A stretch of DNA of 60,525 bases, from contig CAYMBX010000001.1 of the NCBI GenBank assembly GCA_964388785.1, forward strand, positions 1 through 60,525, written 5' to 3'. The position numbers and the translations under genes were made by a program. The notes below the pieces were generated by a model. That model did not search any database. It was given only the letters and a program-made list of their open reading frames with translations, and had not been told where the DNA came from. The DNA comes from an uncultured Gammaproteobacteria bacterium. GTDB lineage: Bacteria > Patescibacteriota > Patescibacteriia > UBA9934 > GWF2-40-263. Of the stretch, positions 1 through 60,525 are shown one piece after another; the first letter of the stretch is position 1; every line of letters starts with the position of its first letter.

Positions 1-1244
1 AGTCGCAACTGAAAAGCTATCAAGACATCCAACCGGTCATTTCCAAAGCGAACATCACCGACATCATGACAGTCGTTATGGCCGCCGCGCTTCAGTTTGG
101 AACGAGCGATGTACACATTGAGGCCGAGCAAGAAAAAATTGCGGTGCGTTTTCGTATCGACGGGGTTCTGCAAGAAGTCGCAACCCTTCCCCATGACGCA
201 TGGAAAAAAATCATCGCGCGCATCAAGTTGATTAGCGGGCTGAAAATCAACGTCACGGAGCGTCCGCAAGACGGACGCTTTACCATCTTCCTTAAAACCG
301 GCGACACGGACGTGCGTGTTTCCACTATTCCAACCACGTGGGGTGAATCGGTGGTGATGCGTATTTTGAAACCGAGCGCCATTAATGTGGAATTTGAACA
401 GCTTGGCTATCGTCCAATCGCCGAACAAAAATTGCTCAGAGAGATCATGAAACCGCACGGCATGGTCATGACCACCGGTCCAACGGGATCCGGTAAAACC
501 ACCACGCTGTATGCCATCCTTCGCAAGCGCAATACACCTGACGTGAAAATCGTCACACTGGAAGATCCAATCGAATACAAACTGGAAGGCATTAACCAGT
601 CGCAAATCGATCACTCGAAAAATTATACATTTGCAAACGGATTGCGTTCGATTCTGCGCCAAGACCCGGATATTGTCATGGTTGGAGAAATTCGTGATCT
701 TGAAACGGCAGAAGTCGCGATCAACGCGGCGCTCACCGGACATCTCATGCTTTCCACACTGCACACCAATGATGCTGCCGGAGCAATCCCCCGTTTTATC
801 TCCATGGGAGTCAAACCCTTTTTGCTCTCTCCAGCGCTCAACGCGATCATCGGACAACGTCTCTCAAGACGCGTATGCGAAAAATGCAAAGAGGTCGTCA
901 CGCCGACGGAAAAAGAACTTGCGTTTGTCAAAAAAGTGACGGCAGAAATTCCGGAAACGTCGGGAGAAAAAGTCGCGCCCGAGGCGGAATGGAAATTTTA
1001 CAAAGGGAAAGGGTGTGACGTCTGCAATCAATCCGGCTACAAAGGTCGATTGGGAATTTATGAGATATTGGTCATGAGTGATGAAATCAAAGCAGCGATG
1101 TCAGAATCGATCTCCGAATATCAAGTGCGAGAGCTTGCCAAGCAACAAGGGATGACGACGATGCAACAAGACGGGGTGCTCAAAGTGCTTGACGGCCTGA
1201 CAACCGTAGAAGAAATTTTGCGCGTTGCGGGTGAGGGCGCATAA
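1..1244 (+). CDS. pilB: Type IV pilus / type II secretion ATPase (PilB/GspE family), 5' end cut by the window edge
   Basis: Frame 3 is open from nt 3, so the M at 66 is not the true start. Walker A GPTGSGKTTT. VGEIRD and TGHLMLSTLHTND boxes. C-terminal CEKC...CDVC tetracysteine cluster typical of GspE/PilB. Confidence 0.9.
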   Translation, partial: SQLKSYQDIQPVISKANITDIMTVVMAAALQFGTSDVHIEAEQEKIAVRFRIDGVLQEVATLPHDAWKKIIARIKLISGLKINVTERPQDGRFTIFLKTGDTDVRVSTIPTTWGESVVMRILKPSAINVEFEQLGYRPIAEQKLLREIMKPHGMVMTTGPTGSGKTTTLYAILRKRNTPDVKIVTLEDPIEYKLEGINQSQIDHSKNYTFANGLRSILRQDPDIVMVGEIRDLETAEVAINAALTGHLMLSTLHTNDAAGAIPRFISMGVKPFLLSPALNAIIGQRLSRRVCEKCKEVVTPTEKELAFVKKVTAEIPETSGEKVAPEAEWKFYKGKGCDVCNQSGYKGRLGIYEILVMSDEIKAAMSESISEYQVRELAKQQGMTTMQQDGVLKVLDGLTTVEEILRVAGEGA

Positions 1245-1283
1245 AACAGGGATGCAAATTCGTGATCAACCAACGTTTGGTGA

Positions 1284-1328
1284 GGCACAAAGGCTCGTTC
1301 TGTGAGCTCTCGAACGAGCCTTTGTGCC
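1284..1328. repeat. REP-like hairpin, family 1 (17-bp stem GGCACAAAGGCTCGTTC, 11-nt loop)
   Basis: Perfect 17-bp inverted repeat read directly. A second copy in inverted orientation lies at 52004..52048, with a near-identical core GGCTCGTTC-N11-GAACGAGCC and 9/11 identical loop bases. Confidence 0.8.
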
Positions 1329-1378
1329 GTATCGGGATTGGACGTGCAGTAATATCACACCCAACTTTCAACCTGACA

Positions 1379-1446
1379 GACGATGTGGGTGTGCCGGAGG
1401 GAACAACGGCGACAGTCCGTTGGCCCGGAGGCATACCCACATCGTC
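1379..1446. repeat. REP-like hairpin, family 2 (core GCCGGAGGGAACAACGG-N7-CCGTTGGCCCGGAGGCA at 1393..1433 inside an outer stem GACGATGTGGGT)
   Basis: Outer inverted repeat 1379-1395/1430-1446 with one mismatch. The core recurs at 17744..17785 and partially at 19282..19296. Confidence 0.75.
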
Positions 1447-1479
1447 CACAAGCGTTGAGTAAAAAAACACCAGGTGCGC

Positions 1480-1776
1480 TCAGGCTACCTGGCAAGGAGG
1501 GAATCCGTCGAGATCAACTGTGAAGATATCCGGCGCGCCGTGTGCCTCAGGTGCGCACATGGGACATCCGCTCTCATCGAAACGCAGGACGACTCCCGCG
1601 CGATCGATGGTGAGACCGGCCTGAGCGAACAGCTCGGCAGCGGTCTCCAATCTGAGATCCATGCGTCCGCGGCAGCGGACGCAGTACGTTCGAACCGCAT
1701 CCGGATGGGCGCATTCCCTGCAAATCAATACCCGATCGGAATGTCGCCCGTTGTGATCGCAAACCGCGCATCGCAT
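1480..1776 (-). CDS. Small cysteine-rich (multi CxxC, zinc-ribbon-like) protein, function unknown
   Basis: 98-aa ORF with CAVC, CREC, CVRC and CPMC pairs. GGGAGG Shine-Dalgarno 6 nt upstream of the ATG. TTGACA-N17-TATTGT promoter at about 1800-1830 (minus strand). High GC. Confidence 0.6.
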   Translation of the reverse strand: MRCAVCDHNGRHSDRVLICRECAHPDAVRTYCVRCRGRMDLRLETAAELFAQAGLTIDRAGVVLRFDESGCPMCAPEAHGAPDIFTVDLDGFPPCQVA

Positions 1777-1834
1777 GTCACACCTCCCAAAATGGGAGCT
1801 CTACAATACATCAAAAAACCAATTTTGTCAATTC

Positions 1835-1866
1835 AAAAACCGTCTCTCTTCACGAAGACGGTTTTT
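1835..1866. terminator. Bidirectional rho-independent terminator
   Basis: AAAAACCGTCT-loop-AGACGGTTTTT immediately downstream of the 1873..2418 gene. Confidence 0.75.
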
Positions 1867-1872
1867 ATATTC

Positions 1873-2418
1873 TCACGCCGCCAACCGATCTTGATCCCGA
1901 ATAACGCTCGCAACCTGCTGACCGTACTCTTCCGCTTGAGCAATAAACCTATCCTCATCTTCGGACGGATCACTTATTTCCGGAATAATGACGTCTGCCT
2001 TCCACGCATCTTTATTTGGATTTTTTGTCACGTCCACCGTGACCACAATACGTCGACCATCAGCTGTTTCATATTCGATCCATCCATCAATTCCATGGAA
2101 CTGATCAGCGGGCGTTTCCACGGCCGTATAAAACTTAACGCGATCCATCTCCTCCTCCGTTTCCAAGCCCAATGCCTCGATCACGGCTAAACGCAATTCG
2201 TTGGCAAATGGTTTATCGGGATTCAATGGATCTTGGGTTCCATGTTTGCGCACCAAATCGAGTGAGGCTTCATAACCGACATATCCGGTCTCTTTTGCGA
2301 CCGCACGATAGGCCTCACGAAATTTTGGTGTGGGTTTGAATAAACCAAACACATCACGTTCGTTCATTTTGCCCGTATAAAAATCACCCGGTCCACGATG
2401 TGAATCAAATCTACTCAT
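1873..2418 (-). CDS. Hypothetical protein
   Basis: 181-aa ORF that overlaps the tsaE stop by 4 nt, suggesting translational coupling. No motif recognised. Confidence 0.6.
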   Translation of the reverse strand: MSRFDSHRGPGDFYTGKMNERDVFGLFKPTPKFREAYRAVAKETGYVGYEASLDLVRKHGTQDPLNPDKPFANELRLAVIEALGLETEEEMDRVKFYTAVETPADQFHGIDGWIEYETADGRRIVVTVDVTKNPNKDAWKADVIIPEISDPSEDEDRFIAQAEEYGQQVASVIRDQDRLAA

Positions 2419-2828
2419 AAAATAATGCTTCGATATGAATCTTTCTGCACAAATTCAATTTCATGGTAACCCGATCCGAATCTTGATTCAAGCCATTTCG
2501 GCCATTCGATCAATAACAACGTTGAATCATCAAGATATTCTTCCAGAGTAAGCGGCGTAAGCTCCGACTCGTCTTTCAACCGGTATAAATCCACATGCAC
2601 GATTCGTTTGATGCGATCGTGACCGATCGGGTACACATTCACGATCGTAAACGTCGGGCTGCGCACAGGTCCTTCGTATCCAAGCGCGTGGGCAAGTCCT
2701 TGAACGAATGTCGTCTTCCCACTTCCAAGGTCGCCATGCAAAAAAACAACGTCTCCGCCTGTGAGGCGCTTTGCAAACTCTGTGGCAATGCGTTTTGTAT
2801 CTTCGGGAGTGTGGCTTCTGTATTCCAT
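2415..2828 (-). CDS. tsaE: tRNA threonylcarbamoyladenosine (t6A) biosynthesis protein TsaE
   Basis: GDLGSGKTTFVQG P-loop followed by SPTFTIVNVY, the hallmark TsaE/YjeE pattern. Sits next to tsaD. Confidence 0.9.
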   Translation of the reverse strand: MEYRSHTPEDTKRIATEFAKRLTGGDVVFLHGDLGSGKTTFVQGLAHALGYEGPVRSPTFTIVNVYPIGHDRIKRIVHVDLYRLKDESELTPLTLEEYLDDSTLLLIEWPKWLESRFGSGYHEIEFVQKDSYRSIIL

Positions 2829-2842
2829 AAGTCTTGTGAGTT

Positions 2843-3847
2843 CTAGGCCAATCGCCTGTTCGCGTCCGCCACAAGAGTCAGTGGATCTGCGGTTTCCCCC
2901 GCTTCATACCGGTAGGCGCCCGCAACCGCGATCATCACTGCGTTATCTCCCGTCAAACTCATCTGTGGGGCATAAAACGCGGTTTCAGGAGACGCCTGTT
3001 GAACCGCGGCAGCAAGCGCTTCTCGCAATTGAACGTTTGCGGCAACTCCTCCCGTCAGGATCACCGAACGTGGCTGAAATTCAGCCAGTGCGCGAACCGT
3101 TTTTGTCACAAGCACATCTACCACCGCTTGCTGAAACGAGGCGGCAACATCAGCAACCCTCATCGGGCTTCCGTCAACATGATTTTTCACCGCCGTCTTC
3201 AAACCGGAAAAACTAAAATCAAAATCTCCGCTCTCGATCATCGGCCGAGGAAACTCGACCGCATCCGTTCTCCCCTCTTTTGCCAACCGTGAAATTTCCG
3301 GACCACCCGGATACGGCAAGCCGAGGAGTTTTGCCACCTTATCAAACGCCTCGCCCGCCGCATCATCGCGCGTCATCCCGATGAGTTCATACTGTCCATG
3401 ATCTTTCATGAAAATCAACTCGGTGTGACCACCTGATACAAGTAAACACAACGCCGGAAATTCCGGATATCCTCCTTCCCCAACCCACACGCTATAAATA
3501 TGCCCTTCCAAATGGTTCACCGGCACAAGAGGCTTGGCCCACGCCCATGCCAAACTTTTTCCAAGTTCGACACCGATCCTGAGTGCAGGCACAAGTCCCG
3601 GCCCCGCCGTCACAGCGATCGCATCAATTCCGGCTCCATCTGGGCTGATTCCCATCTCAGCGAGCAACGGGAAAATATGCTCCGCATGTTCGCGTGCTGC
3701 CACTTCCGGTACCACCCCTCCATATTTCGCGTGTGTCTTCGCTTGTGACGCGAGAACGCTTTTCTCAACCGAAATCCCATCGGCGTCTCTCACGATCAAT
3801 GCCAAAGCGGTTTCATCACACGAAGATTCAATTCCCAAAATTCGCAT
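2843..3847 (-). CDS. tsaD: tRNA N6-adenosine threonylcarbamoyltransferase TsaD (Kae1/Gcp family)
   Basis: N-terminus MRILGIESSCDETALAL, NHLEGH motif, SGGHTELI and typical length (334 aa). Confidence 0.95.
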   Translation of the reverse strand: MRILGIESSCDETALALIVRDADGISVEKSVLASQAKTHAKYGGVVPEVAAREHAEHIFPLLAEMGISPDGAGIDAIAVTAGPGLVPALRIGVELGKSLAWAWAKPLVPVNHLEGHIYSVWVGEGGYPEFPALCLLVSGGHTELIFMKDHGQYELIGMTRDDAAGEAFDKVAKLLGLPYPGGPEISRLAKEGRTDAVEFPRPMIESGDFDFSFSGLKTAVKNHVDGSPMRVADVAASFQQAVVDVLVTKTVRALAEFQPRSVILTGGVAANVQLREALAAAVQQASPETAFYAPQMSLTGDNAVMIAVAGAYRYEAGETADPLTLVADANRRLA

Positions 3848-3930
3848 AACGCGGCAACAATATCACACTCTCAAATCCTTGAAAAACAAGTCCTGTGAAA
3901 TTTTAGCCGTTTATCGCAAGCCGAAGCGAT

Positions 3931-3961
3931 GACAGTGATCGAACGTGATTCGATCACTGTC
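3931..3961. repeat. Perfect 13-bp inverted repeat (GACAGTGATCGAA-cgtga-TTCGATCACTGTC)
   Basis: Read directly in the tsaD / phosphotransferase divergent intergenic region. Confidence 0.7.
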
Positions 3962-4042
3962 GAGCGAGGCGATGCGATCTGGGTTCCTCCCAGATTAAGT
4001 CCTGTTTCATCGTGTGAAGACTCTATGGTATAAACGAGGTAA

Positions 4043-5074
4043 ATGAGCTACCCACGGCATAAATCGGCCATTCCATTTGGGAACATGACCGCCTTGATTG
4101 AGGATCTGTTTTCGGTTGGCCGGGTTTTGGGCTTTGAAGATGTGCGCACAGGGCTTCTCAGTGAAAACCATAAGGTCAATACGTCTGTTGGCCCATTTTT
4201 TTTGAAACGCTACCGCGACCGAATGAACACGGTCATCCATGAAATCAAAACGGCGGAAGCCTACTTTGCTCACGCAAACATTCCGATTATTCTCCCAATC
4301 AAAGACCGATTCGCGCGGGAGGCCTTTTGGTGTCGCGGAAGTTGGTATTCCCTTTATCCATTTATCGATGGCCATACGCCAAGCTATGGAGATTTGACGC
4401 CGCCGCTTCTTGAACACATTGGATCATTGCTCGCACGCATCCATGTGGCGGGAGATGCGTTTCGTGCAAGACCGTTTCAAATCATCCGACTTGGCAATCC
4501 GCGCAAACTCCACATGGAACTTACGGAGCTGCGTTATCTGCTTGGGAAAAAACCGACGATCAGCGAAGAAGAACGTGCTCTACTTGAACTGCTTGATCTT
4601 AAAAAACGCGCGGCAAAACAAATCGAAACAACAATCGATCCTAGTGTTTATGCCTATGTGTCGCTGCTTCACGGTGATTTCCAGTATTACAATCTGTTCA
4701 CTCATGAAAACCACGTCACGCACGTTTACGATCTTGAACGTACTGCCCTGGGACCGACGAGTTATGAATTGATCCGTGCCCTCCTTCTCGATTGTTTCGA
4801 AGCGGGATGGGATGAAGAATCGTTTGATCGCGCCGGAGTTTACCTGCGCGCCTATCGGGAGCACAAAACGGTTTCGCAAGATGAGTTATATGCCGCCCTG
4901 CGTCTCTACCTCTATAACATCACACACACCACCTGGCTTGAAGCAAGCCATGTCATCTTTGGATCAACACGTCCATTCGCCGTGTTACAAAACCAACGCA
5001 ATCGCATCGCCTATCTGTCTACGCACGATTTGCGAGAATTCGCTGAACGCTTGGATAAAAAAAGCCGGGGGTAA
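4043..5074 (+). CDS. Phosphotransferase of the APH / choline-kinase / homoserine-kinase type II family
   Basis: LLHGDFQYYNLF catalytic-loop motif (HGD...N) and downstream YDLERT. 343 aa. Confidence 0.7.
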   Translation: MSYPRHKSAIPFGNMTALIEDLFSVGRVLGFEDVRTGLLSENHKVNTSVGPFFLKRYRDRMNTVIHEIKTAEAYFAHANIPIILPIKDRFAREAFWCRGSWYSLYPFIDGHTPSYGDLTPPLLEHIGSLLARIHVAGDAFRARPFQIIRLGNPRKLHMELTELRYLLGKKPTISEEERALLELLDLKKRAAKQIETTIDPSVYAYVSLLHGDFQYYNLFTHENHVTHVYDLERTALGPTSYELIRALLLDCFEAGWDEESFDRAGVYLRAYREHKTVSQDELYAALRLYLYNITHTTWLEASHVIFGSTRPFAVLQNQRNRIAYLSTHDLREFAERLDKKSRG

Positions 5075-5080
5075 GCCCAG

Positions 5081-5869
5081 CTAATAGATACGAACCGGGT
5101 TGTGCAGCAAGCCGACCGTCGTCCGCTTGTACTGTCTGAGGCTGGTCGTCGTGTGGTTGACGACGAGGGAATGCTCTTGCGCCGCAAGCTCGCCGAGCGT
5201 GAAATACTGAGCGCTCACGTGCGCCGTGCACATCAGCCGTTCATCGAGCGGATAACCGATCCGATCGTAGAGGCCACAACGGGCCCCGGTATCGGATTCG
5301 AGCGCGTGCTGTTCCTGAGCATCATCGAGCATCGCTCGGGTCTTTGCCCACACACGCTCGGTAAAACCGGGAAACGCCTGCGTGAAGGCGCGAACGCGCC
5401 AATGCGCCGGAACCGTCCGTCTGAGCGCCTTGAGCGTTCCCTTAATGTTTCGTTCGAACATCGAAGAAGAAACGCCGACGACTCCGCGCAGATGCTGGAG
5501 CTCGCGCTCATGGTCCGCAACAAGGACGGTCACATGCGCACCCGGCAAAACGGTCAGTACCCGCTCCACAAAAGGCCGATGCTTTTCAAAGAGTAACGGG
5601 ATCCCCGACCCCATCCGCTCAAAGGTATACGCGCCCTGCGCGTGCGAATAGTCCGGACACACGGGCACGTACAGATGAGCCGGCCACCGGGCAAGGAGCG
5701 CACAGCCGATGCGATAGAGTGCCTGGCGCGAGTGCGACTGTTCGCCGCAGATCGTCACCAGCGCGTGGAGAATGTGCAGCACGTTCCCGACCCGAACTGG
5801 ATCGATGGCGTGCTGGCGAGCGAACTGAGCGAGCCCCTGACGGACTCGCCGCCAGGGAATCGAGCTCAT
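5081..5869 (-). CDS. Hypothetical protein (high-GC orphan)
   Basis: 262-aa ORF with GAGGAG Shine-Dalgarno 8 nt upstream. Convergent with the phosphotransferase gene with only 6 nt between stops. Contains VPVCPDYS but I cannot place the family. Confidence 0.55.
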   Translation of the reverse strand: MSSIPWRRVRQGLAQFARQHAIDPVRVGNVLHILHALVTICGEQSHSRQALYRIGCALLARWPAHLYVPVCPDYSHAQGAYTFERMGSGIPLLFEKHRPFVERVLTVLPGAHVTVLVADHERELQHLRGVVGVSSSMFERNIKGTLKALRRTVPAHWRVRAFTQAFPGFTERVWAKTRAMLDDAQEQHALESDTGARCGLYDRIGYPLDERLMCTAHVSAQYFTLGELAAQEHSLVVNHTTTSLRQYKRTTVGLLHNPVRIY

Positions 5870-5962
5870 GTCGCAATCTCCTCACGTAACCTCCGGGGAC
5901 GAAACGGAGCTGGTTTGCCCAAATATAAAGACCACGCTTTTTTAAACTCGTCAAGGGGCCAT

Positions 5963-6748
5963 TCAAGAAGTGGAGGCTTCCCACAGCCCGTCAAATAAGG
6001 CGGAGAAAAATTGGTGGAGCTCTTTCGATTCGATCAAAATTGCAGACAGAGATTTGTATGAAGAGATAAACACAACAGTCTCATCAAATAAAATCATCAC
6101 GGTTTTGAACTTTCCGTGCATCACAGGCGGCAGATAGCGGGGATTGCGCTCAGCCAGAATCTCGGGGGTAAGCGGTTTACTGGCTGGCGTTTTTTTATCT
6201 CCGTTTGGCGATCGTTCCCAAAGTGAACGGGAAACGATTCCGCGTTTCTTGCGCGCGGAAAGATAATACTGAGCGTAATCCGGATCGAACTCTGAAAAAA
6301 AGTTTTTCCGTGGTGCCAAAATATCCCACGTGCGTGAACGGCAATAGAGCGCTTCTTCGACAACCAATTTCACGCCTTCGATACCTTGGAACTGTTTAAC
6401 TTCAACCGAGCCTCCACCCGTTTGTTGTTGTTGTGCAACAAGCCGCCCAGCTAATTCTTCCAAACCGGTTTTCTGCTTTTCCAATAGTTCGATTTTTGCA
6501 TCCAATAAATGGCCGATTTTTTCCGGCGATGTCATGGTGAATACGCAGCGCGCGCCGGTTCCCTTTTTTGACGCGAGTCCTTTTGTAAGAAGCGTTTCAA
6601 GCGCATGATAAACCGTTGGCCGTCTGATCTGCGTCTGTCGCGCAAGATCACTTGCCGCAATTCCTGGATGACCGAGTCCCGCGAGATAAATGGTTGCCTC
6701 GGTCTTGGAAAGTCCGAGTTGTTGAAGCGTATTGAGTGGTTGAGTCAT
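5963..6748 (-). CDS. TrmB-family transcriptional regulator
   Basis: N-terminal wHTH LGLSKTEATIYLAGLG...RRPTVYHALETLLTKGL plus a coiled segment and C-terminal domain. Paralog at 46794..47573. Confidence 0.8.
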   Translation of the reverse strand: MTQPLNTLQQLGLSKTEATIYLAGLGHPGIAASDLARQTQIRRPTVYHALETLLTKGLASKKGTGARCVFTMTSPEKIGHLLDAKIELLEKQKTGLEELAGRLVAQQQQTGGGSVEVKQFQGIEGVKLVVEEALYCRSRTWDILAPRKNFFSEFDPDYAQYYLSARKKRGIVSRSLWERSPNGDKKTPASKPLTPEILAERNPRYLPPVMHGKFKTVMILFDETVVFISSYKSLSAILIESKELHQFFSALFDGLWEASTS

Positions 6749-6774
6749 AGATATGGGTCAGTATAGCATTCGTG

Positions 6775-6806
6775 AAAAGAAAAAAACGAACGGCAAAGCG
6801 TTCGTT
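6775..6806 (-). terminator. Rho-independent terminator of the RNA ligase gene
   Basis: AACGAACG-loop-CGTTCGTT overlapping the stop codon, followed by a T-run on the minus strand. Confidence 0.75.
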
Positions 6807-8028
6807 ATGGTTTGATCGGGAAGGTGTGATGACCCTCCGCGAAGGCGAGGAACTCGCGACAGATCCCTCGGTAGTACTGCGTGGACTGCTCCGGCGGCAC
6901 CAGTCCGTAGAGGTACTGTCGCCTTTCCTTGATGGTGCCGGACATGAACAGCACGCGCATGATCCGACCGAGCATCTCGTTGGCGCCGGTCACAATCTCG
7001 GCGTCAAGCGTGGAGAGCATCCGGTGCAGGCTTCCGCCCATGATGCGTCGCATGAGGTACGACGGCGACAGCTTCGCCGCGACCATGAGTTGAATGTACG
7101 TTGCGTACTTCACCTTCACGCGCGTGTCGCCGATGCGCAGGACAAACCCCTCCTTGTTGCGCACGCCTCGATCCTTCATGTGCTCGATGATCGCACGCAG
7201 CTCGCCCGCCGACGTTCGCCGGCGCGATGCAAGCGTGTCCAGAACGGAAGCGGGGATCTGCGGATCTGCAAACGGGATCGACAGAGCGTTCGCCATCTGC
7301 TGAATGCGAGCCGGAGAAGCGTCCTCGAGAGTGACGCGATTGAACGCGCCGGTCATCACGAACCCGTGCTGCGCTTCCGTATACTCCACATGCACTTTTG
7401 TGGACGGATGGATGATCTCGACCGTCACGGTCCAGTCCTCGGGGAACGTGCGCTTCCAGCCGTCTCGGGCATGACGCTGCAGCATGGGAGCGGCGAGCAT
7501 GGAAGTCGGGCTCTGGAACCGGCCACGCGTCGTGATGAGCAACTCATCGCGGTAGGAGAAGATGATGCCAAGATGGCCGTCGAGCTTGTCGCTTGCAAAC
7601 CATTCGAAGTCGTCCGGCTGGTCGGCGAGGAGGGCGTCGAGCTGCGCTTCGGGATGTTCTCCCAGGTTGAAGAACTTGGGAAACGGATGCGCGAGTAGAT
7701 TCCCATGGTGGTCGAAGACGATCCCTCGACACATGCGCAAGGCATTGGTCCAGCCCTGCGGGTATGCATGAAGGGTGTTGTGCGCGACCGTCGAGTAGTT
7801 GAGCATCACCAGTGGATGGATGGGATGGAAGTCCAGAGCAATGAGGGACGGTAGTGCCGGAACCCCTTGCGTGAACGGATACGCGAAACGTTCCGTCATC
7901 CAGTCGATATTTCCAGCGTCTTTGCGCCAGATTTTGTACGCGTCGCGACTGAGCGCGCCGTCATCACGAAGCCGGCGAACGAATTGGCTCAGACGCTCGA
8001 TTCCTTCTCTACGTGCCTCGATCTTCAC
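6805..8028 (-). CDS. ATP-dependent RNA ligase (T4 Rnl1-like nucleotidyltransferase)
   Basis: CRGIVFD and PFPKFFNLGE upstream of motif I SDKLDGHLG (the KxDG lysine). EGFVLRIGDTRVKVKY matches motifs IV/V. GTG start with GGAGGA Shine-Dalgarno. Confidence 0.75.
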   Translation of the reverse strand: MKIEARREGIERLSQFVRRLRDDGALSRDAYKIWRKDAGNIDWMTERFAYPFTQGVPALPSLIALDFHPIHPLVMLNYSTVAHNTLHAYPQGWTNALRMCRGIVFDHHGNLLAHPFPKFFNLGEHPEAQLDALLADQPDDFEWFASDKLDGHLGIIFSYRDELLITTRGRFQSPTSMLAAPMLQRHARDGWKRTFPEDWTVTVEIIHPSTKVHVEYTEAQHGFVMTGAFNRVTLEDASPARIQQMANALSIPFADPQIPASVLDTLASRRRTSAGELRAIIEHMKDRGVRNKEGFVLRIGDTRVKVKYATYIQLMVAAKLSPSYLMRRIMGGSLHRMLSTLDAEIVTGANEMLGRIMRVLFMSGTIKERRQYLYGLVPPEQSTQYYRGICREFLAFAEGHHTFPIKP

Positions 8029-8087
8029 GATTCCTCCGTTTTTCTTGTCGTGCCAAAGAGCGCGAAGAACCTATCCGAATATGCGGC

Positions 8088-8113
8088 TTTTGTCAATCAA
8101 TTGATTGACAAAA
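8088..8113. promoter_or_regulatory. Perfect 26-bp palindrome carrying back-to-back -35 boxes of divergent promoters
   Basis: TTTTGTCAATCAA|TTGATTGACAAAA. Plus strand: TTGACA(8105-8110)-N17-TATGCT(8128-8133). Minus strand: TTGACA(8096-8091)-N17-TAGGTT(8073-8068). Confidence 0.7.
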
Positions 8114-8157
8114 TGAACAATTTCGTGTATGCTTTTGCGTCGCTTGTGAATTGCGGA

Positions 8158-8194
8158 AAGCCCGAATTTGCAGCGTCCAAGCCCGAATTTGCAG
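8158..8194 (+). repeat. Tandem direct repeat, 2 x AAGCCCGAATTTGCAG (period 21) in the 5' UTR of the 8204 gene
   Basis: Identical 16-mers at 8158..8173 and 8179..8194. The second copy runs into the AGGAG Shine-Dalgarno sequence. Confidence 0.85.
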
Positions 8195-8203
8195 GAGAAA
8201 GAC

Positions 8204-8959
8204 ATGGCTCGTTTTCATGTTTCACGCCAGCCAGGGGGCGACCTGATCACACGTATTCTGGACGACTCCGACGAGCACACTGCGATCGTCGAGCTCGAGA
8301 TCTACGTCGACGATCAGACCGACCAGAAGATCCGCGTAGTCGACAAGATCGAGTGTCCGGACCACTACCAGTCCGGAGGACTCTGTTCGATCTGCGGAGG
8401 CCGGGGCTCAAGCTTCGCGACAAAGGTCAAGATCGCCGGGTTCGAAATTGTGGACGGAGATCTCACGACCGTCCCCGAAGACGGCTGGCTGCGCGGATCA
8501 CTGAAGATCGTGAACGGTCACACCGTGCCAATCGGCGAGTTCGCGATCGACACCAAGCAACGAAAGCGGTTTGGTAGTGGCAACGATGTCATCAACTGCG
8601 ATGGGACATGGCTCACGCTCGCCTACAAGGACGGGCACATCAAAGTTGTTCCTTCGGGAACCATCGGACACACCTTCGCGGCACCCACTACGTCGACGAC
8701 TCAGCGGATGCTCAACCTCGTGATCCTACGTGAGGGCGTCAACATCTTCGTCGACGGCCTCCCGTTCGCGCACGGAAGCGTTCACGGCAACGCCGAGGGT
8801 ACCGAGCTCATGCTCAACACCAGCGGCACTCGGCTGAGAGTCGACACGCACGGCAAACGCGGGATCAAGGTCGATGTCATCCGAGGCGAAACAGTGCTGT
8901 TTTCCATGAAAACCACCGCGCGTACCCTCGAGCTCGACTGGAACGTGGAGGGAAAATGA
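8204..8959 (+). CDS. Hypothetical protein with one DnaJ-type CxxCxGxG zinc knuckle (CSICGGRG)
   Basis: 251-aa ORF starting at ATG 8204 with AGGAG Shine-Dalgarno. Its stop overlaps the next ATG (ATGA). Confidence 0.6.
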   Translation: MARFHVSRQPGGDLITRILDDSDEHTAIVELEIYVDDQTDQKIRVVDKIECPDHYQSGGLCSICGGRGSSFATKVKIAGFEIVDGDLTTVPEDGWLRGSLKIVNGHTVPIGEFAIDTKQRKRFGSGNDVINCDGTWLTLAYKDGHIKVVPSGTIGHTFAAPTTSTTQRMLNLVILREGVNIFVDGLPFAHGSVHGNAEGTELMLNTSGTRLRVDTHGKRGIKVDVIRGETVLFSMKTTARTLELDWNVEGK

Positions 8960-9884
8960 GCAGCATCGATATGAGCATGATCACCGAGCACGGCCTCGTG
9001 ATCCGTGACGAGGAGCGAACACATCGCGTCCTCGTCCGCAAGGACATGTCCCACCTGCTCGGAAAAGATCCGGCGGTGACCTGCCTCAATCCGGACGCTC
9101 CGGAGAACGAGCGGGTCTACCAAAAGGTCTTCACCAAACGTCGCATCTACCTGCCCAGCGAGTACGACCTTGCGGTGACCAATCACCTCAAGGGCAGGTA
9201 CGTCCTCGTGCTCGCGATGAACGGCTACTCGTCCATCAAGCCGGAGCAGTGCGCAGCCTGGGGCATCAAGCCCGGCGCGTATGAGCATGCCTGCCGGAAC
9301 CTCCTCAAGACGGTCTGGGCAACACTCCGCAAGGAGTTCCCCGACCTGGACATCCGGCTCGTCCACGGAAGCTCCGATCTGGGCGTTGACCGAGCGATCA
9401 TCCAGGCAGCCACGGAGCTGCGCCGTGAGACGCTCGGCTTCTCCTGCCCAGAGTATGCATTCTATGTGCCGGACGACGATGACTTCCCGATGTACATTGC
9501 CGCGACCGTCGCGGAGTACTCAGATGCGTTCGTACGCTCCGCCGACGTGCTCATCGCCGCAAACGGCCGGCTGCAGGCCTACCGGATGAACACCTTGTCG
9601 TGTTCGAACACGACAAGGTGTTCATCCCGATCAACGTGCTGCGACTGATCTCGACGCTGGCAGGTCCGCCACCCAAGAATGCGGCAGGCCAAATCGAGGA
9701 TGCGGTCGCGCACTTCGAGCAGCGCCTGCACATGATCGGACAGGACCGTCCGCATGTTCCCGGAACCGTTGCTCACGACAAATGGAAGAGCGCTCTCTGG
9801 GAGCTCGGCGAAGTACTCATCGATGTTTGCCGACATCAACTCGACCCCGAGATCGGTCTCGAGGTTCCCCCTCCGTCCCGCTGA
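8956..9884 (+). pseudogene. Rossmann/SLOG-like protein gene interrupted by a 44-bp palindrome (reads as ORFs 8956..9648 and 9600..9884)
   Basis: Removing exactly 9584..9627 joins frame 1 to frame 3 seamlessly (...ANGRLQAY-P-INVLRLIS...) and gives one ORF of about 294 aa. VHGSSDLGVDRAIIQAA...ADVLIAANG resembles SLOG/YpsA/DprA-type folds (weak). Confidence 0.5.
9584..9627. repeat. Perfect 44-bp palindrome (GGATGAACACCTTGTCGTGTTC|GAACACGACAAGGTGTTCATCC)
   Basis: Checked base by base: 22+22 nt with no mismatch, centred on TTCGAA, inside coding sequence. Confidence 0.95.
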
Positions 9885-9897
9885 CGGAGGGTTTTTT
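9869..9897 (+). terminator. Rho-independent terminator
   Basis: CCCTCCGTC-ccgct-GACGGAGGG followed by TTTTTT. Confidence 0.85.
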
Positions 9898-9916
9898 ATT
9901 AGGTGCAAAAAAACGC

Positions 9917-9956
9917 TTGACAGCATCATTACTTCGTGTGTATACTTACACTAAGT
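9917..9956 (+). promoter_or_regulatory. nrtR promoter (TTGACA-N18-TATACT) with palindromic operator site A, ACTTCGTGT-N8-ACACTAAGT (9931..9956)
   Basis: The -10 box at 9941..9946 lies in the operator spacer. The ATG at 9957 is only 10 nt after the -10 box, so the mRNA is nearly leaderless. Confidence 0.6.
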
Positions 9957-10625
9957 ATGAAACACCACCCTTCTGCCCAAAATGTAAAAGTTGCTGTGGA
10001 CGCGATCATTTTTACCATCAAAAATGATGCACTTCATGTCCTTCTCATCCAAATGAAAAAAACGCCGTTTACAGGACAATGGGCAGTGCCCGGTGGTCTC
10101 ATTGAAGAAAAAGAAACGACGCATGAAGCCGCAACACGTATTTTGCATACCCAAACCGGCGTCAGAGATGTTTACCTGGAGCAGCTCATGACGTTTGACG
10201 ACGTCGAACGGGATCCGGCGGGACGCGTCTTGAGCGTCTCCTACTTCGCCCTTCTCCCAAATGCCGATGCCAAGATCAAAACGACGGAAAAATATTCCGA
10301 TGTCCGTTGGTGGCCGATCAAGAAACTGCCGACACTTGCCTACGATCACCAACCAATGATTCGTCTCGCACGTAAACGCCTTGAATCAAAAATTCAATAT
10401 ACCAACATCGTCTGGAGCTTGCTTCCACGCGAATTCACGCTCACACAACTTCAACGCGTGTACGAAATCATTCTCGATAAACCGCTCGACAAACGCAATT
10501 TTCGAAAACGCCTCTTGGCCCTGGATTTCATCAAACCCACCGGAAAAAAAGAACAAGGAAGTGCGTATCGACCGGCTGCCCTTTATCAATTCAAACAGCA
10601 CACACTTGAATACGTAGAGATTTAA
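9957..10625 (+). CDS. nrtR: NrtR-type regulator (Nudix-like ADP-ribose-sensing domain plus C-terminal winged helix)
   Basis: Degenerate Nudix box GQWAVPGGLIEEKETTHEAATRILHTQTGV (REL changed to RIL, EE lost). C-terminal FTLTQLQRVYEIILDKPLDKRNFRKRL wHTH. Sits directly upstream of NAD genes. Confidence 0.75.
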   Translation: MKHHPSAQNVKVAVDAIIFTIKNDALHVLLIQMKKTPFTGQWAVPGGLIEEKETTHEAATRILHTQTGVRDVYLEQLMTFDDVERDPAGRVLSVSYFALLPNADAKIKTTEKYSDVRWWPIKKLPTLAYDHQPMIRLARKRLESKIQYTNIVWSLLPREFTLTQLQRVYEIILDKPLDKRNFRKRLLALDFIKPTGKKEQGSAYRPAALYQFKQHTLEYVEI

Positions 10626-10626
10626 G

Positions 10627-10650
10627 AAAAAGGGACAAAATCCCTTTTCT
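10627..10650 (+). terminator. Rho-independent terminator of nrtR
   Basis: AAAAAGGGA-caaaa-TCCCTTTT. Confidence 0.7.
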
Positions 10651-10651
10651 C

Positions 10652-10686
10652 TTGACGTATCAGTTAGTGTGTAATATACACTATAT
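10652..10686 (+). promoter_or_regulatory. NAD-island promoter (TTGACG-N17-TATACA) with operator site B, AGTTAGTGT-N7-ACACTATAT (10662..10686)
   Basis: Same half-site and the same -10-in-spacer geometry as sites A and C. About 158-nt leader to the nadD-like ATG. Confidence 0.6.
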
Positions 10687-10844
10687 AAAATCTTACACAA
10701 TTCATTGACAGAACAACGATTTTCTTGTAACGTCTTCCCCTTTCCTGAATCAGTTAATTAGAAATTTGCGCTTGGACTTCTCGAGCATAAATTTCTCACC
10801 TTCAAAGAGTTGGAGGTGAACCGCACTTCAAAACCGAGGACGTC

Positions 10845-11450
10845 ATGAAAAAGGTGTTTGTGCTTGGCGGGAGTTTCAACCCGCCCGCTCTCCACCACGA
10901 AACAATCGTCCGTGAGCTCATCGCAGTGCTCGATTCGAAGGACGAGCTTCTGGTAATCCCCTGCGGCGATCGGCCGGACAAACGGACCACTGGTTCGGTT
11001 GCGCCGATGCATCGCGCCAACCTAGCACGTCTCGCCTTCGGCAAGTTCGATCGAGTCATGCTCGACTTAAGCGATCTCGACCACGACGAGTTCACCCGCA
11101 CCGCCGATCTCAACGATCGGCTTCGCGCGCAGTATCAAGATTATGAGATCATTCTGGTTGTTGGTCAGGATCTGATCGAAGGCGGGGCCACGGGAGCATC
11201 CGAAATCCATCGCGTTTGGCACAGAGACGAAGAGCTGTGGAACGACGCATCGTTCCTTGTGCTCACGCGCGGTGACAAAGTGCCGGATCGAGATGATCTT
11301 CCGCCACACAGCCACGTCCTACAGATCAGCGCGCCCGGCTCGAGCAGCGAGGTCCGATCACTTATTCGTGAAAACCGCGACGTTCGGTCGCTTATCAGCC
11401 CGAAAGTGCACGAATACATCGTGCATCACCGGCTTTACATGGAGAGATGA
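10845..11450 (+). CDS. nadD: Nicotinate/nicotinamide-mononucleotide adenylyltransferase
   Basis: GGSFNPPALHHETIV (GxFxPxHxxH) and C-terminal SAPGSSSEVRSLI (ISST-like). GAGGA Shine-Dalgarno. Confidence 0.8.
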   Translation: MKKVFVLGGSFNPPALHHETIVRELIAVLDSKDELLVIPCGDRPDKRTTGSVAPMHRANLARLAFGKFDRVMLDLSDLDHDEFTRTADLNDRLRAQYQDYEIILVVGQDLIEGGATGASEIHRVWHRDEELWNDASFLVLTRGDKVPDRDDLPPHSHVLQISAPGSSSEVRSLIRENRDVRSLISPKVHEYIVHHRLYMER

Positions 11451-12580
11451 TGGTTACGCGAGAAAGTCGATTTCAAGGTTCGCTCATGGGCGTACGCATC
11501 GGCGACGGCCTCGGTATGCCGTGGGAATCGCTCACCGCCGAGCAGATTCGCGAGCGCACCGATGGGAAGGGCGTGCATACGTACCACTCCCCACAGCAAC
11601 GCAGCGATGCGCCAGCATGGGCTCTGCAGCTCGGGATTCTCAACCCGGGTGACTCAACCGATGACTGGCAGCTCACGCGCGCGACGGCACAAAGTCTCAT
11701 TCGCTGTGGCCAGCTCGATCTCGCCGATCTGGCACGCACCTTCGTCGACGAACACGCGATCTGCCGTCTCGGTTGGGGCGGAACCACCGAGTGGGGCATC
11801 GCGCAGATCGAAGCGTGGTTCAAGACAAACGGAATCGAAGGACGTTCGCCCGGAGAGTTCCCTCCAAATCCGGAAAGCGAGAACGAACGTTTCGGCACCG
11901 GCAACGGAGTCGCGATGCGCATCGCGCCGATCGGCCTGCTGGCCAGCCACGCGTTTAGCGAAGATGGCCGGATCGATGAGGGTGCGCTGATCAGCTTCAT
12001 GGAGTCTGTCTGGGGAGTGGGAGGTCTCACACATCCAGACCCGCGGGCAACGGTCGGCGCATTCGCGATCGCGAGCTTCATTGCGCGACTCACTGCGCGC
12101 GAAGGCCGGCCGCTCGCACAGCACCATCTCCTCAAGATGTTCGACAGTGTGCTCTATGAGGTCACACGCATGGAGCGCGAGTTCGCGTCGACGATCGGCT
12201 GGACGAGAAATCGTGAGCCGTTCTCAGCGCGGATGAACTGGATTCGTCCGCTCATTCTGGCGAATGCGTCCGCAACGCAGATCCGCGTGAAGTTCGGAAC
12301 CTCGAGCTACACACTCGAGTCCGCTGCGTTCTCGATCGCGACCTTTCTGCGCCACCCCACGGACTTCCGCGCCGCCCTGCGGGAGGCCGTCGAGGCCGGC
12401 GGGGATACGGACACCAACGCCGCGATCGTAGGAAGTCTCGTGGGCGCGAACGTTGGACTCGAAGGAATCCCTGAGGAGTGGATGGGGCGCGGGGACTTCC
12501 TTGTGGCGGAGACGCTGGGATCCGATCTCTGGAACCTGGTCCTGGACATCCTCACGTCACCGTACTCCAACGCTTCTTGA
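11447..12580 (+). CDS. ADP-ribosylglycohydrolase family protein (DraG/ARH-like)
   Basis: N-terminal FQGSLMGVRIGDGLGMPWE and C-terminal GGDTDTNAAIVGSLVGA, which are typical ARH metal-site motifs. Start overlaps the nadD stop. Confidence 0.8.
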   Translation: MMVTRESRFQGSLMGVRIGDGLGMPWESLTAEQIRERTDGKGVHTYHSPQQRSDAPAWALQLGILNPGDSTDDWQLTRATAQSLIRCGQLDLADLARTFVDEHAICRLGWGGTTEWGIAQIEAWFKTNGIEGRSPGEFPPNPESENERFGTGNGVAMRIAPIGLLASHAFSEDGRIDEGALISFMESVWGVGGLTHPDPRATVGAFAIASFIARLTAREGRPLAQHHLLKMFDSVLYEVTRMEREFASTIGWTRNREPFSARMNWIRPLILANASATQIRVKFGTSSYTLESAAFSIATFLRHPTDFRAALREAVEAGGDTDTNAAIVGSLVGANVGLEGIPEEWMGRGDFLVAETLGSDLWNLVLDILTSPYSNAS

Positions 12581-12591
12581 TCTCCTTCTTC

Positions 12592-12640
12592 GCGGACCGG
12601 CTGTGCCTCGGTCGGTCCGCACACCCTTTTTCTTCTTTGT
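12592..12640 (+). terminator. Probable terminator hairpin (GCGGACCG...CGGTCCGC followed by a T-run)
   Basis: Read directly. The T-run is 6 nt after the stem, so this is weaker than the other terminators. Confidence 0.5.
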
Positions 12641-12663
12641 CATTTCGAACGAACCCCCTCTCC

Positions 12664-12742
12664 CTTGTCATCCTGAGGGAGCGCAGCGACCGAAGGATCT
12701 CAAAGTCTGTCGGGATCCTTCGCTGACGCTCAGGATGACAGG
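12664..12742. repeat. Long REP-like inverted repeat (CTTGTCATCCTGAG...CGAAGGATC / GATCCTTCG...CTCAGGATGACAGG)
   Basis: Nested arms at 12664-12677/12729-12742 and 12691-12699/12714-12722. Resembles the GTCATCCTGAG...GAAGGATC palindromic elements common in environmental genomes. Confidence 0.75.
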
Positions 12743-12826
12743 AAAGAAAGCACTCAAAGTGATCAAAAGTTCGCCTGAAATGACAGAGTGGAAACCCCAC
12801 TCTTCGCACCTTCCAAGGAGCAAACC

Positions 12827-14116
12827 ATGCGTCCACACGCAGAATTGATCGACGAAATCCTCGACGGCCCGGTCGTCGGCAACATGCTCGACGACGACTT
12901 CTACACCTACTCGATGGGTCAGGCAATCGTCTTGAACCGCCCGCAGGTCGAAGTCGACTTTCGTCTCACCAATCGTTCGCGAGGCGTCGTGCTCACCCAC
13001 GAGGTCAGTCCGGACGAGCTCGCACAAGAGCTCGACCGGCTCAAGGTTCGACGTTTCACTCGGACGGAACTGCACTATGTGCTCGGAACCAACGAGTACG
13101 GTGAGCGCATGTTCCGATCGGAGTACATCGACCACTTGCGCGAGCTTGCACTGCCCGATTTTCATCTGGGAGTTCGGGATGATGGCCAGTTCGATCTGCG
13201 CTTTCCGGGCGTTTGGTCTCGGGCCATGCACTGGGAAGTTCCGGCCCTCGCGGCGATCAACGGGCTGCGCATGCGCAATGCTCTGCGGCGGATGACACCC
13301 TTCCAGCGTGATGAGGTCATCGCGCGCGGTGTTGCACGGTTGGGCGAGAAAATCCGCGTCATCCGTGAACTTCCGGGTCTCACGTTCACGGACTTCGGAA
13401 CACGGCGCCGCTTCCATCGTGCCTGGCAGCGCTACATCGACAAGACGCTTGCGCAGGAACTCCCCGGACAATTCCTGGGAACCTCGAACGTCGAGGCAGC
13501 CATGGACTTCGGGCTTCTGCCCATGGGCACCAACGCCCACCAGATGTTCATGGTGATCGCCGCGCTCATGAGCGAAACGGATGAAAGTCTGCTGCGCTCA
13601 CACAACCAGGCCCTGCGCGAGTGGTGGCAGCTCTACGGATGGGGTCTCTCAATCGCGCTCACCGACACCTTCGGCACGGACTTCTTCTTCCGTGACTTCA
13701 CGCCCGAACAGGCGCGCGCATGGAAGGGTCTGCGCCAGGACTCCGGGGATCCGATCGTGTTCGGACACAAGGCACTCGACTACTACCATCGCCGTGGCAT
13801 CGATCCGAAAGAGAAGCTTCTCATCTTCTCGGACGGACTCGATCTCGACATGATCGTCCGGCTCTACAACGAGTTCAAGAACGAGATCAAGGTGAGCTTC
13901 GGATGGGGAACGTTGCTCACCAACGACCTCGGACTCTCACCGATCTCGATCGTCATCAAGGCCATGCGCGCAAGGCGTGATGCGGGAAGCGTGTGGATCG
14001 ACACCTGCAAGCTCTCCGACAACATCGCCAAGGCGATGGGTACACGTGAGACGATCGACCGTTACGCACGTGTGTTCGGCTACGACTCGCACTTCGAGGA
14101 GACACCGATCGTCTGA
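12827..14116 (+). CDS. pncB: Nicotinate phosphoribosyltransferase
   Basis: N-terminal MLDDDFYTYSMGQA (the LDTDxYKxTM pattern), about 430 aa. AAGGAG Shine-Dalgarno 6 nt before ATG 12827; the ORF-track GTG at 12788 was rejected. Confidence 0.85.
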   Translation: MRPHAELIDEILDGPVVGNMLDDDFYTYSMGQAIVLNRPQVEVDFRLTNRSRGVVLTHEVSPDELAQELDRLKVRRFTRTELHYVLGTNEYGERMFRSEYIDHLRELALPDFHLGVRDDGQFDLRFPGVWSRAMHWEVPALAAINGLRMRNALRRMTPFQRDEVIARGVARLGEKIRVIRELPGLTFTDFGTRRRFHRAWQRYIDKTLAQELPGQFLGTSNVEAAMDFGLLPMGTNAHQMFMVIAALMSETDESLLRSHNQALREWWQLYGWGLSIALTDTFGTDFFFRDFTPEQARAWKGLRQDSGDPIVFGHKALDYYHRRGIDPKEKLLIFSDGLDLDMIVRLYNEFKNEIKVSFGWGTLLTNDLGLSPISIVIKAMRARRDAGSVWIDTCKLSDNIAKAMGTRETIDRYARVFGYDSHFEETPIV

Positions 14117-14222
14117 TGCTCCTTTCCCTCCCTGACCAGCCTCACTGGTCGCTTTTCGCCAGCTGCTCACCATATGGTGGGACGCTGACGATTCGTATTG
14201 TTCTTCACAACGAGGTAACCCC

Positions 14223-16271
14223 ATGACCGTCAAGGTACAAACCGTTCGCGGACGTTCAACGTCGCATGGGTTCGCTCGCGTCGCCGCCGCCTCCTTTTGG
14301 ACGCGCCCGGCTGCGATTGAGCAGAATTTGCAGCGTCACCTCGAAGCCGCTCGCGAGGCGGACGCCGAGCGCGTTCAACTGCTCGTCTTCCCTGAACTCG
14401 GCCTCACCGGCTACGCTTGTCGCGATCTCTTCCGGGACGACCACCTGCGCGTGCGTGCGCTCGAAGCGCTTCGGACGTTCTGCGACGAAACCCAGGACAT
14501 GGGAACCGTGTTCGTAGTCGGTCTGCCGCTCGCACTCAACGGTCTGTACAACGTGGCAGCTGTCGTCATTCACGGAGAGGTGCTGGCACTCATCCCCAAA
14601 TCCTTCCTCGCGGCTCGCAGTGAGTGGCAGGAAGACGAATGGTTCGTGCCGGCGTCGCACCTGCAGACCGAGTCGGTCATCCTGCCCTGGCAGAAAGAAG
14701 CCGTTCCGATCGGAACGGACATTCTGATCGAGGTGATGGACGAGAACGATGAAGAGCAGGTGTTCGTTCTGGGTGTCGAAATCTGTGCGGACGGCTGGCA
14801 GGCCGGCTCGCCCGGTGATCGGCTGGCACTCAACGGCGCGACCGTCATCGCCAACCTCTCGGCATCCAACTGGGTGCTCGGGAAGGACAAATGGCGTGAG
14901 GTCGTCTTCCCGGCCAGCTCGGGTCAGCAGAAGGCCGTCTACATCTACTGCACGATGGCTGGCGACTCGACCGCGAGCGTCACTTGGGACGGCCACTGCT
15001 TCATCGCCGAGGACGGCAACATCCTCGCGCGTTCCAAGCGTTGGCTCACGCCCACGCAGAGCGACCTTAGCGTCGCAGACGTGGACATCGCGCGCCTTCT
15101 GCGCGATCGAATGGTCGACGGCGAGTGGGCACAGGCCGAACATCTCCACCAATCGCCGCACCGAAAGATCACCGCCTTCGTGCGCACCTGGCCCGCGGAC
15201 GTCAACGATTTCCGCCGCCCGCTCACGCGCATGCCGTTTGTCCCGAAGGACGCAGCGGTGATGCACGAGGTCGCAACCGAACTGTTCCAGGGTCTCGCCC
15301 AAGGACTGATCGGCCGACTCTGGACGATGAAAAATGGTCAGCCGATCGATACCTACCTTGGCCTCTCCGGCGGGTCGGACTCTACGCTCGTCTATCTCAT
15401 CGCGTGCTACGTCTACGATCGGCTCGGCTGGGACCGCAAGCACTTGCACGCGGTGCGCCTGCCCGGGCCCGCCTCGAGCACGCGCACACAGCGCAACTCA
15501 CGCCTGCTCGCGCAGGCGATGGGGACGAGTCTGCACACCGTCAACATCACGAAGCTCGCCACGCGCGCGCTGCGTGACGTGGGACACGAGCCGTGCTGGC
15601 AGTGCCTCCAGTGCGAGAACGCACAGGCACGCGCCCGCACGTTCGTGCTCATGACCTACGGATTCGTTCTGGGCACCGGCGACATGACCGAAAAGGTGCT
15701 TGGATGGGCCACCTATAACGGCGACCAGATGTCGATGTACGACGTCATCGCCGGAGTGCCCAAGACGCTCGTGCGCTACCTCATCGCCGCCTACGTCGAA
15801 CACATGACCAAGGACATGGTGGTGAGACGCACGCTTCGAAGCATCCTCGCCGAGGTGATCTCGCCCGAGCTCGTCAAAGTCAAGCCCGGCGAACCGATCC
15901 AGTCTTCCGAGGCGAAGATCGGTCCGTACGATCTCAACGACTTCTTCCTCTACCATGTGATCCGCACCGGCGCCACGCCCGCGCGGATCGCCTTCCTCGC
16001 ACAGATCGCGTTCTCGAGGAAGGAACGTGAGACGGACCTCATCTACAACCTGCCAACCATCCTCACGTGGTTGAAGAGCTTCTACAGCCGGTTCAACCCG
16101 GCCCAGTACAAGCGAAATGCCGGTGCGGATAGCGTGCTTATTGGATCGGTGGGAATCGGCCCACACGACAAGCTGCGTTTGCCCTCCGACGGCGATGTGT
16201 TGATCTATCTGCGTGAGGTTGAGGCCATGCTGACGGCTGTCAGCTCATGCACCGAGGCGGCTGCAGCGTAA
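14223..16271 (+). CDS. nadE: Glutamine-dependent NAD+ synthetase (CN-hydrolase domain plus NAD synthetase domain)
   Basis: N-terminal nitrilase-like LLVFPELGLTGY...EICAD. C-terminal LGLSGGSDST PP-loop. 682 aa. GAGGT Shine-Dalgarno. Confidence 0.9.
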   Translation: MTVKVQTVRGRSTSHGFARVAAASFWTRPAAIEQNLQRHLEAAREADAERVQLLVFPELGLTGYACRDLFRDDHLRVRALEALRTFCDETQDMGTVFVVGLPLALNGLYNVAAVVIHGEVLALIPKSFLAARSEWQEDEWFVPASHLQTESVILPWQKEAVPIGTDILIEVMDENDEEQVFVLGVEICADGWQAGSPGDRLALNGATVIANLSASNWVLGKDKWREVVFPASSGQQKAVYIYCTMAGDSTASVTWDGHCFIAEDGNILARSKRWLTPTQSDLSVADVDIARLLRDRMVDGEWAQAEHLHQSPHRKITAFVRTWPADVNDFRRPLTRMPFVPKDAAVMHEVATELFQGLAQGLIGRLWTMKNGQPIDTYLGLSGGSDSTLVYLIACYVYDRLGWDRKHLHAVRLPGPASSTRTQRNSRLLAQAMGTSLHTVNITKLATRALRDVGHEPCWQCLQCENAQARARTFVLMTYGFVLGTGDMTEKVLGWATYNGDQMSMYDVIAGVPKTLVRYLIAAYVEHMTKDMVVRRTLRSILAEVISPELVKVKPGEPIQSSEAKIGPYDLNDFFLYHVIRTGATPARIAFLAQIAFSRKERETDLIYNLPTILTWLKSFYSRFNPAQYKRNAGADSVLIGSVGIGPHDKLRLPSDGDVLIYLREVEAMLTAVSSCTEAAAA

Positions 16272-16283
16272 CCGCGCCTCTCT

Positions 16284-16312
16284 GCAGCGAACTCCCTGTT
16301 CGCTGCTTTTTT
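16284..16312 (+). terminator. Rho-independent terminator after nadE
   Basis: GCAGCGAAC-tccct-GTTCGCTGC followed by TTTTTT. Confidence 0.85.
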
Positions 16313-16347
16313 GTTAAGTGGTAGGAGTGAAGTGTGAGGGGATCGGG

Positions 16348-16380
16348 TTGACGAATTTCAAAAATTCGTGCATAATTCGT
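16348..16380 (+). promoter_or_regulatory. Internal promoter TTGACG-N17-CATAAT with inverted repeat ACGAATTT-ca-AAATTCGT (16351..16369) and a third AATTCGT at 16374
   Basis: Read directly, in a low-GC spacer between nadE and the Nudix pair. Confidence 0.55.
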
Positions 16381-16412
16381 CCTCGCGATTAACGTTGCGA
16401 GCAACTCGGAGA

Positions 16413-17210
16413 ATGGAAATGTCACATTCCATCATGATCAACGGGCGAACAGTGCCCGTGACCGGCCAATACGCACCGGAGGCGGTCGACAGCCCACTCC
16501 TCAAGGACTGGGCGACTTCGCTCGATCCCCGCATCGTCGTGAACAAGGTGAAGGTGCTCGCACTCGTCCTGTTTGGAAAGCTGCCAAAACTCCGCGTCGG
16601 GTTCATGATGATCGATGCGGAGATGACGCTCGATGGCAAGTCCATTCCCGGCGTGGCGTTCCTGCGCGGCGATGCGGTCGCCATCTTCGTCGAAGTCAAC
16701 TGCGAGGGTGAGCGCTACGCACTCATGACCGTTCAACCACGCGGGCCGGTCGGCGAACTACTCGTCGAAATCCCGGCCGGCATGATGGACGGCAGTGGTC
16801 ACTTCCTCGGCAAGGCCGCGGACGAGCTACGCGAAGAAACGGACATCGAGATCGACCCCGCGCAACTCATCGATCTGTGTGCGCTTGCGCAAGGGTCGCC
16901 GGCGCCGCGTGGCGTCTACACGTCCCCAGGCGGCAGCGACGAGGCCATTCACTACTACTGGTACCGCGTCGTCCTCAGCCGCGAGGAGCTCAAGGAACTC
17001 GAAGGCAAGGCTACCGGTCTGCTCGAGGAGGGCGAACAGATCACGCTCAAGGTCGTCCCCTTCGGCGAGCTCGCCCGATACCGCGACGGCAAGCTCATGA
17101 CCGCACTCGGTCTGCTCGCCGTCATGGAACTCGCGGAGACGTACAGGATCGTCGATCGCGCCGTTGTGAACGCAGATCTCAACAAGGCGGCAATCGAAGC
17201 CGCTGCCTAG
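16413..17210 (+). CDS. Nudix hydrolase, ADP-sugar/ADP-ribose pyrophosphatase-like
   Basis: PAGMMDGSGHFLGKAADELREETDIEI Nudix box and a long N-terminal dimerisation-type domain as in ADPRases. Start chosen at ATG 16413 after GGAGA. Confidence 0.7.
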   Translation: MEMSHSIMINGRTVPVTGQYAPEAVDSPLLKDWATSLDPRIVVNKVKVLALVLFGKLPKLRVGFMMIDAEMTLDGKSIPGVAFLRGDAVAIFVEVNCEGERYALMTVQPRGPVGELLVEIPAGMMDGSGHFLGKAADELREETDIEIDPAQLIDLCALAQGSPAPRGVYTSPGGSDEAIHYYWYRVVLSREELKELEGKATGLLEEGEQITLKVVPFGELARYRDGKLMTALGLLAVMELAETYRIVDRAVVNADLNKAAIEAAA

Positions 17211-17225
17211 TCCAAGGAGACAGAC

Positions 17226-17678
17226 GTGAGCCACTACCGAAATCCTACCCCCGTCGTGGTCGTCATCCAGCCTGTGCGCCGACTTGATGGGAGTTCGGGT
17301 GTCATCCTCGTCCGACGAACCATCGAACCCGCCAAGGGTGAGCTGGTTCTGCCAGGCGGCTACCAAGTGATCGAGGACTGGCGGGATGCCGGCGCACGCG
17401 AACTTTTGCAAGAGGCGAGCATCGAGGTCGATCCTTCGACACTCCGACGATTCGGCTACGAGTCGACGCCGGACAACAGCAAGATCATCCTGTTCTGCGT
17501 GGCACCCGAGCTCGACGAGCGAGATCTCCCCGCCTTCGAGCCGCTGCCCAACGAATCGGGTGTTGTCGAGACGAGCCAACGGGTCATCGGAACGCTCGAT
17601 GATCTGCACCTCATCCCCTGGTCGCTGCACCAGTTCGCGTTTGCACGATTCCTGCGCGGCGATCCGTTCCTCCCCTAA
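17226..17678 (+). CDS. Nudix hydrolase
   Basis: VLPGGYQVIEDWRDAGARELLQEASIEV Nudix box. GTG start with AAGGAG Shine-Dalgarno. Confidence 0.7.
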   Translation: MSHYRNPTPVVVVIQPVRRLDGSSGVILVRRTIEPAKGELVLPGGYQVIEDWRDAGARELLQEASIEVDPSTLRRFGYESTPDNSKIILFCVAPELDERDLPAFEPLPNESGVVETSQRVIGTLDDLHLIPWSLHQFAFARFLRGDPFLP

Positions 17679-17699
17679 CTCCCCTGCGGGAGTTTTTTG
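17678..17699 (+). terminator. Rho-independent terminator
   Basis: ACTCCC-ctgc-GGGAGT followed by TTTTTT. Confidence 0.75.
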
Positions 17700-17743
17700 T
17701 TTTCCTTCTCTTCATAACTCCAGTCCGGACGTTCATCTGCCTT

Positions 17744-17785
17744 GCCGAAGGGAACAACGGTGATGAGTCCGTTGGCCCGAAGGCA
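17744..17785. repeat. REP-like element, family 2 copy (GCCGAAGGGAACAACGG-N8-CCGTTGGCCCGAAGGCA)
   Basis: Near-identical to 1393..1433. Lies between convergent genes. Confidence 0.75.
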
Positions 17786-17819
17786 GGGCAGACGAACGAA
17801 CAACATAAAAAGGACGCTT

Positions 17820-19160
17820 TCACGTCCAAGAAAAAAGATCGCCGCCGGTCTTTTTCGAAAAATCGACGTAACGATCAACGAAGTTGATGACGCACGCGGC
17901 GTCTACGTCGCGGTGAAACGCAATGTTGGGTCCGTGTCCGTCGAGCTGCACCGCGTAGATGCCGGGTTCGATCTCGCGCATGTTGGAGGCGGTGTTGAAT
18001 CCACATTCGTTCGAACCGCATTCAAACGGTTTCTGGCTCGCCGTCGGGATCATCTGCTCGCCTTCGCGCGTGAGCGGACAGTGCACATGCACGATCGCAT
18101 GGACCTTGTCAGCAAACCGTTCGTAGATTTGCTGCTGGGTGTGTTCGCCGACCGAGGGTCGAGCGCCCGCCGCGATGATGCTTCCATCCTCATCGCCAAA
18201 GATCTTTGCCATGCCGTCCTCGAGCACACGGTTGTGATCGGTCTTGCGCACCGAACTCACACGTACGTACGGCTCGCCATCGACAAAGCATCCGAAGTGC
18301 CCGCTCGTTTTTCCGAGAAACGATTTGAAGCCGCCACGTGCGATCAGATGCTCGAGCACCGGAACGAAGTTCTGCGGAATCTTGCCCTGCGCATACAGTT
18401 CACGAACATTCGCCCTCTCGCCTTCCCGCATCGTGGTACGCACGAAGGTGAGTTTGGTACGATCTGCGATCATCTCACAAAGCAGATCGAGTGCTTCACC
18501 TCGCGATGAAGTCGCGTACGGAAATTCCTCTGGGGTCACCACGAGGTTCGTGTGACGCACCACGTCGTTTGCGAGCACGAGGTTTGCACTGTTCCTCTTG
18601 AGGAGCTTCAGTCCGCGCGCGTACGTCTCCTGTTCACTCTGTCCGGCCGTCGTTTTGAACGCGACCAGAAAGATGTCTTTGCGCGTACGACGAACCGTTG
18701 TAAGCAACTTCTCGCTGGGAACGATCGTAAGCGTGTGTTCACGATCGGACGACAGACGCGGATGTATGTGCTTGCCGAAGACAGTTGGATCCGTGTAGGT
18801 CGGAGTGATCTGCAATGGTTCGAAATCGCACACGGCCGCGGCAGCGATGATGCAACGCGTCGATGGGTCTGTTGCGAGATGTGTCAGCAGAGCTTCCAAA
18901 TCCTCGTTGGTGACCAGGTCATGGATACCGACTTTCGCGAACAGCTCTTCGTCTTCTTGTGCACGATCCCATCCTCCCTGTGCCATGCGTGTGAGGACCA
19001 GGCGAACTTCCGCGCCCTCGTGCCCGGCCCTGATAAGGGCACCCGGCAGTCGACCTACAAGCTCACGTCCAACTTTGCCGAACGCCGGTGCGGAAAGCGC
19101 GAAATGCGGCGAGACGTGGTTGAACGTTCCACCCGCAATGACGTAATACACACATTTCAT
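17820..19160 (-). CDS. Fusion protein: phosphopantothenate-cysteine-ligase-like (DFP/CoaB fold) N-domain plus class II aldolase/adducin-like C-domain
   Basis: N-domain: VIAGGTFNHVSPHFALSAPAFGKVG and AAAVCDF (compare the CoaB patterns TAGGT..PID and AAAVaDy). C-domain: GKTSGHFG, ARPSVGEHTQQQIYERFADKVHAIVHVHCP, LDGHGPN (class II aldolase pattern PSsE..H..iY...aivHtH). AGGAGG Shine-Dalgarno. Confidence 0.6.
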   Translation of the reverse strand: MKCVYYVIAGGTFNHVSPHFALSAPAFGKVGRELVGRLPGALIRAGHEGAEVRLVLTRMAQGGWDRAQEDEELFAKVGIHDLVTNEDLEALLTHLATDPSTRCIIAAAAVCDFEPLQITPTYTDPTVFGKHIHPRLSSDREHTLTIVPSEKLLTTVRRTRKDIFLVAFKTTAGQSEQETYARGLKLLKRNSANLVLANDVVRHTNLVVTPEEFPYATSSRGEALDLLCEMIADRTKLTFVRTTMREGERANVRELYAQGKIPQNFVPVLEHLIARGGFKSFLGKTSGHFGCFVDGEPYVRVSSVRKTDHNRVLEDGMAKIFGDEDGSIIAAGARPSVGEHTQQQIYERFADKVHAIVHVHCPLTREGEQMIPTASQKPFECGSNECGFNTASNMREIEPGIYAVQLDGHGPNIAFHRDVDAACVINFVDRYVDFSKKTGGDLFSWT

Positions 19161-19281
19161 GGATCCCTCCTTTTTAAGGATCTGTGGGGAGAGTACTACG
19201 CTGAGATGTCAAAGAACAGATCTGTTTATCAAATCAGATTGACAGTCGTATCCTCGATCGGTAAAACGTCGAAGGCGATAA

Positions 19282-19296
19282 GTTGGCCCGGAGGCA
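19282..19296. repeat. Partial family-2 REP copy (GTTGGCCCGGAGGCA)
   Basis: Identical to the 3' half of the 1393..1433 element. Confidence 0.5.
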
Positions 19297-19324
19297 GAGT
19301 GTCACCCTGGTGAAAGGAAAACCT

Positions 19325-20539
19325 ATGAACCCATCGGAGCGCATTGCGCGCAATCCGCGCCTGCTCTTTTGGGGACGGGCGCTCTATGAAACAAAAATGC
19401 TCAACGCCGTGATTGTGTTGTTTTATCTCCACCGCGGTCTTGGACTCGATCACGTCTTCTACATGAGTATTGTGTGGTCGCTCACCGCGCTGGTGGCGGA
19501 AATCCCGTCCGGGTATCTTGCCGATCGCATCGGCCGCAAGCGCACGCTCATCCTGGGCGTTCTTCTGCTCATCGCCTCTCACGTGGTTACGTTCTTTGCT
19601 GTTGGCCTCTGGCCGTTCATGGTCGTGTTTGTGCTTATGTCCGCTTCATATGCATGCTTCTCGGGAACAGAGGAAGCACTGCTTTATGAGAGCCTTGCGG
19701 AAACGAAAAACGAACACGACATGAATGACCGAAACGGCAAGCAACTCTCCGCACGTTCGCTTTCCGCGATTTTCCTACCTGCGATCGGCGCGTTAATCGC
19801 GCATGACTTGCTCGAATGGCAATTCCAACTTCTCATCGTGTTGAACCTAGTTGGGACGCTTGCGGCCCTCGTCATCTTGAACCGTCTTGAGGAACCGACG
19901 GCTCGGCAGAGTGTTGCCACCCGAGAAATCAGCATCTTCAGGCAAAGTCTTCGAACCATCAAAAATGATCCATGGCTCCTGAAAGTCACGCTCAACAAAT
20001 TGCTCGTGTTCATTGCCGCCTTCCTGACTTGGCGCATTTCACAGCCGTACTTGAACGCTCACGGATTCGGAGCCGAAGCATTGGGAATCTTCTACGTATC
20101 CTTCCAAATCCTCGAGTTTGCAGGTGGTTGGTTCGCGGGAAAAATCGAAAAACGAGTGGGAACTGCGAGCGTCCTGCTGGCAACCCCACTCGTCATGATC
20201 GGTTCGCTTCTCGTTTCTATCTTCACGACAAACGTCTGGATCATCTTTGCCGCTCTTGCGCTCGCGATCTCGGCAAACGCGTTTCGCGAACCGGTCTTCG
20301 CACACGCGGTCAATGCGCGCATTCACTCGGACAGCCGCGCCACCACTCTGTCCAATCTCAACGTTCTCAAGGGATTGCTCGATATCCCTGTTCTGTTTCT
20401 TGCAGGATACTTCGCACAGACAACGCTCACGTTTCCGCTCATTCTTGCAATCGCTCTGTGTGGAGTTTCCATCGTCTTGCTACCGATTCGTCAACAGGAA
20501 CTCGTAGCAACAAAAGAGAGTGTAGCCGCTACCCCTTAG
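19325..20539 (+). CDS. MFS transporter
   Basis: About 12 predicted hydrophobic helices and the loop 2-3 motif GYLADRIGRKRT. Start at ATG 19325 after AAAGGAAA. Confidence 0.8.
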   Translation: MNPSERIARNPRLLFWGRALYETKMLNAVIVLFYLHRGLGLDHVFYMSIVWSLTALVAEIPSGYLADRIGRKRTLILGVLLLIASHVVTFFAVGLWPFMVVFVLMSASYACFSGTEEALLYESLAETKNEHDMNDRNGKQLSARSLSAIFLPAIGALIAHDLLEWQFQLLIVLNLVGTLAALVILNRLEEPTARQSVATREISIFRQSLRTIKNDPWLLKVTLNKLLVFIAAFLTWRISQPYLNAHGFGAEALGIFYVSFQILEFAGGWFAGKIEKRVGTASVLLATPLVMIGSLLVSIFTTNVWIIFAALALAISANAFREPVFAHAVNARIHSDSRATTLSNLNVLKGLLDIPVLFLAGYFAQTTLTFPLILAIALCGVSIVLLPIRQQELVATKESVAATP

Positions 20540-20550
20540 CGGCTTTTTTC
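20524..20550 (+). terminator. Rho-independent terminator
   Basis: AGCCGCT-loop-AGCGGCT followed by TTTTTT, overlapping the MFS stop. Confidence 0.7.
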
Positions 20551-20720
20551 TTCGGCAAATTTTTTCGTTTCGTCTGTGCGATCTCGCGCAACTGCTGCGT
20601 ATTCATGGATTCATGCATTTGTTTAGATGCTCCACGTAGCTCAAAAACTTTTTTCTCTCCTTTCTTCGCCGAAAGCGCCGCTGCCGCTGCCATTTGTTGC
20701 TGTTTGGATCGTGCCGTCAT
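20529..20720 (-). CDS. Small basic protein, DUF3008-like
   Basis: 63 aa: KQQQMAAAAALSAKKGEKK...LRGASKQMHESM...LREIAQTKRKNLPKKK. This matches my recollection of the DUF3008 pattern. Confidence 0.5.
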   Translation of the reverse strand: MTARSKQQQMAAAAALSAKKGEKKVFELRGASKQMHESMNTQQLREIAQTKRKNLPKKKAAKG

Positions 20721-20721
20721 A

Positions 20722-20916
20722 TCACACCTCCTCTTCGTTTAGCTTTCTCTCAATTTCTTCCTTACTCTCACCCGTTTTCTCTTTAATCCACCCAACCAAC
20801 GTTTGATAATCCCCTTCGGACTCAAGGATGGGATCATCGCTTAAATCTCCCCAGAGCTTTTTTGCCCGTCCGACGAGCTGGTCCCATCGTCCCTCCCATT
20901 TTTTTGCTTGATTCAT
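20722..20916 (-). CDS. CsbD-family general stress protein
   Basis: 64 aa: KWEGRWDQLVGRAKKLWGDLSDD...EGDYQTLVGWIKEKTGESKEEIERKL, the canonical CsbD pattern. Confidence 0.75.
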   Translation of the reverse strand: MNQAKKWEGRWDQLVGRAKKLWGDLSDDPILESEGDYQTLVGWIKEKTGESKEEIERKLNEEEV

Positions 20917-21077
20917 ATAGGTATTTTTACATGAGTTAAAAATGTTCTCCTGATTTGTGACGGGAGATCACGACCGTTCTTTCTGTCAAAGCCAGGTGAT
21001 AAACACCCTTTGACCGCTCGTTTTTCTTGACGTAAGTTGATATCTCCCAAACATGGGAGAGGACAAGGAGAGGGTCA

Positions 21078-21974
21078 ATGCGCCCACAAATCATTGATGT
21101 CCATGTCCATACGTCCAACCACCCCATGCGGGAACTGCACACGACCGACGCAAGTCTTCCCGCCATCGAGCGGGCGCTGGACGAACACGGGATCGAGCAA
21201 GCGCTCATCCTGGCCACGTACTTTCCATTCAAAGGAACAGGACTTCACAATCGGGAACTGCTCTTACGTCTTGGCGATAACCGCCGGTTCAACGCGATTG
21301 GGAGCCTCGATATGATGAACGCGTTTGAGGCCGGATTCGCTGAGCTGTGCGAACTGTGTGGTTCCGGTCGACTTGTGGGAATCAAGCTGTATCCGGGGTA
21401 CCAAAACTTCCATATGGACGATCCTCGTGTGGTCAGCGTGATCAACCTCGCGCGCATACACAACCTCGCGGTCACGATCCACGGAGGCGAGCTGCATCAC
21501 TGCTGCTCGGCCAGGAGGCGCGCTCAAGGCGATCTCGCCTGCCGCAACAGCTTCTGCTGGATCGATCGGCTCGGTGGACTTGCACATCCAAACGCATTTC
21601 GCGCGACGATCCAACAGTTTCCCGACGTCCGATTTGTGATCGCGCATCTTGCCAACCCGTTCTTCGAGGAACTGCGCGCGCTCATGCGCGATTGTCCCAA
21701 TGTCTACACCGACATCTCGGGACAATTCCTCTCTGGATCGGCCGAAGACACACCGGAATATCGCGAAACCGTCGTTGATGAGATCCTTCGCGTCATCACG
21801 ATGATTCCAAACGGCGCACAACGACTGCTGTTCGGCTCCGACTTTCCCATCCAGTCTTTCGAAGCAACGATCGCGCTGGTGGAAAGTTTGCCGGTTTCCG
21901 ATGAGATCAAGGCGGCTATCTATCGTGACAACGCCTTGCGTGTCTACCCGCAGTTGAAAGGAGAACGTCGATGA
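21078..21974 (+). CDS. Metal-dependent amidohydrolase (TIM-barrel, amidohydrolase_2-like)
   Basis: IIDVHVHT N-terminal HxH, internal H residues, and FGSDFP near the C-terminus. GGAGAGGG Shine-Dalgarno. Confidence 0.7.
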   Translation: MRPQIIDVHVHTSNHPMRELHTTDASLPAIERALDEHGIEQALILATYFPFKGTGLHNRELLLRLGDNRRFNAIGSLDMMNAFEAGFAELCELCGSGRLVGIKLYPGYQNFHMDDPRVVSVINLARIHNLAVTIHGGELHHCCSARRRAQGDLACRNSFCWIDRLGGLAHPNAFRATIQQFPDVRFVIAHLANPFFEELRALMRDCPNVYTDISGQFLSGSAEDTPEYRETVVDEILRVITMIPNGAQRLLFGSDFPIQSFEATIALVESLPVSDEIKAAIYRDNALRVYPQLKGERR

Positions 21975-22657
21975 AAATACTCGTCACCGCAGGACACACG
22001 CGCGAGATGATCGACCGTGTTCGTAGTCTCGAAAACATCTTCTCGGGCAAAACCGGCACTGCGATCGCAGAGGCGTTCGCACGAGCCGGACATGAGGTGG
22101 TTCTGTTCACCTCTTCACCGGAGCTCGTTGATCGCACGATCGGGATCGATGTGTCGAGGTTCAAGTCCTTCGACGAACTCGAGACACTCATGCGCCAGGA
22201 GATCGCGCAGGGCGGCTACGATGTGATCGTGCACTCGGCCGCGGTCGGTGACTACAAGCCGACCGGTCGGCAATTCACGATTGTCGATCCGGATGCAGCA
22301 ATTCCGATCTTCACGGAGCTCCCGCCCCGAGGGAAGATTCCGTCCGGACACACACGGCTGCTCATCGAGCTCGAGCCCACAATCAAGCTCATCGACCTCA
22401 TTCGTGGACCGCTCGGCTTCCAGGGGTTCCTCGTGAAGTTCAAGCTCCAGGTCGACAACGACGCGGGTGAACCCATGAGCGACGAGGAGCTGATCGCGAT
22501 CGCGAGCCGTTCGCGAGAACACTCGGACGCGGACCTCATCGTCGCGAACTGTCTCGCGTGGGCGCGGGATCGCGCGATCATCATCGGGCGCGACAATGTC
22601 CCCGAGCACGTGAGCCGCGAGGAGATCGCCCACGCAATCATGCGGAGGATCGTATGA
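21971..22657 (+). CDS. coaB: Phosphopantothenate-cysteine ligase (monofunctional CoaB)
   Basis: ILVTAGHTREMIDRVRSLENIFSGKTG and HSAAVGDYKP motifs. ATGA overlap with the upstream gene. Confidence 0.8.
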   Translation: MKILVTAGHTREMIDRVRSLENIFSGKTGTAIAEAFARAGHEVVLFTSSPELVDRTIGIDVSRFKSFDELETLMRQEIAQGGYDVIVHSAAVGDYKPTGRQFTIVDPDAAIPIFTELPPRGKIPSGHTRLLIELEPTIKLIDLIRGPLGFQGFLVKFKLQVDNDAGEPMSDEELIAIASRSREHSDADLIVANCLAWARDRAIIIGRDNVPEHVSREEIAHAIMRRIV

Positions 22658-23202
22658 ACATCCTGGTGGGCGTGACGGGTTCTGTGGCGACGATCGTCGT
22701 CAAGAAACTCGTCGATGCGCTCAGCGCGCGCGGTCACGAAGTCCAAGTCGTTGCGACCAAATCTTCCCTCTACTTCTTCGATTCCGATTCGCTCGGGGTG
22801 AAGGTGTGGAAGGACGAGGACGAATGGCCCGGGAATGGCTACGAGCGTGGGCAATCGATCCCGCATATCGAGCTGCGGCGTTGGGCGGACGCGCTGCTCA
22901 TCGCGCCACTGAGCGCTAACACGCTCGGAAAGCTCGCGGGCGGCCTGTGCGATAACCTGCTCACGTGTGTCTTCCGCGCGTGGGATTTCAAAAAGCCGGT
23001 GGTCATCGCCCCGGCTATGAACACGCACATGTGGGAAAGCCCGTTTACTCGTATCCATTTGCGAACACTCGAGGGACTGAGCGCGTTAGGACTCAAGCTC
23101 GTTGTCATCGATCCGATCGCGAAGACACTCGCTTGCGCCGACGTCGGGATAGGCGCGATGGCGGAAGTCGACACGATCGTCTCCTCCGTCAACACACTCT
23201 AA
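22654..23202 (+). CDS. coaC: Phosphopantothenoylcysteine decarboxylase (flavoprotein, CoaC/HFCD family)
   Basis: MNILVGVTGSVA, APLSANTLGKLAGGLCDNLL and APAMNTHMW motifs. ATGA overlap with coaB. Confidence 0.85.
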   Translation: MNILVGVTGSVATIVVKKLVDALSARGHEVQVVATKSSLYFFDSDSLGVKVWKDEDEWPGNGYERGQSIPHIELRRWADALLIAPLSANTLGKLAGGLCDNLLTCVFRAWDFKKPVVIAPAMNTHMWESPFTRIHLRTLEGLSALGLKLVVIDPIAKTLACADVGIGAMAEVDTIVSSVNTL

Positions 23203-23207
23203 CCTCA

Positions 23208-23236
23208 ACTCCGGAACCGATCTCCGGAGTTTTTTA
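23208..23236 (+). terminator. Rho-independent terminator after coaC
   Basis: ACTCCGGA-loop-TCCGGAGT followed by TTTTT. Confidence 0.8.
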
Positions 23237-23240
23237 AACC

Positions 23241-23264
23241 AAAAACCGCCCACCGGCGGTTTTT
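23241..23264. terminator. Bidirectional terminator
   Basis: AAAAACCGCC-cacc-GGCGGTTTTT. Serves the minus-strand gene ending at 23273. Confidence 0.8.
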
Positions 23265-23272
23265 CTTGACGA

Positions 23273-24085
23273 TCAACTGACTCCGATTTCAACCAATTCG
23301 CCTTTCTCATGATCAAGAGCGAAATCGTAGGCCACCTCGCTTGAAGGACGAAAATATGCATGAACGGTGACACTTAAATCATGTTTAGGAGAACCGGCAA
23401 CTGTATGTAAATAAGGCGGGGGACTTTTGTATGTTTTACTGATACCCGCGGGATAGGTCTTCGTTCGTTGTCCCAACAATTTTATCCGTTGATGGCCTCT
23501 CGGGTTTTGTGTCCCATCTGTTCCTGTGGTTATCAAATTCGCGGTGTCGGCGATATACACCGTTTCATCAATTGCCCCTTCATGGACACGCAAGACAACA
23601 GAAGAGTCGGCGTGATCATGAATCTTGGTTTCGCGATCCCACTGCACTGCATCCTTTCCTCTCCATCCAAATAAAAATACGTCTGGCAAATTCCCGATCT
23701 CTCTTAACATAAGTTTTACAACCGGTCGCTTCTCGTACATCTCACGATTCAAAAAATGTTTCGTGATTCTCGAAATGGTTTCCGCGTGTTCCTGCGACAA
23801 ATAGTCGACCATGTCTTTCATTTTTTTTCGATTCCAAACTCCATCCCCCACATGCTCCTTCGCCCAATCAAGTAGCGCAAGACGTAATTCTTTGATCGCT
23901 TCGGCGCGTTCGGCAAACTCAGCTTCGGAAAGACGCTCACCTCGAATCTTTGACGCCGCTTCGCGATCCGATTCTTGAACGAACATTCCCCTGGTCGAAT
24001 CAGACTCCTGCTCTTTCTCTTCTTTTTGCTCAGGAAATCGAAATAACGCAGCCCCTTCAGGTGTATAACCTCGTTCGTAGCACAT
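23273..24085 (-). CDS. Hypothetical protein
   Basis: ORF 23273..24175 trimmed to ATG 24085, which follows the upstream stop (24090) by 2 nt. No motif recognised. Confidence 0.5.
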   Translation of the reverse strand: MCYERGYTPEGAALFRFPEQKEEKEQESDSTRGMFVQESDREAASKIRGERLSEAEFAERAEAIKELRLALLDWAKEHVGDGVWNRKKMKDMVDYLSQEHAETISRITKHFLNREMYEKRPVVKLMLREIGNLPDVFLFGWRGKDAVQWDRETKIHDHADSSVVLRVHEGAIDETVYIADTANLITTGTDGTQNPRGHQRIKLLGQRTKTYPAGISKTYKSPPPYLHTVAGSPKHDLSVTVHAYFRPSSEVAYDFALDHEKGELVEIGVS

Positions 24086-24089
24086 AATT

Positions 24090-26354
24090 CTATTTGATAA
24101 TCTTTTTTGAAATGGTGATCTCCGGCACCTTCGCCTTCCCGTTGCGTTTAATCGGCACATCGATTTCAAGCGCATTCCAACGGCCGCGACCGATCATACT
24201 CACCGCCCGAGAACAAACAGCTTCTTCAAGCAATCGATCAACAATTTGGGGTTCATTTTTATCATCAAGATCAGGTGCAAACGTAATCGAAATGGCAAAC
24301 TCGCCCGCATTCCCCCTCGTGCTTGGACTCTCTCGTTTAAACGTAATCCGTAGTCGTTCGCATTTCACCCCAGGAAATACATACTGATCGAGAATGTCCG
24401 CGACGGATGCTTTCATTTCAATTTCTGTTGTTAAACCAGGTCTTTCAATGGTCGACGAATCAATGTTGACCGTATACACCTCTGAACGCTCGTCCGGATT
24501 GATTTCAAGAGAAATGTCCGGCTCGTGGAAATCATATCGTGGAAGCGGTTTCTCCGTCGTCATCTGCGCATTGCGCTTCGCCATGAGTTCCGTGCGAGGA
24601 CCCCATGTTCCTACGGAGACGCGTGTCCCGGTCGTTGGAGAAAGAGGTGTTTTTGTATTCCCTGTTAACTGCCGCTCTGACTCCTCCACCACACGACCCA
24701 AACTTCCCGGACCCAAACTATAGATTTCCTCATCCTTTAACTTTACCCCGATCGTCATTTGATACGGCAAATCGTCTGTCTGCCCCACAATCGGTTCCGC
24801 ATATTCCGGATCCGCAAACGGATTTGTGCCTTGTTCGAAACCAAACGCTTCTCCCTGCCGATCGATATAACCCGTGGCCAAATACCCAAAATCACCAAAC
24901 ACTTCTTTGAGTTCTTTCTGCCCTGTCTGAGGATTAACCGACGACACAAGAAAACGATATTTCTCATCAACTCCCTTTGCCAAACGTACCTGATCGATAT
25001 AGCCTTCGACTCCTTCAAGTTTTCGAGGTTTGTAATCCTCTCCCAAATCAGGGTCCGGCATTTCAAGAGTGATCTGCAAATACCGTGCATTTTTCTGCCA
25101 AGACATGTATTTTTCGCGGGAAATTCCCTTCGAACTAATGATGACGATCTTCTTTGGGAGTCCCGCATTCATCACATCGTCTTTTGAAGCCAACTTATCC
25201 GCAAATCCAAGAAAGAATTCGATCGCCGTCATCGTTGAATCGCCCGAGCCACCGAATACGATCGTTTTACCGGCAAATTTTCTTCGTGGAAATTTAACCG
25301 TCGGATCATCAATATAGTCGACCAACCCTTCATAGCTATCGAGTGTTGGCGGCTCGTCACCGACTCGCTTCGAACCCGATGCAAAAACTTTCTTCGATTC
25401 CTCATCAAAGCCTGAAGGCAAATTCGGTTCCCCAAGTCCTGAAATTTTATTGATCCTGTTTGCAAACACATACGTCCCGTCAGCGAATACAACTTTATAC
25501 CGCGCCGGCCATGTTTTCGATTTCGGATCATCTTGCGGTTTCACCACATGATCAAACGTCGTCTTCACCATCACCTCGCTGTTTGACAAAAACATGTTCG
25601 CTTCCGCAAGTTCACCGAATACGTTCCCTGTTGGAAAACGCTCGGACTCGATATAAGGCATCTGTACAGGCGCCCGTCGCCCCATCGAGTTTAAATTTCC
25701 TTTTCCAAGCATCGGTTGTGGGGTTGTACGTTCATGGGGAACGTTAGGACTGTTTATATCCACGAACTTTTTGTTCCGAAATTGGCCTGCCGTGTGAGGG
25801 AATCGATCAACGGTTAACGTTTTTACGTCCAAATTTTCCTGTGCCATGGCATTGGCATAAATCGCGCCATGAACACCCGCTCCAATATTCACTTCGTCAT
25901 AGACAAGTGCCGCGATATCCTCTTCATCAAGTGACTTTGCCGATCGTTCAAATTTTACATTTGAAGCTTTGATGGCATCATGAAGCAGGTGCGTTTTCTC
26001 TGCGTTCTCTTCATCAATCATTTTGATAAAGACTTCACGCAATTCACGGTCGCGCATCATCGACACAACAACAGAAGACACTTTTTCCGGTGAATCACCA
26101 AAGGTTTCTTCTTCAAAATTGACCATCTTATCTTTATGAATATCTAAAAACCGTTCGCGTGTGGTCGGATCAGAAAGCATGACTTTGATCAGATTACCAA
26201 TCCGTCCTTCTCGTAATTTTCGAGCATATAGTTGCGTGACTTCTTCCAAATCCTGTTCTTCTTTTTCTTCTTTTGTTTCAGCAACAGGCTGTTCACGCTC
26301 GGACATACTTCCCATTTCGGGAGATCTGCCAAATCTTTCAAATTGCATAGGCAT
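24090..26354 (-). CDS. Large protein with a two-dinucleotide-binding-domain flavoprotein core (N-hydroxylating monooxygenase-like), unknown function
   Basis: NIGAGVHGAIYA (GxGxxG) and a second IVFGGSGDSTMTA motif, plus an acidic N-terminal extension. Start set at ATG 26354 (MPMQFERF) because the longer ORF runs into the divergent ABC-F gene. Confidence 0.5.
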   Translation of the reverse strand: MPMQFERFGRSPEMGSMSEREQPVAETKEEKEEQDLEEVTQLYARKLREGRIGNLIKVMLSDPTTRERFLDIHKDKMVNFEEETFGDSPEKVSSVVVSMMRDRELREVFIKMIDEENAEKTHLLHDAIKASNVKFERSAKSLDEEDIAALVYDEVNIGAGVHGAIYANAMAQENLDVKTLTVDRFPHTAGQFRNKKFVDINSPNVPHERTTPQPMLGKGNLNSMGRRAPVQMPYIESERFPTGNVFGELAEANMFLSNSEVMVKTTFDHVVKPQDDPKSKTWPARYKVVFADGTYVFANRINKISGLGEPNLPSGFDEESKKVFASGSKRVGDEPPTLDSYEGLVDYIDDPTVKFPRRKFAGKTIVFGGSGDSTMTAIEFFLGFADKLASKDDVMNAGLPKKIVIISSKGISREKYMSWQKNARYLQITLEMPDPDLGEDYKPRKLEGVEGYIDQVRLAKGVDEKYRFLVSSVNPQTGQKELKEVFGDFGYLATGYIDRQGEAFGFEQGTNPFADPEYAEPIVGQTDDLPYQMTIGVKLKDEEIYSLGPGSLGRVVEESERQLTGNTKTPLSPTTGTRVSVGTWGPRTELMAKRNAQMTTEKPLPRYDFHEPDISLEINPDERSEVYTVNIDSSTIERPGLTTEIEMKASVADILDQYVFPGVKCERLRITFKRESPSTRGNAGEFAISITFAPDLDDKNEPQIVDRLLEEAVCSRAVSMIGRGRWNALEIDVPIKRNGKAKVPEITISKKIIK

Positions 26355-26463
26355 CTGTTTAATTCTGACAATAATGGCATTGTACCTAAAATGAAAAAAA
26401 CAACAATTCTGTTGTGTATTTCTCGACACATTTATCATCTTATGGTACATTTCTGGCCTTGCT

Positions 26464-27921
26464 ATGAGCCAACAGAACGTAATCATAAGGTTTGAAGATG
26501 TCCGCTTTGGATACCACAGCGAAAAACGTCTGCTTGATGAGGCGTCTTTTTCCGTTCGCGAGGACGCGAAATTTACACTGATGGGCCAAAACGGCGCTGG
26601 CAAAAGCACGATCTTCAAACTCATCACCGGTGAGCTGAAGCCGGAACGCGGACAAATTCACATTCCACCAAATGCAACCATTGCGATCGCCAAGCAGGTC
26701 ATGGCGCGCGAACATTTGACGGAAACGGTACGAGAATATTTTGCACATGCGTTTACGGAAGTTCCCTATAACCTCGACAAGCGCATTGCTGACGTGCTTG
26801 AGGTCGTTAATCTCTCCGCACCGCTCGACAAAATCGTCGGTGAATTTTCCGGTGGTCAACAAGCCCGCCTTCTTCTCGCGTTTGCCCTCATCCAAGAACC
26901 GGACATTTTGCTTTTGGATGAACCGACCAACAATCTCGACCGTGATGGGATCGATCATCTCACCGCATTTCTCATCATGTATCCCAAAACCGTTCTGGTC
27001 ATCTCCCACGACGCCGACTTCCTCAACTGCTTCACCGAAGGCGTGTTGCATCTTGATGTATTCACGGGAAAAGTCGATCGATACGACGGGAATTATTTTG
27101 ACGTCGTGGAGGAAATCGCCGCACGCGTGGAACGCGAGCGTGCCAAAAACGCTCAGTTGCTGAAGACCATCCAAGATCGAAAAGACAAAGTGAATTTCTT
27201 TGCGCACAAGGGAGGAAAGATGCGTAAGCTCGCGAGCAAACTGAGGGATGAAATTGAGGAAGCGGAAGAAAACATGGTGGATGTGAAACGGGACGATCGC
27301 ACGATTAGCGCGTTTGCAATTCCCGCACAGCCGTTTACCGAACCGATCGTGCGACTCACCGCCGTCAACGTGATTCAAAATCACGAAGCGCATCGTACAC
27401 CCGTTGATCTGACGCTTCGGCGTGGCACACACCTGCTCATTGCCGGTCCAAATGGAATCGGAAAAAGCACGCTTCTGCGCACACTTGCGCTTGAACGCGG
27501 AACGGATGCCGTGATCACCCCCGGCGTAAAAGTCGGTTATTATCGACAAGATTTTTCCGGACTTGATTTCGAACAAACTGCGTACGATTCGCTTTGGTCA
27601 ATCATGGATGTCCCGGATAATGAACTACTCAGACGAACAGCCGCGCGTTTCCTCCTCAACGGCGACGCACTGGCCACACCGATCGGCGCACTCTCTGAGG
27701 GACAAAAGGGTCTTCTGTGTTTTGCGCGGTTTGTCCTTCAAGAACCCGGACTGCTGATTTTTGACGAGCCAACGAACCATATCAATTTTCGCCATCTACC
27801 CGTCATCGCGAAAGCACTGAACGATTACGAAGGCTGCTTGTTGGTTGTGAGCCATGCGGAAGATTTCGTGAAACAAATCCGCTTTGACCAGACACTCGAT
27901 CTCTCAACACTTAGAAAATAA
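26464..27921 (+). CDS. ABC-F family ATPase (two ABC cassettes, no membrane domain)
   Basis: Two Walker A motifs (GQNGAGKST, GPNGIGKST), two LSGGQ-type signatures (FSGGQQ, LSEGQK) and an inter-domain linker. Confidence 0.9.
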   Translation: MSQQNVIIRFEDVRFGYHSEKRLLDEASFSVREDAKFTLMGQNGAGKSTIFKLITGELKPERGQIHIPPNATIAIAKQVMAREHLTETVREYFAHAFTEVPYNLDKRIADVLEVVNLSAPLDKIVGEFSGGQQARLLLAFALIQEPDILLLDEPTNNLDRDGIDHLTAFLIMYPKTVLVISHDADFLNCFTEGVLHLDVFTGKVDRYDGNYFDVVEEIAARVERERAKNAQLLKTIQDRKDKVNFFAHKGGKMRKLASKLRDEIEEAEENMVDVKRDDRTISAFAIPAQPFTEPIVRLTAVNVIQNHEAHRTPVDLTLRRGTHLLIAGPNGIGKSTLLRTLALERGTDAVITPGVKVGYYRQDFSGLDFEQTAYDSLWSIMDVPDNELLRRTAARFLLNGDALATPIGALSEGQKGLLCFARFVLQEPGLLIFDEPTNHINFRHLPVIAKALNDYEGCLLVVSHAEDFVKQIRFDQTLDLSTLRK

Positions 27922-27928
27922 ACAATCT

Positions 27929-28384
27929 ATGAAAAAATTCTTTGATAAGAAACGAACGGGTGGATATAAAGGCGGTGGAAAAAAATTTGGTGGTGGCGGA
28001 GGCGGCAGATGGCAAAGAGATGAGGAACGCGGACAACGACCAACCATGTACCGAGCGACATGCGACGGATGCCGTACCTCATGCGAAGTTCCGTTTCAGC
28101 CAACAGGACAACGGCCGGTGTATTGTCGCGAATGTTTCCGCTCAAACGACAGCGGTTCACAATACAAGCGTCCAAGCTTTATGGAGAAGAAACCACCATT
28201 TTCAAGTGCGCCCCGTTCCAGCACAAGCACTACTGACGAGGTGGTGCGAGAACTCAAAGCGCTCAACAAAAAAATGGATCAGCTCCTGGAAGCTCTGTCC
28301 GGATTTGAAGTCGTAGAAGAAGACGAGGAGGACGAAAATCGAGACGAAGAGATGGGTGATGTGAGTTTCACAGATGAAGAATAA
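27929..28384 (+). CDS. CxxC-x17-CxxC zinc-binding protein with Gly/Lys-rich N-terminus and acidic C-terminus
   Basis: CDGCRTSCEVPFQPTGQRPVYCRECF. ATG at 27929. Confidence 0.7.
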   Translation: MKKFFDKKRTGGYKGGGKKFGGGGGGRWQRDEERGQRPTMYRATCDGCRTSCEVPFQPTGQRPVYCRECFRSNDSGSQYKRPSFMEKKPPFSSAPRSSTSTTDEVVRELKALNKKMDQLLEALSGFEVVEEDEEDENRDEEMGDVSFTDEE

Positions 28385-28395
28385 ACGCGTTTTAC

Positions 28396-28429
28396 AAAAA
28401 CCGTCCGGTCATTCGACCGGACGGTTTTT
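28396..28429 (+). terminator. Rho-independent terminator
   Basis: 15-bp stem AAAAACCGTCCGGTC-attc-GACCGGACGGTTTTT. Confidence 0.85.
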
Positions 28430-28436
28430 GTCACGT

Positions 28437-29654
28437 ATGATGTGTGGCGATATGTTTAAAAATCTTTCATCAGCTCAACGAAGACTCTTGACGTCTTTTT
28501 TTCTTTTTGGACTGGCCACCCCCATGGTGGTTGTGTATGCCAACACGTTTCTATGGCGCCAAACGCAGGATTTACTTACGCTCGCCATTTTCAACATCGG
28601 CAATTACATCGGCATCACCCTTGGATTTTTATTCAACGCTCGTCTTTTGCGTATATTTGAAAGCGGTCGACTGTATGCATTTGGCTGTGTCCTGCAAGGC
28701 ATCGTCCCGATCGTGCTTGTGGCGCTTGGTGCGCAGGCAAATACATATGTCCTCCCCCTTGGAATTGTGCTTGGCATTGCACAAGGATTTTTTTGGAGCA
28801 ATCGGAACGCGCTCACGTCAAAAGTTACGCAAGGCCCCCATCGCTATCAGTTTATCAGCACAGAAACCGCCTTCTCCATCATTGCAGGCATTGGCTCTCC
28901 GCTTCTGATCGGTTGGTTTATTGCGTTTGGAGAAACGCTTCCAAGCTATACGGTCGAGCAAGCCTATCAAATCACCTCCGTTCTTGGCTTTTTACTGCTT
29001 GTGGGTGCGGGAATGCTCGCGTGGAATTACATCGTTGAACCATTCGCGGACAAGGTATTTTTTGTAAAACCGGCAAGCACGCGGTGGAACCTGCAGCGCC
29101 TGCTCGAAGGAGTCAATGGAATCGCAAGCGGAATCGAAAGCATTTTGCCGCTTGTCATTATTTTGCTATTTCTTGGACAAGAAGAAGCGGTAGGAACCGT
29201 CAAAGCGCTCGCTTCGGCCCTGTCAGCGGTTGTCATTTTCCTCTTGTCACGCCGCGTGCGTCACAACCATCACACGGCACTGTTTAGTATTTGGTTGCTG
29301 TTTAATTTTGTCGGTGCCGCCATCTTTTTTTGGTGGTACTCCCCGCTTTCGGCCCTCGTATTTTTTGTGTTGAACGGTCTTGTCGCCTCCCTGCGCTGGT
29401 CATCACTGATCACGGTCATGTATGAACTGGTCGACAGAGAAATCGAACACGACGGATCGCACCGTTTTGTGTATTTGATTGATCGTGAACTTTTTCTCAA
29501 CGCCGGTCGCGTGGCAGGTATCGCCCTGTTGGCGTGGTTTTATACGCTAAATCCCGCAATGACCTTGAGATCCGGGCTTGTGCTCATGATCCTCATCCAA
29601 ATTCCAGCCGTCTTCATGCTAAAACACATCAGTGACAGTGTACATCGTCACTAA
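28437..29654 (+). CDS. MFS-type membrane transporter
   Basis: Multi-helix hydrophobic ORF. The start must lie after the terminator hairpin, at ATG 28437 or 28452. Confidence 0.65.
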   Translation: MMCGDMFKNLSSAQRRLLTSFFLFGLATPMVVVYANTFLWRQTQDLLTLAIFNIGNYIGITLGFLFNARLLRIFESGRLYAFGCVLQGIVPIVLVALGAQANTYVLPLGIVLGIAQGFFWSNRNALTSKVTQGPHRYQFISTETAFSIIAGIGSPLLIGWFIAFGETLPSYTVEQAYQITSVLGFLLLVGAGMLAWNYIVEPFADKVFFVKPASTRWNLQRLLEGVNGIASGIESILPLVIILLFLGQEEAVGTVKALASALSAVVIFLLSRRVRHNHHTALFSIWLLFNFVGAAIFFWWYSPLSALVFFVLNGLVASLRWSSLITVMYELVDREIEHDGSHRFVYLIDRELFLNAGRVAGIALLAWFYTLNPAMTLRSGLVLMILIQIPAVFMLKHISDSVHRH

Positions 29655-29664
29655 TTTTATCTAT

Positions 29665-30606
29665 TTACGCATGGATGGACGATTTGGTCGTGAGTTTCAC
29701 GTCGAATGTTTGCCCGCTCAGTTCGGTCTTCACCTCCCCCTCGGGCGAAATCTCAAGCGTCACACCTCCCCCGGCGTTTACCGGAAGGTAATCCGTTGCC
29801 GGACGATCAAGCACACGACGTTTAATAAACGGACTGATCGCGTCATAGTGACTCACCGCCCAGATCACCAGACGCTTTCCCGGATTTTCTTTATGTCGTT
29901 GGTCGGCTGCACGCGTGAGCATGAGCAAAAAATAACGCATGCGCTCTGCGATATCTTCAACCCCCTCTGCGTTCATGGCTTTGCGTGTCTCGCGCTCGCT
30001 ATCTATCTCATAATTGATCCAGAACTTCTTTCCGCTGCCGTATTTCTCAACTAAATGTTGCACGAACTCCGGCGATTTGCTGAACATTTTGAGCGCTTCA
30101 AGTTCGTCAAATTCCACCGGCCCTTCCGGCTCTGCAAACTCCGCAAATTCAGAACGGTTTAACAACTGAGTCTGATCGACCCCAACCTCTTCGAGCGCTT
30201 CTTCGATCCCATTGATAACCTGCTCCGCCGTTTCCAGTCCACGCTTATGTTCACTCGTGAATCCTTCGGGCGACTCCAACTTTGCATCGCTTGCCACAAC
30301 AAGAATCTCCACCTCTTTACGCTCCTCCGGCGAGAGGGCCGCGAACAGATTCAGAAAATATTGCTTGGCTTGTGCGCGCGTTTGTTCAACGGCTTCAGGT
30401 GTGAGCGCGCCAAAATCCTTTGCATCCGGATTTCGTTCATCTTTTGCATTGCGCTGGAGGATCAGCGCCGTTCCATCCACTTCCGGAACAACCATACGCA
30501 GATCCGCTTCCGTGATCCCATGAATTTCCCCACCAACCTCCGTCTGTTTTTCCACTTCAGGTCCCCGCATCACTTCAGGCCCGGAAATGACTTCTCTTGA
30601 TTTCAT
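29665..30606 (-). CDS. Hypothetical protein (weak histidine-phosphatase-like features)
   Basis: ILQRNAKDE in place of an RHG motif, and a late VSHYDAI. Very tentative. Confidence 0.4.
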   Translation of the reverse strand: MKSREVISGPEVMRGPEVEKQTEVGGEIHGITEADLRMVVPEVDGTALILQRNAKDERNPDAKDFGALTPEAVEQTRAQAKQYFLNLFAALSPEERKEVEILVVASDAKLESPEGFTSEHKRGLETAEQVINGIEEALEEVGVDQTQLLNRSEFAEFAEPEGPVEFDELEALKMFSKSPEFVQHLVEKYGSGKKFWINYEIDSERETRKAMNAEGVEDIAERMRYFLLMLTRAADQRHKENPGKRLVIWAVSHYDAISPFIKRRVLDRPATDYLPVNAGGGVTLEISPEGEVKTELSGQTFDVKLTTKSSIHA

Positions 30607-30642
30607 AATATGTTAGGATGGATGCAAATAAATTTTGTGTTT

Positions 30643-31176
30643 ATGCTAGCATATTTTGGCTACGGAACGAATCGCAACCGCGACATGATGGCAGCGATGA
30701 TCGGGAGAGAAAATTTAACAGGAGAGGAAGCGGTCTTGCCTGGATACGAACTCGTCATCCAAAATTTAGAACACATCCCCGACAAAGTGCTCCCAACAGC
30801 ACCAGTTCCCAAATCCGCACGTGAAATTCTCGGTTCTGCACTTGGTAAAGAGGCAAGGCTCTATATCATTCGTCCAAATCCGGACGCGCAAACGCATGGA
30901 ACTCTCTGGCAACTTTCCGAACTCGAGTACGAGATGGTGCGTGATTGGGAACTGCTCGATTTTGGGATGCAGGAGGATTTGCAGGCACAGGCGCGTACGA
31001 AATCAGGCCAAACCGTGCAGATACAGACACACGGTTCGCGCGATCCAAATCTGCCCGCCAGTATGGTCATTTACGGAAGGGATTATGAAGACTACATCGT
31101 TGAAAAGAATCTTATTCTTGAAACAGCCCGACGCGTGAATAGAGAATTTCGTGAACGGATGGAATCGCAAACGTGA
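30643..31176 (+). CDS. Gamma-glutamylcyclotransferase / AIG2-like family protein
   Basis: N-terminal YFGYGTNRNRDMM (YGSN-type motif) and a conserved later E in LSELEYEMV. Confidence 0.55.
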   Translation: MLAYFGYGTNRNRDMMAAMIGRENLTGEEAVLPGYELVIQNLEHIPDKVLPTAPVPKSAREILGSALGKEARLYIIRPNPDAQTHGTLWQLSELEYEMVRDWELLDFGMQEDLQAQARTKSGQTVQIQTHGSRDPNLPASMVIYGRDYEDYIVEKNLILETARRVNREFRERMESQT

Positions 31177-31177
31177 T

Positions 31178-31795
31178 ATGGAATCATGTCCAATAAAACT
31201 TGAACCGCTCGATCTCAAAAAAGTTGAGCACGTGGTCAGTACATACGAAAATGCGCATACACGACACAAACGTGGTGCGATCATTTTTGTCGGATCAGGC
31301 GGCGGCAAATCAACCACGTACCGCAAACAAGTACCAAACGCTGAAGGAAAAGTTGATTTAGTCGATGCAGACCTCGTTTATCGCGAAACGGAAGCACACC
31401 CCACTGAGCCTGGTATGACCCCTCTTCGACCGCTTCCTTGGTGGGATATGGGACTTGAGGTCATTCAGGAAGTAGAGAAGCGATGCGGGGTTGTGAACCA
31501 AGTCATGGTCGAACACGGACTTTGGGCACTCACAACCTCCTTTGATCCGAATGATTCCTATATTCCTCATCAGTTGGTGATCGTCATACTGCCTTGGGAA
31601 GAACAGAGGAAACGCATTATTGAGAAGTCTGGCAGTGAATACTATGATGGTGGAGCCAAAGCAACAGATGAGGGATTCGAGTTAGTGAAACAACACCGAG
31701 AGTGGGCAGAACGGGTCGCAAAAGAAAAGAATATCCCGGTCGTAAGTTCAATTGAGTCGGCGATTGAGTTGGTTCGTACTTGGGAGAATATATGA
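31178..31795 (+). CDS. P-loop NTPase/kinase-like hypothetical protein
   Basis: IIFVGSGGGKST Walker A. Start is 2 nt after the upstream stop. Confidence 0.5.
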   Translation: MESCPIKLEPLDLKKVEHVVSTYENAHTRHKRGAIIFVGSGGGKSTTYRKQVPNAEGKVDLVDADLVYRETEAHPTEPGMTPLRPLPWWDMGLEVIQEVEKRCGVVNQVMVEHGLWALTTSFDPNDSYIPHQLVIVILPWEEQRKRIIEKSGSEYYDGGAKATDEGFELVKQHREWAERVAKEKNIPVVSSIESAIELVRTWENI

Positions 31796-31810
31796 TTGTT
31801 GTTGATCAAA

Positions 31811-31840
31811 CAAAAACGCCCAGCCTATGCTGAGCGTTTT
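31811..31840. terminator. Bidirectional terminator
   Basis: AAAAACGCCCAGC-cta-TGCTGAGCGTTTTT between convergent genes. Confidence 0.7.
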
Positions 31841-31928
31841 TGTTGGTGACCCTCGGCGACTTGGTTGCAACCAGTGGGTGGAGGAATTGAGGGGGTGGGT
31901 GCGATTTCGTGGGCTGGTCGCTCTGTCA

Positions 31929-32345
31929 TCAGGAGCTACAGGCGTGACATAAACCGAAAACGGCAGTGCTGGGTGTGTGAAGAATGGTAAATTTTTTAGC
32001 ATCTCGTTTCATGGATATAAGAAACTGACACTCGTTTTGACATCCATACACCTCCTCAATCATCCCGCAAGATTCACACACAGCATGATGATGGTGGGGT
32101 TTGTGTGCACTTTCAAAATCAGTATGTCCATGTCCCACATCACAGGCTAACCAAATTCCTTTCTCAACAAAATCGGTAGCCATACGATACAGTGTCACAT
32201 CGTTAATCTTGGGAAATTCTTTTTTCAAAATTTCTATTCCAACAGGATGCTTTTGTTTTTTCACATAGAGAAGCACCCTGATGCGATTCTCCGTCGCACG
32301 CATCCCATTTTTTCTAAGCAAATCTCTTAATTCTTTTTTCTCCAT
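31929..32345 (-). CDS. Fur-family metalloregulator (Fur/Zur/PerR type)
   Basis: RATENRIRVLLYV wHTH, HHHHAVCESCG and a C-terminal CxxC. About 139 aa from ATG 32345. Confidence 0.8.
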   Translation of the reverse strand: MEKKELRDLLRKNGMRATENRIRVLLYVKKQKHPVGIEILKKEFPKINDVTLYRMATDFVEKGIWLACDVGHGHTDFESAHKPHHHHAVCESCGMIEEVYGCQNECQFLISMKRDAKKFTILHTPSTAVFGLCHACSS

Positions 32346-32521
32346 AGACGTTTCAAAATATCGAAGATGATTGCTTTGATCAACCGAAATAAATCTTTGA
32401 TTTGCCAAACGATGATAGCAAAGATGGGAACAGATGCCAATGCTTGCGCCACACTGACAGCAGTGATGACTTCTTGTTGAGTTTGAACAGGATCCCCGCA
32501 AACCATGCACATAACGATCGT

Positions 32522-33826
32522 TTATAGATGATTATGTATAGGAAGATTTTCGTCCTGCCAAGCAAGAATTCCCCCCTTAAGCGAATACGCTTCGTAGCCG
32601 AGTTTTTTCATCATGGCTGCAGCCCGCTTGCTTCTTCGGCCAAACGGACACACGAAAATGATCGGCTTATCAGGACAGAACTTTACATCGTTTTCTAGCC
32701 ATTCAAAGAGTGTTTCTTCGGGTATATTCAATGACCCATCGACATGGATGGTTTTAAACGACGCGTGACTTCGGCTGTCGATGAGAATCGCGCCTTGCTT
32801 TATTTTTTCTAATGTCTCTTGGGGTGTCAGCTCATCGACATTTAAAAGATCTTCTTCCGTTAGCTTCTCAGCAACACAGGAGGGTTTTTCGATCCCGAGC
32901 AGGTCTGGACGGTACTTGGTAATGTAGCTCACATACCATTCCATCCGATCGCAAACAATGAAGACAACATTCACGGGCTTCTCTGCCGGATACTGCTGAA
33001 AGTATTCTTTTACAGCCGCAAAAACGGCCCCACTTGTCGGACCGCACAAGACACCAGCTCGTTGTATAAGTTCAATTTCAGCATCAACAGCCACTCCGGG
33101 ATTTACCTCAAGAATATGCGTGTAAAAGGTGGGGACGAACAGTCCAACCTCAAGCACTTCATCACGATTGCGAATGCCTGGAATATAGCCTCCCTTTGAT
33201 GCAACGACGCCGATAACTCTCAGTTCTCTATCACGTTCTTGGATGCGCGTTGCCGTCCCACGGGTTGATCCAGATGTACCAACTCCACCGAAAAAGAAAT
33301 CAACACGGTTAAGATCATTCAACAACTCTTCTCCTGTTGTTCTGTAATGCGTGTCTATATTCTTTTCGTTGCTATACTGCGATGTAAAATATACCTTGCC
33401 GGGATGTTTGCGAATTTCTTCATGAACATACACAAGCGGATCATTTGGATCATTTGGGTCGTGACAATCACTTTTGCCAGGAAGTTCTTGGATTTCCGTT
33501 CCCATGATGTTGAGAATGTCCTTCACCTCAGGAACTTTGATGCGATTTGTGATCGTTTTAAACGGAATACTGTGAGCGGAAGCAATGCCCTGCAGAGCCT
33601 TGGCGGTGTTCCCACTCGACATTTCAACAATCGTCTGACCACTTTGTCGAATGAAATCGATATCATCCTTCAGGATACCCCAAGCAATTCGATCTTTCAC
33701 TGAGCCAAAGGGGTTGTAATACTCGAGCTTTGCATACAGGTTTACATTTGGGATTCTGTGAACATTGGGATCAATCTCAAGTAACGGGGTGTTTCCAATA
33801 AGTTCTGTTATGTTTCTGTAGAGCAT
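32522..33826 (-). CDS. Cysteine-synthase-family PLP enzyme fused to a C-terminal rhodanese domain
   Basis: LIGNTPLL, NPFGSVKDRIA (PLP lysine), SSGNTAKAL and GVGTSGST. The rhodanese active-site loop CPFGRRS lies in the last ~100 aa. Confidence 0.75.
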   Translation of the reverse strand: MLYRNITELIGNTPLLEIDPNVHRIPNVNLYAKLEYYNPFGSVKDRIAWGILKDDIDFIRQSGQTIVEMSSGNTAKALQGIASAHSIPFKTITNRIKVPEVKDILNIMGTEIQELPGKSDCHDPNDPNDPLVYVHEEIRKHPGKVYFTSQYSNEKNIDTHYRTTGEELLNDLNRVDFFFGGVGTSGSTRGTATRIQERDRELRVIGVVASKGGYIPGIRNRDEVLEVGLFVPTFYTHILEVNPGVAVDAEIELIQRAGVLCGPTSGAVFAAVKEYFQQYPAEKPVNVVFIVCDRMEWYVSYITKYRPDLLGIEKPSCVAEKLTEEDLLNVDELTPQETLEKIKQGAILIDSRSHASFKTIHVDGSLNIPEETLFEWLENDVKFCPDKPIIFVCPFGRRSKRAAAMMKKLGYEAYSLKGGILAWQDENLPIHNHL

Positions 33827-35205
33827 ACCGTGTTGTCTTTTACGATGATTGTTCTCGCGACAGGTTGACCAAGCGTAGCGCTTTCAGCGAAGTTCATGTT
33901 GTAGGCGCCTGTATTTACGAATACGAGTAGGTCCCCTCTTGATGGTTTGTGAGGAAAAAATGTTTTGTGTCGATAAATTAAGTCGCTATGAAGACAGAGA
34001 TTTCCAGCGATGAACGCTGATAATGGCTCGTCATGATCATCTTTTTGCGACACGAGCAGCGGATCGGACATGAACTCCATGTCGATGGCGTTAATATTGG
34101 AGCGATTCATGTCAACAATGACAACCTGATCTCCAGATGATGTTTCTTTTACATCAAGTACTTCGGCGATGGTTACGCCCACTTGATCGAGAAGAGAACG
34201 CCCTGGTTCTATTGCCAGACCAATGAGCATCTCATTCAAAATCGTTTTGACAGGCTGGTCATACGTGGGCAGTTTTTCATTCAAAAGATCTTCCAACTCA
34301 CGTTCTTTTACAAGTGTGCGATAAAACTCGCCAAAATTCGGACCACCCTCAAGGAAGCCACCACGATTTTTAAATCCTAACCCCGAGTCATTCCAGGAGA
34401 GACGCTCGCCGTGGCCTAGCACAGATTGTTTGAGAGCCGAGACATAATCATGCCACTCTTGTTGATGTGCAAGATAGTTAATGTGAAATCCTCCGCCGAT
34501 ATTTATGAACTGTGGGTTCAGTCCGAATTTTCGTGCCGCAAGCGTGCACTCAATGGAATTTTCTATAGCGACCAACCGTTCCTTTTTGTCGCCCGCATTG
34601 ATGTGAAATGAAAAGCCGATCAACTGGATGGAATCTTTATGGTCAATGAGTTGCCGTAAAATAACCGGCAGGTCTTTTATCAGAATGCCGAAACGAGACT
34701 CACTCCAACGTACGTTGGTATGTTGTGCAGAAAATCCATTCAGTCGCAGATAGACTTGTGTTTTTTTGTTTTGATATTTACTTTCGGCAATAACGAGCTC
34801 TAACTCCGTGAGGCTATCGATATTGAAAACGATCTCAGTTTGTACACCTTGCTTGATAAGCAGGTCGTTTTTAGGACCCGTTGCCTCGATATATTTAGGA
34901 TCGATACCCATCTGCAAGGCATTGTCTAACTCATTGAGCGACGCGACATCAACACCAACGCCCGCAAGTCGTACTGACTGAAGGAGTTCGACGGATTTGT
35001 TTGGTTTGTGAGCGTAGTAGATCTGGCTACGATCCATGTTCCGTTCAAGAACCGCTTGAAAACAACCGATAGTGTGTGACATTAATTCAGGAAATAGAAC
35101 ATTGAGCGGTGACCCGTGATGCCGAATCAATTCTAATAAACGATCTTGATTCTCCAAGAAGGTTGCGACCTCCCCATGAACAAGTGGTGTGAGTTTCAAA
35201 CTCAT
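33808..35205 (-). CDS. Type III (alanine-racemase fold) PLP-dependent decarboxylase (Orn/Lys/Arg/DAP-decarboxylase family)
   Basis: YYAHKPNKS (PLP-lysine motif yAvKaN), NIGGGF and a C-terminal GNLCLHSD. Confidence 0.75.
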   Translation of the reverse strand: MSLKLTPLVHGEVATFLENQDRLLELIRHHGSPLNVLFPELMSHTIGCFQAVLERNMDRSQIYYAHKPNKSVELLQSVRLAGVGVDVASLNELDNALQMGIDPKYIEATGPKNDLLIKQGVQTEIVFNIDSLTELELVIAESKYQNKKTQVYLRLNGFSAQHTNVRWSESRFGILIKDLPVILRQLIDHKDSIQLIGFSFHINAGDKKERLVAIENSIECTLAARKFGLNPQFINIGGGFHINYLAHQQEWHDYVSALKQSVLGHGERLSWNDSGLGFKNRGGFLEGGPNFGEFYRTLVKERELEDLLNEKLPTYDQPVKTILNEMLIGLAIEPGRSLLDQVGVTIAEVLDVKETSSGDQVVIVDMNRSNINAIDMEFMSDPLLVSQKDDHDEPLSAFIAGNLCLHSDLIYRHKTFFPHKPSRGDLLVFVNTGAYNMNFAESATLGQPVARTIIVKDNTVCSTET

Positions 35206-36161
35206 AGCTGTACATCCTTCACTGAGAAGTCTGGGTCAATTTGTTCGGTAAGGTCACCGTGGCGAGCCACGATGTAATCGGCTTGCGCGTGCTTGCGATG
35301 GAGGTAATGCAAGATACTGATCCGACGATCTTCTGTTTCCATATTTCTCCTTGTGATTTCTGCAATGCGATCAAACACGTCTTCAACCCCTTCAATTTTC
35401 TCGATATCAATTGTTTCACCTAATTGTCGTGATCGCTTGAGATATGACTGTCGACCAAGAGACCCGACCAACTTGCTGCCAACATTTGATTGCAGGTATG
35501 TAACATCTTCGTCATCATCTACTTTATTTCCAATTACATAAATGTAGTCGTCTACTCCCGCCACCTTGGCAAGCTCCATATACTGTTTAAAAACGCTTAC
35601 GCCTTCAGGTGTCGGCTCAACAACCAGAGCGATCGCATCAAACTGTGCGTGAAGTGTACCGGCAAATGCGTCCGTACCAGCCACCATATCCGCCACAAGC
35701 CACTCATTTTCTTTCAGAAGTGTGTGAGAAAGGAGCGATTCAAAGATGGCTAAGTTGGTGTGATAACAACTTTCACCGATTTCATCTTTATCGTACGTGC
35801 CCACATGGAGCAAAAATCCAGAATGGCTGATAGAAGTCGCAAATGAAGAGAGAACGAAATTATCTGCATCGCAAGTTAAAAAACAGGATCCCTGACCGGG
35901 TGGAGTAGATTTTACAATCGAAAATGCATCTTTAATACGCGTATTTGATCCTTTGAGATACTCCTTCACCTTCAAGCTGTTTTCTGGAAGAGACAAGGCC
36001 TGGTCGGGATCGATAGAACATCCGAGCAAAATCGGCAGGTGAATATTTACGTCAGCGTCCACCGCTATAACTGATAGGTTCTTCTTTTGAAGGTATTGTA
36101 TGAAAAGGGATGAGATGGTGCTTTTTCCCGATCCACCTTTTCCCACAAACGCAATTTTCAT
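35202..36161 (-). CDS. CooC/MinD/ParA-type P-loop ATPase (metal-centre maturation factor-like)
   Basis: MKIAFVGKGGSGKSTIS deviant Walker A and DADVN. 319 aa. ATGA overlap with the decarboxylase gene. Confidence 0.7.
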   Translation of the reverse strand: MKIAFVGKGGSGKSTISSLFIQYLQKKNLSVIAVDADVNIHLPILLGCSIDPDQALSLPENSLKVKEYLKGSNTRIKDAFSIVKSTPPGQGSCFLTCDADNFVLSSFATSISHSGFLLHVGTYDKDEIGESCYHTNLAIFESLLSHTLLKENEWLVADMVAGTDAFAGTLHAQFDAIALVVEPTPEGVSVFKQYMELAKVAGVDDYIYVIGNKVDDDEDVTYLQSNVGSKLVGSLGRQSYLKRSRQLGETIDIEKIEGVEDVFDRIAEITRRNMETEDRRISILHYLHRKHAQADYIVARHGDLTEQIDPDFSVKDVQL

Positions 36162-36170
36162 ATTTATGTT

Positions 36171-36220
36171 AACGCAATTTAGTTGCGTTTAAATTTAGCC
36201 GAGCCTTTCCTTTTTGTCAA
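36171..36220 (-). promoter_or_regulatory. Promoter TTGACA-N17-TAAATT (minus strand) followed by palindrome AACGCAA-N5-TTGCGTT (36171..36189), just upstream of the CooC-like ATG
   Basis: Read directly. Candidate operator for the Fur-family protein encoded at the end of the operon. Confidence 0.45.
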
Positions 36221-36254
36221 CGTTAAAACACCAGACAAGCTGGTGTTTTAACGT
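36220..36254 (-). terminator. Perfect 15-bp hairpin abutting the tRNA-Glu 3' CCA (terminator or processing signal)
   Basis: ACGTTAAAACACCAG-acaag-CTGGTGTTTTAACGT. Confidence 0.6.
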
Positions 36255-36328
36255 GGTGACCCCACGGGGAGTCGAACCCCGCTTTACAGGATGAAAACCT
36301 GTCGTCCTAACCGATAGACGATGGGGCC
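36254..36328 (-). tRNA. tRNA-Glu (anticodon UUC), CCA encoded
   Basis: Reverse complement GGCCCCATCGTCTATCGGTTAGGACGACAGGTTTTCATCCTGTAAAGCGGGGTTCGACTCCCCGTGGGGTCACCA. Cloverleaf with anticodon loop TTTTCAT and T-arm GGGGTTCGACTCCCC. Confidence 0.9.
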
Positions 36329-36371
36329 ATATTTTATTATGGCGTGAACTGTGTACGGTTAGGACGACTGT

Positions 36372-36507
36372 GTCCTAACCGATGCGTGAGTGAGCGAGTG
36401 GAGAGACCAAGCTGAAAGCTTGGGCTATCCCGAGCGAGCGAGCGCAATATGGCCGCTCGGCTTGCCATCCGGCCATATAGACGATGGGGCCATATTTTAT
36501 TATGGCG
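36372..36507 (-). repeat. Disrupted second copy of the tRNA-Glu 5' segment plus its upstream region, split by a 95-bp insertion
   Basis: The 41-mer at 36304..36344 (GTCCTAACCGAT|AGACGATGGGGCCATATTTTATTATGGCG) recurs as 36372..36383 plus 36479..36507. An inverted D-arm fragment lies at 36358..36370. Confidence 0.8.
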
Positions 36508-36618
36508 ATGACGGAAATGCGTCAGAATCATACGGGTTTTCTGTGAGTTCGTCAAGCGTTTCGTTGACAAATCCATTACGGTTTGAAAAACTGTGGTCGC
36601 CTACGCAGGAGGAGAGCC

Positions 36619-37275
36619 ATGCAGTTCCCCGGCGAATTCATGTGCGGATGGAGAGTCAAAGAGGCAAACGGCTATGTGGTCGGAGTCGACGTCGTCACCT
36701 CGCCGTCCCCGCATCAAGTGGTCACCCAGGCGCTCGGCCAGCTCGGGCTGGGCCTGAGCGACGTGTTTGCTGAATGCAACGAGATTTCGGTTCGAGCACC
36801 CATCGGTGCGGACCACATCTCGCGCGTTCAGCTCCCCGCCTCGCTAGATCATCTCCCCTCCGACGTCCGCGAACGCATCGCGTACACGGCACTCGTTGGC
36901 TCACACGATCTCTTCATCGTCGTGCAATACATCAAGGCGCTTGAGAATCTCGTGCGCAAGCTGGTTCCCCGCTACGTGGAGGCGAATCATCTCACTCTGC
37001 GCGTCTGCGTCGAGCACCAGCCGCTCGTCCAAATCATCGACACGAAAGATGAAGCGGCTCGATATCGGGTGGAACAGCAGAACGTGATACGCATGCGGCC
37101 GAGCGCGCAACTGGCTGAACACGAAGGAAGCATGCGCCTGCGCCTCATGGGATTCCACACCACCTTCCCGCTCAGGCAGTGGGCCCACAACCTCGTCCCC
37201 ACCATGGTCTCCTTGCTCATCCTTGAACATCTCTCCGGCGCGCACTTTGTCGCCGGAACCGACTCGATCAACTGA
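36619..37275 (+). CDS. Hypothetical protein (high-GC orphan beside the tRNA scar)
   Basis: ATG 36619 preceded by AGGAGGAG. 218 aa, no motif recognised. Confidence 0.55.
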   Translation: MQFPGEFMCGWRVKEANGYVVGVDVVTSPSPHQVVTQALGQLGLGLSDVFAECNEISVRAPIGADHISRVQLPASLDHLPSDVRERIAYTALVGSHDLFIVVQYIKALENLVRKLVPRYVEANHLTLRVCVEHQPLVQIIDTKDEAARYRVEQQNVIRMRPSAQLAEHEGSMRLRLMGFHTTFPLRQWAHNLVPTMVSLLILEHLSGAHFVAGTDSIN

Positions 37276-37295
37276 GGACCCCGTCCTCTTTTTTC
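37274..37295 (+). terminator. Rho-independent terminator
   Basis: GAGGAC-ccc-GTCCTC followed by TTTTTT. Confidence 0.75.
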
Positions 37296-37332
37296 TTTCT
37301 GAAAAATCCGGAACAAGGTAAAGTAATCACGT

Positions 37333-38388
37333 ATGCAAGCCTTTCCACAACACATGACCATTGAAAAATGGTTTTTTCTCCTCATTACGGCAGTGGTTGC
37401 CGGTCTCTTTTGGAAGATTATTCAACCGTTTGCACTCGTGCTTTTAAGCGCGGCTGTCTTCGCGATCATGCTCTCACCGCTCGATGCCCGGCTGAACAAA
37501 TTTCTTAAACATCCCCGCATCTCCGCCGCCATCATTTCCATCGGCGTCGTGATCCTCGTGTTTGTTCCCCTTCTTCTTCTGTCGCTCGTGATGGTACGCC
37601 AAGCATCAGACCTCATTCAAAATTCATTCCATGAAACCGGTTGGATCGAAGGGATCCGCGCATTTTTGTTACCGATTATTTCACTGCTTCCCCAACATGT
37701 TCAGGAATCGATTCTTTCCTACGACGTGACCCAGCTTGGAGTGACAATCGCCACGTGGGCGTTCAATAATATCGGCAACATTTTTGAAAGTGCGACCAAT
37801 CTGATCCTCAATACGTTTCTGTTTTTTATTGCGCTTTATTATCTTATTGTCGATCGCGAAAAAATTTATGCCGAAGTGCTCGCGCTTTCCCCACTCAAAG
37901 ACAACGTGGATGTAAAAATCCTTAAACGCGTCATCGGCACGGTGCGTTCGGTGGTGTTTGGTGTGCTTATCTTGGGATTCGTTCAAGGTGTATTTGCCGC
38001 AATCGGCATGAGCATCTTTGGCGTGCCCGGTGCGCTCATCTGGGGTGCGGTCACGGCGCTTGCCGCACTTGTCCCACTTGTCGGATCCGCGCTCGTGCTC
38101 GTTCCCGCCGTCTTGTATCTCTTCTTTACCGGCTCCACCGCCGCGGCATTTGGGTTGCTTATCTGGTCGGTCGTTGTGGTCGGACTCGCTGATAACATCT
38201 TGGGGCCTTATCTCATCAAAGGCACCACGCACATGCACGCATTTCTCGTGCTCATTTCGGTGCTCGGTGGCATTCAAGTGTTCGGGTATATCGGCGTGAT
38301 TGCCGGCCCGACAATACTCGCCGCCCTGCTTGCGCTTATTGAATTGTATCAGTCGGGTATTTTGACGAAAGGAAGAATTACGCAATAA
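37333..38388 (+). CDS. AI-2E family transporter (PerM/YhhT, UPF0118)
   Basis: 351 aa, 7-8 hydrophobic helices and a characteristic C-terminal GGIQVFGYIGVIAGP. Confidence 0.75.
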   Translation: MQAFPQHMTIEKWFFLLITAVVAGLFWKIIQPFALVLLSAAVFAIMLSPLDARLNKFLKHPRISAAIISIGVVILVFVPLLLLSLVMVRQASDLIQNSFHETGWIEGIRAFLLPIISLLPQHVQESILSYDVTQLGVTIATWAFNNIGNIFESATNLILNTFLFFIALYYLIVDREKIYAEVLALSPLKDNVDVKILKRVIGTVRSVVFGVLILGFVQGVFAAIGMSIFGVPGALIWGAVTALAALVPLVGSALVLVPAVLYLFFTGSTAAAFGLLIWSVVVVGLADNILGPYLIKGTTHMHAFLVLISVLGGIQVFGYIGVIAGPTILAALLALIELYQSGILTKGRITQ

Positions 38389-38512
38389 GACCTCTGAAAA
38401 ACTAGTGGATTTTTGTTGAACGGGCTGTCGAGCTCGCGAGACGTAGGTTAATCTTACGTTGAGCGAGTCGACGGGTACCCGTGAGACGAAAAGACACGGT
38501 TTTGCAGAGGTC
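38389..38512. repeat. Nested inverted-repeat element (outer GACCTCTG/CAGAGGTC; inner GTCGAGCTCGCGAGACGTAGG...CTTACGTTGAGCGAGTCGAC)
   Basis: Read directly in the convergent intergenic region. Confidence 0.6.
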
Positions 38513-38520
38513 TTTGAAAT

Positions 38521-38550
38521 TAAAAAGCAGGGTTCACGAGGGAACCCTGC
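38521..38550 (-). terminator. Rho-independent terminator of the PP2C-kinase operon
   Basis: GCAGGGTTC-loop-GAACCCTGC with a T-run on the minus strand. Confidence 0.8.
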
Positions 38551-38565
38551 AAGGGAAGTTGGCGC

Positions 38566-38919
38566 CTACGCGCCGAAGCCCGACGCAGCGGTCTGACTGA
38601 AGCCGGCGCCGCCCTGGCTGGCGCGCACCGCCGACTGGGAGACGACGGCCATGGCCGCGCGGATCTCGCTGGGCGTGTTGCCCGGGGTCAGGACGAACTC
38701 GCGCGGGATCCCCATGGATTCCGCGACCTTGTGGAAGTCCGTGTGGCCGTCCTTGATCCCGATGAAGAAGACGAGGTGCGTCTCGCGACGCAGCATGTCC
38801 TCCACGATCGCCTTGACGCTCGCGGGCGTCTGGTGGCGGGAGTGCTCGTCCATCTTGGGGCGGTAACCCCAGATGCCGGCGTTCTTGGGATCGAAATGTT
38901 GAGGCATCGGAAGCTGCAT
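38566..38919 (-). CDS. Small hypothetical protein, third gene of the PP2C-kinase operon
   Basis: ATG 38919 with GAGAGGAA Shine-Dalgarno. 117 aa with a Gly/Ala/Ser/Gln-rich tail. The HLVFFIGIKDGHTDFHKVAESMGIP segment faintly recalls the last beta-alpha units of vWA domains, but there is no DxSxS MIDAS motif. Confidence 0.55.
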   Translation of the reverse strand: MQLPMPQHFDPKNAGIWGYRPKMDEHSRHQTPASVKAIVEDMLRRETHLVFFIGIKDGHTDFHKVAESMGIPREFVLTPGNTPSEIRAAMAVVSQSAVRASQGGAGFSQTAASGFGA

Positions 38920-39003
38920 GACGTTCCTCTCTTTTTCCTTTGAAGCCTTGGTTGCAAGCAACAACTTTTACGTGGGCTACTCAACCACGGTTCTGCACCC
39001 GCC

Positions 39004-40950
39004 TCAGGACATCTTCAGCAGGTGGATCTCATCTCTGCGGATCACGTAGATCCCCTCCTTCGCGTAGAACAGCCGCGAGGAGGCGTCGACAAAGGGCTCC
39101 GTGTCGGCGAAGTGGCGCGTCTGCACGATCCCGGTAGGCTCGGCATCCACGCATACAATCCCTTCATCCGTCGGCACGAACAGGACGTGTCGGATCCCGC
39201 CACCCTGCTTGGGCAGCGTCACGGCACATCCGCCGCGAATGTCACTCAGCCACGATCCGTCGCCGTCCGTAGCCTCATGGCTCGCGATCACTTTCCCGTC
39301 TGGTGCGAGCACCGTGCAACGGTTGATCAGGTTGCCGAGGTGCTGGCTCTTGGTGAAGAACCAAACTCCGTTAGACGAGAAGACGGCGTGCGCGTCCACC
39401 AGCTGCCCGGGGATGGGCGGCAGGTTGACACTATCGTTGAGCGACCGCTTTGCCTCGTTGAAGACGAACGCCTGGAAGAGCGCGCCGGCTCGGTAGAATC
39501 CGAATCCGAACGCCGGCCCCGTCCAGATGACCGTCTGTCCGCTCAGCACGTTACCGATCAGCTCGGTGGTGTCGATGCCGAAGTTACCTTCGCGCACGAG
39601 CTGTCCGCCCTGAAGACGAAACAGCGTCTTGGCGGTGGTGTCGAACATCGGCTTGTGACCGAACGTATCGACGTTCAACGCCTTGGGTGCCTCGCCTGGT
39701 TCGATCGCAACGAGCCGTCCGCCAAGCCCGATCAGGGTACGCGTTCCGCTGATGCGCAAACGCATCTCGGGGCGTGCAGGCTGTGTGAACACGACGGTCG
39801 CATCTTCGCGACGAATCTGTCCGCCCTCTTCGTAGAGGTAGACGAGCTTTCCGTCTTGCATCGCGACCTGCAGAATCCGACCGTGAGCACGCCCGTTGGG
39901 GAACAACCTAGTAGCTGTCACCTTTCCACGTACGGTCACATGCTGCGCGATCGCCGCCGCGGCCACACCGCACTGCGGACAAGTCCGCCGTGCGTGCTCG
40001 AAGCCGCAGTCATTGCACTTCGTCCATCGCAAGTTCTCAAGCAGACTCGCCTCGACCTCGCCGCGGCGATCCTTCTCGAACACGTCGAGGAAGAACTGAA
40101 GCAGTTCGTCGGGAAGTAGCTTGGGGCTGCGCGCCGGCTTGGGGTAGATGACGTCTGCGCCAAGCACGCTTGCCCGCCTGAGGCTTCGCGCATCATGCGC
40201 GATCCTTTGGCTGGCTTCTTTGGGCTTGTGCACTCCCCCGTACGGTCCGGTCCACAGCAGGCTCTCAAAGAGCATGACCAGGAACGCGAACCAATCGGAG
40301 TTGGTGGTGTGCGGTTTGATGAGCATCGGCTTGGTCGCCGCGGGATCGCACAGCATTGGGTCGACGAATCGCGCCGTGAACATCGGACTCAGGAAATTGC
40401 CGAACTGCATGGAGTCCGCGTCGACGAGCATCGGGATTGCCTCGGGCGTGCCAATCTTTTGGATAAGCACGTTGAGGTCGTTGAAATCCGCGATGATGAT
40501 CCCCGCCTTGTGGATCTGCGCGACCAGAGTGCGCAGACGCAGGAAGAAATGAACCAGATCCTTGGGCGCGATCTGCTTGCGCAGACCTTTGTCGTCGTGT
40601 AGAGCCATGAGCTCGCGTGCATCGACGATAAGGGGCATGGTGTAGCCGTAGATCGCTCCCTTCCTGTCGGTCGCAAGGTCCACAGGCGCGATCAGACCGC
40701 TCGGCAGGTCCTTTTTGGGGAACGCCGCCAGTTTTGTCTGATGCGTGGCGATGCGCTGTCGTGCCTCCCGTGCGAGCCGTTCACGATCCGGCCCCGGCGG
40801 AAGCGACACGATGTCGGGGTGGTCGGGCGTCTTGAACACCTTGAGTGCCTTATCGCCCAGCCGATAGACGTCGGCTTCACCACCTTTTCCGAGCACCATG
40901 GCCGGATCCAGACGAACTCGGTTTCCGGCGACGATCAATTCGGTAAGCAT
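39004..40950 (-). CDS. Ser/Thr protein kinase-like protein (648 aa) with central zinc ribbon and a large C-terminal domain
   Basis: VLGKGGEADVYRLGDKALKVFK (G-loop plus lysine), HKAGIIIADFNDLNVLI (catalytic loop), LVDADSMQF (DFG-like), CNDCGFEHARRTCPQCG. GGAGG Shine-Dalgarno. Start is 2 nt after the PP2C stop. Confidence 0.75.
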   Translation of the reverse strand: MLTELIVAGNRVRLDPAMVLGKGGEADVYRLGDKALKVFKTPDHPDIVSLPPGPDRERLAREARQRIATHQTKLAAFPKKDLPSGLIAPVDLATDRKGAIYGYTMPLIVDARELMALHDDKGLRKQIAPKDLVHFFLRLRTLVAQIHKAGIIIADFNDLNVLIQKIGTPEAIPMLVDADSMQFGNFLSPMFTARFVDPMLCDPAATKPMLIKPHTTNSDWFAFLVMLFESLLWTGPYGGVHKPKEASQRIAHDARSLRRASVLGADVIYPKPARSPKLLPDELLQFFLDVFEKDRRGEVEASLLENLRWTKCNDCGFEHARRTCPQCGVAAAAIAQHVTVRGKVTATRLFPNGRAHGRILQVAMQDGKLVYLYEEGGQIRREDATVVFTQPARPEMRLRISGTRTLIGLGGRLVAIEPGEAPKALNVDTFGHKPMFDTTAKTLFRLQGGQLVREGNFGIDTTELIGNVLSGQTVIWTGPAFGFGFYRAGALFQAFVFNEAKRSLNDSVNLPPIPGQLVDAHAVFSSNGVWFFTKSQHLGNLINRCTVLAPDGKVIASHEATDGDGSWLSDIRGGCAVTLPKQGGGIRHVLFVPTDEGIVCVDAEPTGIVQTRHFADTEPFVDASSRLFYAKEGIYVIRRDEIHLLKMS

Positions 40951-40952
40951 GG

Positions 40953-41801
40953 TTACTGCCTCCGTCCCACGATCAGCGTCGTGTCGTCCTTGAGATGACC
41001 TGCTTCGGTGACCAACCGTCGTGCGTCCCAATCCGGCAACACGGAGGTGAGGTTCGCCAAAGCCAAGCGTCTGCGGATGTTATCCGTGTTTCTAAAGAAC
41101 CGCTCTTCCTCCCAGAACTGGGACAGCGGGCCGACGAGCTGATCTTTGCCGGGCAGGCGCAGCTGGCTTGCGCGCACGAAGTGGCGCAAACCGTCTGTCC
41201 CGACCAGGAAATGATCCAGTCGTTCGGTGCTGACGACTTGGAGGATCTCGAACTTGAGCGACTCCGGCTTCACATCCGCAAGCGACGTGTCCACCAGCGC
41301 GTACGCCAGATACACCGGCGCGTTTCCTGCTTCCGGTTCGATCCAGAACTCCTCGCCGTTGATGATGATGAGACCGTCTCCGCGGGAGAAGAACACGCAG
41401 AACTCTTCGGTCAGAATCGCGCCGACGAGTGTGAATAGGAAGTGCTCGTTGATCGTGGACGAATAGGATCCACCCATCGAGAGCGCAAGTGTGCGCATCT
41501 GTGCAAGCACATCCTGTCGGGCACGCTCCAGGATCTTCATGAACTGCATCCTGGGTGCATCGTCCGTCTTCTGCCAACGCTTGAGCTGGAACGCGAGTGC
41601 ACTCTGCAACAAGCGCACGCCGATTTTGGCGCCGACTTCGCTGTGTGCACCGGAACCGCACCCGTCCGCCACGAGGCAGATCTGTGTGGAACCGAACACT
41701 GATTCGCTGGACGTGATTCCATAGGCGTCATGTCCATTGGATTCTTTGAGCGCCTGACGATGATCGGTTCCAACAACGGAACCGGCAGCCAATTCGAACA
41801 T
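40953..41801 (-). CDS. PP2C-family protein phosphatase (PP2C_2-like)
   Basis: LVADGCGSGAHSEVGAKIG and FLVGTDGL motifs. ATG 41801 with GGAGG Shine-Dalgarno; the longer ORF-track start at 41912 lies in the low-GC leader and was rejected. Confidence 0.7.
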   Translation of the reverse strand: MFELAAGSVVGTDHRQALKESNGHDAYGITSSESVFGSTQICLVADGCGSGAHSEVGAKIGVRLLQSALAFQLKRWQKTDDAPRMQFMKILERARQDVLAQMRTLALSMGGSYSSTINEHFLFTLVGAILTEEFCVFFSRGDGLIIINGEEFWIEPEAGNAPVYLAYALVDTSLADVKPESLKFEILQVVSTERLDHFLVGTDGLRHFVRASQLRLPGKDQLVGPLSQFWEEERFFRNTDNIRRRLALANLTSVLPDWDARRLVTEAGHLKDDTTLIVGRRQ

Positions 41802-41968
41802 GTCGTCGACCTCCAATGAGATCTCAATAAATGTCTCGGTTGTAGGGAACGGTCGAGGGAGTGTTCCACTCGTTTTTAACCCCGAATCTTGGGTCAAAAA
41901 CCAACGGAACAAGACCGCGAACCTTACGCGTTTTTTAGAATTTTGTCAATCTTCATCCCTCGCTATTT

Positions 41969-42006
41969 ACTTAGTGTAATATATACACATAGTAAAATCT
42001 TGTCAA
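41969..42006 (-). promoter_or_regulatory. PP2C-kinase operon promoter (minus strand TTGACA 42006-42001, N17, TATATT 41983-41978) with operator site C, ACTTAGTGT-N7-ACACATAGT (41969..41993)
   Basis: Same half-sites and -10-in-spacer layout as sites A and B at nrtR and the NAD island. Confidence 0.6.
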
Positions 42007-42012
42007 CCAATC

Positions 42013-42039
42013 AAAAAAGGCCGTTTGTTCGGCCTTTTT
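42013..42039. terminator. Bidirectional terminator after ribH
   Basis: AAAAAGGCCG-tttgtt-CGGCCTTTTT. Confidence 0.8.
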
Positions 42040-42042
42040 CTT

Positions 42043-42441
42043 TTAGAAAAGCATTTTCGCGACCGCTGCAACCGCAGCACGAGCGTGCGGTTCCAAGCGC
42101 GGTGGAATCTGAGATGGCAATATTTCCGGACCAAGAATACCAAGCCCGATCGGCTTCATAAACTCAAGTTGGAGTTGAATGATCGCGCTTACAACCGCCT
42201 GCCCCATCACAAACCCATGTTTGGTTTCTCCGCGTTCGATGATGCCGAGCGTTGCGACTCCATCAATATCCTCACGCATGAGTAGTCTCTTGATCGCAAG
42301 CGGTTTTTCAATTGAGCCGGGAACCCATACTTCTTCCGCGATTTCTAAATTGTGCTTTGCGGCTTCGTCGCGTGCCGCCGCGAGCATAAGCTCAGCTTCT
42401 TTTTTGTGGAAGGATCCAAGAACGATCGCAAGGCGTTTCAT
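42043..42441 (-). CDS. ribH: 6,7-dimethyl-8-ribityllumazine synthase (short form)
   Basis: LGIIERGETKHGFVMGQAV (the G.IrGeT.H pattern) and VPGSIEKP. Sits next to ribE. Confidence 0.7.
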   Translation of the reverse strand: MKRLAIVLGSFHKKEAELMLAAARDEAAKHNLEIAEEVWVPGSIEKPLAIKRLLMREDIDGVATLGIIERGETKHGFVMGQAVVSAIIQLQLEFMKPIGLGILGPEILPSQIPPRLEPHARAAVAAVAKMLF

Positions 42442-42458
42442 AGATAGTTTATTCAGTA

Positions 42459-43073
42459 TTATTTTGCATTTTTTAAAACCTGCTCGACGGTCTCCACGAT
42501 CGCTTGTGTCATCGCGTCAATTTCCACATTCACCTGATCTCCCACTCCCTTTTCTCCAAACGTGGTGAGTCTCAGTGTCTCCGGAATAAACCACACCTGA
42601 AACGTGCCCTTTTCTTTGTCTGCATCCACCACGGTCAAACTCGCTCCATCGAGCCCGATAAATCCTTTGGAAAAAATATACTTCATCCAGATGGGATCAA
42701 CTTTAAACGTAACGGCTTTGTTATTCTCCGGCATCTTAACCGTGACAATCTCCGCTATTGTTGAAACATGTCCGCTCATGACATGCCCGCCGATTTCGTC
42801 CCCCATCCGTGCAGAGCGTTCGATATTCACCAACATTCCTTCCGACAATTTGCCGAGCGTTGTTTTGCGTAGCGTCTCTTCCATCACATCGAAACCGATT
42901 TCGTTTCCGTTCAATCGAGCCGCCGTTAGACAGACGCCATTAACCGCAATACTCGCTCCGAGTGCGACTCCTTGAGCAAGCTCGGGAGAAAGCGAGACGT
43001 CAAAGCGCCGAAGACCAGATTGATCTTCCAGCCGCACGACGGGAAATTTTCCCTGTACGATTCCTGTAAACAT
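42459..43073 (-). CDS. ribE: Riboflavin synthase alpha chain
   Basis: MFTGIVQG N-terminus and an internal repeat with GHVMSGHV. 204 aa. Confidence 0.9.
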   Translation of the reverse strand: MFTGIVQGKFPVVRLEDQSGLRRFDVSLSPELAQGVALGASIAVNGVCLTAARLNGNEIGFDVMEETLRKTTLGKLSEGMLVNIERSARMGDEIGGHVMSGHVSTIAEIVTVKMPENNKAVTFKVDPIWMKYIFSKGFIGLDGASLTVVDADKEKGTFQVWFIPETLRLTTFGEKGVGDQVNVEIDAMTQAIVETVEQVLKNAK

Positions 43074-43107
43074 ACGCCCATACTAAATCAAAAAAGACCC
43101 CGAAGGG

Positions 43108-44049
43108 TCAAGGTGCACACACGTTGTGCTCGCGCAGGAAGCTGTTGATCGCAGAGGCGATTTCGTCGGGTCCGCGTGCGGATCCGTTACCGCGTGCGTT
43201 ACCAAAGACGATGTCCCCGCCACCGAAGTGATCGGCCGGATCCTCATCACGATTGAGAAACGCGCAGATTTCCGGCACCGGAAACCACGTCGCGTATGTA
43301 CTCTTGCGGCAGACGGTGTACACCCAGCGCCCATCTCCCTTCTGTCGTGCGGAGACAAACGCCCGAATGCCGTGACGCGCCATCTTCATGCGCGCATGCG
43401 GACCAATCTCCCGCACCATGGACCAGTTCTGTCCGCCGCCGAGGGTCTCGTAGCGATCGTCAATGTCCAGATTGTGCCCACGACTGGCCACGAACTCATT
43501 GATGCGCGAAACGATGTCCCAGAGCACACCGATGTACGCAGCGGCGTTCTTCTGATCGATCGCTCCGCTCATGCGGAAGTTCCAGTACGGCTCGAAGATC
43601 CATGCACTCTGGCCGACGATCGGCATGTCACGTGGCACAGCGAGCAGTCCACTCGACTTGTCCATGGATTGCACGTGACCAAAGAGACGATTGACCGCCG
43701 GATTCACCGGATCGCGCACGATGTAGTGATGGGTGAGCGCGTACCAGGAAAGGGCGACGTCCGGATCCGGATCGTTCATCCAGACCAAAACATTCTCGTC
43801 GCCCCGCGGCATCAACAGTTCAACGAAATCATCTGTGCGAATCTGCTCAAGCACCTGCACGGCCGTGCAGTGCATACAGCTGCGCGGAGGACCGGCGTGG
43901 TGGTCGAAATTGAACTGGAGCCGTGCGACATCGATCTGCGGGGGACCGTACACGAAGCCATCAAGTGCGATCGAACGCTCCGGCATCTGCGTTTGGAAGT
44001 GCTCCCAGGTCACCACACGACCCGGAAGCATGTGAGGAACGAATCCCAT
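43108..44049 (-). CDS. Hypothetical protein (high GC) with DHH-like and GGG motifs
   Basis: NFDHHAG and a late GGGDIVFG. GGGAGGAG Shine-Dalgarno. Only 34 nt upstream of ribE. Confidence 0.5.
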   Translation of the reverse strand: MGFVPHMLPGRVVTWEHFQTQMPERSIALDGFVYGPPQIDVARLQFNFDHHAGPPRSCMHCTAVQVLEQIRTDDFVELLMPRGDENVLVWMNDPDPDVALSWYALTHHYIVRDPVNPAVNRLFGHVQSMDKSSGLLAVPRDMPIVGQSAWIFEPYWNFRMSGAIDQKNAAAYIGVLWDIVSRINEFVASRGHNLDIDDRYETLGGGQNWSMVREIGPHARMKMARHGIRAFVSARQKGDGRWVYTVCRKSTYATWFPVPEICAFLNRDEDPADHFGGGDIVFGNARGNGSARGPDEIASAINSFLREHNVCAP

Positions 44050-44126
44050 ATTCTCCTCCCTTCTGAGAATTTCACGCTATCAATCATCTGTCGTTCTGTC
44101 CATCTTTTGGGTATACTAAAGATACT

Positions 44127-44819
44127 ATGCCATCGTTCTTCATCGCCGCACTTGTGTTATTTATTGTGTGGCTTGTCCTCTTTCTCTTTTCCAACTCCAC
44201 ACGACGCGAACAAGTGATGATGAGTATTGTGGGACTTGTACTCGCGCCCGGCGCGCTCATCGTCGTCTCAAACGATTATCGTCACGTTATTTCCAACACC
44301 ATCGCAGGTGTTGGCCTGGAGGATCTCCTGTTTTCCTTTTCGCTTTTCGGAATCGCCGCTGTGGTCTATCAAGTGATTCTCGGTGCGCATGTACACAAAC
44401 TACAAGGCAAGCGCTGGACCCACGAACATCCGGCCGTCCATTGGTACGCGCATCTTCTGGTTGTACTCGGACTTTGGGGTTTCATTTCACTCTTGCTCAT
44501 CCATGTCTTTGAACTCGCATCTATCCGCGCTTTGATCGTCGGTGGTTTGTTGGTGGGTGTTTATGCGATTGCCGATCGTCGAGATCTGTTGCTTGATGCG
44601 CTGCTGTCAGGACTCTTTACAGCTACTCTTGTTTTTCTCATCGAACAAATTTTCTTTGTGCGCCTATTCCCGGAAGCCGCAGAGGCGTTTTGGCGCTTTG
44701 ACCAAATGACCCTCTTCCTGATTGGGGGCATCCCGTTGGAAGAAATCATCTGGGCGGCTGTGATCGGATTTACGATCGGCCCCATGTACGAATGGTTGCG
44801 CAGGTACGAGCTGAAATAA
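44127..44819 (+). CDS. Integral membrane protein, unknown function
   Basis: 230 aa with about 6 hydrophobic helices. A TATACT -10 box lies upstream. Confidence 0.6.
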   Translation: MPSFFIAALVLFIVWLVLFLFSNSTRREQVMMSIVGLVLAPGALIVVSNDYRHVISNTIAGVGLEDLLFSFSLFGIAAVVYQVILGAHVHKLQGKRWTHEHPAVHWYAHLLVVLGLWGFISLLLIHVFELASIRALIVGGLLVGVYAIADRRDLLLDALLSGLFTATLVFLIEQIFFVRLFPEAAEAFWRFDQMTLFLIGGIPLEEIIWAAVIGFTIGPMYEWLRRYELK

Positions 44820-44839
44820 AAATCACCCGAACTTCACGC

Positions 44840-45655
44840 CTAGAATTTTTTCTTTCCAGTAATCACATAATAATAAGGAACTGTCCGAATCGGATTCAGT
44901 TCTTTTTTGTATTGTTCAATACCTTCATCCCCCGCACAGGAAGAGCCGAGGGTAAACTCTTCAAATCCTTCAAACAATTTTGCACGTTCATGATGGAGCC
45001 AGCGACTGAGGCCCTTATACGTATAATCAACTTTCAAATGCAAGCCAACCCATCGAGTTTTATCAAACGCGGCACCCATCGCAATGCCTGCAAGCTTGCC
45101 ATCAATTTCAACATAGAGCGTTTGAATTCGATACGGCTCTTGATGTTCAAAGCAAAACCAAAAAAATTCTAGACTCTGTTCATACGATACCGTTTGTTCA
45201 TTTTGTTTGGAGTGCCAGAGCGTTATGAACGCCTCGAGTTTCTCTTTTGGGTATCGCAACAATACAACAGGATGATATCGACGCTCCGCCAGGGAGACCT
45301 TTTTTCGAAATGCGGACCAGGAACTTCCCGGCATTTCAATAAAATCCGATGTGCGATAATAAAACTCCTCAACAAGAGGAAATTCTTTGACAATCTCGTG
45401 CGATGTCAGGATGTGATCCCTTTCTTCACGGGTCGCAAATGAGATGATCGAGTGCTCCAAATTTTGTTCATGCCTTGGTGGATACAAATAGGGAAATTCG
45501 TTGGGATACAACACATCTTGTGTAATGATGTCTTGTGTTCCGTTACGCGGTAAAAGCCATCCAGCAAAATCTAGAAAGGCGTTGTGACAATCATACCTAA
45601 ACGGCCGATCAACAACAGATCGATCTGGACGCGTTGAGTCGTATCGATAAATCAT
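44840..45655 (-). CDS. Hypothetical protein (possibly GNAT-fold / DUF2156-like)
   Basis: SAFRKKVSLAERRY and IDGKLAGIAMG segments. Tentative. Confidence 0.4.
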   Translation of the reverse strand: MIYRYDSTRPDRSVVDRPFRYDCHNAFLDFAGWLLPRNGTQDIITQDVLYPNEFPYLYPPRHEQNLEHSIISFATREERDHILTSHEIVKEFPLVEEFYYRTSDFIEMPGSSWSAFRKKVSLAERRYHPVVLLRYPKEKLEAFITLWHSKQNEQTVSYEQSLEFFWFCFEHQEPYRIQTLYVEIDGKLAGIAMGAAFDKTRWVGLHLKVDYTYKGLSRWLHHERAKLFEGFEEFTLGSSCAGDEGIEQYKKELNPIRTVPYYYVITGKKKF

Positions 45656-45678
45656 ACGATTCTAGTATACAAGCAAAA

Positions 45679-45704
45679 GGAAAAACCCCCACGAGTGGGT
45701 GGGG
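45679..45704 (-). terminator. Rho-independent terminator
   Basis: CCCCAC-loop-GTGGGG with a T-run on the minus strand, directly after the Nudix stop. Confidence 0.65.
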
Positions 45705-46130
45705 TTAGTGAGAGGATTCCGAGAACCACAGACGCTCCTTGAACGCTTCAACCACCTTGTAGTGATCAAAGCCGAGCAGGTCGCGCGTGAGGTCGCACAA
45801 CCGAATGAGATGGATGCTTTGCGCATCGCTTCCCGCGCGTGCTTTCGTCAGGAGGTGCTGTGGAATGCGCATTCCAAACACGTAGCTGATCCGCCTTCCG
45901 GGACGCGGATCGCGATCCGGAGCGTCGAGGCGACAGATGAACTGGAGATCATAGGGAGAAACTTCGATCCCTACTTCTTCCTTGAGTTCACGCGCAGCCG
46001 CAAACTCGAACCGCTCGCCTTCATCGACATGCCCGCCCGGAAGGACAAACTTGTCCTCGAACGGGGGCTTGGCACGACGAATGAGAAGAACGTTGTCGTA
46101 CTCGTCGAGCAGAAGGATGTCGACTGTCAT
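45705..46130 (-). CDS. Nudix hydrolase
   Basis: Canonical box LPGGHVDEGERFEFAAARELKEEVGIEV. Start at ATG 46130. Confidence 0.8.
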   Translation of the reverse strand: MTVDILLLDEYDNVLLIRRAKPPFEDKFVLPGGHVDEGERFEFAAARELKEEVGIEVSPYDLQFICRLDAPDRDPRPGRRISYVFGMRIPQHLLTKARAGSDAQSIHLIRLCDLTRDLLGFDHYKVVEAFKERLWFSESSH

Positions 46131-46140
46131 GATGATCTTT

Positions 46141-46362
46141 TTAGTACTTTGCATGTGGCACCGGCCAAAGCTGAGCATGACAGTCCTTGCATGTACGCCA
46201 GGCATCACCGGCGTTGTCCCGACCGCTCGCCTGATTCTTGTGCGGACAGTCGTACTTGAGCTTCTCGAACTCGCGATCGAGTGCCTTCACCTGTAGATCA
46301 AGCGTGATACGCTTACGCATCAAATTGTCATATGCATCACGCACCTGTTCGTCCGTCAGCAT
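46141..46362 (-). CDS. Small hypothetical protein (coiled N-terminus, CPHK...CKDC pair)
   Basis: 73 aa with AAGAGGA Shine-Dalgarno. Overlaps the upstream ORF by 7 nt. Confidence 0.5.
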   Translation of the reverse strand: MLTDEQVRDAYDNLMRKRITLDLQVKALDREFEKLKYDCPHKNQASGRDNAGDAWRTCKDCHAQLWPVPHAKY

Positions 46363-46625
46363 GAGCGTCCTCTTTTATCGGGAATCCCCGAATAGTTCGG
46401 CCCGTCGTAGTCGATGTCGGTCTCTACTCCGCAGTCCGCGCAGCGGAACGTCACGTACACATCGTGTCCTCCACCGTAGTCGTAGTGATGCGTGTGGTAG
46501 AGATCCGGGAACTCCACGAGCAGTTTCGCTCCACACCCGCCTCCGCCGTTTCCCCTGCCGGTGCAGGTGAACTCCTTGGCCCATCCGCGCTGTGGACGAC
46601 CTTTCTCAAGCACCTTCATGACCAT
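46356..46625 (-). CDS. Small zinc-ribbon-like protein
   Basis: CTGRGNGGGGC...CADCG. AAGGAG abuts ATG 46625, so the second ATG at 46619 is the more likely start. Confidence 0.5.
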   Translation of the reverse strand: MVMKVLEKGRPQRGWAKEFTCTGRGNGGGGCGAKLLVEFPDLYHTHHYDYGGGHDVYVTFRCADCGVETDIDYDGPNYSGIPDKRGRSC

Positions 46626-46709
46626 CTCCTTGTAAGGAACGTTCGCGAGTTTTCCTCGTCACTCGCACGACCATCATGCCGCGCCTCAAAAGAAACTACG
46701 ATGAAAATA

Positions 46710-46723
46710 AGGATTTAAATCCT
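46710..46723. promoter_or_regulatory. 14-bp perfect palindrome AGGATTTAAATCCT in a divergent intergenic region
   Basis: Read directly. Lies between the high-GC three-gene operon and the TrmB paralog. Confidence 0.4.
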
Positions 46724-46751
46724 AAGTCACATAAAATTTTTGCTAAAATAT

Positions 46752-46792
46752 TTGACAAAGTGGTAATAAAATACTACGATTTATTTCGTAGT
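46752..46792 (+). promoter_or_regulatory. TrmB-paralog promoter TTGACA-N17-TACGAT with inverted repeat ACTACGA-N6-TCGTAGT (46773..46792)
   Basis: The -10 box lies inside the left arm. ATG 46794 is 13 nt after the -10 box (near leaderless). An extra ACTACGAT lies at 46695. Confidence 0.55.
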
Positions 46793-46793
46793 T

Positions 46794-47573
46794 ATGAATG
46801 AATCCCAAAAACAAGAGCTCAAAGAAACTCTTTCTGACTTTGGACTGAATGCAAAAGACCAAATCGTGTATCTTGCTTTGCTTAAAATTGGAGAGACAAC
46901 CCTCTCACCGCTCGCACGAAAAGCCGAGCTTCCGCTCACCACCGTTCAGTCCGTTATGCCACGTCTTGCACAAAAAGGACTTATCCACGTTTCCAAGCGC
47001 AAATCTCGACATCTCTACGAAGCACACGACCCGATGGTCTTCAAAGACATCCTCAAAGAGCAAGCAACCGCAATCGCCATGGCACTGCCGATCCTGCAAG
47101 GAATAAAAAGCAGTGCTCTCTCCGAATCCCGCGTGCGTGTATTTGAACGAGAGCGCATCTCCGAAATTCTGAACGAATCGCTCAAAGCAAAAGATAAATG
47201 TGTGTACGAAATTGTCTCGGCCGGACCGTTTCAAAAACTCCTCGGAGAAAAATATCACTATACCCGTCGCCGCGTTCAAGCGGACGTTTCTCTCAAAAGC
47301 CTGCGCGTTCGATCAACGGAAATCAAAAAATACAACGCACGTACACACCGATCGGAAAAGCGGGAAGCGCGTTTCCTCCCAAAGGAACTCACGTTTGAAG
47401 CGAATATCCTGTTCTGGGATGATACAGTCGCGATCTTGAGCACCAAATCGGAAGGTGTTCATGTCCTGATCAAAAGCAAAAGCATTCGTGTCATGTTTGC
47501 ACAATTGTTCGATTTGCTTTGGTCGGTGTCTGGCAAGATGGAGACGCTGGCAGAAAGTGATGAATCGAAGTAA
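46794..47573 (+). CDS. TrmB-family transcriptional regulator (paralog of 5963..6748)
   Basis: LNAKDQIVYLALLKIGETTLSPLARKAELPLTTVQSVMPRLAQKGL wHTH. Confidence 0.8.
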   Translation: MNESQKQELKETLSDFGLNAKDQIVYLALLKIGETTLSPLARKAELPLTTVQSVMPRLAQKGLIHVSKRKSRHLYEAHDPMVFKDILKEQATAIAMALPILQGIKSSALSESRVRVFERERISEILNESLKAKDKCVYEIVSAGPFQKLLGEKYHYTRRRVQADVSLKSLRVRSTEIKKYNARTHRSEKREARFLPKELTFEANILFWDDTVAILSTKSEGVHVLIKSKSIRVMFAQLFDLLWSVSGKMETLAESDESK

Positions 47574-47574
47574 A

Positions 47575-47991
47575 ATGGCTCTTGAATCAGTTATGGCGAC
47601 GGATCCAAAAGCAACAACCCATTCGTTTCTCGACTCAGACTGGCTTTCCGTTCCGGAAGGTCAACTTTCTCTTGATGTGTTGGAAACCCCCACACAGCTT
47701 ATCGTCCGTTCCGCCATTGCGGGCATCCGGGCGGAAGATCTGGACATTACGCTGACGGATGATACATTGACGATCCGAGGATCTCGCCACGCAGAATCTC
47801 AATCCGTGCGCGGAGAACGTTACCATCTCAAAGAATGCCATTGGGGAACATTTTCCCGTTCGGTCATTTTGCCGGCTCATGTCGACCAGGATCAGGTGGA
47901 AGCAACCTTCCAGCGGGGCATTTTGACCATCACGATGAAAAAAACGGAAATGGATCGCCATGTTCCCGTTCTCGACCTCGGTGATTTATAA
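47575..47991 (+). CDS. Hsp20/alpha-crystallin small heat-shock protein
   Basis: LTIRGSR...ECHWGTFSRSVILPAHVDQDQVEATFQRGILTITMKK, which is the alpha-crystallin domain. Confidence 0.85.
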   Translation: MALESVMATDPKATTHSFLDSDWLSVPEGQLSLDVLETPTQLIVRSAIAGIRAEDLDITLTDDTLTIRGSRHAESQSVRGERYHLKECHWGTFSRSVILPAHVDQDQVEATFQRGILTITMKKTEMDRHVPVLDLGDL

Positions 47992-47994
47992 GCT

Positions 47995-49863
47995 ATGAAC
48001 CTCCAAGAAGAAAGTCACAAAAAGGCGATCTTGCTCGTCATGATCGGATTTGTCGCCTTTTTTATTTTTACCGTCGCGGCAAGTTACGCCTGGGCTCGGC
48101 AATTCGATGACCGCATTGCCCCGCGTGTCTCCATGGGACCCGTGGAAGTCGGCGGAATGAAACCTGAACTCGCACGCCAACTCCTGGAATCAAAAATCGA
48201 CACGTTGCTTGTGAACGGAATTCCCGTCATGGTTGAAAGCGAAACAAAAACACTCCCTCTTTCAACACTGGTCTCAAGTGATCTGATCGAACAGGTGAAT
48301 TTTTCTCTTGAGGAGGCCCTCGTCCAGGCGCAACAGGCGCGCCGATCTCCAAATCCGCTCATAGAAACCTGGCTTTTCCTGCAATCGTTCTGGGACGAAA
48401 AAACGGTTCCAATTTCGGTCACACTTGCGGACGATGCGATCAAACAAAATATCTCCGAACTCTTTCCGGAAAAAGAGCTGCCGGGAGAAGACGCGCGATT
48501 CGTGTTTCTTCAACAAGCAGGAGCATGGGAAATCAGAACGCTTCCAGGAAAAAATGGTGTTGAGTTTGATTGGATAGCATTCTTCAACCAACTAGAGACA
48601 CAACTCGAACGATTTGACGGATCCGCCATCACACTGACATTGAAAAAAACACAGCCGAATGTTTCACTTGCGCAAGCAGATGCACTCAAAGAAGAGGCAC
48701 TCAATAAACTGTTTTTTGCGCCCTTTACTTACTCCTATACCGACGAGCGGTCACAGACAACTTCATGGGTTCTTTCTCGGGAGACCTGGTCATCCATGCT
48801 GATTCCACAAACAGATGGATCGGTTGGAATCGACAAAGACAGCTTTCATGCTTTTTTGGATCCCCTCGCTGAAAAAGTCGAGCGACCGGCCCAAAATGCG
48901 CGTCTGCAAGTGGAAAACGGACGGGTGGTTGAATTCGTGGAAAGTCAAGCCGGCCAGCGGTTTGATCGCGAGTTGATGTATCAGGAACTTCTTACCGCTT
49001 CCGAACAAGCAACGCTTGAAATCGCATTCCTCGTTGAGGAACCTGCCGTGCAAACCGGCGATGTGAATGATCTTGGAATCGATCAAATTCTCGGCGTCGG
49101 CACTTCCAGTTATCGAGGAAGTCCGGTCAATCGTCGTAAAAATATTCAAAACGGAGTGGATTTGTTAAACGGCCGACTCATTGCGCCGGGCGAAACGTTT
49201 TCACTTGTGGAAGCGCTTAAGCCATTTGAAACGGCAAACGGTTATCTTCCGGAACTCGTCATTAAGGGAACCAAAATCACGCCTGAACTCGGCGGCGGTT
49301 TATGCCAAATCGGAACCACAACCTTTCGCGCCGCCATGAACTCCGGACTCCCGATTGCGGAACGACAAAATCATTCGCTTGTCGTTTCATACTACAACGA
49401 TCCCTCCAATAAAAATCCCGGAACCGATGCCACGATTTATGATCCAGCTCCGGATTTCAAATTTGTGAACGACACAGAACACTACATTCTTTTTCAAGCG
49501 GAAAATCTTGTGGAGACACAGGAACTGCGGTTCACATTTTGGGGAACCACCGATGGACGTAAAGGTTCCTATACACCCCCTGTTGTCAGCCGTTGGATTC
49601 CGGTCGGCGAGACGCAATATATCGAGACTCCAGATCTGGAACCCGGAAAAGAAAAGTGTCAGGAAGCGCACATCGGTGCCGATGCCTCGTTTGATTACAC
49701 GATTGTCCGTCCGGACGGAACGGAGGAAATTGTTACGTTCACATCTCACTATCGACCGCTTCCGCGCATTTGCTTGGTGGGAATGACACCGGTCATTCCA
49801 AGCGAACCGCAAACAAGCGAAGAATCGGAAGAATCTACGGACACAAACCTATCCACAGAATAA
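47995..49863 (+). CDS. VanW-family protein with N-terminal membrane anchor
   Basis: GGGLCQIGTTTFRAAMNSGLPIAERQNHSLVVSYY...GTDATIY...DFKFVNDT is the VanW core. Confidence 0.8.
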   Translation: MNLQEESHKKAILLVMIGFVAFFIFTVAASYAWARQFDDRIAPRVSMGPVEVGGMKPELARQLLESKIDTLLVNGIPVMVESETKTLPLSTLVSSDLIEQVNFSLEEALVQAQQARRSPNPLIETWLFLQSFWDEKTVPISVTLADDAIKQNISELFPEKELPGEDARFVFLQQAGAWEIRTLPGKNGVEFDWIAFFNQLETQLERFDGSAITLTLKKTQPNVSLAQADALKEEALNKLFFAPFTYSYTDERSQTTSWVLSRETWSSMLIPQTDGSVGIDKDSFHAFLDPLAEKVERPAQNARLQVENGRVVEFVESQAGQRFDRELMYQELLTASEQATLEIAFLVEEPAVQTGDVNDLGIDQILGVGTSSYRGSPVNRRKNIQNGVDLLNGRLIAPGETFSLVEALKPFETANGYLPELVIKGTKITPELGGGLCQIGTTTFRAAMNSGLPIAERQNHSLVVSYYNDPSNKNPGTDATIYDPAPDFKFVNDTEHYILFQAENLVETQELRFTFWGTTDGRKGSYTPPVVSRWIPVGETQYIETPDLEPGKEKCQEAHIGADASFDYTIVRPDGTEEIVTFTSHYRPLPRICLVGMTPVIPSEPQTSEESEESTDTNLSTE

Positions 49864-49911
49864 TCTTGCAGAAAAAACTCACGCGCGTAATATCGAATCA
49901 TGAGAAGCAAG

Positions 49912-50153
49912 CAGTTGGACTTTCCATATTGGATGCAGTTTGAACGCATGGGTGTCAAATCGCTGAGCTGTAGCAGCGCTCCAGCGAAGCGATTGACGGG
50001 TCCCATAAGTTCAAAATGCGCCAATATGGAAAGTTCCAACTTAAAAGCAGTGAACTGCAGGCAAGAAATTTCAGTTATGGTAAGGTCAAGTCCGTAAACC
50101 TGAAACTTCCATAAATTGAAATCCCATGCTTGTCGTGCCTGCAGATCACTGCT
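49912..50153 (+). other. Two consecutive long imperfect hairpins (about 131 and 108 nt) in a gene-free gap; candidate structured ncRNA or MITE remnants
   Basis: Arms 49913-49932 / 50021-50041 (20 of 21 pair, one bulge) with further internal pairing. Arms 50046-50063 / 50136-50153 (17 of 18 pair). Confidence 0.45.
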
Positions 50154-50264
50154 GTTAAGGATGCTAAATCAAGTTTGGAACACCCAAGCTTATCAGGGCG
50201 CGCAAAAATTGTCAAGCATCTTTACCAAAGTCATGGTAACCCATCTGAACAAGATAGGCAAGAG

Positions 50265-50299
50265 AAAGGGCTTCTCCTTGGGAAAAGCCCTTTATTTTT
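50265..50299 (+). terminator. Plus-strand rho-independent terminator closing the gene-free region
   Basis: AAAGGGCTT-loop-AAGCCCTTT followed by ATTTTTG. Confidence 0.7.
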
Positions 50300-50343
50300 G
50301 TCTCTTTTGATTGAACAATCCACCGTTTATCCCACGGTTTTCC

Positions 50344-50922
50344 CTATTTTATCACCTTATCAATCAAACCGTACTTCATAGCCTCCTCAGGATCCAAGAA
50401 ATAATCACGCTCGGTATCTGCCTCCACTTTTGGAAGTTTTTGACCCGTGTGCTTTACCAAAATCTTATTCAAACGATCCTTCATTTTCAAAATTCGCTCC
50501 GCATGAATCTTAATGTCCGTCGCCTGCCCCTCAACACCCCCAAGTACCTGATGAATCATCACTTCTGAATTTGGCAACGCAAACCGTTTCCCTTTTGCAC
50601 CCGAGGTGAGGAGTACAGCACCCATAGACGCAGCCATCCCAACACAAATCGTCGACACATCAGGTTTGACGTATTGCATAGCATCGTAAATCGCGAGTCC
50701 GGACGTCACGGATCCGCCGGGTGAATTGATATACAACTTAATATCTTTTGTTTTGTCCTGACTTTCTAAAAACAACATCTGTGCGATGATGAGATTGGCA
50801 ACCGTATCGTCAATGGCCGTTCCCAAAAAAATAATGCGATCCTTCAGGAGGCGCGAATAAATATCGTACGCACGCTCGCCCATGTGTGTTTTTTCAATGA
50901 CGGTTGGAATAAGAATAGACAT
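50344..50922 (-). CDS. clpP: ATP-dependent Clp protease proteolytic subunit
   Basis: [27 protein letters not shown] (catalytic Ser), MIHQ (His). 192 aa. Confidence 0.95.
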
Positions 50923-50943
50923 ATAATTGACTCAAACAGTCTA

Positions 50944-51921
50944 TCACTTCTCCCCCTTCTTCTCAACCCTCCAACATCCATCTGTTCCGCAGACCAATCG
51001 GGCATGCTTTACGGTATACCCTGCAGCCTTCTCGTGCCCACCACCCCCATGTGTGCGTGCGATCGCACTGACATCGCGCGAAGAAGAACGCATACTCACT
51101 TTGACATGTCCATCCGAGGTTTCGCGCAGGACATATAAGGTATCCGTATCAGTCACCAAACTCAAAAAATTAGACAAGCCTTCCATTTCCTCGTCGCCAA
51201 TTTGATGTTCATTGATATCTTTGCGTGTAATACAAGTGACGACACAGTCATAATCCGGGTGATGATGCAGGCGTTCAAGTGCAGCTCCCCATACACGCAA
51301 AACCGGCACTGAACGGTTTTTGAACATGGTGCGAATCACGCTTTGTGCACGCGCTCCGCACAGGACAAGCTCGGAGGCAACCTGAAGCGCTCGATCGTTT
51401 GTTGCGGAATTAGAAAAGGCTGTTGTGTCATAGCATAAACCAGTCAAAAGGCATGTGGCCGCCTCACGGCTCGGAATGAGTCTGTTTGACTCGTAAAAAC
51501 GATAGACAACTTCCGCGGTCGCGGGCGATTCCGGCACGACCATGTTCACATGCCCGTAATGCGGGTTAGTCTTGTGGTGATCAATGTTGATGACGCGTGG
51601 CGAAGATGGGCACATGGAAACAAGGCGTTCAACATATGCGCCATCCGAGCAATCAAACACCACCACCAAATCAATGGTCGGATCAAGAAAGATGCCCGCA
51701 TCTTGCGTGCAGACATCGATATGGGGAAGATGCCGATAGACGTCCGGTATCTCCGCACTCACGTACACACGAGGACGCGCCCGTTCGTGCTGTTTGAGGA
51801 TATCGACAAACGCGAGCGAGGAACCGAGACTGTCTCCATCAATCCGCTCATCGCATACAAAAACCGGACGCTTCGCGGCGAGCAATTCTTCATAAATTTG
51901 CTTGTGCTGAAGACCATCCAT
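50944..51921 (-). CDS. DHH-family phosphoesterase (NrnA-like oligoribonuclease/pAp phosphatase)
   Basis: DGDSLGS, NIDHHKTN and a C-terminal GGGHEKAAG (DHHA1). Start at ATG 51921. Confidence 0.8.
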   Translation of the reverse strand: MDGLQHKQIYEELLAAKRPVFVCDERIDGDSLGSSLAFVDILKQHERARPRVYVSAEIPDVYRHLPHIDVCTQDAGIFLDPTIDLVVVFDCSDGAYVERLVSMCPSSPRVINIDHHKTNPHYGHVNMVVPESPATAEVVYRFYESNRLIPSREAATCLLTGLCYDTTAFSNSATNDRALQVASELVLCGARAQSVIRTMFKNRSVPVLRVWGAALERLHHHPDYDCVVTCITRKDINEHQIGDEEMEGLSNFLSLVTDTDTLYVLRETSDGHVKVSMRSSSRDVSAIARTHGGGGHEKAAGYTVKHARLVCGTDGCWRVEKKGEK

Positions 51922-52003
51922 AGCCGCCCATCCTACTAAAACCAACGGGGTGCGTCAATCGTGATATACTTTGTATACTCTATCAAAACCTACATCCTGA
52001 CAT

Positions 52004-52048
52004 GGTCACATGGCTCGTTCGAGTGCTCGCAGAACGAGCCATGTGACC
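52004..52048. repeat. REP-like hairpin, family 1, second copy (inverted orientation)
   Basis: GGTCACATGGCTCGTTC-gagtgctcgca-GAACGAGCCATGTGACC, a perfect 17-bp stem, just upstream of smc. Confidence 0.8.
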
Positions 52049-52077
52049 CACCAAACGTTGGTCTACCACAACCCCCT

Positions 52078-54270
52078 ATGCACCTCGAGCGACTCGAAAT
52101 TCAAGGCTTTAAAACGTTTGCCAAAAAAACCGTCCTCACCTTCCTTTCGCCCCGCGACCATCGTTTCCCGCTCACCGCAATTGTTGGTCCAAACGGATCC
52201 GGAAAATCCAATACGGCTGATGCAATTCGCTGGGTTCTTGGAGAACAAAGTTTGAAATTGTTGCGTGGCAAACAATCAGATGACGTCATTTTTTCCGGAT
52301 CAGAAGGCAAGGTACGCGCCGGCTTCGCGGAAGTTTCCATGACACTCAATAACGAGGATCGTGCCATGCCGATCGAGTACGCCCGCGTGGTCATCACCCG
52401 TCGGTTGTATCGCGACGGCACATCCGAATATCTTCTCAATGAAGCAATGGTGCGTCTCGCGGATATTCAACTTCTACTCGCGCAAGCGAATATCGGACAA
52501 CGATCCTATTCGGTTGTTGGCCAGGGAATGATCGACCATATCCTTGTTGCCTCACCGGAGGAGCGGAAATCTTTCTTTGATGACGCAACGGGAGTGAAGC
52601 AATTTCAGATCAAGCGCCACGAGGCCATGCTGAAACTCAAACGGACACTGGAAAATCTCGCGGACGTGGAAATGGTCCTCAAAGAAATCGAACCGCGCAT
52701 GCGCTCGCTTAAACGCCAAGTTTCTCGGCTTGAACAACGCGAAGAAGTTGAACAAGAATTGCGAAAACTCGAACGCCATTATTACGGAAGCCTTTGGTGG
52801 CAACTCGCCGACCAAAGAAACGAGGTTGATAAACAATTGGCGCAAGCGGACAAAAAAATCGAAGAAGTAAAATCGGAAGTGGCTGTCCTGGATGAAAAAA
52901 CACGCGCAGTTGAAGATGCGGACACAAAAGACGAAGGGCTTCTTGCCCTTCAGGCGTCCTATCGTGAACTCCAGAAAGCGCGGGACAACATTCGGCGCAA
53001 ACAATTCGAAGCGGAAAAAAACATTGAACTCGCAAAGGTGAAAGCACAGTCGAATTGGGCGCCGCTGCCGCTGTCGAAAATCATTGAGGAGGTGAAGAAT
53101 ATAAAAGAGAAACTGGAGAAGTTAAAGAAGCTGAAAAAGTTGGAAGAGGCAACAGAAGAAATTGAAAAGGCATTCGCTCATTCGGTCACGCTCCTTTCAC
53201 GACTCGAACGTCCGAATCCTGAAGATATCAAACCGGACCCTGCCCTTGTTGCCGAATTGCACGAGCTGAAAAAAACCGAAACATTGTTCGATCATCAGCT
53301 GAAGGATTTGGAAAAACAGATCGACTCCCATGCGACCAAAGAACAGAAAGTGCGTACGGAACTCATCGAGATTCAACGCGCGCTACGCGCCAAGCAGCAA
53401 GAGCTGCACGGGCTTGAGCAAGAAAAAAACGGGTATGACATCGAGTGTGCACGACTCGAGGAACGCACTCAGGCGCTGCAACGAGAGATGGATGAATTCA
53501 TGAAAGAGGAGGGTGCGGAAGTGAGAAACGTGAAAGAGACGGGAAAGGTCGGAGAGGAAACATATGCCGAAATCCAACGGTTGCGGTATAAACTGGAACT
53601 CATCGGCGGAATTGATCCGGAAATAATCAAAGAGTACGAGGAGACGAAACAACGATTCGAATTTCTGGATGGGCAAGTGACGGATTTGCAAAAAGCGATC
53701 CGATCCACCGAAAAAATCATCATCGAGCTGGATGAGAAAATTGAGAAGCAATCACGAAAGGTCTTCAACGACATCAACAAACGGTTCCAGCATTATTTCA
53801 AAATTCTGTTTGGCGGCGGCAGCTGTGAGCTCGTGAAGGTTTCCAGCACTGTCATCCCGACTGAGTCCCAACCAGAATCTCTCGATACGCTCGAGAGGAC
53901 AAAAAATGAAGGCATCGACATTCAAGCAACCCCGCCCGGCAAGCGCATGAAGGCGCTGAACCTACTCTCGGGAGGCGAACGTGCACTCACCTCAATCGCG
54001 CTTCTGTCTGCCATCATGGATGTGAATCCTTCTCCGTTTGTCGTGCTCGACGAGGTGGACGCCGCACTCGATGAGGCAAACACGATCCGCTTCGCAGCCA
54101 TTCTTGATGAGCTCGCACAGAAAAGTCAATTCATCATCATCACGCATAACCGCGCAACCATGGAAAAAGCCGATATTCTCTATGGGGTCACAATGGGAGA
54201 CGATGGGATTTCAAATCTCCTAAGCGTTCATTTGGAGGATATTGCACAAGGTGGAACGGCCAGACGATAA
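52078..54270 (+). CDS. smc: SMC-family chromosome segregation ATPase (short, about 730 aa)
   Basis: FKTFAKKT...IVGPNGSGKSN Walker A, long coiled coil, C-terminal LSGGERALTSIALL and VLDEVDAALD. Confidence 0.9.
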   Translation: MHLERLEIQGFKTFAKKTVLTFLSPRDHRFPLTAIVGPNGSGKSNTADAIRWVLGEQSLKLLRGKQSDDVIFSGSEGKVRAGFAEVSMTLNNEDRAMPIEYARVVITRRLYRDGTSEYLLNEAMVRLADIQLLLAQANIGQRSYSVVGQGMIDHILVASPEERKSFFDDATGVKQFQIKRHEAMLKLKRTLENLADVEMVLKEIEPRMRSLKRQVSRLEQREEVEQELRKLERHYYGSLWWQLADQRNEVDKQLAQADKKIEEVKSEVAVLDEKTRAVEDADTKDEGLLALQASYRELQKARDNIRRKQFEAEKNIELAKVKAQSNWAPLPLSKIIEEVKNIKEKLEKLKKLKKLEEATEEIEKAFAHSVTLLSRLERPNPEDIKPDPALVAELHELKKTETLFDHQLKDLEKQIDSHATKEQKVRTELIEIQRALRAKQQELHGLEQEKNGYDIECARLEERTQALQREMDEFMKEEGAEVRNVKETGKVGEETYAEIQRLRYKLELIGGIDPEIIKEYEETKQRFEFLDGQVTDLQKAIRSTEKIIIELDEKIEKQSRKVFNDINKRFQHYFKILFGGGSCELVKVSSTVIPTESQPESLDTLERTKNEGIDIQATPPGKRMKALNLLSGGERALTSIALLSAIMDVNPSPFVVLDEVDAALDEANTIRFAAILDELAQKSQFIIITHNRATMEKADILYGVTMGDDGISNLLSVHLEDIAQGGTARR

Positions 54271-54289
54271 AAAAACAGGCGCAAACCTG

Positions 54290-54502
54290 TTAGGTAAAGA
54301 CAAAGGACAAGCAGAGTGTTGCAAGGACGGCATAAGCCGCCAGCAGGATGGGGAGGATCAGTTTCGCACGCCAATCAAGTTCGTTGTGCATTTCCAAATA
54401 CGCAGAGCCGCCGCAGAGGAAGCCGATCACGAATCCGACGCCCAGAAGAAACATGAAGACAGAGAGAAACGCGAGGAAGATGTTGAAAAGGCATGCAGCC
54501 AT
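54290..54502 (-). CDS. Small membrane protein
   Basis: 70 aa from ATG 54502, with GGAGG Shine-Dalgarno 6 nt upstream. Two hydrophobic helices. Confidence 0.5.
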   Translation of the reverse strand: MAACLFNIFLAFLSVFMFLLGVGFVIGFLCGGSAYLEMHNELDWRAKLILPILLAAYAVLATLCLSFVFT

Positions 54503-54545
54503 GAAGCACCTCCAAGAAACAAAAATGTACCTGAATCCAAAAAAC

Positions 54546-54572
54546 AAAACAACCCCGCCGTGGGGTTGTTTT
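54546..54572. terminator. Bidirectional terminator
   Basis: AAAACAACCCC-gccgt-GGGGTTGTTTT. Confidence 0.8.
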
Positions 54573-54677
54573 GATTCCTGAACGTTCGATGTTTCTCAAA
54601 GGCTCGGGATTGTTGCCAAGAAGCGTAACTTGGCGAGGTGGGATCCGATCAAATGACCGGACGCTTTTTGTGATCGA

Positions 54678-55244
54678 CTAGTAGCCGACCGTGGCGACGA
54701 CCTTACCGGGCTTGACCTCCACGGTCTGCAGCACCAGCTTCGCCGCCCGCTCCTTGAGGGAGCTCTCCTTGAATGTGTAGACCGGAATGTTCGGTGTCAT
54801 CTTGTCGAGCGTCCCTTGCACGTAGTCGGTGACCATCTTCATGGCGAACTGCGGCACGCCGTCGAGCGTGATGTCGGCGATGCGCAGCTCGCTCAAGTAG
54901 AAGGTTCCGTTCTCCGGCCGGTACGCCAACTTGCCCGTCGAGGTCAGACTGCCCGTACCCGTGCGGCCGTAGGCGGAGACCTTCAGATCGACCTTCAGGC
55001 CGACCCGATTGCCTTCCTCCTCGAGCAGCACCTTCGGGTTGTTGAACACGACGGTGTCCCCGAACTGCCCGTTCTCGTCGACGTACCTCTCCACGCGCTG
55101 CTGAATGTCCTCCTTGCTGAACTCCACCTTGGTGGTGAAGCCGCGGAGCGAGTACCACAGCACGAGACCGACGACGGAACCAGCCATGAGGAACCCGAGC
55201 ACTCTGAACACCCGGCCACTGACGACGAAACGAAACTCTCGCAT
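54678..55244 (-). CDS. Membrane-anchored hypothetical protein (possibly DUF1439-like)
   Basis: ATG 55244 after GGGAGAAGG. One N-terminal helix followed by a beta-rich domain. High GC. Confidence 0.5.
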   Translation of the reverse strand: MREFRFVVSGRVFRVLGFLMAGSVVGLVLWYSLRGFTTKVEFSKEDIQQRVERYVDENGQFGDTVVFNNPKVLLEEEGNRVGLKVDLKVSAYGRTGTGSLTSTGKLAYRPENGTFYLSELRIADITLDGVPQFAMKMVTDYVQGTLDKMTPNIPVYTFKESSLKERAAKLVLQTVEVKPGKVVATVGY

Positions 55245-55414
55245 TTTAGAAGCCTTCTCCCATGTTTGCGACATCGGCGTCGCGGGCGCATGGGGCCCAC
55301 TCTTTGAGGTTTCCCTCGCCTGAAGGTTCGATCTTCATCGAGCACTCAGGTGAAGCCCGATGGACGATCGGGCAGTTGTTGATGCACAGCGCGTGTCCGG
55401 CGCACTGTGTGAGT

Positions 55415-55693
55415 CTAGAACCCGATCACCAGGATGTCGACGATCACGACCTCAACGTACTCCATGAAGAGGAACGTGCCGTCCGACAACAGCGCGAAGC
55501 CGTTGCTCGGAACCTCGCCGTCGGGCGGTGTGTCTCCATTCCAGTCGGGGTGCACGTCCATGTCCCAGACGAACACGGTCTGTCCGTCAGTCGAGAACAG
55601 GAATCGGTCCGTCCCGTCCATCTGGTTCGGCGTGATCTGAACCGTCTCGAGACCGGACTCTCCCAAGATCGTAATAGCTACGAAGCTCTGCAT
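55415..55693 (-). CDS. Small hypothetical protein
   Basis: ATG 55693 after GAGGAG. 92 aa, high GC. Confidence 0.45.
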   Translation of the reverse strand: MQSFVAITILGESGLETVQITPNQMDGTDRFLFSTDGQTVFVWDMDVHPDWNGDTPPDGEVPSNGFALLSDGTFLFMEYVEVVIVDILVIGF

Positions 55694-55812
55694 GAGATTC
55701 TCCTCACTGTTCACCTCCCATATTGGGGAGGGTGCCTGGTACACCACTTCACAAAAAAGACCGATTACTAAATACTTCGCTGGGAAATACCCAATAATCG
55801 GTCTTAAACCTC

Positions 55813-55875
55813 GTATTGCCTTCGATCCCGCTAAGCGGGACTAACCCAGCTCAGCTGGGCAAGCTCAGGCAATAC
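55813..55875. repeat. Three-way nested hairpin element (outer GTATTGCC/GGCAATAC; inner TCCCGC-taa-GCGGGA and CCCAGCT-c-AGCTGGG)
   Basis: Read directly. No tRNA-like T-loop. Confidence 0.6.
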
Positions 55876-56025
55876 TGCAGTTTGGCACTCTCTCCCAAGA
55901 GTTTCTTTTACTGTATTGTACGCAAACTAAGATACCATATTTTAACACTTTTGTCAAGATATTTTGACAATTTTTATACTAAAATAAGCGAAAAACAAAA
56001 ATTGTTCTCGAAGAACAAACAGGCG

Positions 56026-56054
56026 TTGACAAGTGATACGTCATCCTGTACGAT
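56026..56054 (+). promoter_or_regulatory. rpsP promoter TTGACA-N17-TACGAT
   Basis: Consensus -35 box and 17-nt spacer, about 64-nt leader. Confidence 0.65.
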
Positions 56055-56117
56055 CAGCGCACCGTCAAAACGCTCGATAATTCATACCTCTCGACCAGCT
56101 CGAGGTATAACGAGATT

Positions 56118-56531
56118 ATGTTAACCATTCGATTCTCACGCGTTGGGAAGAAAAAGGCGCCGGTCTATCGCATCGTCGTCATGCCAAAACACAAAGACCC
56201 ATGGGCTCCTTCTACGGAAATCCTCGGGCACTACAACCCGCGCAAACAACCGAAAGAATTCGTTGTGAATGTTGACCGGGTCAAATACTGGCTCTCCAAA
56301 GGAGCGGAAGCGAGCGACTCTGTTTGGAACCTCTTGATTGAACAAAAGGTCGTGGAAGGAAAAAAACGCTCGGTCACGAACATCAGCAAAGTACGCGCCG
56401 GTAAACTCGAAACAAAAGCCGCGGAAGCCAAGGCGAAAGCCGAAGAAGCCGCTGCGAAAGCCAAGGAAGCTGAAGCGCCTGCCGAAGAACCAAAAGCTGA
56501 GGAACCAAAACCAGAAGAACCCGCCGCATAA
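56118..56531 (+). CDS. rpsP: 30S ribosomal protein S16 with Lys/Ala/Glu-rich C-terminal extension
   Basis: MLTIRFSRVGKKKAPVYRIVV...GHYNPR. Confidence 0.95.
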   Translation: MLTIRFSRVGKKKAPVYRIVVMPKHKDPWAPSTEILGHYNPRKQPKEFVVNVDRVKYWLSKGAEASDSVWNLLIEQKVVEGKKRSVTNISKVRAGKLETKAAEAKAKAEEAAAKAKEAEAPAEEPKAEEPKPEEPAA

Positions 56532-56616
56532 CGGCGAGTTCTTTATTTTTGAAACGATTGCTTGACAACGAAGAAAAAATAAGGAACTCTCTGTTGCCTG
56601 GAGGCAGGAGGAACAC

Positions 56617-57372
56617 ATGGCTTTTGCTCCCGCTCGCATTATCCTGACGCGTGTTCAGCGTCAGATTCTCGTCGATCTCGATCGCATGGCAATGGCACTT
56701 AACTCCGATGACTCGGTCCCCTTCGCTCTGGCTCGGTTCGTGGCAAGTCGACACGGAACCATCCATGCACATCGGGTCCTGATCGGACTATGTCAGAACG
56801 GATTTCTTCGTCCGAACCACCGTGACGAGTGCTACATCCTCACCGACAAGCCCGTTCCGCCGGAGCGGGAGTGTCCGAGGACAAGCGTTCCTGTTGCGAC
56901 ACTTGACGTCTCTTTCTTCGAACAGGTGGCCGCGAAATGGATCTCCGGCGATCGCGCGGTCGAAACGTACCTCGTCCGAGACGACGACCCGGAGTCAACG
57001 CGCTCAAGCGTGAGTGAACAGTCGATCGAACGTACACTCACCAAGGCGCGGATCGCGGTAAACGGGAGTACGAGTGCCGCAACGCCATGGGGGACAATCA
57101 TGGCCGATCATCTCCTCCTTGAGGAGCTCAATGGCGGCGGACTCATCGGTCCACAGTCTGTTCGTCTGATCGCCATGCACTACCCTCACTTGGGAGCACC
57201 ACAGAGCAAGCAGACCGCGATGCGCGCCGAAGGTGTGCTCGATACAACAAGAAAAGCGGGCCTCAAGGGCGGCCTCTGGTCTGTCAGTGATCTGGCTGCG
57301 CACGTCATCGCGCGTCTGCGGATCCAACCGTCGCTCACCCCCGATCAAGCTCGTGCATTCTTGGACTCCTGA
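56617..57372 (+). CDS. Hypothetical protein (high-GC orphan, possible N-terminal wHTH)
   Basis: AGGAGG Shine-Dalgarno 5 nt before the ATG. 251 aa. Its 3' end overlaps the convergent trmD 3' end by 28 nt. Confidence 0.55.
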   Translation: MAFAPARIILTRVQRQILVDLDRMAMALNSDDSVPFALARFVASRHGTIHAHRVLIGLCQNGFLRPNHRDECYILTDKPVPPERECPRTSVPVATLDVSFFEQVAAKWISGDRAVETYLVRDDDPESTRSSVSEQSIERTLTKARIAVNGSTSAATPWGTIMADHLLLEELNGGGLIGPQSVRLIAMHYPHLGAPQSKQTAMRAEGVLDTTRKAGLKGGLWSVSDLAAHVIARLRIQPSLTPDQARAFLDS

Positions 57373-58070
57373 ACGTCATCGCCACCGACCTTGTGGCGAT
57401 TTTTATTTTTCCACTCGTCTATCTTTTTGTGATCTCCGGAAAGCAGCACTTCCGGCACCTTCCATTTTTTATAAATCTCCGGTTTTGTGTACTGTGGATA
57501 TTCAAGCACCCCTTCTTCATCATGCGATTCACTTTCAAGCGATTCTTTTGATCCGAGCACTCCGGGCACCATGCGCGCGATCGCATCAATCATCACGAGC
57601 GCGGGCAGTTCCCCGCCGGTCAAAACATAATTCCCAATCGAAAACACTTCATCCGCAACATGTTCTTCCACACGATGATCGACGCCTTCATACCGGCCGC
57701 AAACAAAAATCAACTGATCATACTTTGCAAGCCGCCGTGCATCTTTTTGGGTAAAACGTTTTCCCGAAGCCGCTGTCAAAATGACACGTGTGCGAGGTCT
57801 GGGACCCCCCCCTGTTTTTTTGCGAATGGATGCAATCGCTCTCTCTATCGGTTCCACCTTCATGAGCATTCCCGGTCCACCACCGTAAGGTGTGTCATCC
57901 ACTTTTTGATGGCGGTCTGTCGACCAGTCGCGCAAATTATGTGCAGTGATTTTCAACAACTTTTTCTTTTGCGCCCGACCCAAAATCGACGCGTCTGTGT
58001 AAGGCGTAAGCGTTTCTGGAAAGATGGTGAGAATATCAAATTGTCGTCGTTTGGCCTTGGTCATAAACAA
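57345..58070 (-). CDS. trmD: tRNA (guanine37-N1)-methyltransferase
   Basis: FDILTIFPE, DDTPYGGGPGM, CGRYEGVDHRV and SIGNYVLTGGELPA. Confidence 0.95.
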   Translation of the reverse strand: MFMTKAKRRQFDILTIFPETLTPYTDASILGRAQKKKLLKITAHNLRDWSTDRHQKVDDTPYGGGPGMLMKVEPIERAIASIRKKTGGGPRPRTRVILTAASGKRFTQKDARRLAKYDQLIFVCGRYEGVDHRVEEHVADEVFSIGNYVLTGGELPALVMIDAIARMVPGVLGSKESLESESHDEEGVLEYPQYTKPEIYKKWKVPEVLLSGDHKKIDEWKNKNRHKVGGDDVQESKNARA

Positions 58071-58111
58071 AATCAGCTACGCGTTAGCATAGCTGATTTT
58101 TATTCTTTTAT

Positions 58112-58450
58112 CTAGATTCCGAGGTCATCTACAGAGGCTTCGTCCGCGCTTGAAGCATAGGCTGGCGCTTCCGAGCGTGGGCGTGGACCGCGGGATCCTT
58201 CCGGCTCATAGATCTTCAAGTTGACGCGTGCATTTTCCTTTGCGCCGACGATCTTGAGCAGGGTGCGAACCGCGCGGGCTGTTTGGCCTTGGCGACCAAT
58301 GACGTAACCCATGTCCTCCGGATTGATGTGGAGGGTGATGAGCACGCCGCGCTCGTCGACGATACGTTCGGTGCGGACATCACTTGGATGATTGACGATC
58401 GCGCGCACGACGTATTCGACGAACTCTTGGTCGAACTGTTTGTCTGCCAT
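58112..58450 (-). CDS. KH-domain RNA-binding protein (YlqC/UPF0109 type)
   Basis: VIGRQGQTARAVRTLL GxxG KH motif. Sits next to trmD as in the conserved rpsP-KH-rimM-trmD neighbourhood. Confidence 0.85.
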   Translation of the reverse strand: MADKQFDQEFVEYVVRAIVNHPSDVRTERIVDERGVLITLHINPEDMGYVIGRQGQTARAVRTLLKIVGAKENARVNLKIYEPEGSRGPRPRSEAPAYASSADEASVDDLGI

Positions 58451-58578
58451 ATCAGTTTCAACAATTTACAATTCGTTTCTGATCTCTGTACGTCTGTCGA
58501 CCAAACGCGCAGAGCGCGTCAGACAGAGACACAGAACACAAGAAAGGATACGAAAAAAATTACGTCTTGTCAATCGAC

Positions 58579-59100
58579 TTAGGCGGCTCTTGTTTGTTGA
58601 TACGGACGCCGAGTCGCCTTCTGATAAAATTGTTCGAGTGCCCGTGTGGCAACGTCTTTTGCTTTTAATCCATTGACGCCCTGAAGAAAAAATTCCGTTC
58701 CTCTGCGATCCCGCAAAAAATCCTCCACCATTTTTGGATCACGCAACCGTTCGAGCACTTTTCCCAACTCCGGTTGTGAAAATTTCCAAGAGAGAAGATT
58801 TGAGGTCATCTCTGCGAGCAACTGATTAGCATCTTCCATTTTTTCTCGTTGCTGACGCTCTCCTACAGCCATGCTCGGTTGTGTATGTGCACGTTCCGGA
58901 GCCGGTGCCTGAGAGCGTTTCGCTTCTGTAGACTCGAGTGCCGCCAGTTCAGCCTCAAGTCCCCTCCGCCTTTCAATGGCAGCGAGACCTTTTTGGCTAT
59001 TCTTTCCAAACGTGGCGGTGACTTCGTTTGCTTGGTCAATCAAATCTTTTAGCTCTTCCGCGCTCCGAGGCGCCTCTGCGCGTCCTGTTTCTTTATGCAT
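58579..59100 (-). CDS. Hypothetical protein
   Basis: 173-aa helical, charged ORF. No motif recognised. Confidence 0.5.
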   Translation of the reverse strand: MHKETGRAEAPRSAEELKDLIDQANEVTATFGKNSQKGLAAIERRRGLEAELAALESTEAKRSQAPAPERAHTQPSMAVGERQQREKMEDANQLLAEMTSNLLSWKFSQPELGKVLERLRDPKMVEDFLRDRRGTEFFLQGVNGLKAKDVATRALEQFYQKATRRPYQQTRAA

Positions 59101-59167
59101 ATAATTATGAACAATTTAGCACAAAAACGAGAAAAAATCAAGTCGAAGCTATCCCCTACTTAAGGCC

Positions 59168-59196
59168 TTGACAGCATTTCAAACCTTTTATAAAAT
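59168..59196 (+). promoter_or_regulatory. rRNA operon promoter TTGACA-N17-TAAAAT
   Basis: Consensus boxes about 160 nt upstream of the 16S 5' end. Leader hairpin TCACACAA...TTGTGTGA at about 59258-59290. Confidence 0.65.
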
Positions 59197-59355
59197 GCGA
59201 CCGCTACTTGTCAGAAGCACCCAAATTTGACGAGAAGTTCATTCACAACTGAAGAGATCACACAAGAATCAACTTCTCTATTGTGTGATTGCAACGTTTG
59301 TTCCAATAGCAGAACTTCGGTTCTGCACAACACAGAGTCTTGATTACTCAAGATT

Positions 59356-60525
<1,170 letters not shown>

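What the first reader, a model, noticed from the sequence alone, without database searches (positions are those of the whole stretch)
6805..9884. Rnl1-like RNA ligase divergently paired with a two-gene operon through a perfect 26-bp palindromic double promoter
The RNA ligase (KxDG, EGFV, KVK motifs) and the 8204/8956 operon are both high in GC. They diverge from a 175-bp low-GC spacer whose centre is TTTTGTCAATCAA|TTGATTGACAAAA (8088..8113). Each half supplies a consensus TTGACA -35 box for one direction, which suggests strictly co-regulated or mutually exclusive divergent transcription. The plus-strand 5' UTR also has two identical 16-mers, AAGCCCGAATTTGCAG, 21 nt apart (two helical turns), with the second abutting the Shine-Dalgarno sequence. 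Stand-alone RNA ligases are usually parts of RNA repair or anti-ribotoxin modules. Here the partners are a CxxCxGxG-containing unknown protein and a SLOG/Rossmann-like protein, a combination I cannot match to a described system.
Basis: partly seen in the sequence, partly recalled or inferred. Interest (0 to 1): 0.6.

Follow-up and report, generated by a model that had tools for sequence, protein, structure and literature searches.

The report
RNA ligase beside a decayed NAD-salvage pair
The stretch is not a three-gene RNA-repair system: an ordinary stand-alone RNA ligase happens to share a two-way promoter with a two-gene unit that belongs to the neighbouring NAD-recycling gene island, and one of those two genes is dead.

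Summary
The proposed three-gene RNA-repair module is not supported.

- **Ligase (6805-8028, minus strand).** It is intact and groups with Uhrbacteria ligases. About 59 related loci showed no ORF2 or ORF3 nearby.
- **ORF3.** It belongs to an unannotated ~300-aa SLOG-fold family. In candidate-phyla-radiation (CPR) bacteria this family sits inside NrtR-linked NAD salvage operons in 10 of 13 distinct loci. Here it is a pseudogene. Eleven bases copied from the opposite strand replaced 12 bases, which made a perfect 44-bp palindrome, a -1 frameshift and the loss of an invariant Asp.
- **ORF2.** It is very rare, with one other full-length homologue. Its C-terminal domain is fused to ORF3-family proteins elsewhere (hhalign 96%), so ORF2 and ORF3 form the real unit.
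- **Palindrome.** It is two back-to-back extended -35 boxes (TTGACAAAA). This layout occurs six times in the genome, each time in an intergenic region, and at the other ORF2 locus.
- **16-mers.** They are a local 21-bp duplication and are not conserved.

One open lead is that Melainabacteria place this ligase clade directly after NAD salvage operons. The scan had no earlier notes on this from other DNA.

The parts
6785..6806 (-). Intrinsic terminator-like hairpin plus T-run ending the ligase transcript
   Evidence: The scan found 8 pairs followed by TTTTTCTTTT.
6805..8028 (-). Intact Rnl1-family (T4 RnlA-like) RNA ligase of 407 aa, with a GTG start and a GGAGG Shine-Dalgarno sequence at 8033-8037
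   Evidence: Pfam PF09511 scores 54.6 bits, T4 Rnl1 in the PDB matches at E 5e-6 and PHROG_562 at 1e-33. The catalytic motifs are invariant in the clade. In the tree it groups 100/99 with Uhrbacteria ligases.
8068..8096 (-). Leftward promoter candidate: TTGACA (8096-8091), 17 nt, TAGGTT (8073-8068)
   Evidence: Read from the sequence. The -10 box is weak (3 of 6) and the scanner did not call it.
8088..8113 (.). Perfect 26-bp palindrome: two back-to-back extended -35 boxes (TTTTGTCAA / TTGACAAAA) around an 8-nt core, TCAATTGA
   Evidence: It is unique in the window with 0 expected by chance. The same arms and spacing occur at G000:C4:25624 and at L002 4190-4216. TTGACAAAA makes up 64 of the 445 TTGACA sites in the genome.
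8105..8133 (+). Rightward promoter TTGACA-17-TATGCT driving ORF2-ORF3
   Evidence: One search scored it 10 of 12.
8158..8194 (+). Two identical 16-mers (8158-8173 and 8179-8194) with a 21-nt period in the ORF2 5' leader, most likely a local tandem duplication
   Evidence: Searches confirm the repeats. No other copy exists in the genome and L002 has none. The leader fold is no better than shuffles (z 0.47) and Rfam gave no match.
8204..8959 (+). ORF2, 251 aa: an N-terminal domain with a Cys-His-Cys-Cys motif (C51, H54, C61, C64) plus a C-terminal beta-rich 'FVDG' domain (about aa 167-251)
   Evidence: It has one full-length homologue among 5.8 billion clusters and five short N-domain relatives among 1.84 billion representatives. 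The C-domain is homologous to the N-terminal extension of long ORF3-family proteins (BLASTP 3e-4; hhalign 96.3%, E 1.5e-9; HMM hits).
8956..9884 (+). ORF3, a pseudogene of a ~300-aa SLOG-fold family typical of CPR NAD salvage operons. It reads in frame 1 to 9648 and frame 3 from 9600.
   Evidence: There are 108 homologues. The family consensus across the break is ANGRLQAYRMDIxAVFEHDKVFIPINV. The model and fold search are, and the operon context.
9584..9627 (.). Perfect 44-bp palindrome made by a templated patch. The 11 nt at 9589-9599 (AACACCTTGTC) are the reverse complement of 9611-9621 and replace the ancestral 12 nt (GACATCnnnGCC, coding 'DIxA').
   Evidence: One search shows the perfect palindrome. 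One search shows the homologue DNA, for example L003...CGGATGGACATCCACGCCGTGTTCGAGCACGAC... The change gives a -1 frameshift and removes the invariant Asp (D219 in alignment A3).
9869..9891 (+). Intrinsic terminator ending the ORF2-ORF3 transcript, just before the nrtR promoter (9917-9946)
   Evidence: One search found 9 pairs, 7 of them G-C, followed by TTTTTTATTA.

Best explanation
The region is a junction of two functionally separate units that share a bidirectional promoter region.

**Leftward unit.** An intact, stand-alone Rnl1-family RNA ligase is made from its own promoter, Shine-Dalgarno sequence and terminator. From established Rnl1 chemistry I infer that it is ATP-dependent and seals 3'-OH/5'-PO4 RNA breaks through a lysyl-AMP intermediate. 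Its clade lives in CPR bacteria and Melainabacteria. In the closest relatives (Uhrbacteria) it sits in a housekeeping row, rplI-pyrG-ligase-...-rpmA, so its position here is a lineage-specific relocation.

**Rightward unit.** A translationally coupled ORF2-ORF3 pair forms the upstream edge of the NrtR/NAD salvage island.
- ORF3 belongs to an uncharacterised SLOG-fold family. In CPR bacteria this family is a regular member of nrtR-pncA-X-NMNAT/NADK-pncB-prs-nadE operons.
- I infer that ORF3-family proteins bind or cleave a pyridine or ADP-ribose nucleotide. The most likely reaction is LOG-like N-glycosidic cleavage of NMN or NaMN, yielding nicotinamide for PncA and ribose-5-phosphate for Prs.
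- In this genome, which has no detectable pncA, ORF3 has been killed by a quasi-palindrome template-switch mutation.
- ORF2 is a rare zinc-motif protein. Its C-terminal domain is fused to ORF3-family proteins in other CPR bacteria, which marks it as an accessory partner of the SLOG protein.

**Palindrome.** The 26-bp palindrome is two outward-facing extended -35 boxes 8 bp apart, a recurrent divergent-promoter layout in this genome.

Shown here: gene identities, fold, contexts, the lesion and the promoter recurrence. Inferred: all biochemical activities and actual transcription.
For: **Ligase identity and contexts**
- The ligase is sporadic: 3 of 100 relatives and 1 of 400 sampled genomes of the phylum carry it.
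- Its neighbours differ between genomes.
- The rplI-pyrG-ligase row appears in four Uhrbacteria-type contigs.
- The tree places the window ligase with those Uhrbacteria ligases at 100/99 support.
- No ORF2 or ORF3 lies within 10 kb of about 59 clade ligases.

**ORF3 family**
- It has 108 homologues and no Pfam or NCBIfam model.
- The AlphaFold model scores pLDDT 92. Foldseek gives LOG, PpnN, Moco-carrier and TRPM SLOG hits from E 3.5e-5, with probability 0.99-1.0.
- NAD salvage genes flank it in 10 of 13 distinct loci.

**ORF3 lesion**
- document the lesion in the window.
- Independent lesions occur in L002 (about 80 codons deleted plus a frameshift) and in G071 (in-frame TGA).
- tblastn found no pncA in the genome.

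**ORF2-ORF3 link**
- The genes overlap by ATGA.
- The two genes are neighbours again in L002.
- The domain fusion is supported.

**Promoter layout**
Against: - The ORF3 family lacks the LOG catalytic signatures. It has AANGRxQAxxxD in place of PGGxGTxxE, and HGxSDxGVD in place of GGGxGxMG. It could therefore be a ligand sensor rather than a hydrolase.
- In Obscuribacter the family is not next to NAD genes.
- L002 has pncA yet also carries a broken ORF3, so the link between pncA loss and ORF3 decay is weak.
- ORF2 stays intact in both genomes where ORF3 is dead, so it does not depend on ORF3.
- Only one other ORF2 locus exists, so its neighbourhood statistics rest on n=2.
- The structure model of ORF2 failed (pLDDT 36).
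- The leftward -10 box is poor.
- In Melainabacteria the same ligase clade lies directly after NAD salvage operons. Ligase-NAD adjacency may therefore not be pure chance.
Confidence: 0.65

Rival explanations
1. One reading: ligase, ORF2 and ORF3 form one co-regulated three-gene RNA-repair or anti-ribotoxin module under a palindromic double promoter.
For: The genes are physically adjacent and share a promoter region. All three have high GC. Stand-alone RNA ligases often work with end-healing partners, and RNA repair is linked to NAD through KptA or sirtuins (PMC9503650 section 3.7.3).
Against: The linkage is seen nowhere else. In L002 the same ORF2/ORF3 pair exists without a ligase. ORF3 is a pseudogene here. 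No kinase, phosphatase, KptA or RtcB gene is adjacent and PADLOC gave no hit. The ligase's closest relatives lie in a housekeeping row.
Confidence: 0.05
2. The ligase is functionally tied to NAD metabolism, so its place beside the NAD island is not accidental. It might use NAD+ as AMP donor, run the reverse reaction with NMN, or belong to an RNA-repair route that consumes NAD+.
For: In 11 Melainabacteria loci the ligase directly follows NMNAT/NAPRT-prs-nadE/pncA on the same strand. In most of these an Exo_endo_phos gene follows within about 2 kb (PF03372, 27.5 bits). The ligase family and the ORF3 family share the same unusual CPR plus Melainabacteria distribution. In the window the ligase is 1.9 kb from nrtR.
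Against: All NAD-linked ligases fall in one Melainabacteria clade, so this may be a single inherited arrangement. None of about 35 other CPR ligase loci has NAD genes nearby, and one case in 36 is about what chance gives in a 1-Mb genome. The genome has no KptA/Tpt1. I found no sequence feature suggesting NAD+ use.
Confidence: 0.15
3. The perfect 26-bp palindrome is mainly an operator for a dimeric regulator, for example the TrmB-like protein at 5963-6748, that controls both directions. It would not be just two -35 boxes.
For: The 8-nt core TCAATTGA is itself palindromic, which happens by chance about 1 time in 256, and no other back-to-back site has this. A TrmB-like regulator lies one gene away. 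Another back-to-back site lies just upstream of a TrmB paralogue on contig C18.
Against: In L002 and at C4:25624 only the -35 arms are conserved, not the core. The arms equal the genome's general extended -35 motif. L002 has no TrmB gene next to its site. No matching known operator motif was found.
Confidence: 0.15
4. The 44-bp palindrome and frameshift in ORF3 are an amplification or assembly artefact, and ORF3 is intact in the organism.
For: Only one assembly holds this sequence (P0005 on one contig). Polymerases can also switch templates in vitro. Reads could not be inspected.
Against: An 11-nt templated patch inside an otherwise collinear gene is the classic in vivo quasi-palindrome signature (PMC7202029). 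Two related copies are independently broken, which fits decay of this gene in the lineage. A consensus assembly rarely fixes a minority chimera.
Confidence: 0.1

Closest known systems
Bacteriophage T4 RNA ligase 1 (RnlA, Rnl1 family; PDB 2c5u and 5tt6)
   Same: It shares the nucleotidyltransferase core with motifs I, III, IV and V aligned and invariant. It scores above the Pfam PF09511 threshold and matches PHROG_562 at 1e-33.
   Different: It reaches only 25 bits on the NCBIfam equivalog TIGR02308, whose cut-off is 242. The roughly 95-aa N-terminal and 95-aa C-terminal regions do not align to T4. It is cellular (CPR and Melainabacteria), has no adjacent Pnkp, and sits in housekeeping or NAD contexts rather than a phage anti-PrrC setting.
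LOG / PpnN nucleotide 5'-monophosphate phosphoribohydrolases (SLOG superfamily; e.g. PDB 5zbl, 6gfl, 3qua)
   Same: The ORF3-family core has the same Rossmann-like SLOG fold (Foldseek E 3.5e-5 to 1e-3, probability 0.99-1.0, target-normalised TM 0.5-0.59). Glycine-rich loops follow the equivalent strands.
   Different: Sequence identity is 12-17%, and profile searches of the PDB sequences, Pfam and NCBIfam found no match. The LOG motifs PGGxGTxxE and GGGxGxMG are replaced. The family has an extra N-terminal beta-hairpin domain and a C-terminal helical region, an optional FVDG domain, and a fixed place in NAD salvage operons.
NrtR-regulated NAD salvage operons (Nudix-wHTH regulator with pncA, pncB, nadD/nadM, nadE, prs)
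   Same: The ORF3 family lies next to nrtR and among pncA, NMNAT/NADK, pncB, prs and nadE in CPR loci. The window carries nrtR with its palindromic box at 9931-9956.
   Different: To my knowledge, and in the searches, the described regulon does not include a SLOG-fold member or ORF2. No NrtR box lies in the 8029-8203 spacer.
Quasi-palindrome template-switch mutations (E. coli and yeast hotspots; PMC7202029)
   Same: An imperfect inverted repeat has been converted to a perfect one by copying the complementary arm, which causes a frameshift.
   Different: This case is seen in a natural uncultured genome, as the lesion that inactivates a gene, rather than in a reporter.

Membership tests
Rnl1 (T4 RnlA-like) RNA ligase family | Covalent nucleotidyltransferase motifs: I (KxDG, the AMP-accepting Lys), III (acidic residue), IV (EGxV) and V (KxK) | tested here: met
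   K148-L-D-G, E204, E293-G-F-V and K305-V-K307 align to T4 Rnl1 K99, E159, E227 and K240/K242. They are invariant in 29 clade members.
Rnl1 (T4 RnlA-like) RNA ligase family | Score above the curated threshold of the family model | tested here: met
   Pfam PF09511 scores 54.6 bits against 28.3. The stricter equivalog TIGR02308 is not met (25 against 242 bits).
Rnl1 (T4 RnlA-like) RNA ligase family | Rnl1-type C-terminal helical domain that confers tRNA specificity | tested here: inconclusive
   The alignment to T4 fades after about residue 333.
Rnl1 (T4 RnlA-like) RNA ligase family | ATP-dependent sealing of 3'-OH/5'-PO4 RNA ends | not testable with these tools
   This needs an enzyme assay.
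RNA repair modules (Pnkp-Rnl1, Pnkp/Hen1, RtcB-RtcA, ligase plus KptA or sirtuin) | An end-healing kinase, phosphatase, 2H or KptA gene linked to the ligase | tested here: not met
   The neighbours are a TrmB-like regulator, ORF2 and ORF3. The genome has no KptA and no RtcB. A 2H gene and an AAA_33 kinase lie on other contigs. The APH-like gene at 4043-5074 is also present in ligase-free L002.
RNA repair modules (Pnkp-Rnl1, Pnkp/Hen1, RtcB-RtcA, ligase plus KptA or sirtuin) | Conserved gene neighbourhood across genomes | tested here: not met
   Neither ORF2 nor ORF3 lies near about 59 clade ligases, and no ORF3 locus carries a ligase.
SLOG superfamily (ORF3 family) | Three-layer alpha/beta Rossmann-like fold with a parallel sheet, closest to LOG, Moco-carrier, DprA and TRPM MHR domains | tested here: met
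   The model has pLDDT 92 and pTM 0.90. The top 50 Foldseek PDB hits are all SLOG-type proteins.
LOG family proper (phosphoribohydrolases) | Catalytic motifs PGGxGTxxE and GGGxGxMG | tested here: not met
   The family consensus shows AANGRxQA(Y/F)xxD and HG(A/S)SDMGVD at the equivalent positions. It is therefore a separate SLOG family, and its activity is not established.
NrtR regulon / NAD salvage operon member (ORF3 family) | Conserved co-location with nrtR and NAD salvage genes | tested here: met
   This holds in 10 of 13 distinct loci.
NrtR regulon / NAD salvage operon member (ORF3 family) | An NrtR operator upstream of the gene in this window | tested here: not met
   With up to 3 mismatches, the only match to ACTTAGTGT-N8-ACACTAAGT is at 9931-9956. 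The 8029-8203 spacer has none.
Known riboswitch or leader RNA (ORF2 5' leader with the 16-mers) | Match to an Rfam model, or a fold more stable than shuffles | tested here: not met
   The relaxed Rfam scan gave only chance hits with E above 1. The fold z-score is 0.47.

The most novel reading that the evidence does not exclude
This CPR/Melainabacteria Rnl1 clade may be coupled to NAD metabolism. It could be an NAD+-using or NMN-reacting ligase, or part of an NAD-consuming RNA-repair route. In that reading the unannotated SLOG-plus-FVDG protein family is the missing pyridine-nucleotide N-glycosidase that recycles the products through PncA, PncB and Prs. The window would then show a decayed remnant of one combined 'ligase plus NAD recycling' island.
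Probability: 0.1. Interest if true: 0.75.

Novelty: new variant of a known kind. Interest (0 to 1): 0.4.

Why it matters
The finding as framed, a new RNA-repair system, does not hold, and this saves a false lead. Three things of value remain.

- A well-conserved protein family with no Pfam or NCBIfam model (108 homologues, confident SLOG fold) is a regular member of NAD salvage operons in CPR bacteria. These organisms have minimal metabolism and must recycle cofactors, so the family is a concrete candidate for an unassigned step of pyridine nucleotide recycling.
- A domain fusion ties the very rare ORF2 to that family and gives ORF2 its first functional context.
- The 44-bp palindrome is a clean natural example of a quasi-palindrome template-switch mutation killing a gene. 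It corrects the idea that an inserted 44-bp element could simply be excised.

The Melainabacteria row of NAD salvage genes, ligase and Exo_endo_phos gene is an untested lead.

Tried and rejected
- **ORF2 structure.** The AlphaFold model was unusable (pLDDT 36), so no fold search was done.
- **ORF2 family searches.** Pfam, NCBIfam, PADLOC and PHROGs gave nothing significant, and a viral-contig scan gave nothing.
- **Failed alignment scans.** Scans with alignments A3 and A6 failed for lack of conserved stretches. The metagenome scan with A5 gave only 9 loci.
- **ORF3 against solved structures.** A profile search of PDB sequences gave only chance hits.
- **Riboswitch idea for the duplicated leader.** Rejected.
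- **16-mer as a genome-wide motif.** Rejected.
- **NrtR operator in the spacer.** Rejected.
Rejected, because homologues keep 7 codons there and the right arm is native coding sequence.
- **ORF2-like genes in other ORF3 loci.** The unknown proteins in L006 and L003 are not ORF2-like.
- **Co-occurrence of ligase and ORF3 among 100 relatives.** One genome besides this one has both, on different contigs. That is too few, and the genomes are too closely related, to count as evidence.
- **Literature.** Burroughs et al. 2015 on SLOG families is not held.

Full report
**1.

The minus-strand ORF at 6805-8028 (407 aa) starts at GTG with a GGAGG 4 nt upstream.
- It matches Pfam RNA_lig_T4_1 at 54.6 bits against a cut-off of 28.3.
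- It matches PHROG_562 at E 1e-33 and T4 Rnl1 structures at E 5e-6.
- The AMP-accepting Lys motif (DKLDG) and motifs III (EIIHP), IV (EGFV) and V (KVK) align to their T4 counterparts.
- K148, D150, G151, E204, E293, G294, K305 and K307 are invariant across 29 clade members.

The 26-bp palindrome at 8088-8113 is perfect and unique, with none expected by chance.
- Its right half is the -35 box of TTGACA-17-TATGCT.
- Its left half gives TTGACA-17-TAGGTT towards the ligase. I read this from the sequence, and its -10 box is weak.

The two 16-mers are identical and 21 nt apart. The coding parts have GC of 0.59-0.61 and the spacer 0.45. That places the coding parts around the top 5-10% of 2-kb windows in a genome whose median is 0.50. 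ORF2 (8204-8959) overlaps ORF3 by ATGA. ORF3 is split at a perfect 44-bp palindrome at 9584-9627.

**2. The ligase is a stand-alone gene with no conserved tie to ORF2 or ORF3**

The window belongs to a roughly 1-Mb CPR genome. Its ligase groups with Candidatus Uhrbacteria ligases at 100/99 support.

The ligase is sporadic. It was found in 3 of 100 relatives and in 1 of 400 sampled genomes of the phylum.

Its context varies between genomes.
- Four Uhrbacteria-type contigs carry pyrG next to the ligase, and the three read in full show the row rplI-pyrG-ligase-two small genes-rpmA.
- Elsewhere it lies next to IMPDH, next to rplJ/rplL, or among unrelated genes.

I fetched 80 ligase loci with up to 10 kb of flank and searched them with ORF2, ORF3 and the NAD salvage proteins. 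Neither ORF2 nor ORF3 was found near any of the roughly 59 clade ligases.

The genome has no KptA/Tpt1 and no RtcB. A 2H phosphoesterase and an AAA_33 kinase exist, but on other contigs. PADLOC finds nothing.

**3. ORF3 belongs to the NAD salvage island and is dead here**

A read-through version of ORF3 finds 108 homologues of about 300 aa in CPR bacteria, Melainabacteria and one archaeon. None has a Pfam domain, and there is no NCBIfam hit.

An AlphaFold model of a 72%-identical homologue, built with 46 aligned sequences, is confident (pLDDT 92, pTM 0.90). All of its top PDB matches are SLOG-fold proteins: LOG, Moco-carrier protein, PpnN and the TRPM N-terminal domain (E from 3.5e-5). The LOG catalytic motifs are not present, however.

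The family's context is consistent. In 10 of 13 distinct loci it lies inside an operon of the type nrtR-(pncA)-X-NMNAT/NADK-(ARH)-pncB-(prs)-nadE. The exceptions are an Obscuribacter locus and two loci cut by contig ends.

Across the break the family reads ANGRLQAYRMDIxAVFEHDKVFIPINV. Homologue DNA reads ...CGGATG GACATCnnnGCC GTGTTCGA(A/G)CACGAC.... The window has ...CGGATG AACACCTTGTC GTGTTCGAACACGACAAGGTGTTCATCC. The 12 nt coding 'DIxA' have been replaced by 11 nt that are the exact reverse complement of the downstream GACAAGGTGTT.
- This turned a pre-existing imperfect inverted repeat into a perfect 44-bp palindrome.
- It shifts the frame by -1.
- It destroys an invariant Asp.

This is the signature of a quasi-palindrome template-switch mutation (PMC7202029). 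It is not an inserted element.

Two related copies are broken independently. L002 lacks family residues of about 147-227 and is frameshifted. A copy in relative G071 is divergent and carries an in-frame TGA. The genome has no detectable pncA.

**4. ORF2 is very rare and is tied to ORF3 by a domain fusion**

ORF2 has one full-length homologue among 5.8 billion protein clusters (37% identity). A profile search of 1.84 billion representatives adds five short proteins that match its N-terminal domain and one that matches its C-terminal domain. Cys51, His54, Cys61 and Cys64 are invariant, which points to a zinc-binding site. That reading is inference.

The one other full-length homologue lies on contig L002, between an ORF3 homologue and nrtR. 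The outer synteny is the same as in the window (APH-like gene and the 262-aa unknown on one side, nrtR and salvage genes on the other). L002 has no ligase.

The C-terminal 85 residues of ORF2 (motif NIFVDGLPFAHGSVH) are homologous to the N-terminal extension of the 388-394-aa long forms of the ORF3 family.
- BLASTP gives E 3e-4.
- Profile-profile comparison gives 96.3% probability and E 1.5e-9 over 79 columns.
- An HMM of this domain hits only ORF2-type and long-form ORF3 proteins in all fetched DNA and in the whole genome.

In the window the domain sits at the end of ORF2, directly before ORF3. ORF2 and ORF3 are therefore the real functional pair.

**5. The palindrome is a general promoter layout, and the 16-mers are local**

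TTGACAAAA accounts for 64 of the 445 TTGACA sites in the genome, so the 9-nt arms equal the local extended -35 motif.

Outward-facing -35 boxes separated by 4-8 bp occur six times in the genome. All six lie in intergenic regions. Five are flanked by divergent genes, and the sixth is at a contig start with a gene visible only on its right.
- One of them (C4:25624) has the same arms and the same 8-nt spacing.
- So does the site between ORF3' and ORF2' in L002.
- Only the window site has a self-complementary core, TCAATTGA, which keeps an operator role possible.

The 16-mers have no other copy in the genome and are absent from L002. The leader folds no better than shuffled sequence, and no Rfam family matches it. 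I read them as a 21-bp tandem duplication. No NrtR box lies in the spacer.

**6. Most likely working**

Two RNA polymerase binding sites sit back to back. The leftward one makes a monocistronic ligase mRNA that ends at the hairpin at 6806-6785. The rightward one makes the ORF2-ORF3 mRNA that ends at 9869-9891, just before the nrtR promoter.

The ligase most likely does general RNA end-joining in this small genome, which has no RtcB.

The ORF2-ORF3 unit is an accessory part of NAD recycling. From fold and context, I infer that ORF3-family proteins bind or cleave a pyridine or ADP-ribose nucleotide. My best guess is NMN or NaMN phosphoribohydrolase activity that feeds PncA and Prs (about 35%). 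A ligand-sensing role is the main alternative. In this lineage the SLOG gene is decaying while ORF2 is kept.

**7. An open lead**

In 11 Melainabacteria loci the same ligase clade directly follows the NAD salvage operon on the same strand, and an Exo_endo_phos gene lies downstream in most of them. Five further loci keep only the ligase and the Exo_endo_phos gene.

All NAD-linked ligases fall within the Melainabacteria part of the tree. None of about 35 other CPR loci shows NAD genes nearby. This may therefore be one inherited arrangement, and the window's adjacency may be chance. I give a real ligase-NAD coupling about 15%. A published link between RNA repair and NAD exists through KptA and sirtuins (PMC9503650), but the genome lacks KptA.

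**8. Limits**

- The ORF2 neighbourhood rests on two loci.
- No ligase structure was modelled.
- All activities are inferred.
- Searches of this scan's earlier notes returned only notes on this same window.

Noticed in passing
window 9584-9627: The perfect 44-bp palindrome inside ORF3 is a templated patch. The 11 nt at 9589-9599 equal the reverse complement of 9611-9621 and replace 12 ancestral nt. It is not an insertion, and removing all 44 bp would delete seven native codons.
   Followed up: yes
L002 3435-4117 (Logan contig from SRR22388160): The only other ORF2 locus has its ORF3 homologue inverted, so that it diverges from ORF2. That copy is independently broken: family residues of about 147-227 are deleted and the frame is shifted. 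Its divergent promoter region is itself an extended inverted repeat, with 24 of 29 positions matching by my count from the sequence.
   Followed up: partly
L051, L053, L059, L061-L063, L069, L070, L077, L084, L085 (Melainabacteria): The same Rnl1 clade lies directly downstream of NMNAT/NAPRT-prs-nadE/pncA. In most of these loci a conserved 268-aa unknown gene, an Exo_endo_phos gene, or both follow it. Five more loci keep only the ligase plus Exo_endo_phos.
   Followed up: partly
L012/L040, L028/L029, L039, L134 (Uhrbacteria-type contigs): Conserved housekeeping row rplI-pyrG-ligase-two small unknown genes-rpmA. This is probably the ancestral site of the ligase in this family.
   Followed up: partly
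whole genome G000 (C23:94, C1:55952, C14:17312, C18:2900, C1:8091, C4:25625): Six back-to-back outward-facing -35 boxes lie 4-8 bp apart, all in intergenic regions. Five are flanked by divergent genes and one sits at a contig start. TTGACAAAA is the usual extended -35 motif, at 64 of 445 TTGACA sites.
   Followed up: yes
whole genome G000: tblastn found no pncA (nicotinamidase), no NAD kinase domain and no clear PRPP synthetase, although pncB, NMNAT, nadE, an ADP-ribosylglycohydrolase and two Nudix genes are present. The salvage island is a reduced version of the one in its relatives.
   Followed up: partly
window 9931-9956; L002 about 5283-5308: The NrtR-type box ACTT(C/A)GTGT-N8-ACACTAAGT overlaps the nrtR promoter in the window. 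The nrtR upstream region in L002 carries nearly the same sequence.
   Followed up: partly
G071:C8:397-1251 (L130): A divergent ORF3-like copy (29% identity) with an in-frame TGA lies next to NMNAT/NADK-ARH-pncB. This is a third decaying copy in the family.
   Followed up: no
L002 1354-3366: A 670-aa fusion protein combines a CoaB-like DFP domain, a class II aldolase-like region, a GNAT domain and a Nudix domain. It is a longer relative of the DFP-aldolase fusion noted at window 17820-19160.
   Followed up: no
window 5963-6748 and 46827-47531; contigs C18, C25, C31: Five TrmB-like regulator paralogues occur in a 1-Mb genome. One of them (C18:2972) starts just downstream of a back-to-back -35 site.
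   Followed up: no
window 8075-8087: A third, degenerate copy of the 16-mer core (CCGAATATGCGGC against CCGAATTTGCAGC) abuts the left end of the palindrome. It may be chance.
   Followed up: no
window 5081-5869 (minus strand): A 262-aa protein with no family match in Pfam, NCBIfam, PADLOC or PHROGs is conserved (41% identity) at the same position next to the APH-like gene in L002.
   Followed up: no

What the first reader, a model, noticed from the sequence alone, without database searches (positions are those of the whole stretch)
9584..9627. Perfect 44-bp palindrome splits an ORF, and excising exactly those 44 bp restores one reading frame
GGATGAACACCTTGTCGTGTTC|GAACACGACAAGGTGTTCATCC has no mismatch. 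ORF 8956..9648 (frame 1) terminates shortly after it, and ORF 9600..9884 (frame 3) is open right through it. Deleting 9584..9627 joins codon TAC(9580-82) to C(9583)+CG(9628-29) and continues in the downstream frame. That gives one protein of about 294 aa ending at the strong terminator at 9869..9897. This is what a small palindromic insertion (MITE-like or hairpin element) into a gene would look like. Alternatively it could be a regulated recoding or cruciform site. The in-frame restoration has a one-in-three chance expectation, so it is suggestive rather than proof.
Basis: seen in the sequence. Interest (0 to 1): 0.65.

Follow-up and report, generated by a model that had tools for sequence, protein, structure and literature searches.

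The report
Template-switch palindrome frameshifts a conserved gene
The 44-bp perfect palindrome is not inserted DNA: one arm of an imperfect inverted repeat already in the gene was rewritten as an exact mirror of the other arm, a known copying error, which lost one base and broke a conserved gene of unknown function.

Summary
Positions 9584..9627 are a perfect 44-bp palindrome, unique in the window. It lies where ORF 8956..9648 (frame 1) and ORF 9600..9884 (frame 3) meet.

The insertion reading fails. Sixty-eight orthologs are single genes of about 290-305 aa, or up to about 394 aa with N-terminal extensions. The 22 ortholog DNA segments examined carry 45 nt (15 codons, RMDIxAVFEHDKVFI) where the window has 44 nt.

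- The right arm is native coding sequence (EHDKVFI).
- The left arm differs from orthologs at three otherwise invariant nucleotides: G to A in an invariant Asp codon, loss of the T of the Ile codon, and C to T in the Ala codon. It also differs in one variable codon.
- Every difference makes the left arm the exact reverse complement of the right arm.

This is the signature of a quasi-palindrome template-switch mutation. The net change is -1 nt, so the gene is frameshifted. Deleting all 44 bp restores the frame only because 44 = 45 - 1, and it would remove a helix end and a core beta-strand.

A second, k=31 assembly (Logan, run SRR5011273) breaks at exactly the position a perfect 44-bp palindrome predicts. 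Whether the event arose in the cell or during library preparation cannot be settled without reads.

The broken gene is an uncharacterised SLOG-fold family that sits in NAD-salvage gene clusters in five Patescibacteria-type ortholog loci and in the window; four of those loci also encode NrtR.

The parts
9584..9627 (.). Perfect 44-bp palindrome with no spacer, centred on TTC|GAA between 9605 and 9606
   Evidence: I2: 22-nt arms, 100% complementary, 0 nt between them. DNA hairpin -28.3 kcal/mol, z = -6.8.
9606..9627 (+). Right arm: unchanged native coding sequence, GAA CAC GAC AAG GTG TTC ATC C, encoding E-H-D-K-V-F-I plus the first base of Pro in frame 3. This arm served as the template.
   Evidence: The same peptide, EHDKVFIP, is found in ortholog L006. 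Nearly identical DNA is found in L001, L004, L005 and L006.
9584..9605 (+). Left arm: 22 nt standing where orthologs have 23 nt (GG ATG GAC ATC nnn GCC GTG TTC). The smallest rewritten tract is 9589..9598. It is flanked by complementarity that existed before the event: 9584..9588 pairs with 9623..9627, and 9599..9605 pairs with 9606..9612.
   Evidence: Position 9589 is A where 22 of 22 orthologs have G. The T of the Ile codon is missing between 9592 and 9593 where 22 of 22 orthologs have T. Position 9598 is T where 21 of 22 orthologs have C. The variable codon reads CTT. Every change matches the complement of the right arm.
8956..9648 (+). 5' fragment of the broken gene (frame 1, 230 aa). It is homologous to orthologs as far as ..ANGRLQAYRM, ending at 9588. 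From 9589 to 9648 it is an out-of-frame tail ending at a TGA stop.
   Evidence: (P0001).
9600..9884 (+). 3' fragment of the same gene (frame 3). It is homologous to orthologs from VFEHDKVFIPINVLRL.. to the natural stop at 9882..9884. It is as conserved as the 5' part.
   Evidence: Identity of the C-terminal part to orthologs is 0.68-0.72 against 0.72-0.77 for the N-terminal part, which is the same ratio as among intact orthologs.
9869..9897 (+). Intrinsic-terminator-like hairpin plus T-run that ends the gene
   Evidence: 9 pairs, 7 of them G-C, 5-nt loop, followed by TTTTTTATTA.

Best explanation
The ancestral gene encoded ..ANGRLQAY-RMDIxAVFEHDKVFI-PINVLRL.. in one frame. Its DNA already held a strong quasi-palindrome, GGATGGACATCnnnGCCGTGTTC|GAACACGACAAGGTGTTCATCC. 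About 17-19 of 22 positions paired, one T was bulged, and a 14-bp core (CGTGTTCGAACACG) was perfect.

During DNA synthesis the 3' end of a nascent strand that had just passed the centre left its template. It paired through the perfect core either with the nascent strand itself (fold-back) or with the other strand at the fork. It then copied the right arm and returned to its proper template at the outer GGATG/CATCC homology.

That single event rewrote at least 9589..9598 as the exact complement of 9613..9622. In one step it produced G to A, loss of one T, C to T and the change of the variable codon. A quasi-palindrome became a perfect 44-bp palindrome.

Because 23 nt became 22 nt, the gene is frameshifted by -1. 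Translation from 8956 now ends at 9648, and the last 85 or so conserved residues are out of frame. The gene is therefore most likely a very recent pseudogene in the sequenced population.

Shown here: the palindrome, the single-gene orthologs, the 45 versus 44 nt difference, the direction of every change, and the second assembly. Inferred: the exact ancestral sequence, that it was one event, that it happened in vivo, and that function was lost.
For: 1. Orthologs are single genes with 15 codons at the site, and their DNA was read directly.
2. The right arm equals native coding sequence. The left arm departs from orthologs at three nucleotide columns that are G in 22/22, T in 22/22 and C in 21/22 orthologs. 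Each departure creates complementarity.
3. In the 90-nt comparison, the flanking codons differ from L001 only at third codon positions.
4. The changes would damage the protein one by one: an Asp invariant in 68 sequences, a frameshift, and an Ala conserved in at least 90%. Stepwise accumulation under selection is therefore unlikely.
5. A pre-existing quasi-palindrome is plausible. Close orthologs pair 13-17 of 22 positions, the reconstructed ancestor 17-19 of 22, and the window 22 of 22. The ancestral-like RNA hairpin is already -20.7 kcal/mol against -36.5 now.
6. The part of the gene downstream of the frameshift shows no decay, which points to a recent event.
7. The palindrome is not specific to one assembler. 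Logan contig SRR5011273_22825 equals window 9598..12695 with one mismatch. It starts with the derived T at 9598, which is exactly the first 31-mer not wholly inside 9584..9627. Logan contigs hold each 31-mer only once and discard 31-mers seen only once (PMC12424806). In a simulation the only mirrored 31-mers in the window are 9584..9597, and an ancestral-like sequence has none.
8. The mechanism is established: quasi-palindromes become 'perfect or more perfect' by template switching and give frameshifts (PMC7202029, which cites Ripley 1982). Clustered substitutions plus indels from short template switches are also documented (PMC5453318, PMC8794818, PMC8604942).
Against: - No reads were available, so allele frequency and read-level support are unknown.
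- The closest intact ortholog is only about 70% identical in protein. The immediate ancestor is therefore inferred from conservation and was not observed. One event cannot be told apart from two, for example first a 36-bp palindrome in an intact gene and then loss of a G.
- In the Logan collection the organism was found in one run only, and that run may be the same reads the window was assembled from.
- The library method is unknown. A polymerase template switch in vitro would leave the same footprint.
- The left-hand Logan contig ends at 9393, not at the predicted 9613, so the left junction was not confirmed independently.
Confidence: 0.72

Rival explanations
1. Technical artefact. The same template-switch chemistry happened in vitro, through strand-displacement amplification, PCR or end-repair of enzymatically fragmented DNA at a quasi-palindrome. 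The artefactual molecules then came to dominate the consensus, and the real genome carries the intact 45-nt sequence.
For: In the Logan collection the organism was found in only one sequencing run, and no second independent library could be checked. From general knowledge, not tested here: quasi-palindromes are known hot spots for fold-back artefacts in amplified or enzymatically fragmented libraries. The downstream part of the gene is undecayed, which is also what an intact real gene would show.
Against: - A simple fold-back chimera gives a long inverted duplication. This sequence returns to the colinear template after 22 nt, and both native flanks are joined to the palindrome.
- De Bruijn assemblers cannot create the left junction, because the native and chimeric paths share only about 5 nt there (inference).
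- The 31-mers of the palindromic allele each occurred at least twice in the Logan run, and the contig break fits a perfect palindrome rather than a bubble between two alleles.
Confidence: 0.17
2. The palindrome is a selected functional feature. It could be a programmed recoding site, a regulatory RNA hairpin or cruciform, or a deliberate split of the gene into two polypeptides that still work together.
For: The 3' fragment keeps an open frame of 94 codons from a GTG at 9600, and all conserved residues are retained. The hairpin is very stable.
Against: - None of the 22 ortholog DNA segments has the palindrome or a frameshift.
- By inspection there is no slippery heptamer or homopolymer before the hairpin, and no Shine-Dalgarno sequence before GTG 9600, which lies inside the stem.
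- The rewritten codons replace an invariant Asp and a conserved Ala.
- The break falls inside a helix and a core strand of a single compact domain.
Confidence: 0.05
3. A small palindromic mobile element (MITE, REP or hairpin element) of 44 bp inserted into the gene.
For: Removing exactly 44 bp leaves an open frame.
Against: - Orthologs have 45 nt at the site, so there is no extra DNA.
- Half of the 'element' encodes the conserved EHDKVFI, and 17-19 of 22 left-arm positions are also ancestral.
- There are no other copies in the window and none in the JGI metagenome contigs. There is no palindromic copy in 185,579 species genomes; the single hit is one arm inside an unrelated gene.
- There is no target-site duplication.
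Confidence: 0.01
4. Independent point mutations in a gene that was already dead happened to perfect the palindrome.
For: The ancestor is only inferred, so a longer history cannot be formally excluded.
Against: At least three changes, and up to five, fall within 10 nt. All of them point toward complementarity. Meanwhile the remaining 290 or so codons show no stop, no other frameshift and normal conservation.
Confidence: 0.03

Closest known systems
Quasi-palindrome-associated template-switch mutations (Ripley 1982 model; E. coli lacZ QP5/QP6 reporters)
   Same: An imperfect inverted repeat becomes perfect. One arm is copied from the other by a polymerase that switches template and then returns. 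The results include frameshifts and clusters of base changes (PMC7202029).
   Different: The known cases are 18-bp-class repeats in laboratory reporters, observed as ancestor and mutant pairs. This is a 44-bp product in the natural genome of an uncultivated bacterium. The ancestor is inferred from orthologs about 70% identical, and the strand and fork direction are unknown.
Short template-switch mutations found by comparative genomics (four-point model of Loytynoja and Goldman; template switches that create perfect hairpins; inverted-repeat arm homogenisation in yeast coding genes)
   Same: A local cluster of substitutions plus an indel is explained by one reverse-complement copy of a neighbouring tract. 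The event lengthens a perfect stem (PMC5453318, PMC8794818, PMC8604942).
   Different: Those studies use closely related genomes and a formal model. Here the inference rests on invariant ortholog columns. The event here disrupts a conserved protein instead of creating an RNA stem or a tolerated multi-nucleotide change.
Palindromic insertion elements (MITEs, REP/BIME, IS200/IS605-type hairpins)
   Same: A short perfect hairpin-forming sequence lies inside a gene region.
   Different: There is no added DNA, no other copies and no target duplication, and the arms are the gene's own codons.
SLOG superfamily proteins (LOG phosphoribohydrolases, PpnN, molybdenum-cofactor carrier protein, TRPM N-terminal ADPR-binding domain). 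This entry concerns the gene that was broken, not the palindrome.
   Same: A predicted ortholog structure (pLDDT 94) matches 6y01, 5zbk, 5zbl, 3sbx, 6gfl and TRPM2/8. Foldseek E-values are 5e-5 to 1e-3, and target-normalised TM-scores are 0.5-0.59 for the small LOG and cofactor-carrier chains. The gene lies next to NAD and ADP-ribose genes.
   Different: There is no Pfam, NCBIfam, PADLOC or PDB sequence-profile match. Identity is 12-18%. The protein has extra N- and C-terminal parts, and its function is untested.

Membership tests
Quasi-palindrome template-switch mutation | The ancestral sequence already holds an imperfect inverted repeat at the site | tested here: met
   Close orthologs pair 13-17 of 22 positions. 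The reconstruction (window right arm plus ortholog-consensus left arm) pairs 17-19 of 22, with a 14-bp perfect core. The ancestor is inferred, not observed.
Quasi-palindrome template-switch mutation | Every derived difference increases complementarity between the arms, and the product is a perfect or more perfect repeat | tested here: met
   G to A at 9589, loss of T between 9592 and 9593, the variable codon changed to CTT, and C to T at 9598 all match the complement of 9613..9622. The result is 22 of 22 pairs.
Quasi-palindrome template-switch mutation | A cluster of substitutions and an indel lies in one short tract, bounded by pre-existing complementarity that allows the switch and the return | tested here: met
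   All changes lie in 9589..9598. The bounds are 5 bp (9584..9588 with 9623..9627) and 7 bp (9599..9605 with 9606..9612). In the alignment the flanking codons differ from L001 only at third codon positions.
Quasi-palindrome template-switch mutation | A direct ancestor and descendant pair in the same lineage shows a single event | not testable with these tools
   The nearest intact relative is about 70% identical in protein. No near-identical strain was found.
Quasi-palindrome template-switch mutation | The change is present in the organism's DNA and not only in library molecules | tested here: inconclusive
   A second, k=31 assembly of run SRR5011273 breaks exactly where a perfect palindrome predicts and carries the derived T at 9598. 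It may be built from the same reads, and reads could not be inspected.
MITE or palindromic insertion element | Extra DNA is present relative to uninterrupted orthologs | tested here: not met
   The window has 44 nt where orthologs have 45 nt of conserved coding sequence.
MITE or palindromic insertion element | Multiple copies exist in the genome or in related genomes | tested here: not met
   The arm occurs only at this site in the window, even with up to 3 mismatches. It gave 0 hits in the JGI metagenome contigs. It gave one single-arm hit in an unrelated gene in the genome collection.
MITE or palindromic insertion element | A target-site duplication flanks the element | tested here: not met
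   The flanks are ..CCTACC | palindrome | CGATCA.., with no direct repeat beyond a single C.
Programmed ribosomal frameshift site | A slippery sequence lies upstream of the structure, and the frameshift is conserved in orthologs | tested here: not met
   The upstream sequence CTGCAGGCCTACCGGATG has no X_XXY_YYZ motif or homopolymer. All 22 ortholog DNA segments are in one frame.
SLOG superfamily (the interrupted gene) | A Rossmann-like LOG/DprA-type fold | tested here: met
   AlphaFold2 model of ortholog P0002: pLDDT 94.1, pTM 0.91. The Foldseek top hits are molybdenum-cofactor carrier, LOG, PpnN and TRPM N-terminal domains.
SLOG superfamily (the interrupted gene) | Sequence-profile membership in a described SLOG family | tested here: not met
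   No Pfam hit at E <= 0.1. No NCBIfam or PADLOC hit. The only PDB profile hits are spurious matches to TPR repeats.
SLOG superfamily (the interrupted gene) | Nucleotide binding or N-glycosidase activity | not testable with these tools
   Only the gene neighbourhood (NrtR, PncA, NMNAT/NAD kinase, NAPRTase, NadE, ADP-ribosylglycohydrolase) suggests a substrate related to NAD.

The most novel reading that the evidence does not exclude
The perfect palindrome is not just damage but a reversible or selected state. It could be an on/off switch that works by template switching at a conserved quasi-palindrome in a SLOG-fold NAD-cluster gene. Alternatively the gene could be functionally split, with its two halves still assembling, in an uncultivated Patescibacteria-like bacterium with a reduced genome. 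The undecayed 3' fragment and the GTG at 9600 do not exclude this.
Probability: 0.04. Interest if true: 0.6.

Novelty: new member of a known kind. Interest (0 to 1): 0.3.

Why it matters
This is an unusually clean natural example of a textbook mutational mechanism. One template switch turned a quasi-palindrome inside a conserved codon block into a 44-bp perfect palindrome and knocked out a gene.

It is also a practical warning. A perfect hairpin in a gene whose removal 'restores the frame' can be the gene's own sequence rewritten in place. Such sites should not be annotated as insertions or mobile elements without looking at orthologs.

The gene that was hit may be the more useful lead. It belongs to an unannotated SLOG-fold family that lies in NAD-salvage clusters in five Patescibacteria-type ortholog loci and in the window (NrtR in four of those loci and in the window), so it is a candidate missing enzyme or ligand sensor of NAD/ADP-ribose metabolism.

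Tried and rejected
- **Insertion or MITE reading.** Rejected by the ortholog protein and DNA alignments and by the lack of other copies.
- **Copies of the arm elsewhere.** JGI metagenome contigs gave 0 hits. The GTDB species genomes gave 1 hit (L009), which is a single arm coding EHDKVFIP inside an unrelated gene with no palindrome, so it is chance.
- **Near-identical strains carrying the intact allele.** None found. The exact 230-aa product is not on record. The neighbouring NMNAT, the upstream ORF and the 94-aa fragment are each found in only one Logan run.
- **Middle Logan contig.** The left-hand Logan contig ends at 9393 for an unknown reason.
- **Run accession in the literature.** No papers mention SRR5011273, so the sample and library type remain unknown.
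- **Programmed frameshift.** No slippery site and no conservation.
- **Sequence-family assignment of the gene.** Pfam, NCBIfam, PADLOC and a PDB profile search all gave nothing. Only fold comparison gave a result.
- **Upstream 263-aa ORF against the 277-aa unknown ORFs next to the orthologs.** No similarity in any fetched locus.
- **Half-sites of the 26-bp palindrome at 8088..8113 in ortholog loci.** Found only in the Logan contig of the same organism. My first pattern had the wrong spacing.
- **Strand of the switch from GC skew.** Considered and dropped. The skew is weak and conflicts with gene orientation, and the intra- and inter-molecular models predict opposite strands.

Full report
**1. 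The observation**

Positions 9584..9627 read GGATGAACACCTTGTCGTGTTC|GAACACGACAAGGTGTTCATCC and equal their own reverse complement. The symmetry stops at 9583 and 9628, which are both C. It is the longest perfect palindrome in the window; the next are 26 bp at 8088..8113 and 18 bp at 14701. With up to 3 mismatches, the 22-nt arm occurs nowhere else in the window.

- ORF 8956..9648 (frame 1, 230 aa) ends 21 nt after the palindrome.
- ORF 9600..9884 (frame 3) starts inside it, and frame 3 is open from 9483.
- Deleting the 44 bp gives an in-frame 294-aa product.
- The terminator-like hairpin at 9869..9891 plus T-run is real and contains the stop codon.

**2. What orthologs show**

A search with the fused protein found 68 homologs beyond the window's own fragment. 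Most are about 290-305 aa, with some up to about 394 aa, and the closest cover 98% of the query at about 70% identity. None has an annotation or a Pfam domain. The few that carry names come from Candidatus Uhrbacteria, Parcubacteria and Patescibacteria, and one comes from an archaeon. The two ORFs are therefore one broken gene.

The alignment shows that the fusion is not the native protein. Between ..ANGRLQAY and PINVLRL.. every ortholog has 15 more residues, with consensus RMDIxAVFEHDKVFI. The Asp is invariant in all 68 sequences, and the Ala and Lys are conserved in at least 90%.

The window encodes parts of this segment in two frames. Frame 1 reads AYRM(N..). Frame 3 reads (DEHLV)VFEHDKVFIPINVL.

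**3. DNA level**

I fetched ortholog DNA: L001-L008 by exact protein look-up and L010-L032 by a metagenome scan. I then compared codons.

- Orthologs have 45 nt between the Tyr codon and the Pro codon. The window has 44 nt, at 9583..9626.
- The right arm, GAA CAC GAC AAG GTG TTC ATC C, is the native coding sequence. L006 encodes the same EHDKVFIP, and L001, L004, L005 and L006 differ from it by only a few bases.
- The left arm stands where orthologs read GG ATG GAC ATC nnn GCC GTG TTC.

The left arm differs as follows:

- A at 9589, where 22 of 22 orthologs have the G of the Asp codon.
- The T of the Ile codon, present in 22 of 22 orthologs, is missing between 9592 and 9593.
- T at 9598, where 21 of 22 orthologs have the C of the Ala codon.
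- The variable codon reads CTT.

Each of these changes produces the base complementary to the right arm. In the 90-nt comparison, the flanking codons differ from L001 only at third codon positions. The 44 bp are therefore not inserted. They are the gene's own 45 nt with one arm rewritten and one base lost.

**4. Why deleting 44 bp 'restores' the frame**

A segment of 15 codons became 44 nt. Cutting the whole segment removes the -1 defect, but it also removes 15 conserved residues. In a high-confidence model of ortholog P0002 (pLDDT 94.1), these residues form the end of helix 204-216 and core strand 220-223.

**5. Mechanism**

The pattern has three features. There is a pre-existing imperfect inverted repeat. 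There is a cluster of substitutions plus an indel in a tract of about 10 nt, all toward perfect symmetry. And the tract is bounded by complementarity that already existed: 5 bp outside and a 14-bp perfect core inside.

This is the signature of a quasi-palindrome template-switch mutation. In that mechanism a polymerase briefly uses the nascent or opposite strand as template, and the repeat becomes 'perfect or more perfect', often with a frameshift (PMC7202029, citing Ripley 1982). The same process is known from comparative genomics as short template-switch mutation, which creates perfect stems and multi-nucleotide changes in coding genes (PMC5453318, PMC8794818, PMC8604942).

- Orthologs pair 9-17 of 22 positions at this site, the reconstructed ancestor 17-19 of 22, and the window 22 of 22.
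- The RNA hairpin energy goes from about -20.7 to -36.5 kcal/mol.
- Taken singly, the changes destroy an invariant Asp, shift the frame and replace a conserved Ala. One event is therefore much more likely than stepwise drift.
- The part of the gene after the frameshift is as conserved as the part before it. C-terminal to N-terminal identity ratios are 0.90-1.03, the same as among intact orthologs. The event is recent.

I could not determine the strand or the fork direction.

**6. Is it real DNA?**

No reads were available, but two points bear on the question.

First, the sequence returns to the colinear template after 22 nt and keeps both native flanks. A simple fold-back chimera or a graph artefact would not do this, because the native and chimeric paths share only about 5 nt at the left junction (inference).

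Second, there is a separate assembly. Logan contig SRR5011273_22825 equals window 9598..12695 with a single mismatch, at 12205. It begins TCGTGTTCGAACAC.., so it carries the derived T at 9598. Logan contigs are built at k=31, contain each 31-mer once by construction, and drop 31-mers seen only once (PMC12424806).

In a simulation, the only mirrored canonical 31-mers in the whole window start at 9584..9597, so the first usable 31-mer on the right side starts at 9598. An ancestral-like sequence has no duplicated 31-mers at all. The contig start therefore matches the prediction for a perfect palindrome spanning exactly 9584..9627.

There are limits to this check:

- That run may be the same reads the window came from.
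- The left-hand Logan contig ends early, at 9393.
- No other Logan run holds this organism.
- The run accession appears in no searchable paper.

An in vitro template switch during library amplification therefore remains a live rival. I put it at about 0.17.

**7. Rejected readings**

- **Mobile palindromic insertion.** There is no extra DNA, no other copies (the one genome hit, L009, is a single arm in an unrelated gene) and no target duplication.
- **Programmed frameshift or functional hairpin.** There is no slippery site and no conservation in 22 ortholog DNA segments, and the rewritten codons remove invariant residues.
- **Independent point mutations.** At least three directional changes within 10 nt in an otherwise intact gene make this very unlikely.

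**8. The gene that was hit**

The family has no Pfam, NCBIfam or PADLOC match, and no sequence-level PDB match. The predicted fold matches the SLOG superfamily: molybdenum-cofactor carrier 6y01, LOG 5zbk/5zbl/3sbx, nucleosidase PpnN 6gfl, and TRPM2/8 N-terminal domains. Foldseek E-values are 5e-5 to 1e-3 at 12-18% identity.

In all five ortholog loci examined, the gene lies among NAD-salvage genes. Four loci encode the NrtR regulator nearby, and between them the loci carry PncA-type isochorismatase, NMNAT and/or NAD kinase, NAPRTase, PRPP synthase, NadE and ADP-ribosylglycohydrolase.

The window has the same company:

| Gene | Coordinates |
|---|---|
| NrtR | 9936..10625 |
| NMNAT | 10845..11450 |
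| ADP-ribosylglycohydrolase | 11447..12580 |
| NAPRTase | 12788..14116 |
| NadE | 14223..16271 |
| Nudix protein | 16368..17210 |

The rewritten segment follows the invariant G-R motif and includes the invariant Asp, so it may touch the ligand site. That last point is inference only.

**9. Verdict**

The insertion interpretation is replaced by in-place perfection of a quasi-palindrome through template switching, which frameshifted a conserved gene. The mechanism is well known, so novelty is low: this is a new natural instance. Interest is modest at 0.3. The uncharacterised SLOG-fold family in NAD-salvage clusters is the more promising lead.

Noticed in passing
window 8956..9884; loci L001 5001-5942, L004 575-1492, L005 1549-2523, L006 2178-3203, L007 5001-5900: The interrupted gene belongs to an unannotated family of mostly 290-305 aa. 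It has no Pfam, NCBIfam or PADLOC hit, but its confidently predicted fold is SLOG-type (LOG, PpnN, molybdenum-cofactor carrier, TRPM N-terminal domain). In all five Patescibacteria-type ortholog loci it lies among NAD-salvage genes (PncA, NMNAT/NAD kinase, NAPRTase, PRPP synthase, NadE, ADP-ribosylglycohydrolase), and four of the five also encode NrtR. It is a candidate new enzyme or sensor of NAD/ADP-ribose metabolism.
   Followed up: partly
window 8088..8113: A 26-bp perfect palindrome, TTTTGTCAATCAATTGATTGACAAAA, is unique in the window. It overlaps the -35 TTGACA of a promoter-like site at 8105..8133, between the divergent RNA-ligase gene (6805..8028, minus strand) and the operon that holds the broken gene. 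It looks like an operator. Its half-sites were not found in the ortholog loci.
   Followed up: partly
window 8158..8194: An exact 16-nt direct repeat, AAGCCCGAATTTGCAG, occurs twice with 21-nt spacing. It lies just upstream of the likely start (ATG 8204, preceded by GGAG) of the ORF before the broken gene.
   Followed up: no
window 8204..8959: The upstream ORF (251 aa from ATG 8204) overlaps the start of the broken gene by ATGA (8956..8959), which suggests translational coupling. It has no Pfam, NCBIfam or PADLOC hit and no relative in any of the fetched ortholog loci.
   Followed up: partly
window 36314..36344 and 36477..36507: An exact 31-nt direct repeat occurs 163 nt apart. The first copy overlaps the 5' end of tRNA-Glu(TTC), which lies at 36254..36328 on the minus strand. 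It could be a partial tRNA or promoter duplication, or the scar of an integration.
   Followed up: no
window 6805..8028 (minus strand): A T4 Rnl1-type RNA ligase (PF09511, E = 1.8e-14) is encoded divergently, right next to the NAD-salvage cluster.
   Followed up: no
window 9393 and 12205; loci L034, L033: The Logan contigs of run SRR5011273 match the window exactly apart from one T/G difference at 12205. The left contig ends at 9393 for no reason visible in the sequence. This may reflect strain variation or low coverage in that run.
   Followed up: no
L009 4521..4542 (Defluviitaleaceae MAG, CAZOVK010000054.1): This is the only exact match to the 22-nt arm in 185,579 species genomes. It is a single arm inside an unrelated coding region that also reads EHDKVFIP, with no palindrome there. 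I take it to be chance.
   Followed up: yes

Follow-up and report, generated by a model that had tools for sequence, protein, structure and literature searches.

Three palindromic candidate operators and a predicted NrtR regulon in a Patescibacteria genome

We found that a 60,525-nucleotide stretch of DNA (the window) from the tiny genome of a Candidatus Uhrbacteria-like member of the Patescibacteria carries three palindromes, A, B and C, which are very probably the binding sites of an NrtR repressor encoded beside two of them (Table 1). Computation established where the sites lie, that they are unique in the genome and conserved in relatives, to which family the protein belongs and that its recognition helix is identical to that of BtAraR; together these results make it likely that NrtR blocks three promoters by covering their -10 boxes and is released by an effector. 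Sites A and B lie where a first-pass annotation of the window had placed them, and C is the third site implied by its mention of three.

Table 1. Features of the predicted NrtR regulon (positions within the window)
Feature	Position	Strand	Details
nrtR promoter	9917..9946	+	TTGACA 9917-9922, 18-nt spacer, TATACT 9941-9946; promoter scan 11/12
Operator A	9931..9956	.	ACTTCGTGT 9931-9939, spacer GTATACTT 9940-9947 (N8), ACACTAAGT 9948-9956; 25.3 bits with other-genome matrix
nrtR	9957..10625	+	222 aa, Nudix-like domain and NrtR winged helix
Hairpin AAAGGGA-CAAAA-TCCCTTT	10629..10647	+	after nrtR stop codon
NAD-operon promoter P1	10652..10680	+	TTGACG 10652-10657, 17 nt, TATACA 10675-10680
Operator B	10662..10686	.	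AGTTAGTGT 10662-10670, spacer GTAATAT 10671-10677 (N7), ACACTATAT 10678-10686; 23.2 bits
NAD-operon promoter P2	10705..10733	+	operator-free; TTGACA 10705-10710, 17 nt, TAACGT 10728-10733
nadD-like	10845-11450	+	NAD target operon (10845..16271)
ADP-ribosylglycohydrolase (ARH)	11447-12580	+	NAD target operon
pncB	12788-14116	+	NAD target operon
nadE, glutamine-dependent	14223-16271	+	NAD target operon
Terminator	16284-16306		after nadE
Promoter of Nudix genes	16348		beyond the terminator
Hairpin and T-run	about 38550..38522		after remnant ORF
Remnant ORF	38566..38919	-	matches only C-terminal ~95 aa of the cassette's vWA-like protein Y
Ser/Thr-kinase-fold protein	39004..40950	-	648 aa; then four-cysteine zinc ribbon and all-beta C-terminal domain
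PP2C_2-family phosphatase	40953..41801	-	PF13672, 9e-16; first gene 3' of operator C
Second promoter, site C operon	41921..41949	-	operator-free; TTGACA 41949..41944, 17 nt, TAAGGT 41926..41921
Operator C	41969..41993	.	ACTTAGTGT-AATATAT-ACACATAGT (N7); 25.9 bits, best site of the genome
Site C promoter	42006..41978	-	-35 TTGACA 42006..42001, 17 nt, -10 TATATT 41983..41978

Candidate operators and the promoters they overlap

The arms of site A are complementary at eight of nine positions and those of site B at seven of nine. Site A takes in both the -10 box of nrtR and the point where its transcription is expected to begin, and directly adjoins its ATG, and site C, 31 kb away from A and B, overlaps a minus-strand promoter whose -10 hexamer sits inside the operator spacer. 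The extended consensus, ACTTAGTGT-N7-ACACTAAGT, is 25 bp long with GTGT and ACAC cores; it fits the core GT-N7-AC of the 21-bp palindrome that is the operator rule of the NrtR family, although its arms are longer (PMC2330246). GTGT-N7-ACAC is present in sites B and C, whereas the autoregulatory site A has an 8-nt spacer. The family rule and all more distant relatives have 7 nt, and the 8-nt form is a lineage-specific variant that also occurs in the two closest relatives (G002 and G030).

Loose IUPAC patterns were not informative in the window (three matches against 0.8 expected, and one against 0.12), and in their place we used a 9-nt half-site matrix trained solely on sites from other genomes. 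In the whole 1,008,369-base genome the three sites stood out, the next-best match with an N7 or N8 spacer scoring 16.9 bits and site A being the sole N8 match above 17 bits. With spacers of 4 to 11 nt, one further match exceeded 17 bits (20.8 bits, spacer 9, at C9:183); it falls inside an FG-GAP-like open reading frame, and we discounted it as chance. A second-order Markov model was used to simulate twenty genomes, which contained two sites of at least 20 bits in total, or 0.1 per genome. Promoters of the form TTGACA-N16-18-TAnnnT are about 5-fold enriched (the genome has 108, whereas the reversed control gave 22), and the motif is found on only three of these approximately 108. Since the three sites are unique in the genome at high score, the motif is neither scattered nor a generic -10 feature of promoters.

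The positions of the sites are conserved in related genomes, where the matrix (threshold, 17 bits) located the motif directly 5' of nrtR in 11 of 14 relatives; at this threshold the other three, which also carry nrtR, gave no autoregulatory site, G006 and G013 having none and G052 only a weaker one seen by eye. The motif also precedes nrtR in five of ten further loci found via the protein (L032-L040, L046). Among NAD genes, pnuC-nadR in G014 and pncB in L040 are preceded by it, and in G008 and G055 it occupies the interval between nrtR and nadD. The first-pass annotation had proposed autoregulation together with control of the NAD genes, and the sites 5' of nrtR orthologues and of NAD genes agree with both, but the predicted targets are not limited to NAD. 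The 15 genomes that carry nrtR hold 22 copies of the pattern TWNGTGT-N7-ACACNWA and the 46 that lack it hold 7, which makes the pattern approximately 10-fold more frequent in the former. We discarded a 26-bit site in G022, a genome lacking nrtR, that sits within a 472-aa ORF. ORFs with no Pfam match lie downstream of sites in G032:C35 and G008:C2 (18-20 bits) and in G035:C14 (30 bits).

Two TTGACA-type promoters, each with its -10 hexamer embedded in the spacer of a palindrome, had been annotated at sites A and B. This description holds for the nrtR promoter, but at site B the -35 hexamer is TTGACG and the -10 hexamer straddles the spacer and the right arm. Both P1 hexamers are weak, and P1 is absent from the promoter-scan list because its -10 hexamer ends in A and lacks the final T; no other -10, however, stands at a workable spacing (17 nt) from that -35, and the same geometry is common to G007, G035 and G014 (TTGACA-N16/17-TACACT or TATACA). 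Each of the three operators overlaps a -10 box, as the proposed promoter occlusion would have it, but operator-free second promoters begin 18 nt beyond operator B and 19 nt beyond operator C, so that occlusion would modulate expression rather than shut it off fully. The hairpin between nrtR and P1, which was read by eye and is absent from the terminator scan, is possibly a weak terminator.

The NrtR protein and its effector

The product of nrtR has the architecture of the NrtR family, with an N-terminal Nudix fold (PF00293 NUDIX, 5.1e-16, residues 13-136) and a C-terminal NrtR-type winged helix-turn-helix (PF21906 NrtR_WHD, 9.8e-27, residues 154-212), which bears out its first annotation as a Nudix-wHTH regulator; NCBIfam NF050029 gave 156 bits, under the equivalog cut-off of 400. 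Members of this family have a perturbed Nudix signature (GX5EX7REUXEEXGU), and most are sensors, not hydrolases (PMC2330246). Here the Nudix box, G47-V69, reads GLIEEKE TTHEAAT R ILHTQ TGV, with the REUXEE glutamates replaced, and the domain is, to judge from these residues, catalytically dead. The N-terminus from the ATG at 9957, MKHHPSAQN, is conserved among orthologues; the gene is without a Shine-Dalgarno sequence and its predicted mRNA is near-leaderless.

The closest solved relatives are BtAraR, the arabinose repressor of Bacteroides thetaiotaomicron (5bs6, E 1e-44; also 5dd4, 5ddg and 5deq), and SoNrtR of Shewanella oneidensis (3gz5, E 3e-37; also 3gz6 and 3gz8), an ADP-ribose-released repressor of prs-nadV. 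In the co-crystal of BtAraR (PMC4666351), the dimer spans 25 bp of DNA, and the GTGT motif is defined by K179, R180, N181 and K184. The recognition helix here, D178-KRNFRKR-185, is identical to the one that reads GTGT in BtAraR, including these four residues, of which R180 intercalates, and it is retained in every orthologue that shares the operator. The consensus site is as long as the 25 bp covered by the BtAraR dimer, and in both systems tandem sites lie a few bp apart. However, the arabinose-binding triad of BtAraR, Arg34, Arg86 and His131 (PMC4666351), is incomplete, with Met33 in place of Arg34 and with R85 and H131 kept, and the regulon contains no arabinose genes but NAD and ADP-ribose genes as targets. 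Met33 and these targets therefore point to the same DNA-reading solution as in BtAraR combined with a different effector and regulon.

SoNrtR has the same fold and domain order and likewise represses NAD salvage genes. Its residues contacting the ADP moiety of ADP-ribose, R41, N43, K76 and R98 (PMC4666351), align with M33, K35, Q66 and A88 here, whereas R85 and H131 of the sugar (ribose) pocket are kept. Because the ADP-holding residues differ, ADP-ribose, which the first-pass annotation had given as the reported effector of NrtR, cannot simply be assumed to act on this protein and finds no support in its pocket residues. In NdnR, another regulator of the NrtR family, NAD+, a biosynthetic end product, acts as co-repressor.

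Predicted regulon genes and the PP2C-kinase cassette

The genes downstream of site B had been read as a nadD/ARH/pncB/nadE block, and these identities were confirmed; beyond the terminator that follows nadE, the Nudix genes have their own promoter. An Rfam scan of positions 9000-18000 (E up to 1) detected no RNA family, riboswitches included, in the long leaders, and no nicotinamidase was detected in the assembly. A link of nrtR to draG (ADP-ribosylglycohydrolase) has already been noted for Streptomyces (PMC2330246).

Site C appears to control an operon at 38.6-41.8 kb that encodes a PP2C phosphatase and a Ser/Thr kinase, which would make the regulon wider than the NAD genes. PP2C_2 homologues in G027, G051 and G014 are likewise preceded by operators. 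The kinase-fold protein has more than 1,100 homologues, the best 120 of which share 43-66% identity in distant phyla, with GxGG, K37, D155/N160 and D177 invariant; its AlphaFold2 model (pLDDT 92.5) matched the kinase domains of CaMKII and ULK1 in Foldseek. In other genomes the two genes are part of a cassette that also encodes a divergent nicotinamidase-fold protein and a vWA-like protein, Y, and the same operator is present in cyanobacterial and acidobacterial cassette loci. The site C operon would thus be a decayed copy of this cassette that has kept only a small part of the vWA-like gene and nothing of the nicotinamidase-like one. The vWA assignment of protein Y has as its sole basis a DDSGS (DxSxS) motif, and a sequence-profile search against the PDB gave no match for it.

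We found no description of the four-gene cassette in the literature. Rodionov et al. 2008 listed unnamed "nrtX-nrtY" targets, which the cassette genes may or may not represent; we found no use of those names in later literature. Our literature search also retrieved no paper containing both "NrtR" and "Patescibacteria". In comparison with the NrtR family as described in 2008, the Nudix-like sensor with a winged HTH, the palindromic operator and autoregulation are shared, whereas the near-leaderless nrtR mRNA and the inclusion of a PP2C/kinase operon in the regulon differ (PMC2330246). One proposal, which we put forward with middling confidence, is that the NrtR clade with the BtAraR-identical helix travels with the operator and the cassette across Patescibacteria, Cyanobacteria and Acidobacteria, the cassette being a phospho-signalling or conflict module that is wired to NAD salvage and senses or controls the step from nicotinamide to nicotinate.

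Proposed mode of action and role of the switch

For binding and repression we infer the following course. An NrtR dimer would bind with one winged-helix domain on the GTGT core and the other on the ACAC core and cover approximately 25 bp, a stretch that at each site would include the -10 hexamer of a sigma-70-type promoter and at nrtR also the transcript start, up to the start codon, so that RNA polymerase would be kept from these promoters. A small molecule in the dead Nudix domain would then swing the DNA-binding domains apart and free the DNA, as in solved structures of the family, which would derepress nrtR, the NAD operon and the PP2C/kinase operon. The second promoters beyond operators B and C probably keep a basal transcription, which would make sense because nadD and nadE are essential.

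The same protein and operators might serve, in place of NAD homeostasis, an inducible response to NAD cleavage or ADP-ribosylation in phage attack or host conflict, with released ADP-ribose or a related product turning on ARH, pncB/nadD/nadE and the PP2C/kinase module. This role, which is compatible at the DNA level with -10 occlusion by NrtR, is possible but the less likely one. It would account for the ARH gene within the controlled operon, for the ARH, PARG, NADAR, Nudix and Band_7 genes that adjoin the cassette in other phyla, and for the patchy and decaying occurrence of the cassette in this lineage. It also has a parallel in the ARG-centred systems that Iyer, Burroughs, Anantharaman and Aravind (2022; PMC9503650) predict to act against viral ADP-ribosylation; in these, an ARG without coupled ART or sirtuin is combined with a phosphatase, a repressor of the Nudix-HTH or WYL type and a chaperone that binds peptides, for example vWA. 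The resemblance extends to an ARH under a Nudix-HTH repressor, a coupled phosphatase and vWA-type protein, NADAR/PARG/Nudix neighbours and the patchy distribution; however, the phosphatases of those systems are rhodanese-type, calcineurin-like, HD or HAD (PMC9503650), whereas here the phosphatase is PP2C, the vWA-like gene is only a remnant and ARH lies within a biosynthetic NAD operon. "PP2C" does not occur in PMC9503650, and none of its six uses of "kinase" concerns a PP2C-kinase cassette. Homeostasis is favoured by nadD and nadE, which are core biosynthetic genes, and by pnuC-nadR, a classical homeostatic target, under the same motif in G014. In addition, PADLOC gave one weak match (kinase to PD-T4-6, 6e-5) and nothing for the other three proteins, and searches of plasmids and phages with the kinase yielded only distant kinase-domain matches (~25% identity).

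NrtR could also bind as proposed and yet act at B and C mainly as a roadblock to read-through, or, bound at about -55 to -79, modulate P2 and possibly activate it, with P1 occlusion of minor weight; we consider this improbable. The operator-free TTGACA-N17-TAAnGT promoters downstream of B and C, which have counterparts in G007, G035, G027 and G008, the weakness of P1 and the presence of only a weak hairpin between nrtR and site B would all fit, and with P2 as the main promoter operator B would be poorly placed for a repressor. However, the characterised family members in PMC2330246 and PMC4666351 are all repressors. Moreover, three independent geometries each set an operator over a -10-like hexamer, with a TTGAC(A/G) -35 at 16-18 nt. 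That a transcription factor other than NrtR binds the palindromes is very improbable, given that the motif occupies the autoregulatory position of nrtR in many genomes of three phyla, follows nrtR in frequency among genomes, is absent from cassette loci without a nearby nrtR (L128, L130 and L131) and matches the GTGT specificity of the identical helix. Least credible of all is a chance or generic promoter origin, for although AT-rich spacers with -10-like hexamers inflate the apparent symmetry and the loose patterns are not strongly enriched in the window, the arms alone, scored with the other-genome matrix, pick exactly three sites in 1 Mb, few promoters bear the motif and its positions are conserved.

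As a switch for NAD genes, NrtR with operators A, B and C would be of an ordinary kind; what adds interest is that, in several phyla, the same switch appears to govern a little-known phosphatase-kinase gene set too. We know of very few regulators in bacteria of the candidate phyla radiation, and of almost none with an assigned operator; here sequence alone allows a regulator to be matched with good confidence to a DNA motif and a regulon, and a single purified protein would be enough to test this. The predicted regulon spans the Preiss-Handler route in full, from nicotinate to NAD, and includes ADP-ribosylglycohydrolase as well, which suggests how the cell adjusts the refilling of NAD from an externally obtained precursor, and the cassette with its operator offers a way into the study of many conserved "hypothetical" proteins that form one large family.

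Predicted NrtR operators and their probable reading by the regulator

We found three palindromes in the genome studied here (G000; 1,008,369 bases, 59 contigs, 51% G+C, the window being contig 1), and consider them predicted NrtR operators: A at nrtR, B at the NAD operon and C at a PP2C/kinase operon. What the first-pass annotation observed is real, and its interpretation is essentially right. Its coordinates and sequences for A and B were correct on re-reading, and the third site to which it alluded was located as C. Its description of TTGACA-type promoters with the -10 box inside the palindrome spacer holds for nrtR, but not for B, where the -35 box is TTGACG and the -10 box, the only one at a workable distance, straddles spacer and right arm.

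Coordinates of promoters, predicted operators and neighboring features
Feature	Position	Strand	Sequence or layout	Remark
Terminator of gene upstream of nrtR	9869-9891			terminator scan
nrtR promoter	9917-9922, 9941-9946	+	TTGACA, 18-nt spacer, TATACT	promoter scan score 11/12
Site A	9931-9939, 9940-9947, 9948-9956		left arm ACTTCGTGT, spacer GTATACTT, right arm ACACTAAGT	across nrtR promoter
Weak hairpin 3' of nrtR stop codon	10629-10647			read by eye
P1 at site B	10652-10657, 10675-10680		TTGACG, 17-nt spacer, TATACA	
Site B	10662-10670, 10671-10677, 10678-10686		left arm AGTTAGTGT, spacer GTAATAT, right arm ACACTATAT	
P2 of NAD operon	10705-10710, 10728-10733	+	TTGACA, 17 nt, TAACGT	starts 18 nt past operator B
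Strong terminator 3' of nadE	16284-16306			
Nudix genes' own promoter	16348-16376		TTGACG-N17-CATAAT	ahead of two Nudix genes
Small remnant ORF	38566-38919	-		
648-aa kinase gene	39004-40950	-		
PP2C_2 phosphatase gene	40953-41801	-		first behind operator C
P2 of site C operon	41949..41944, 41926..41921	-	TTGACA, 17 nt, TAAGGT	starts 19 nt past operator C
Site C	41969-41993		ACTTAGTGT-AATATAT-ACACATAGT	genome-wide pattern search
Site C promoter	42006..42001, 41983..41978	-	TTGACA, 17 nt, TATATT	

A 9-nt half-site matrix, trained on 19 sites from other genomes only, was used to scan the whole G000 genome with spacers of 4 to 11. Sites C, A (N8) and B scored 25.9, 25.3 and 23.2 bits, respectively, versus 16.9 bits for the next best N7 or N8 match. 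The sole other match above 17 bits (20.8 bits, spacer 9) lay inside an open FG-GAP-like reading frame and was rejected. Twenty simulated genomes (second-order Markov) yielded 2 sites of at least 20 bits in total, against 3 of at least 23 bits in the real genome. The pattern TTGACA-N16-18-TAnnnT occurred 108 times in the genome compared with 22 for the reversed control, indicating that the organism uses canonical promoters. The palindrome lies on only three of these, and is thus neither dispersed over the genome nor a general trait of its promoters.

The product of 9957-10625 matches NrtR_WHD (9.8e-27) and NUDIX (5e-16), and the records with its close relatives are Candidatus Uhrbacteria or Patescibacteria group MAGs. 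Its Nudix box (G47-LIEEK-E-TTHEAAT-R-ILHTQ-TGV) has lost the REUXEE catalytic glutamates, which are likewise gone in most NrtR sensors (PMC2330246). The nearest solved structures are BtAraR, the arabinose repressor of Bacteroides thetaiotaomicron (5bs6, 1e-44), and SoNrtR of Shewanella oneidensis (3gz5, 3e-37). In the BtAraR-DNA crystal (PMC4666351), the dimer spans 25 bp of DNA, and four residues of helix alpha-6 (K179, R180, N181 and K184) "define GTGT". The window NrtR has the identical recognition helix, D178-K-R-N-F-R-K-R185, which is kept in all operator-sharing orthologues, including one cyanobacterial and one acidobacterial; this identity is the most direct support, short of experiment, for the protein reading the motif. 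The motif also conforms to the published family operator, a 21-bp palindrome with a GT-N7-AC core (PMC2330246). The closest orthologues (G000, G002, G030, G008, G027 and G032) share a conserved N-terminal arm, H-x-S-x-Q-N.

Orthologues of nrtR (E below 1e-50) were present in 14 of 60 same-order relatives, and NrtR_WHD in 14 of 301 genomes sampled across the phylum, G000 counted. A site of at least 17 bits was found immediately upstream of nrtR at 11 of the 14 orthologue loci, usually as TTGACA-N8-TACTTTGTGT-N7-ACACTAA followed by ATG within 8-13 nt, and at nine of the 14 such a site lay 3' of nrtR, ahead of the next operon. TWNGTGT-N7-ACACNWA occurred 22 times in 15 nrtR genomes versus seven times in 46 without nrtR, a comparison that is descriptive only, the genomes being related. 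The motif had also been expected upstream of NAD genes in relatives, and is present there: in G014:C46 (L119), tandem sites (2475-2499 and 2509-2533) on a TTGACA promoter precede pnuC, encoding an NMN transporter, and a nadR-like gene with cytidylyltransferase-like and AAA_28 domains, a set that is a classical NrtR target. In G007:C1 (L118), a TTGACA promoter carrying a 25-bit site (2466-2490) lies upstream of a Band_7/SPFH gene and of a gene that weakly matches NAD kinase. Genes for Band_7 and NAD kinase are likewise found beside the PP2C/kinase cassette in L127 and L132. Intergenic sites of 18-30 bits were observed in other nrtR-bearing relatives (G035:C14, L115, 1416-1440; G032:C35, L114, 2500; G008:C2, L117, 2771), and the ORFs behind them matched no Pfam family and did not resemble the cassette proteins.

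Promoter registers and second promoters

Three recurring registers would all place the predicted repressor on the -10 box. At nrtR, 7-8 nt separate the -35 box from the left arm that follows it, and the -10 box is inside the spacer; in the site-B register (G000, G007, G035 and G014), this gap is 3-4 nt and the -10 box, TATACA or TACACT, straddles spacer and right arm; and at site C the -10 box occupies spacer positions 2-7. No Shine-Dalgarno sequence precedes nrtR, whose ATG at 9957 directly abuts site A, 10 nt past the -10 box, a near-leaderless layout kept in most orthologues. Only G002 (same genus) and G030 have the 8-nt spacer seen at site A, all other relatives having 7; the -35/-10 spacing at nrtR is 16 nt in the N7 relatives and 18 nt in G000. 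The additional base may be linked to the spacing of the promoter, or may adjust the strength of nrtR self-repression.

Both target operons carry, in addition to the operator-overlapped promoter (P1 at B), a downstream operator-free promoter, P2, of the shared form TTGACA-N17-TAAnGT, and comparable promoters follow operators in G007, G035, G027 and G008. We read P2 as a basal promoter, which would suit the essential genes nadD and nadE. Alternatively, operators B and C may act as roadblocks, or NrtR may act on P2 from upstream. The leaders of both target operons, about 105 nt long, fold more stably than shuffled controls (nadD operon, 10741-10847, plus strand, z -2.65; PP2C operon, 41802-41912, minus strand, z -3.16), with no Rfam family match for either; a hairpin in the nadD leader pairs GGAGGUG at 10813-10819. 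The two Nudix genes beyond nadE have a separate promoter behind a strong terminator; a different inverted repeat (ACGAATTT / AAATTCGT) lies in the spacer of this promoter, so that the ACTTAGTGT operator does not control these genes.

The PP2C/kinase cassette

Operator C precedes three genes (minus strand, 38566-41801). The 648-aa protein has more than 1,100 homologues, the best 120 listed being 43-66% identical, from Patescibacteria, cyanobacteria, Acidobacteria and a MAG labelled Aenigmarchaeota. Its alignment retains the invariant residues of an active kinase and a four-cysteine ribbon, and its AlphaFold2 model (pLDDT 92.5) matches Ser/Thr kinase domains and has an all-beta C-terminal domain.

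In other genomes (L126, L127, L128, L130, L131, L132, L032, L037 and L040) the cassette has four genes, encoding PP2C_2, the Ser/Thr kinase (zinc ribbon, all-beta C-terminal domain) and proteins X and Y; no Pfam family is on record for the kinase, X or Y. The model of X, built from 8 sequences (pLDDT 87), had nicotinamidases as all of its top 20 PDB matches (target-normalised TM-score mostly 0.68-0.76), and X has invariant D56, K219 and C270 and a DxH motif. Judged from sequence, Y would be vWA-like: it contains DDSGS, a motif characteristic of vWA domains. The cassette is conserved across phyla and mostly adjoins NAD or ADP-ribose genes, its neighbors being nrtR, NAPRTase, Nudix, NAD kinase, Prs, NadE, ARH, PARG and NADAR. 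The operator, often tandem, lies upstream of PP2C in L126, L127 (a Blastocatellia MAG), G027, G014, G051, L037 and L040; in L126, from Leptolyngbya, a pair also precedes the kinase gene, and in L132 and L032 it is upstream of an nrtR that heads the cassette. It was absent from the three cassette loci without nrtR within 7 kb (L128, L130 and L131); the operator thus tracks the regulator and not the cassette.

In G000, X is missing from the cassette and the remnant ORF aligns solely with ~95 residues at the C-terminus of the ~265-aa Y, so that this copy, retaining PP2C and the kinase, seems to have decayed by deletion; in G014 (L010), one fragment each of PP2C and Y is all that is left. A search of the whole G000 assembly (100% complete by marker genes) detected no gene of the isochorismatase/nicotinamidase family (PF00857), although pncB is present; the cell would then rely on external nicotinate, not nicotinamide.

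Effector pocket and relation to known NrtR systems

ADP-ribose, named as the effector in the first-pass annotation, was borrowed by analogy from SoNrtR, which ADP-ribose releases, and Synechocystis NrtR. In SoNrtR, the ADP moiety is held by R41, N43, K76 and R98 (PMC4666351). Mapped through the alignments with the solved relatives, they correspond to M33, K35, Q66 and A88, so that none of these four contact residues is conserved in the window NrtR. The pocket thus lends the assignment no support, and the odds of ADP-ribose itself being the effector are at best even. In the ribose pocket, R85 and H131 are retained; the arabinose-specific Arg34 of BtAraR is also lost, being Met33 in this protein. 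Because the operon contains an ARH gene and is followed by two Nudix genes with a promoter of their own, the effector is likely to be an NAD-related ribosyl compound.

The system belongs to a well-known class of NAD-gene switch. NrtR regulons with nadD, nadE and pncB, autoregulation, an nrtR-draG link and two functionally uncharacterised targets, nrtX and nrtY, have been described (Rodionov et al. 2008, PMC2330246), and ARG-centred systems that include Nudix-HTH repressors as well as vWA chaperones have been predicted (Iyer et al. 2022, PMC9503650); PP2C does not appear in the latter paper, whereas it is part of the cassette here. Our literature search found no paper with both "NrtR" and "Patescibacteria". 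Worth recording, as predicted from sequence, are an operator apparently shared across phyla together with a BtAraR-type helix, the putative N8 autoregulatory variant and tandem promoters, and the PP2C/kinase cassette as a predicted member of the regulon.
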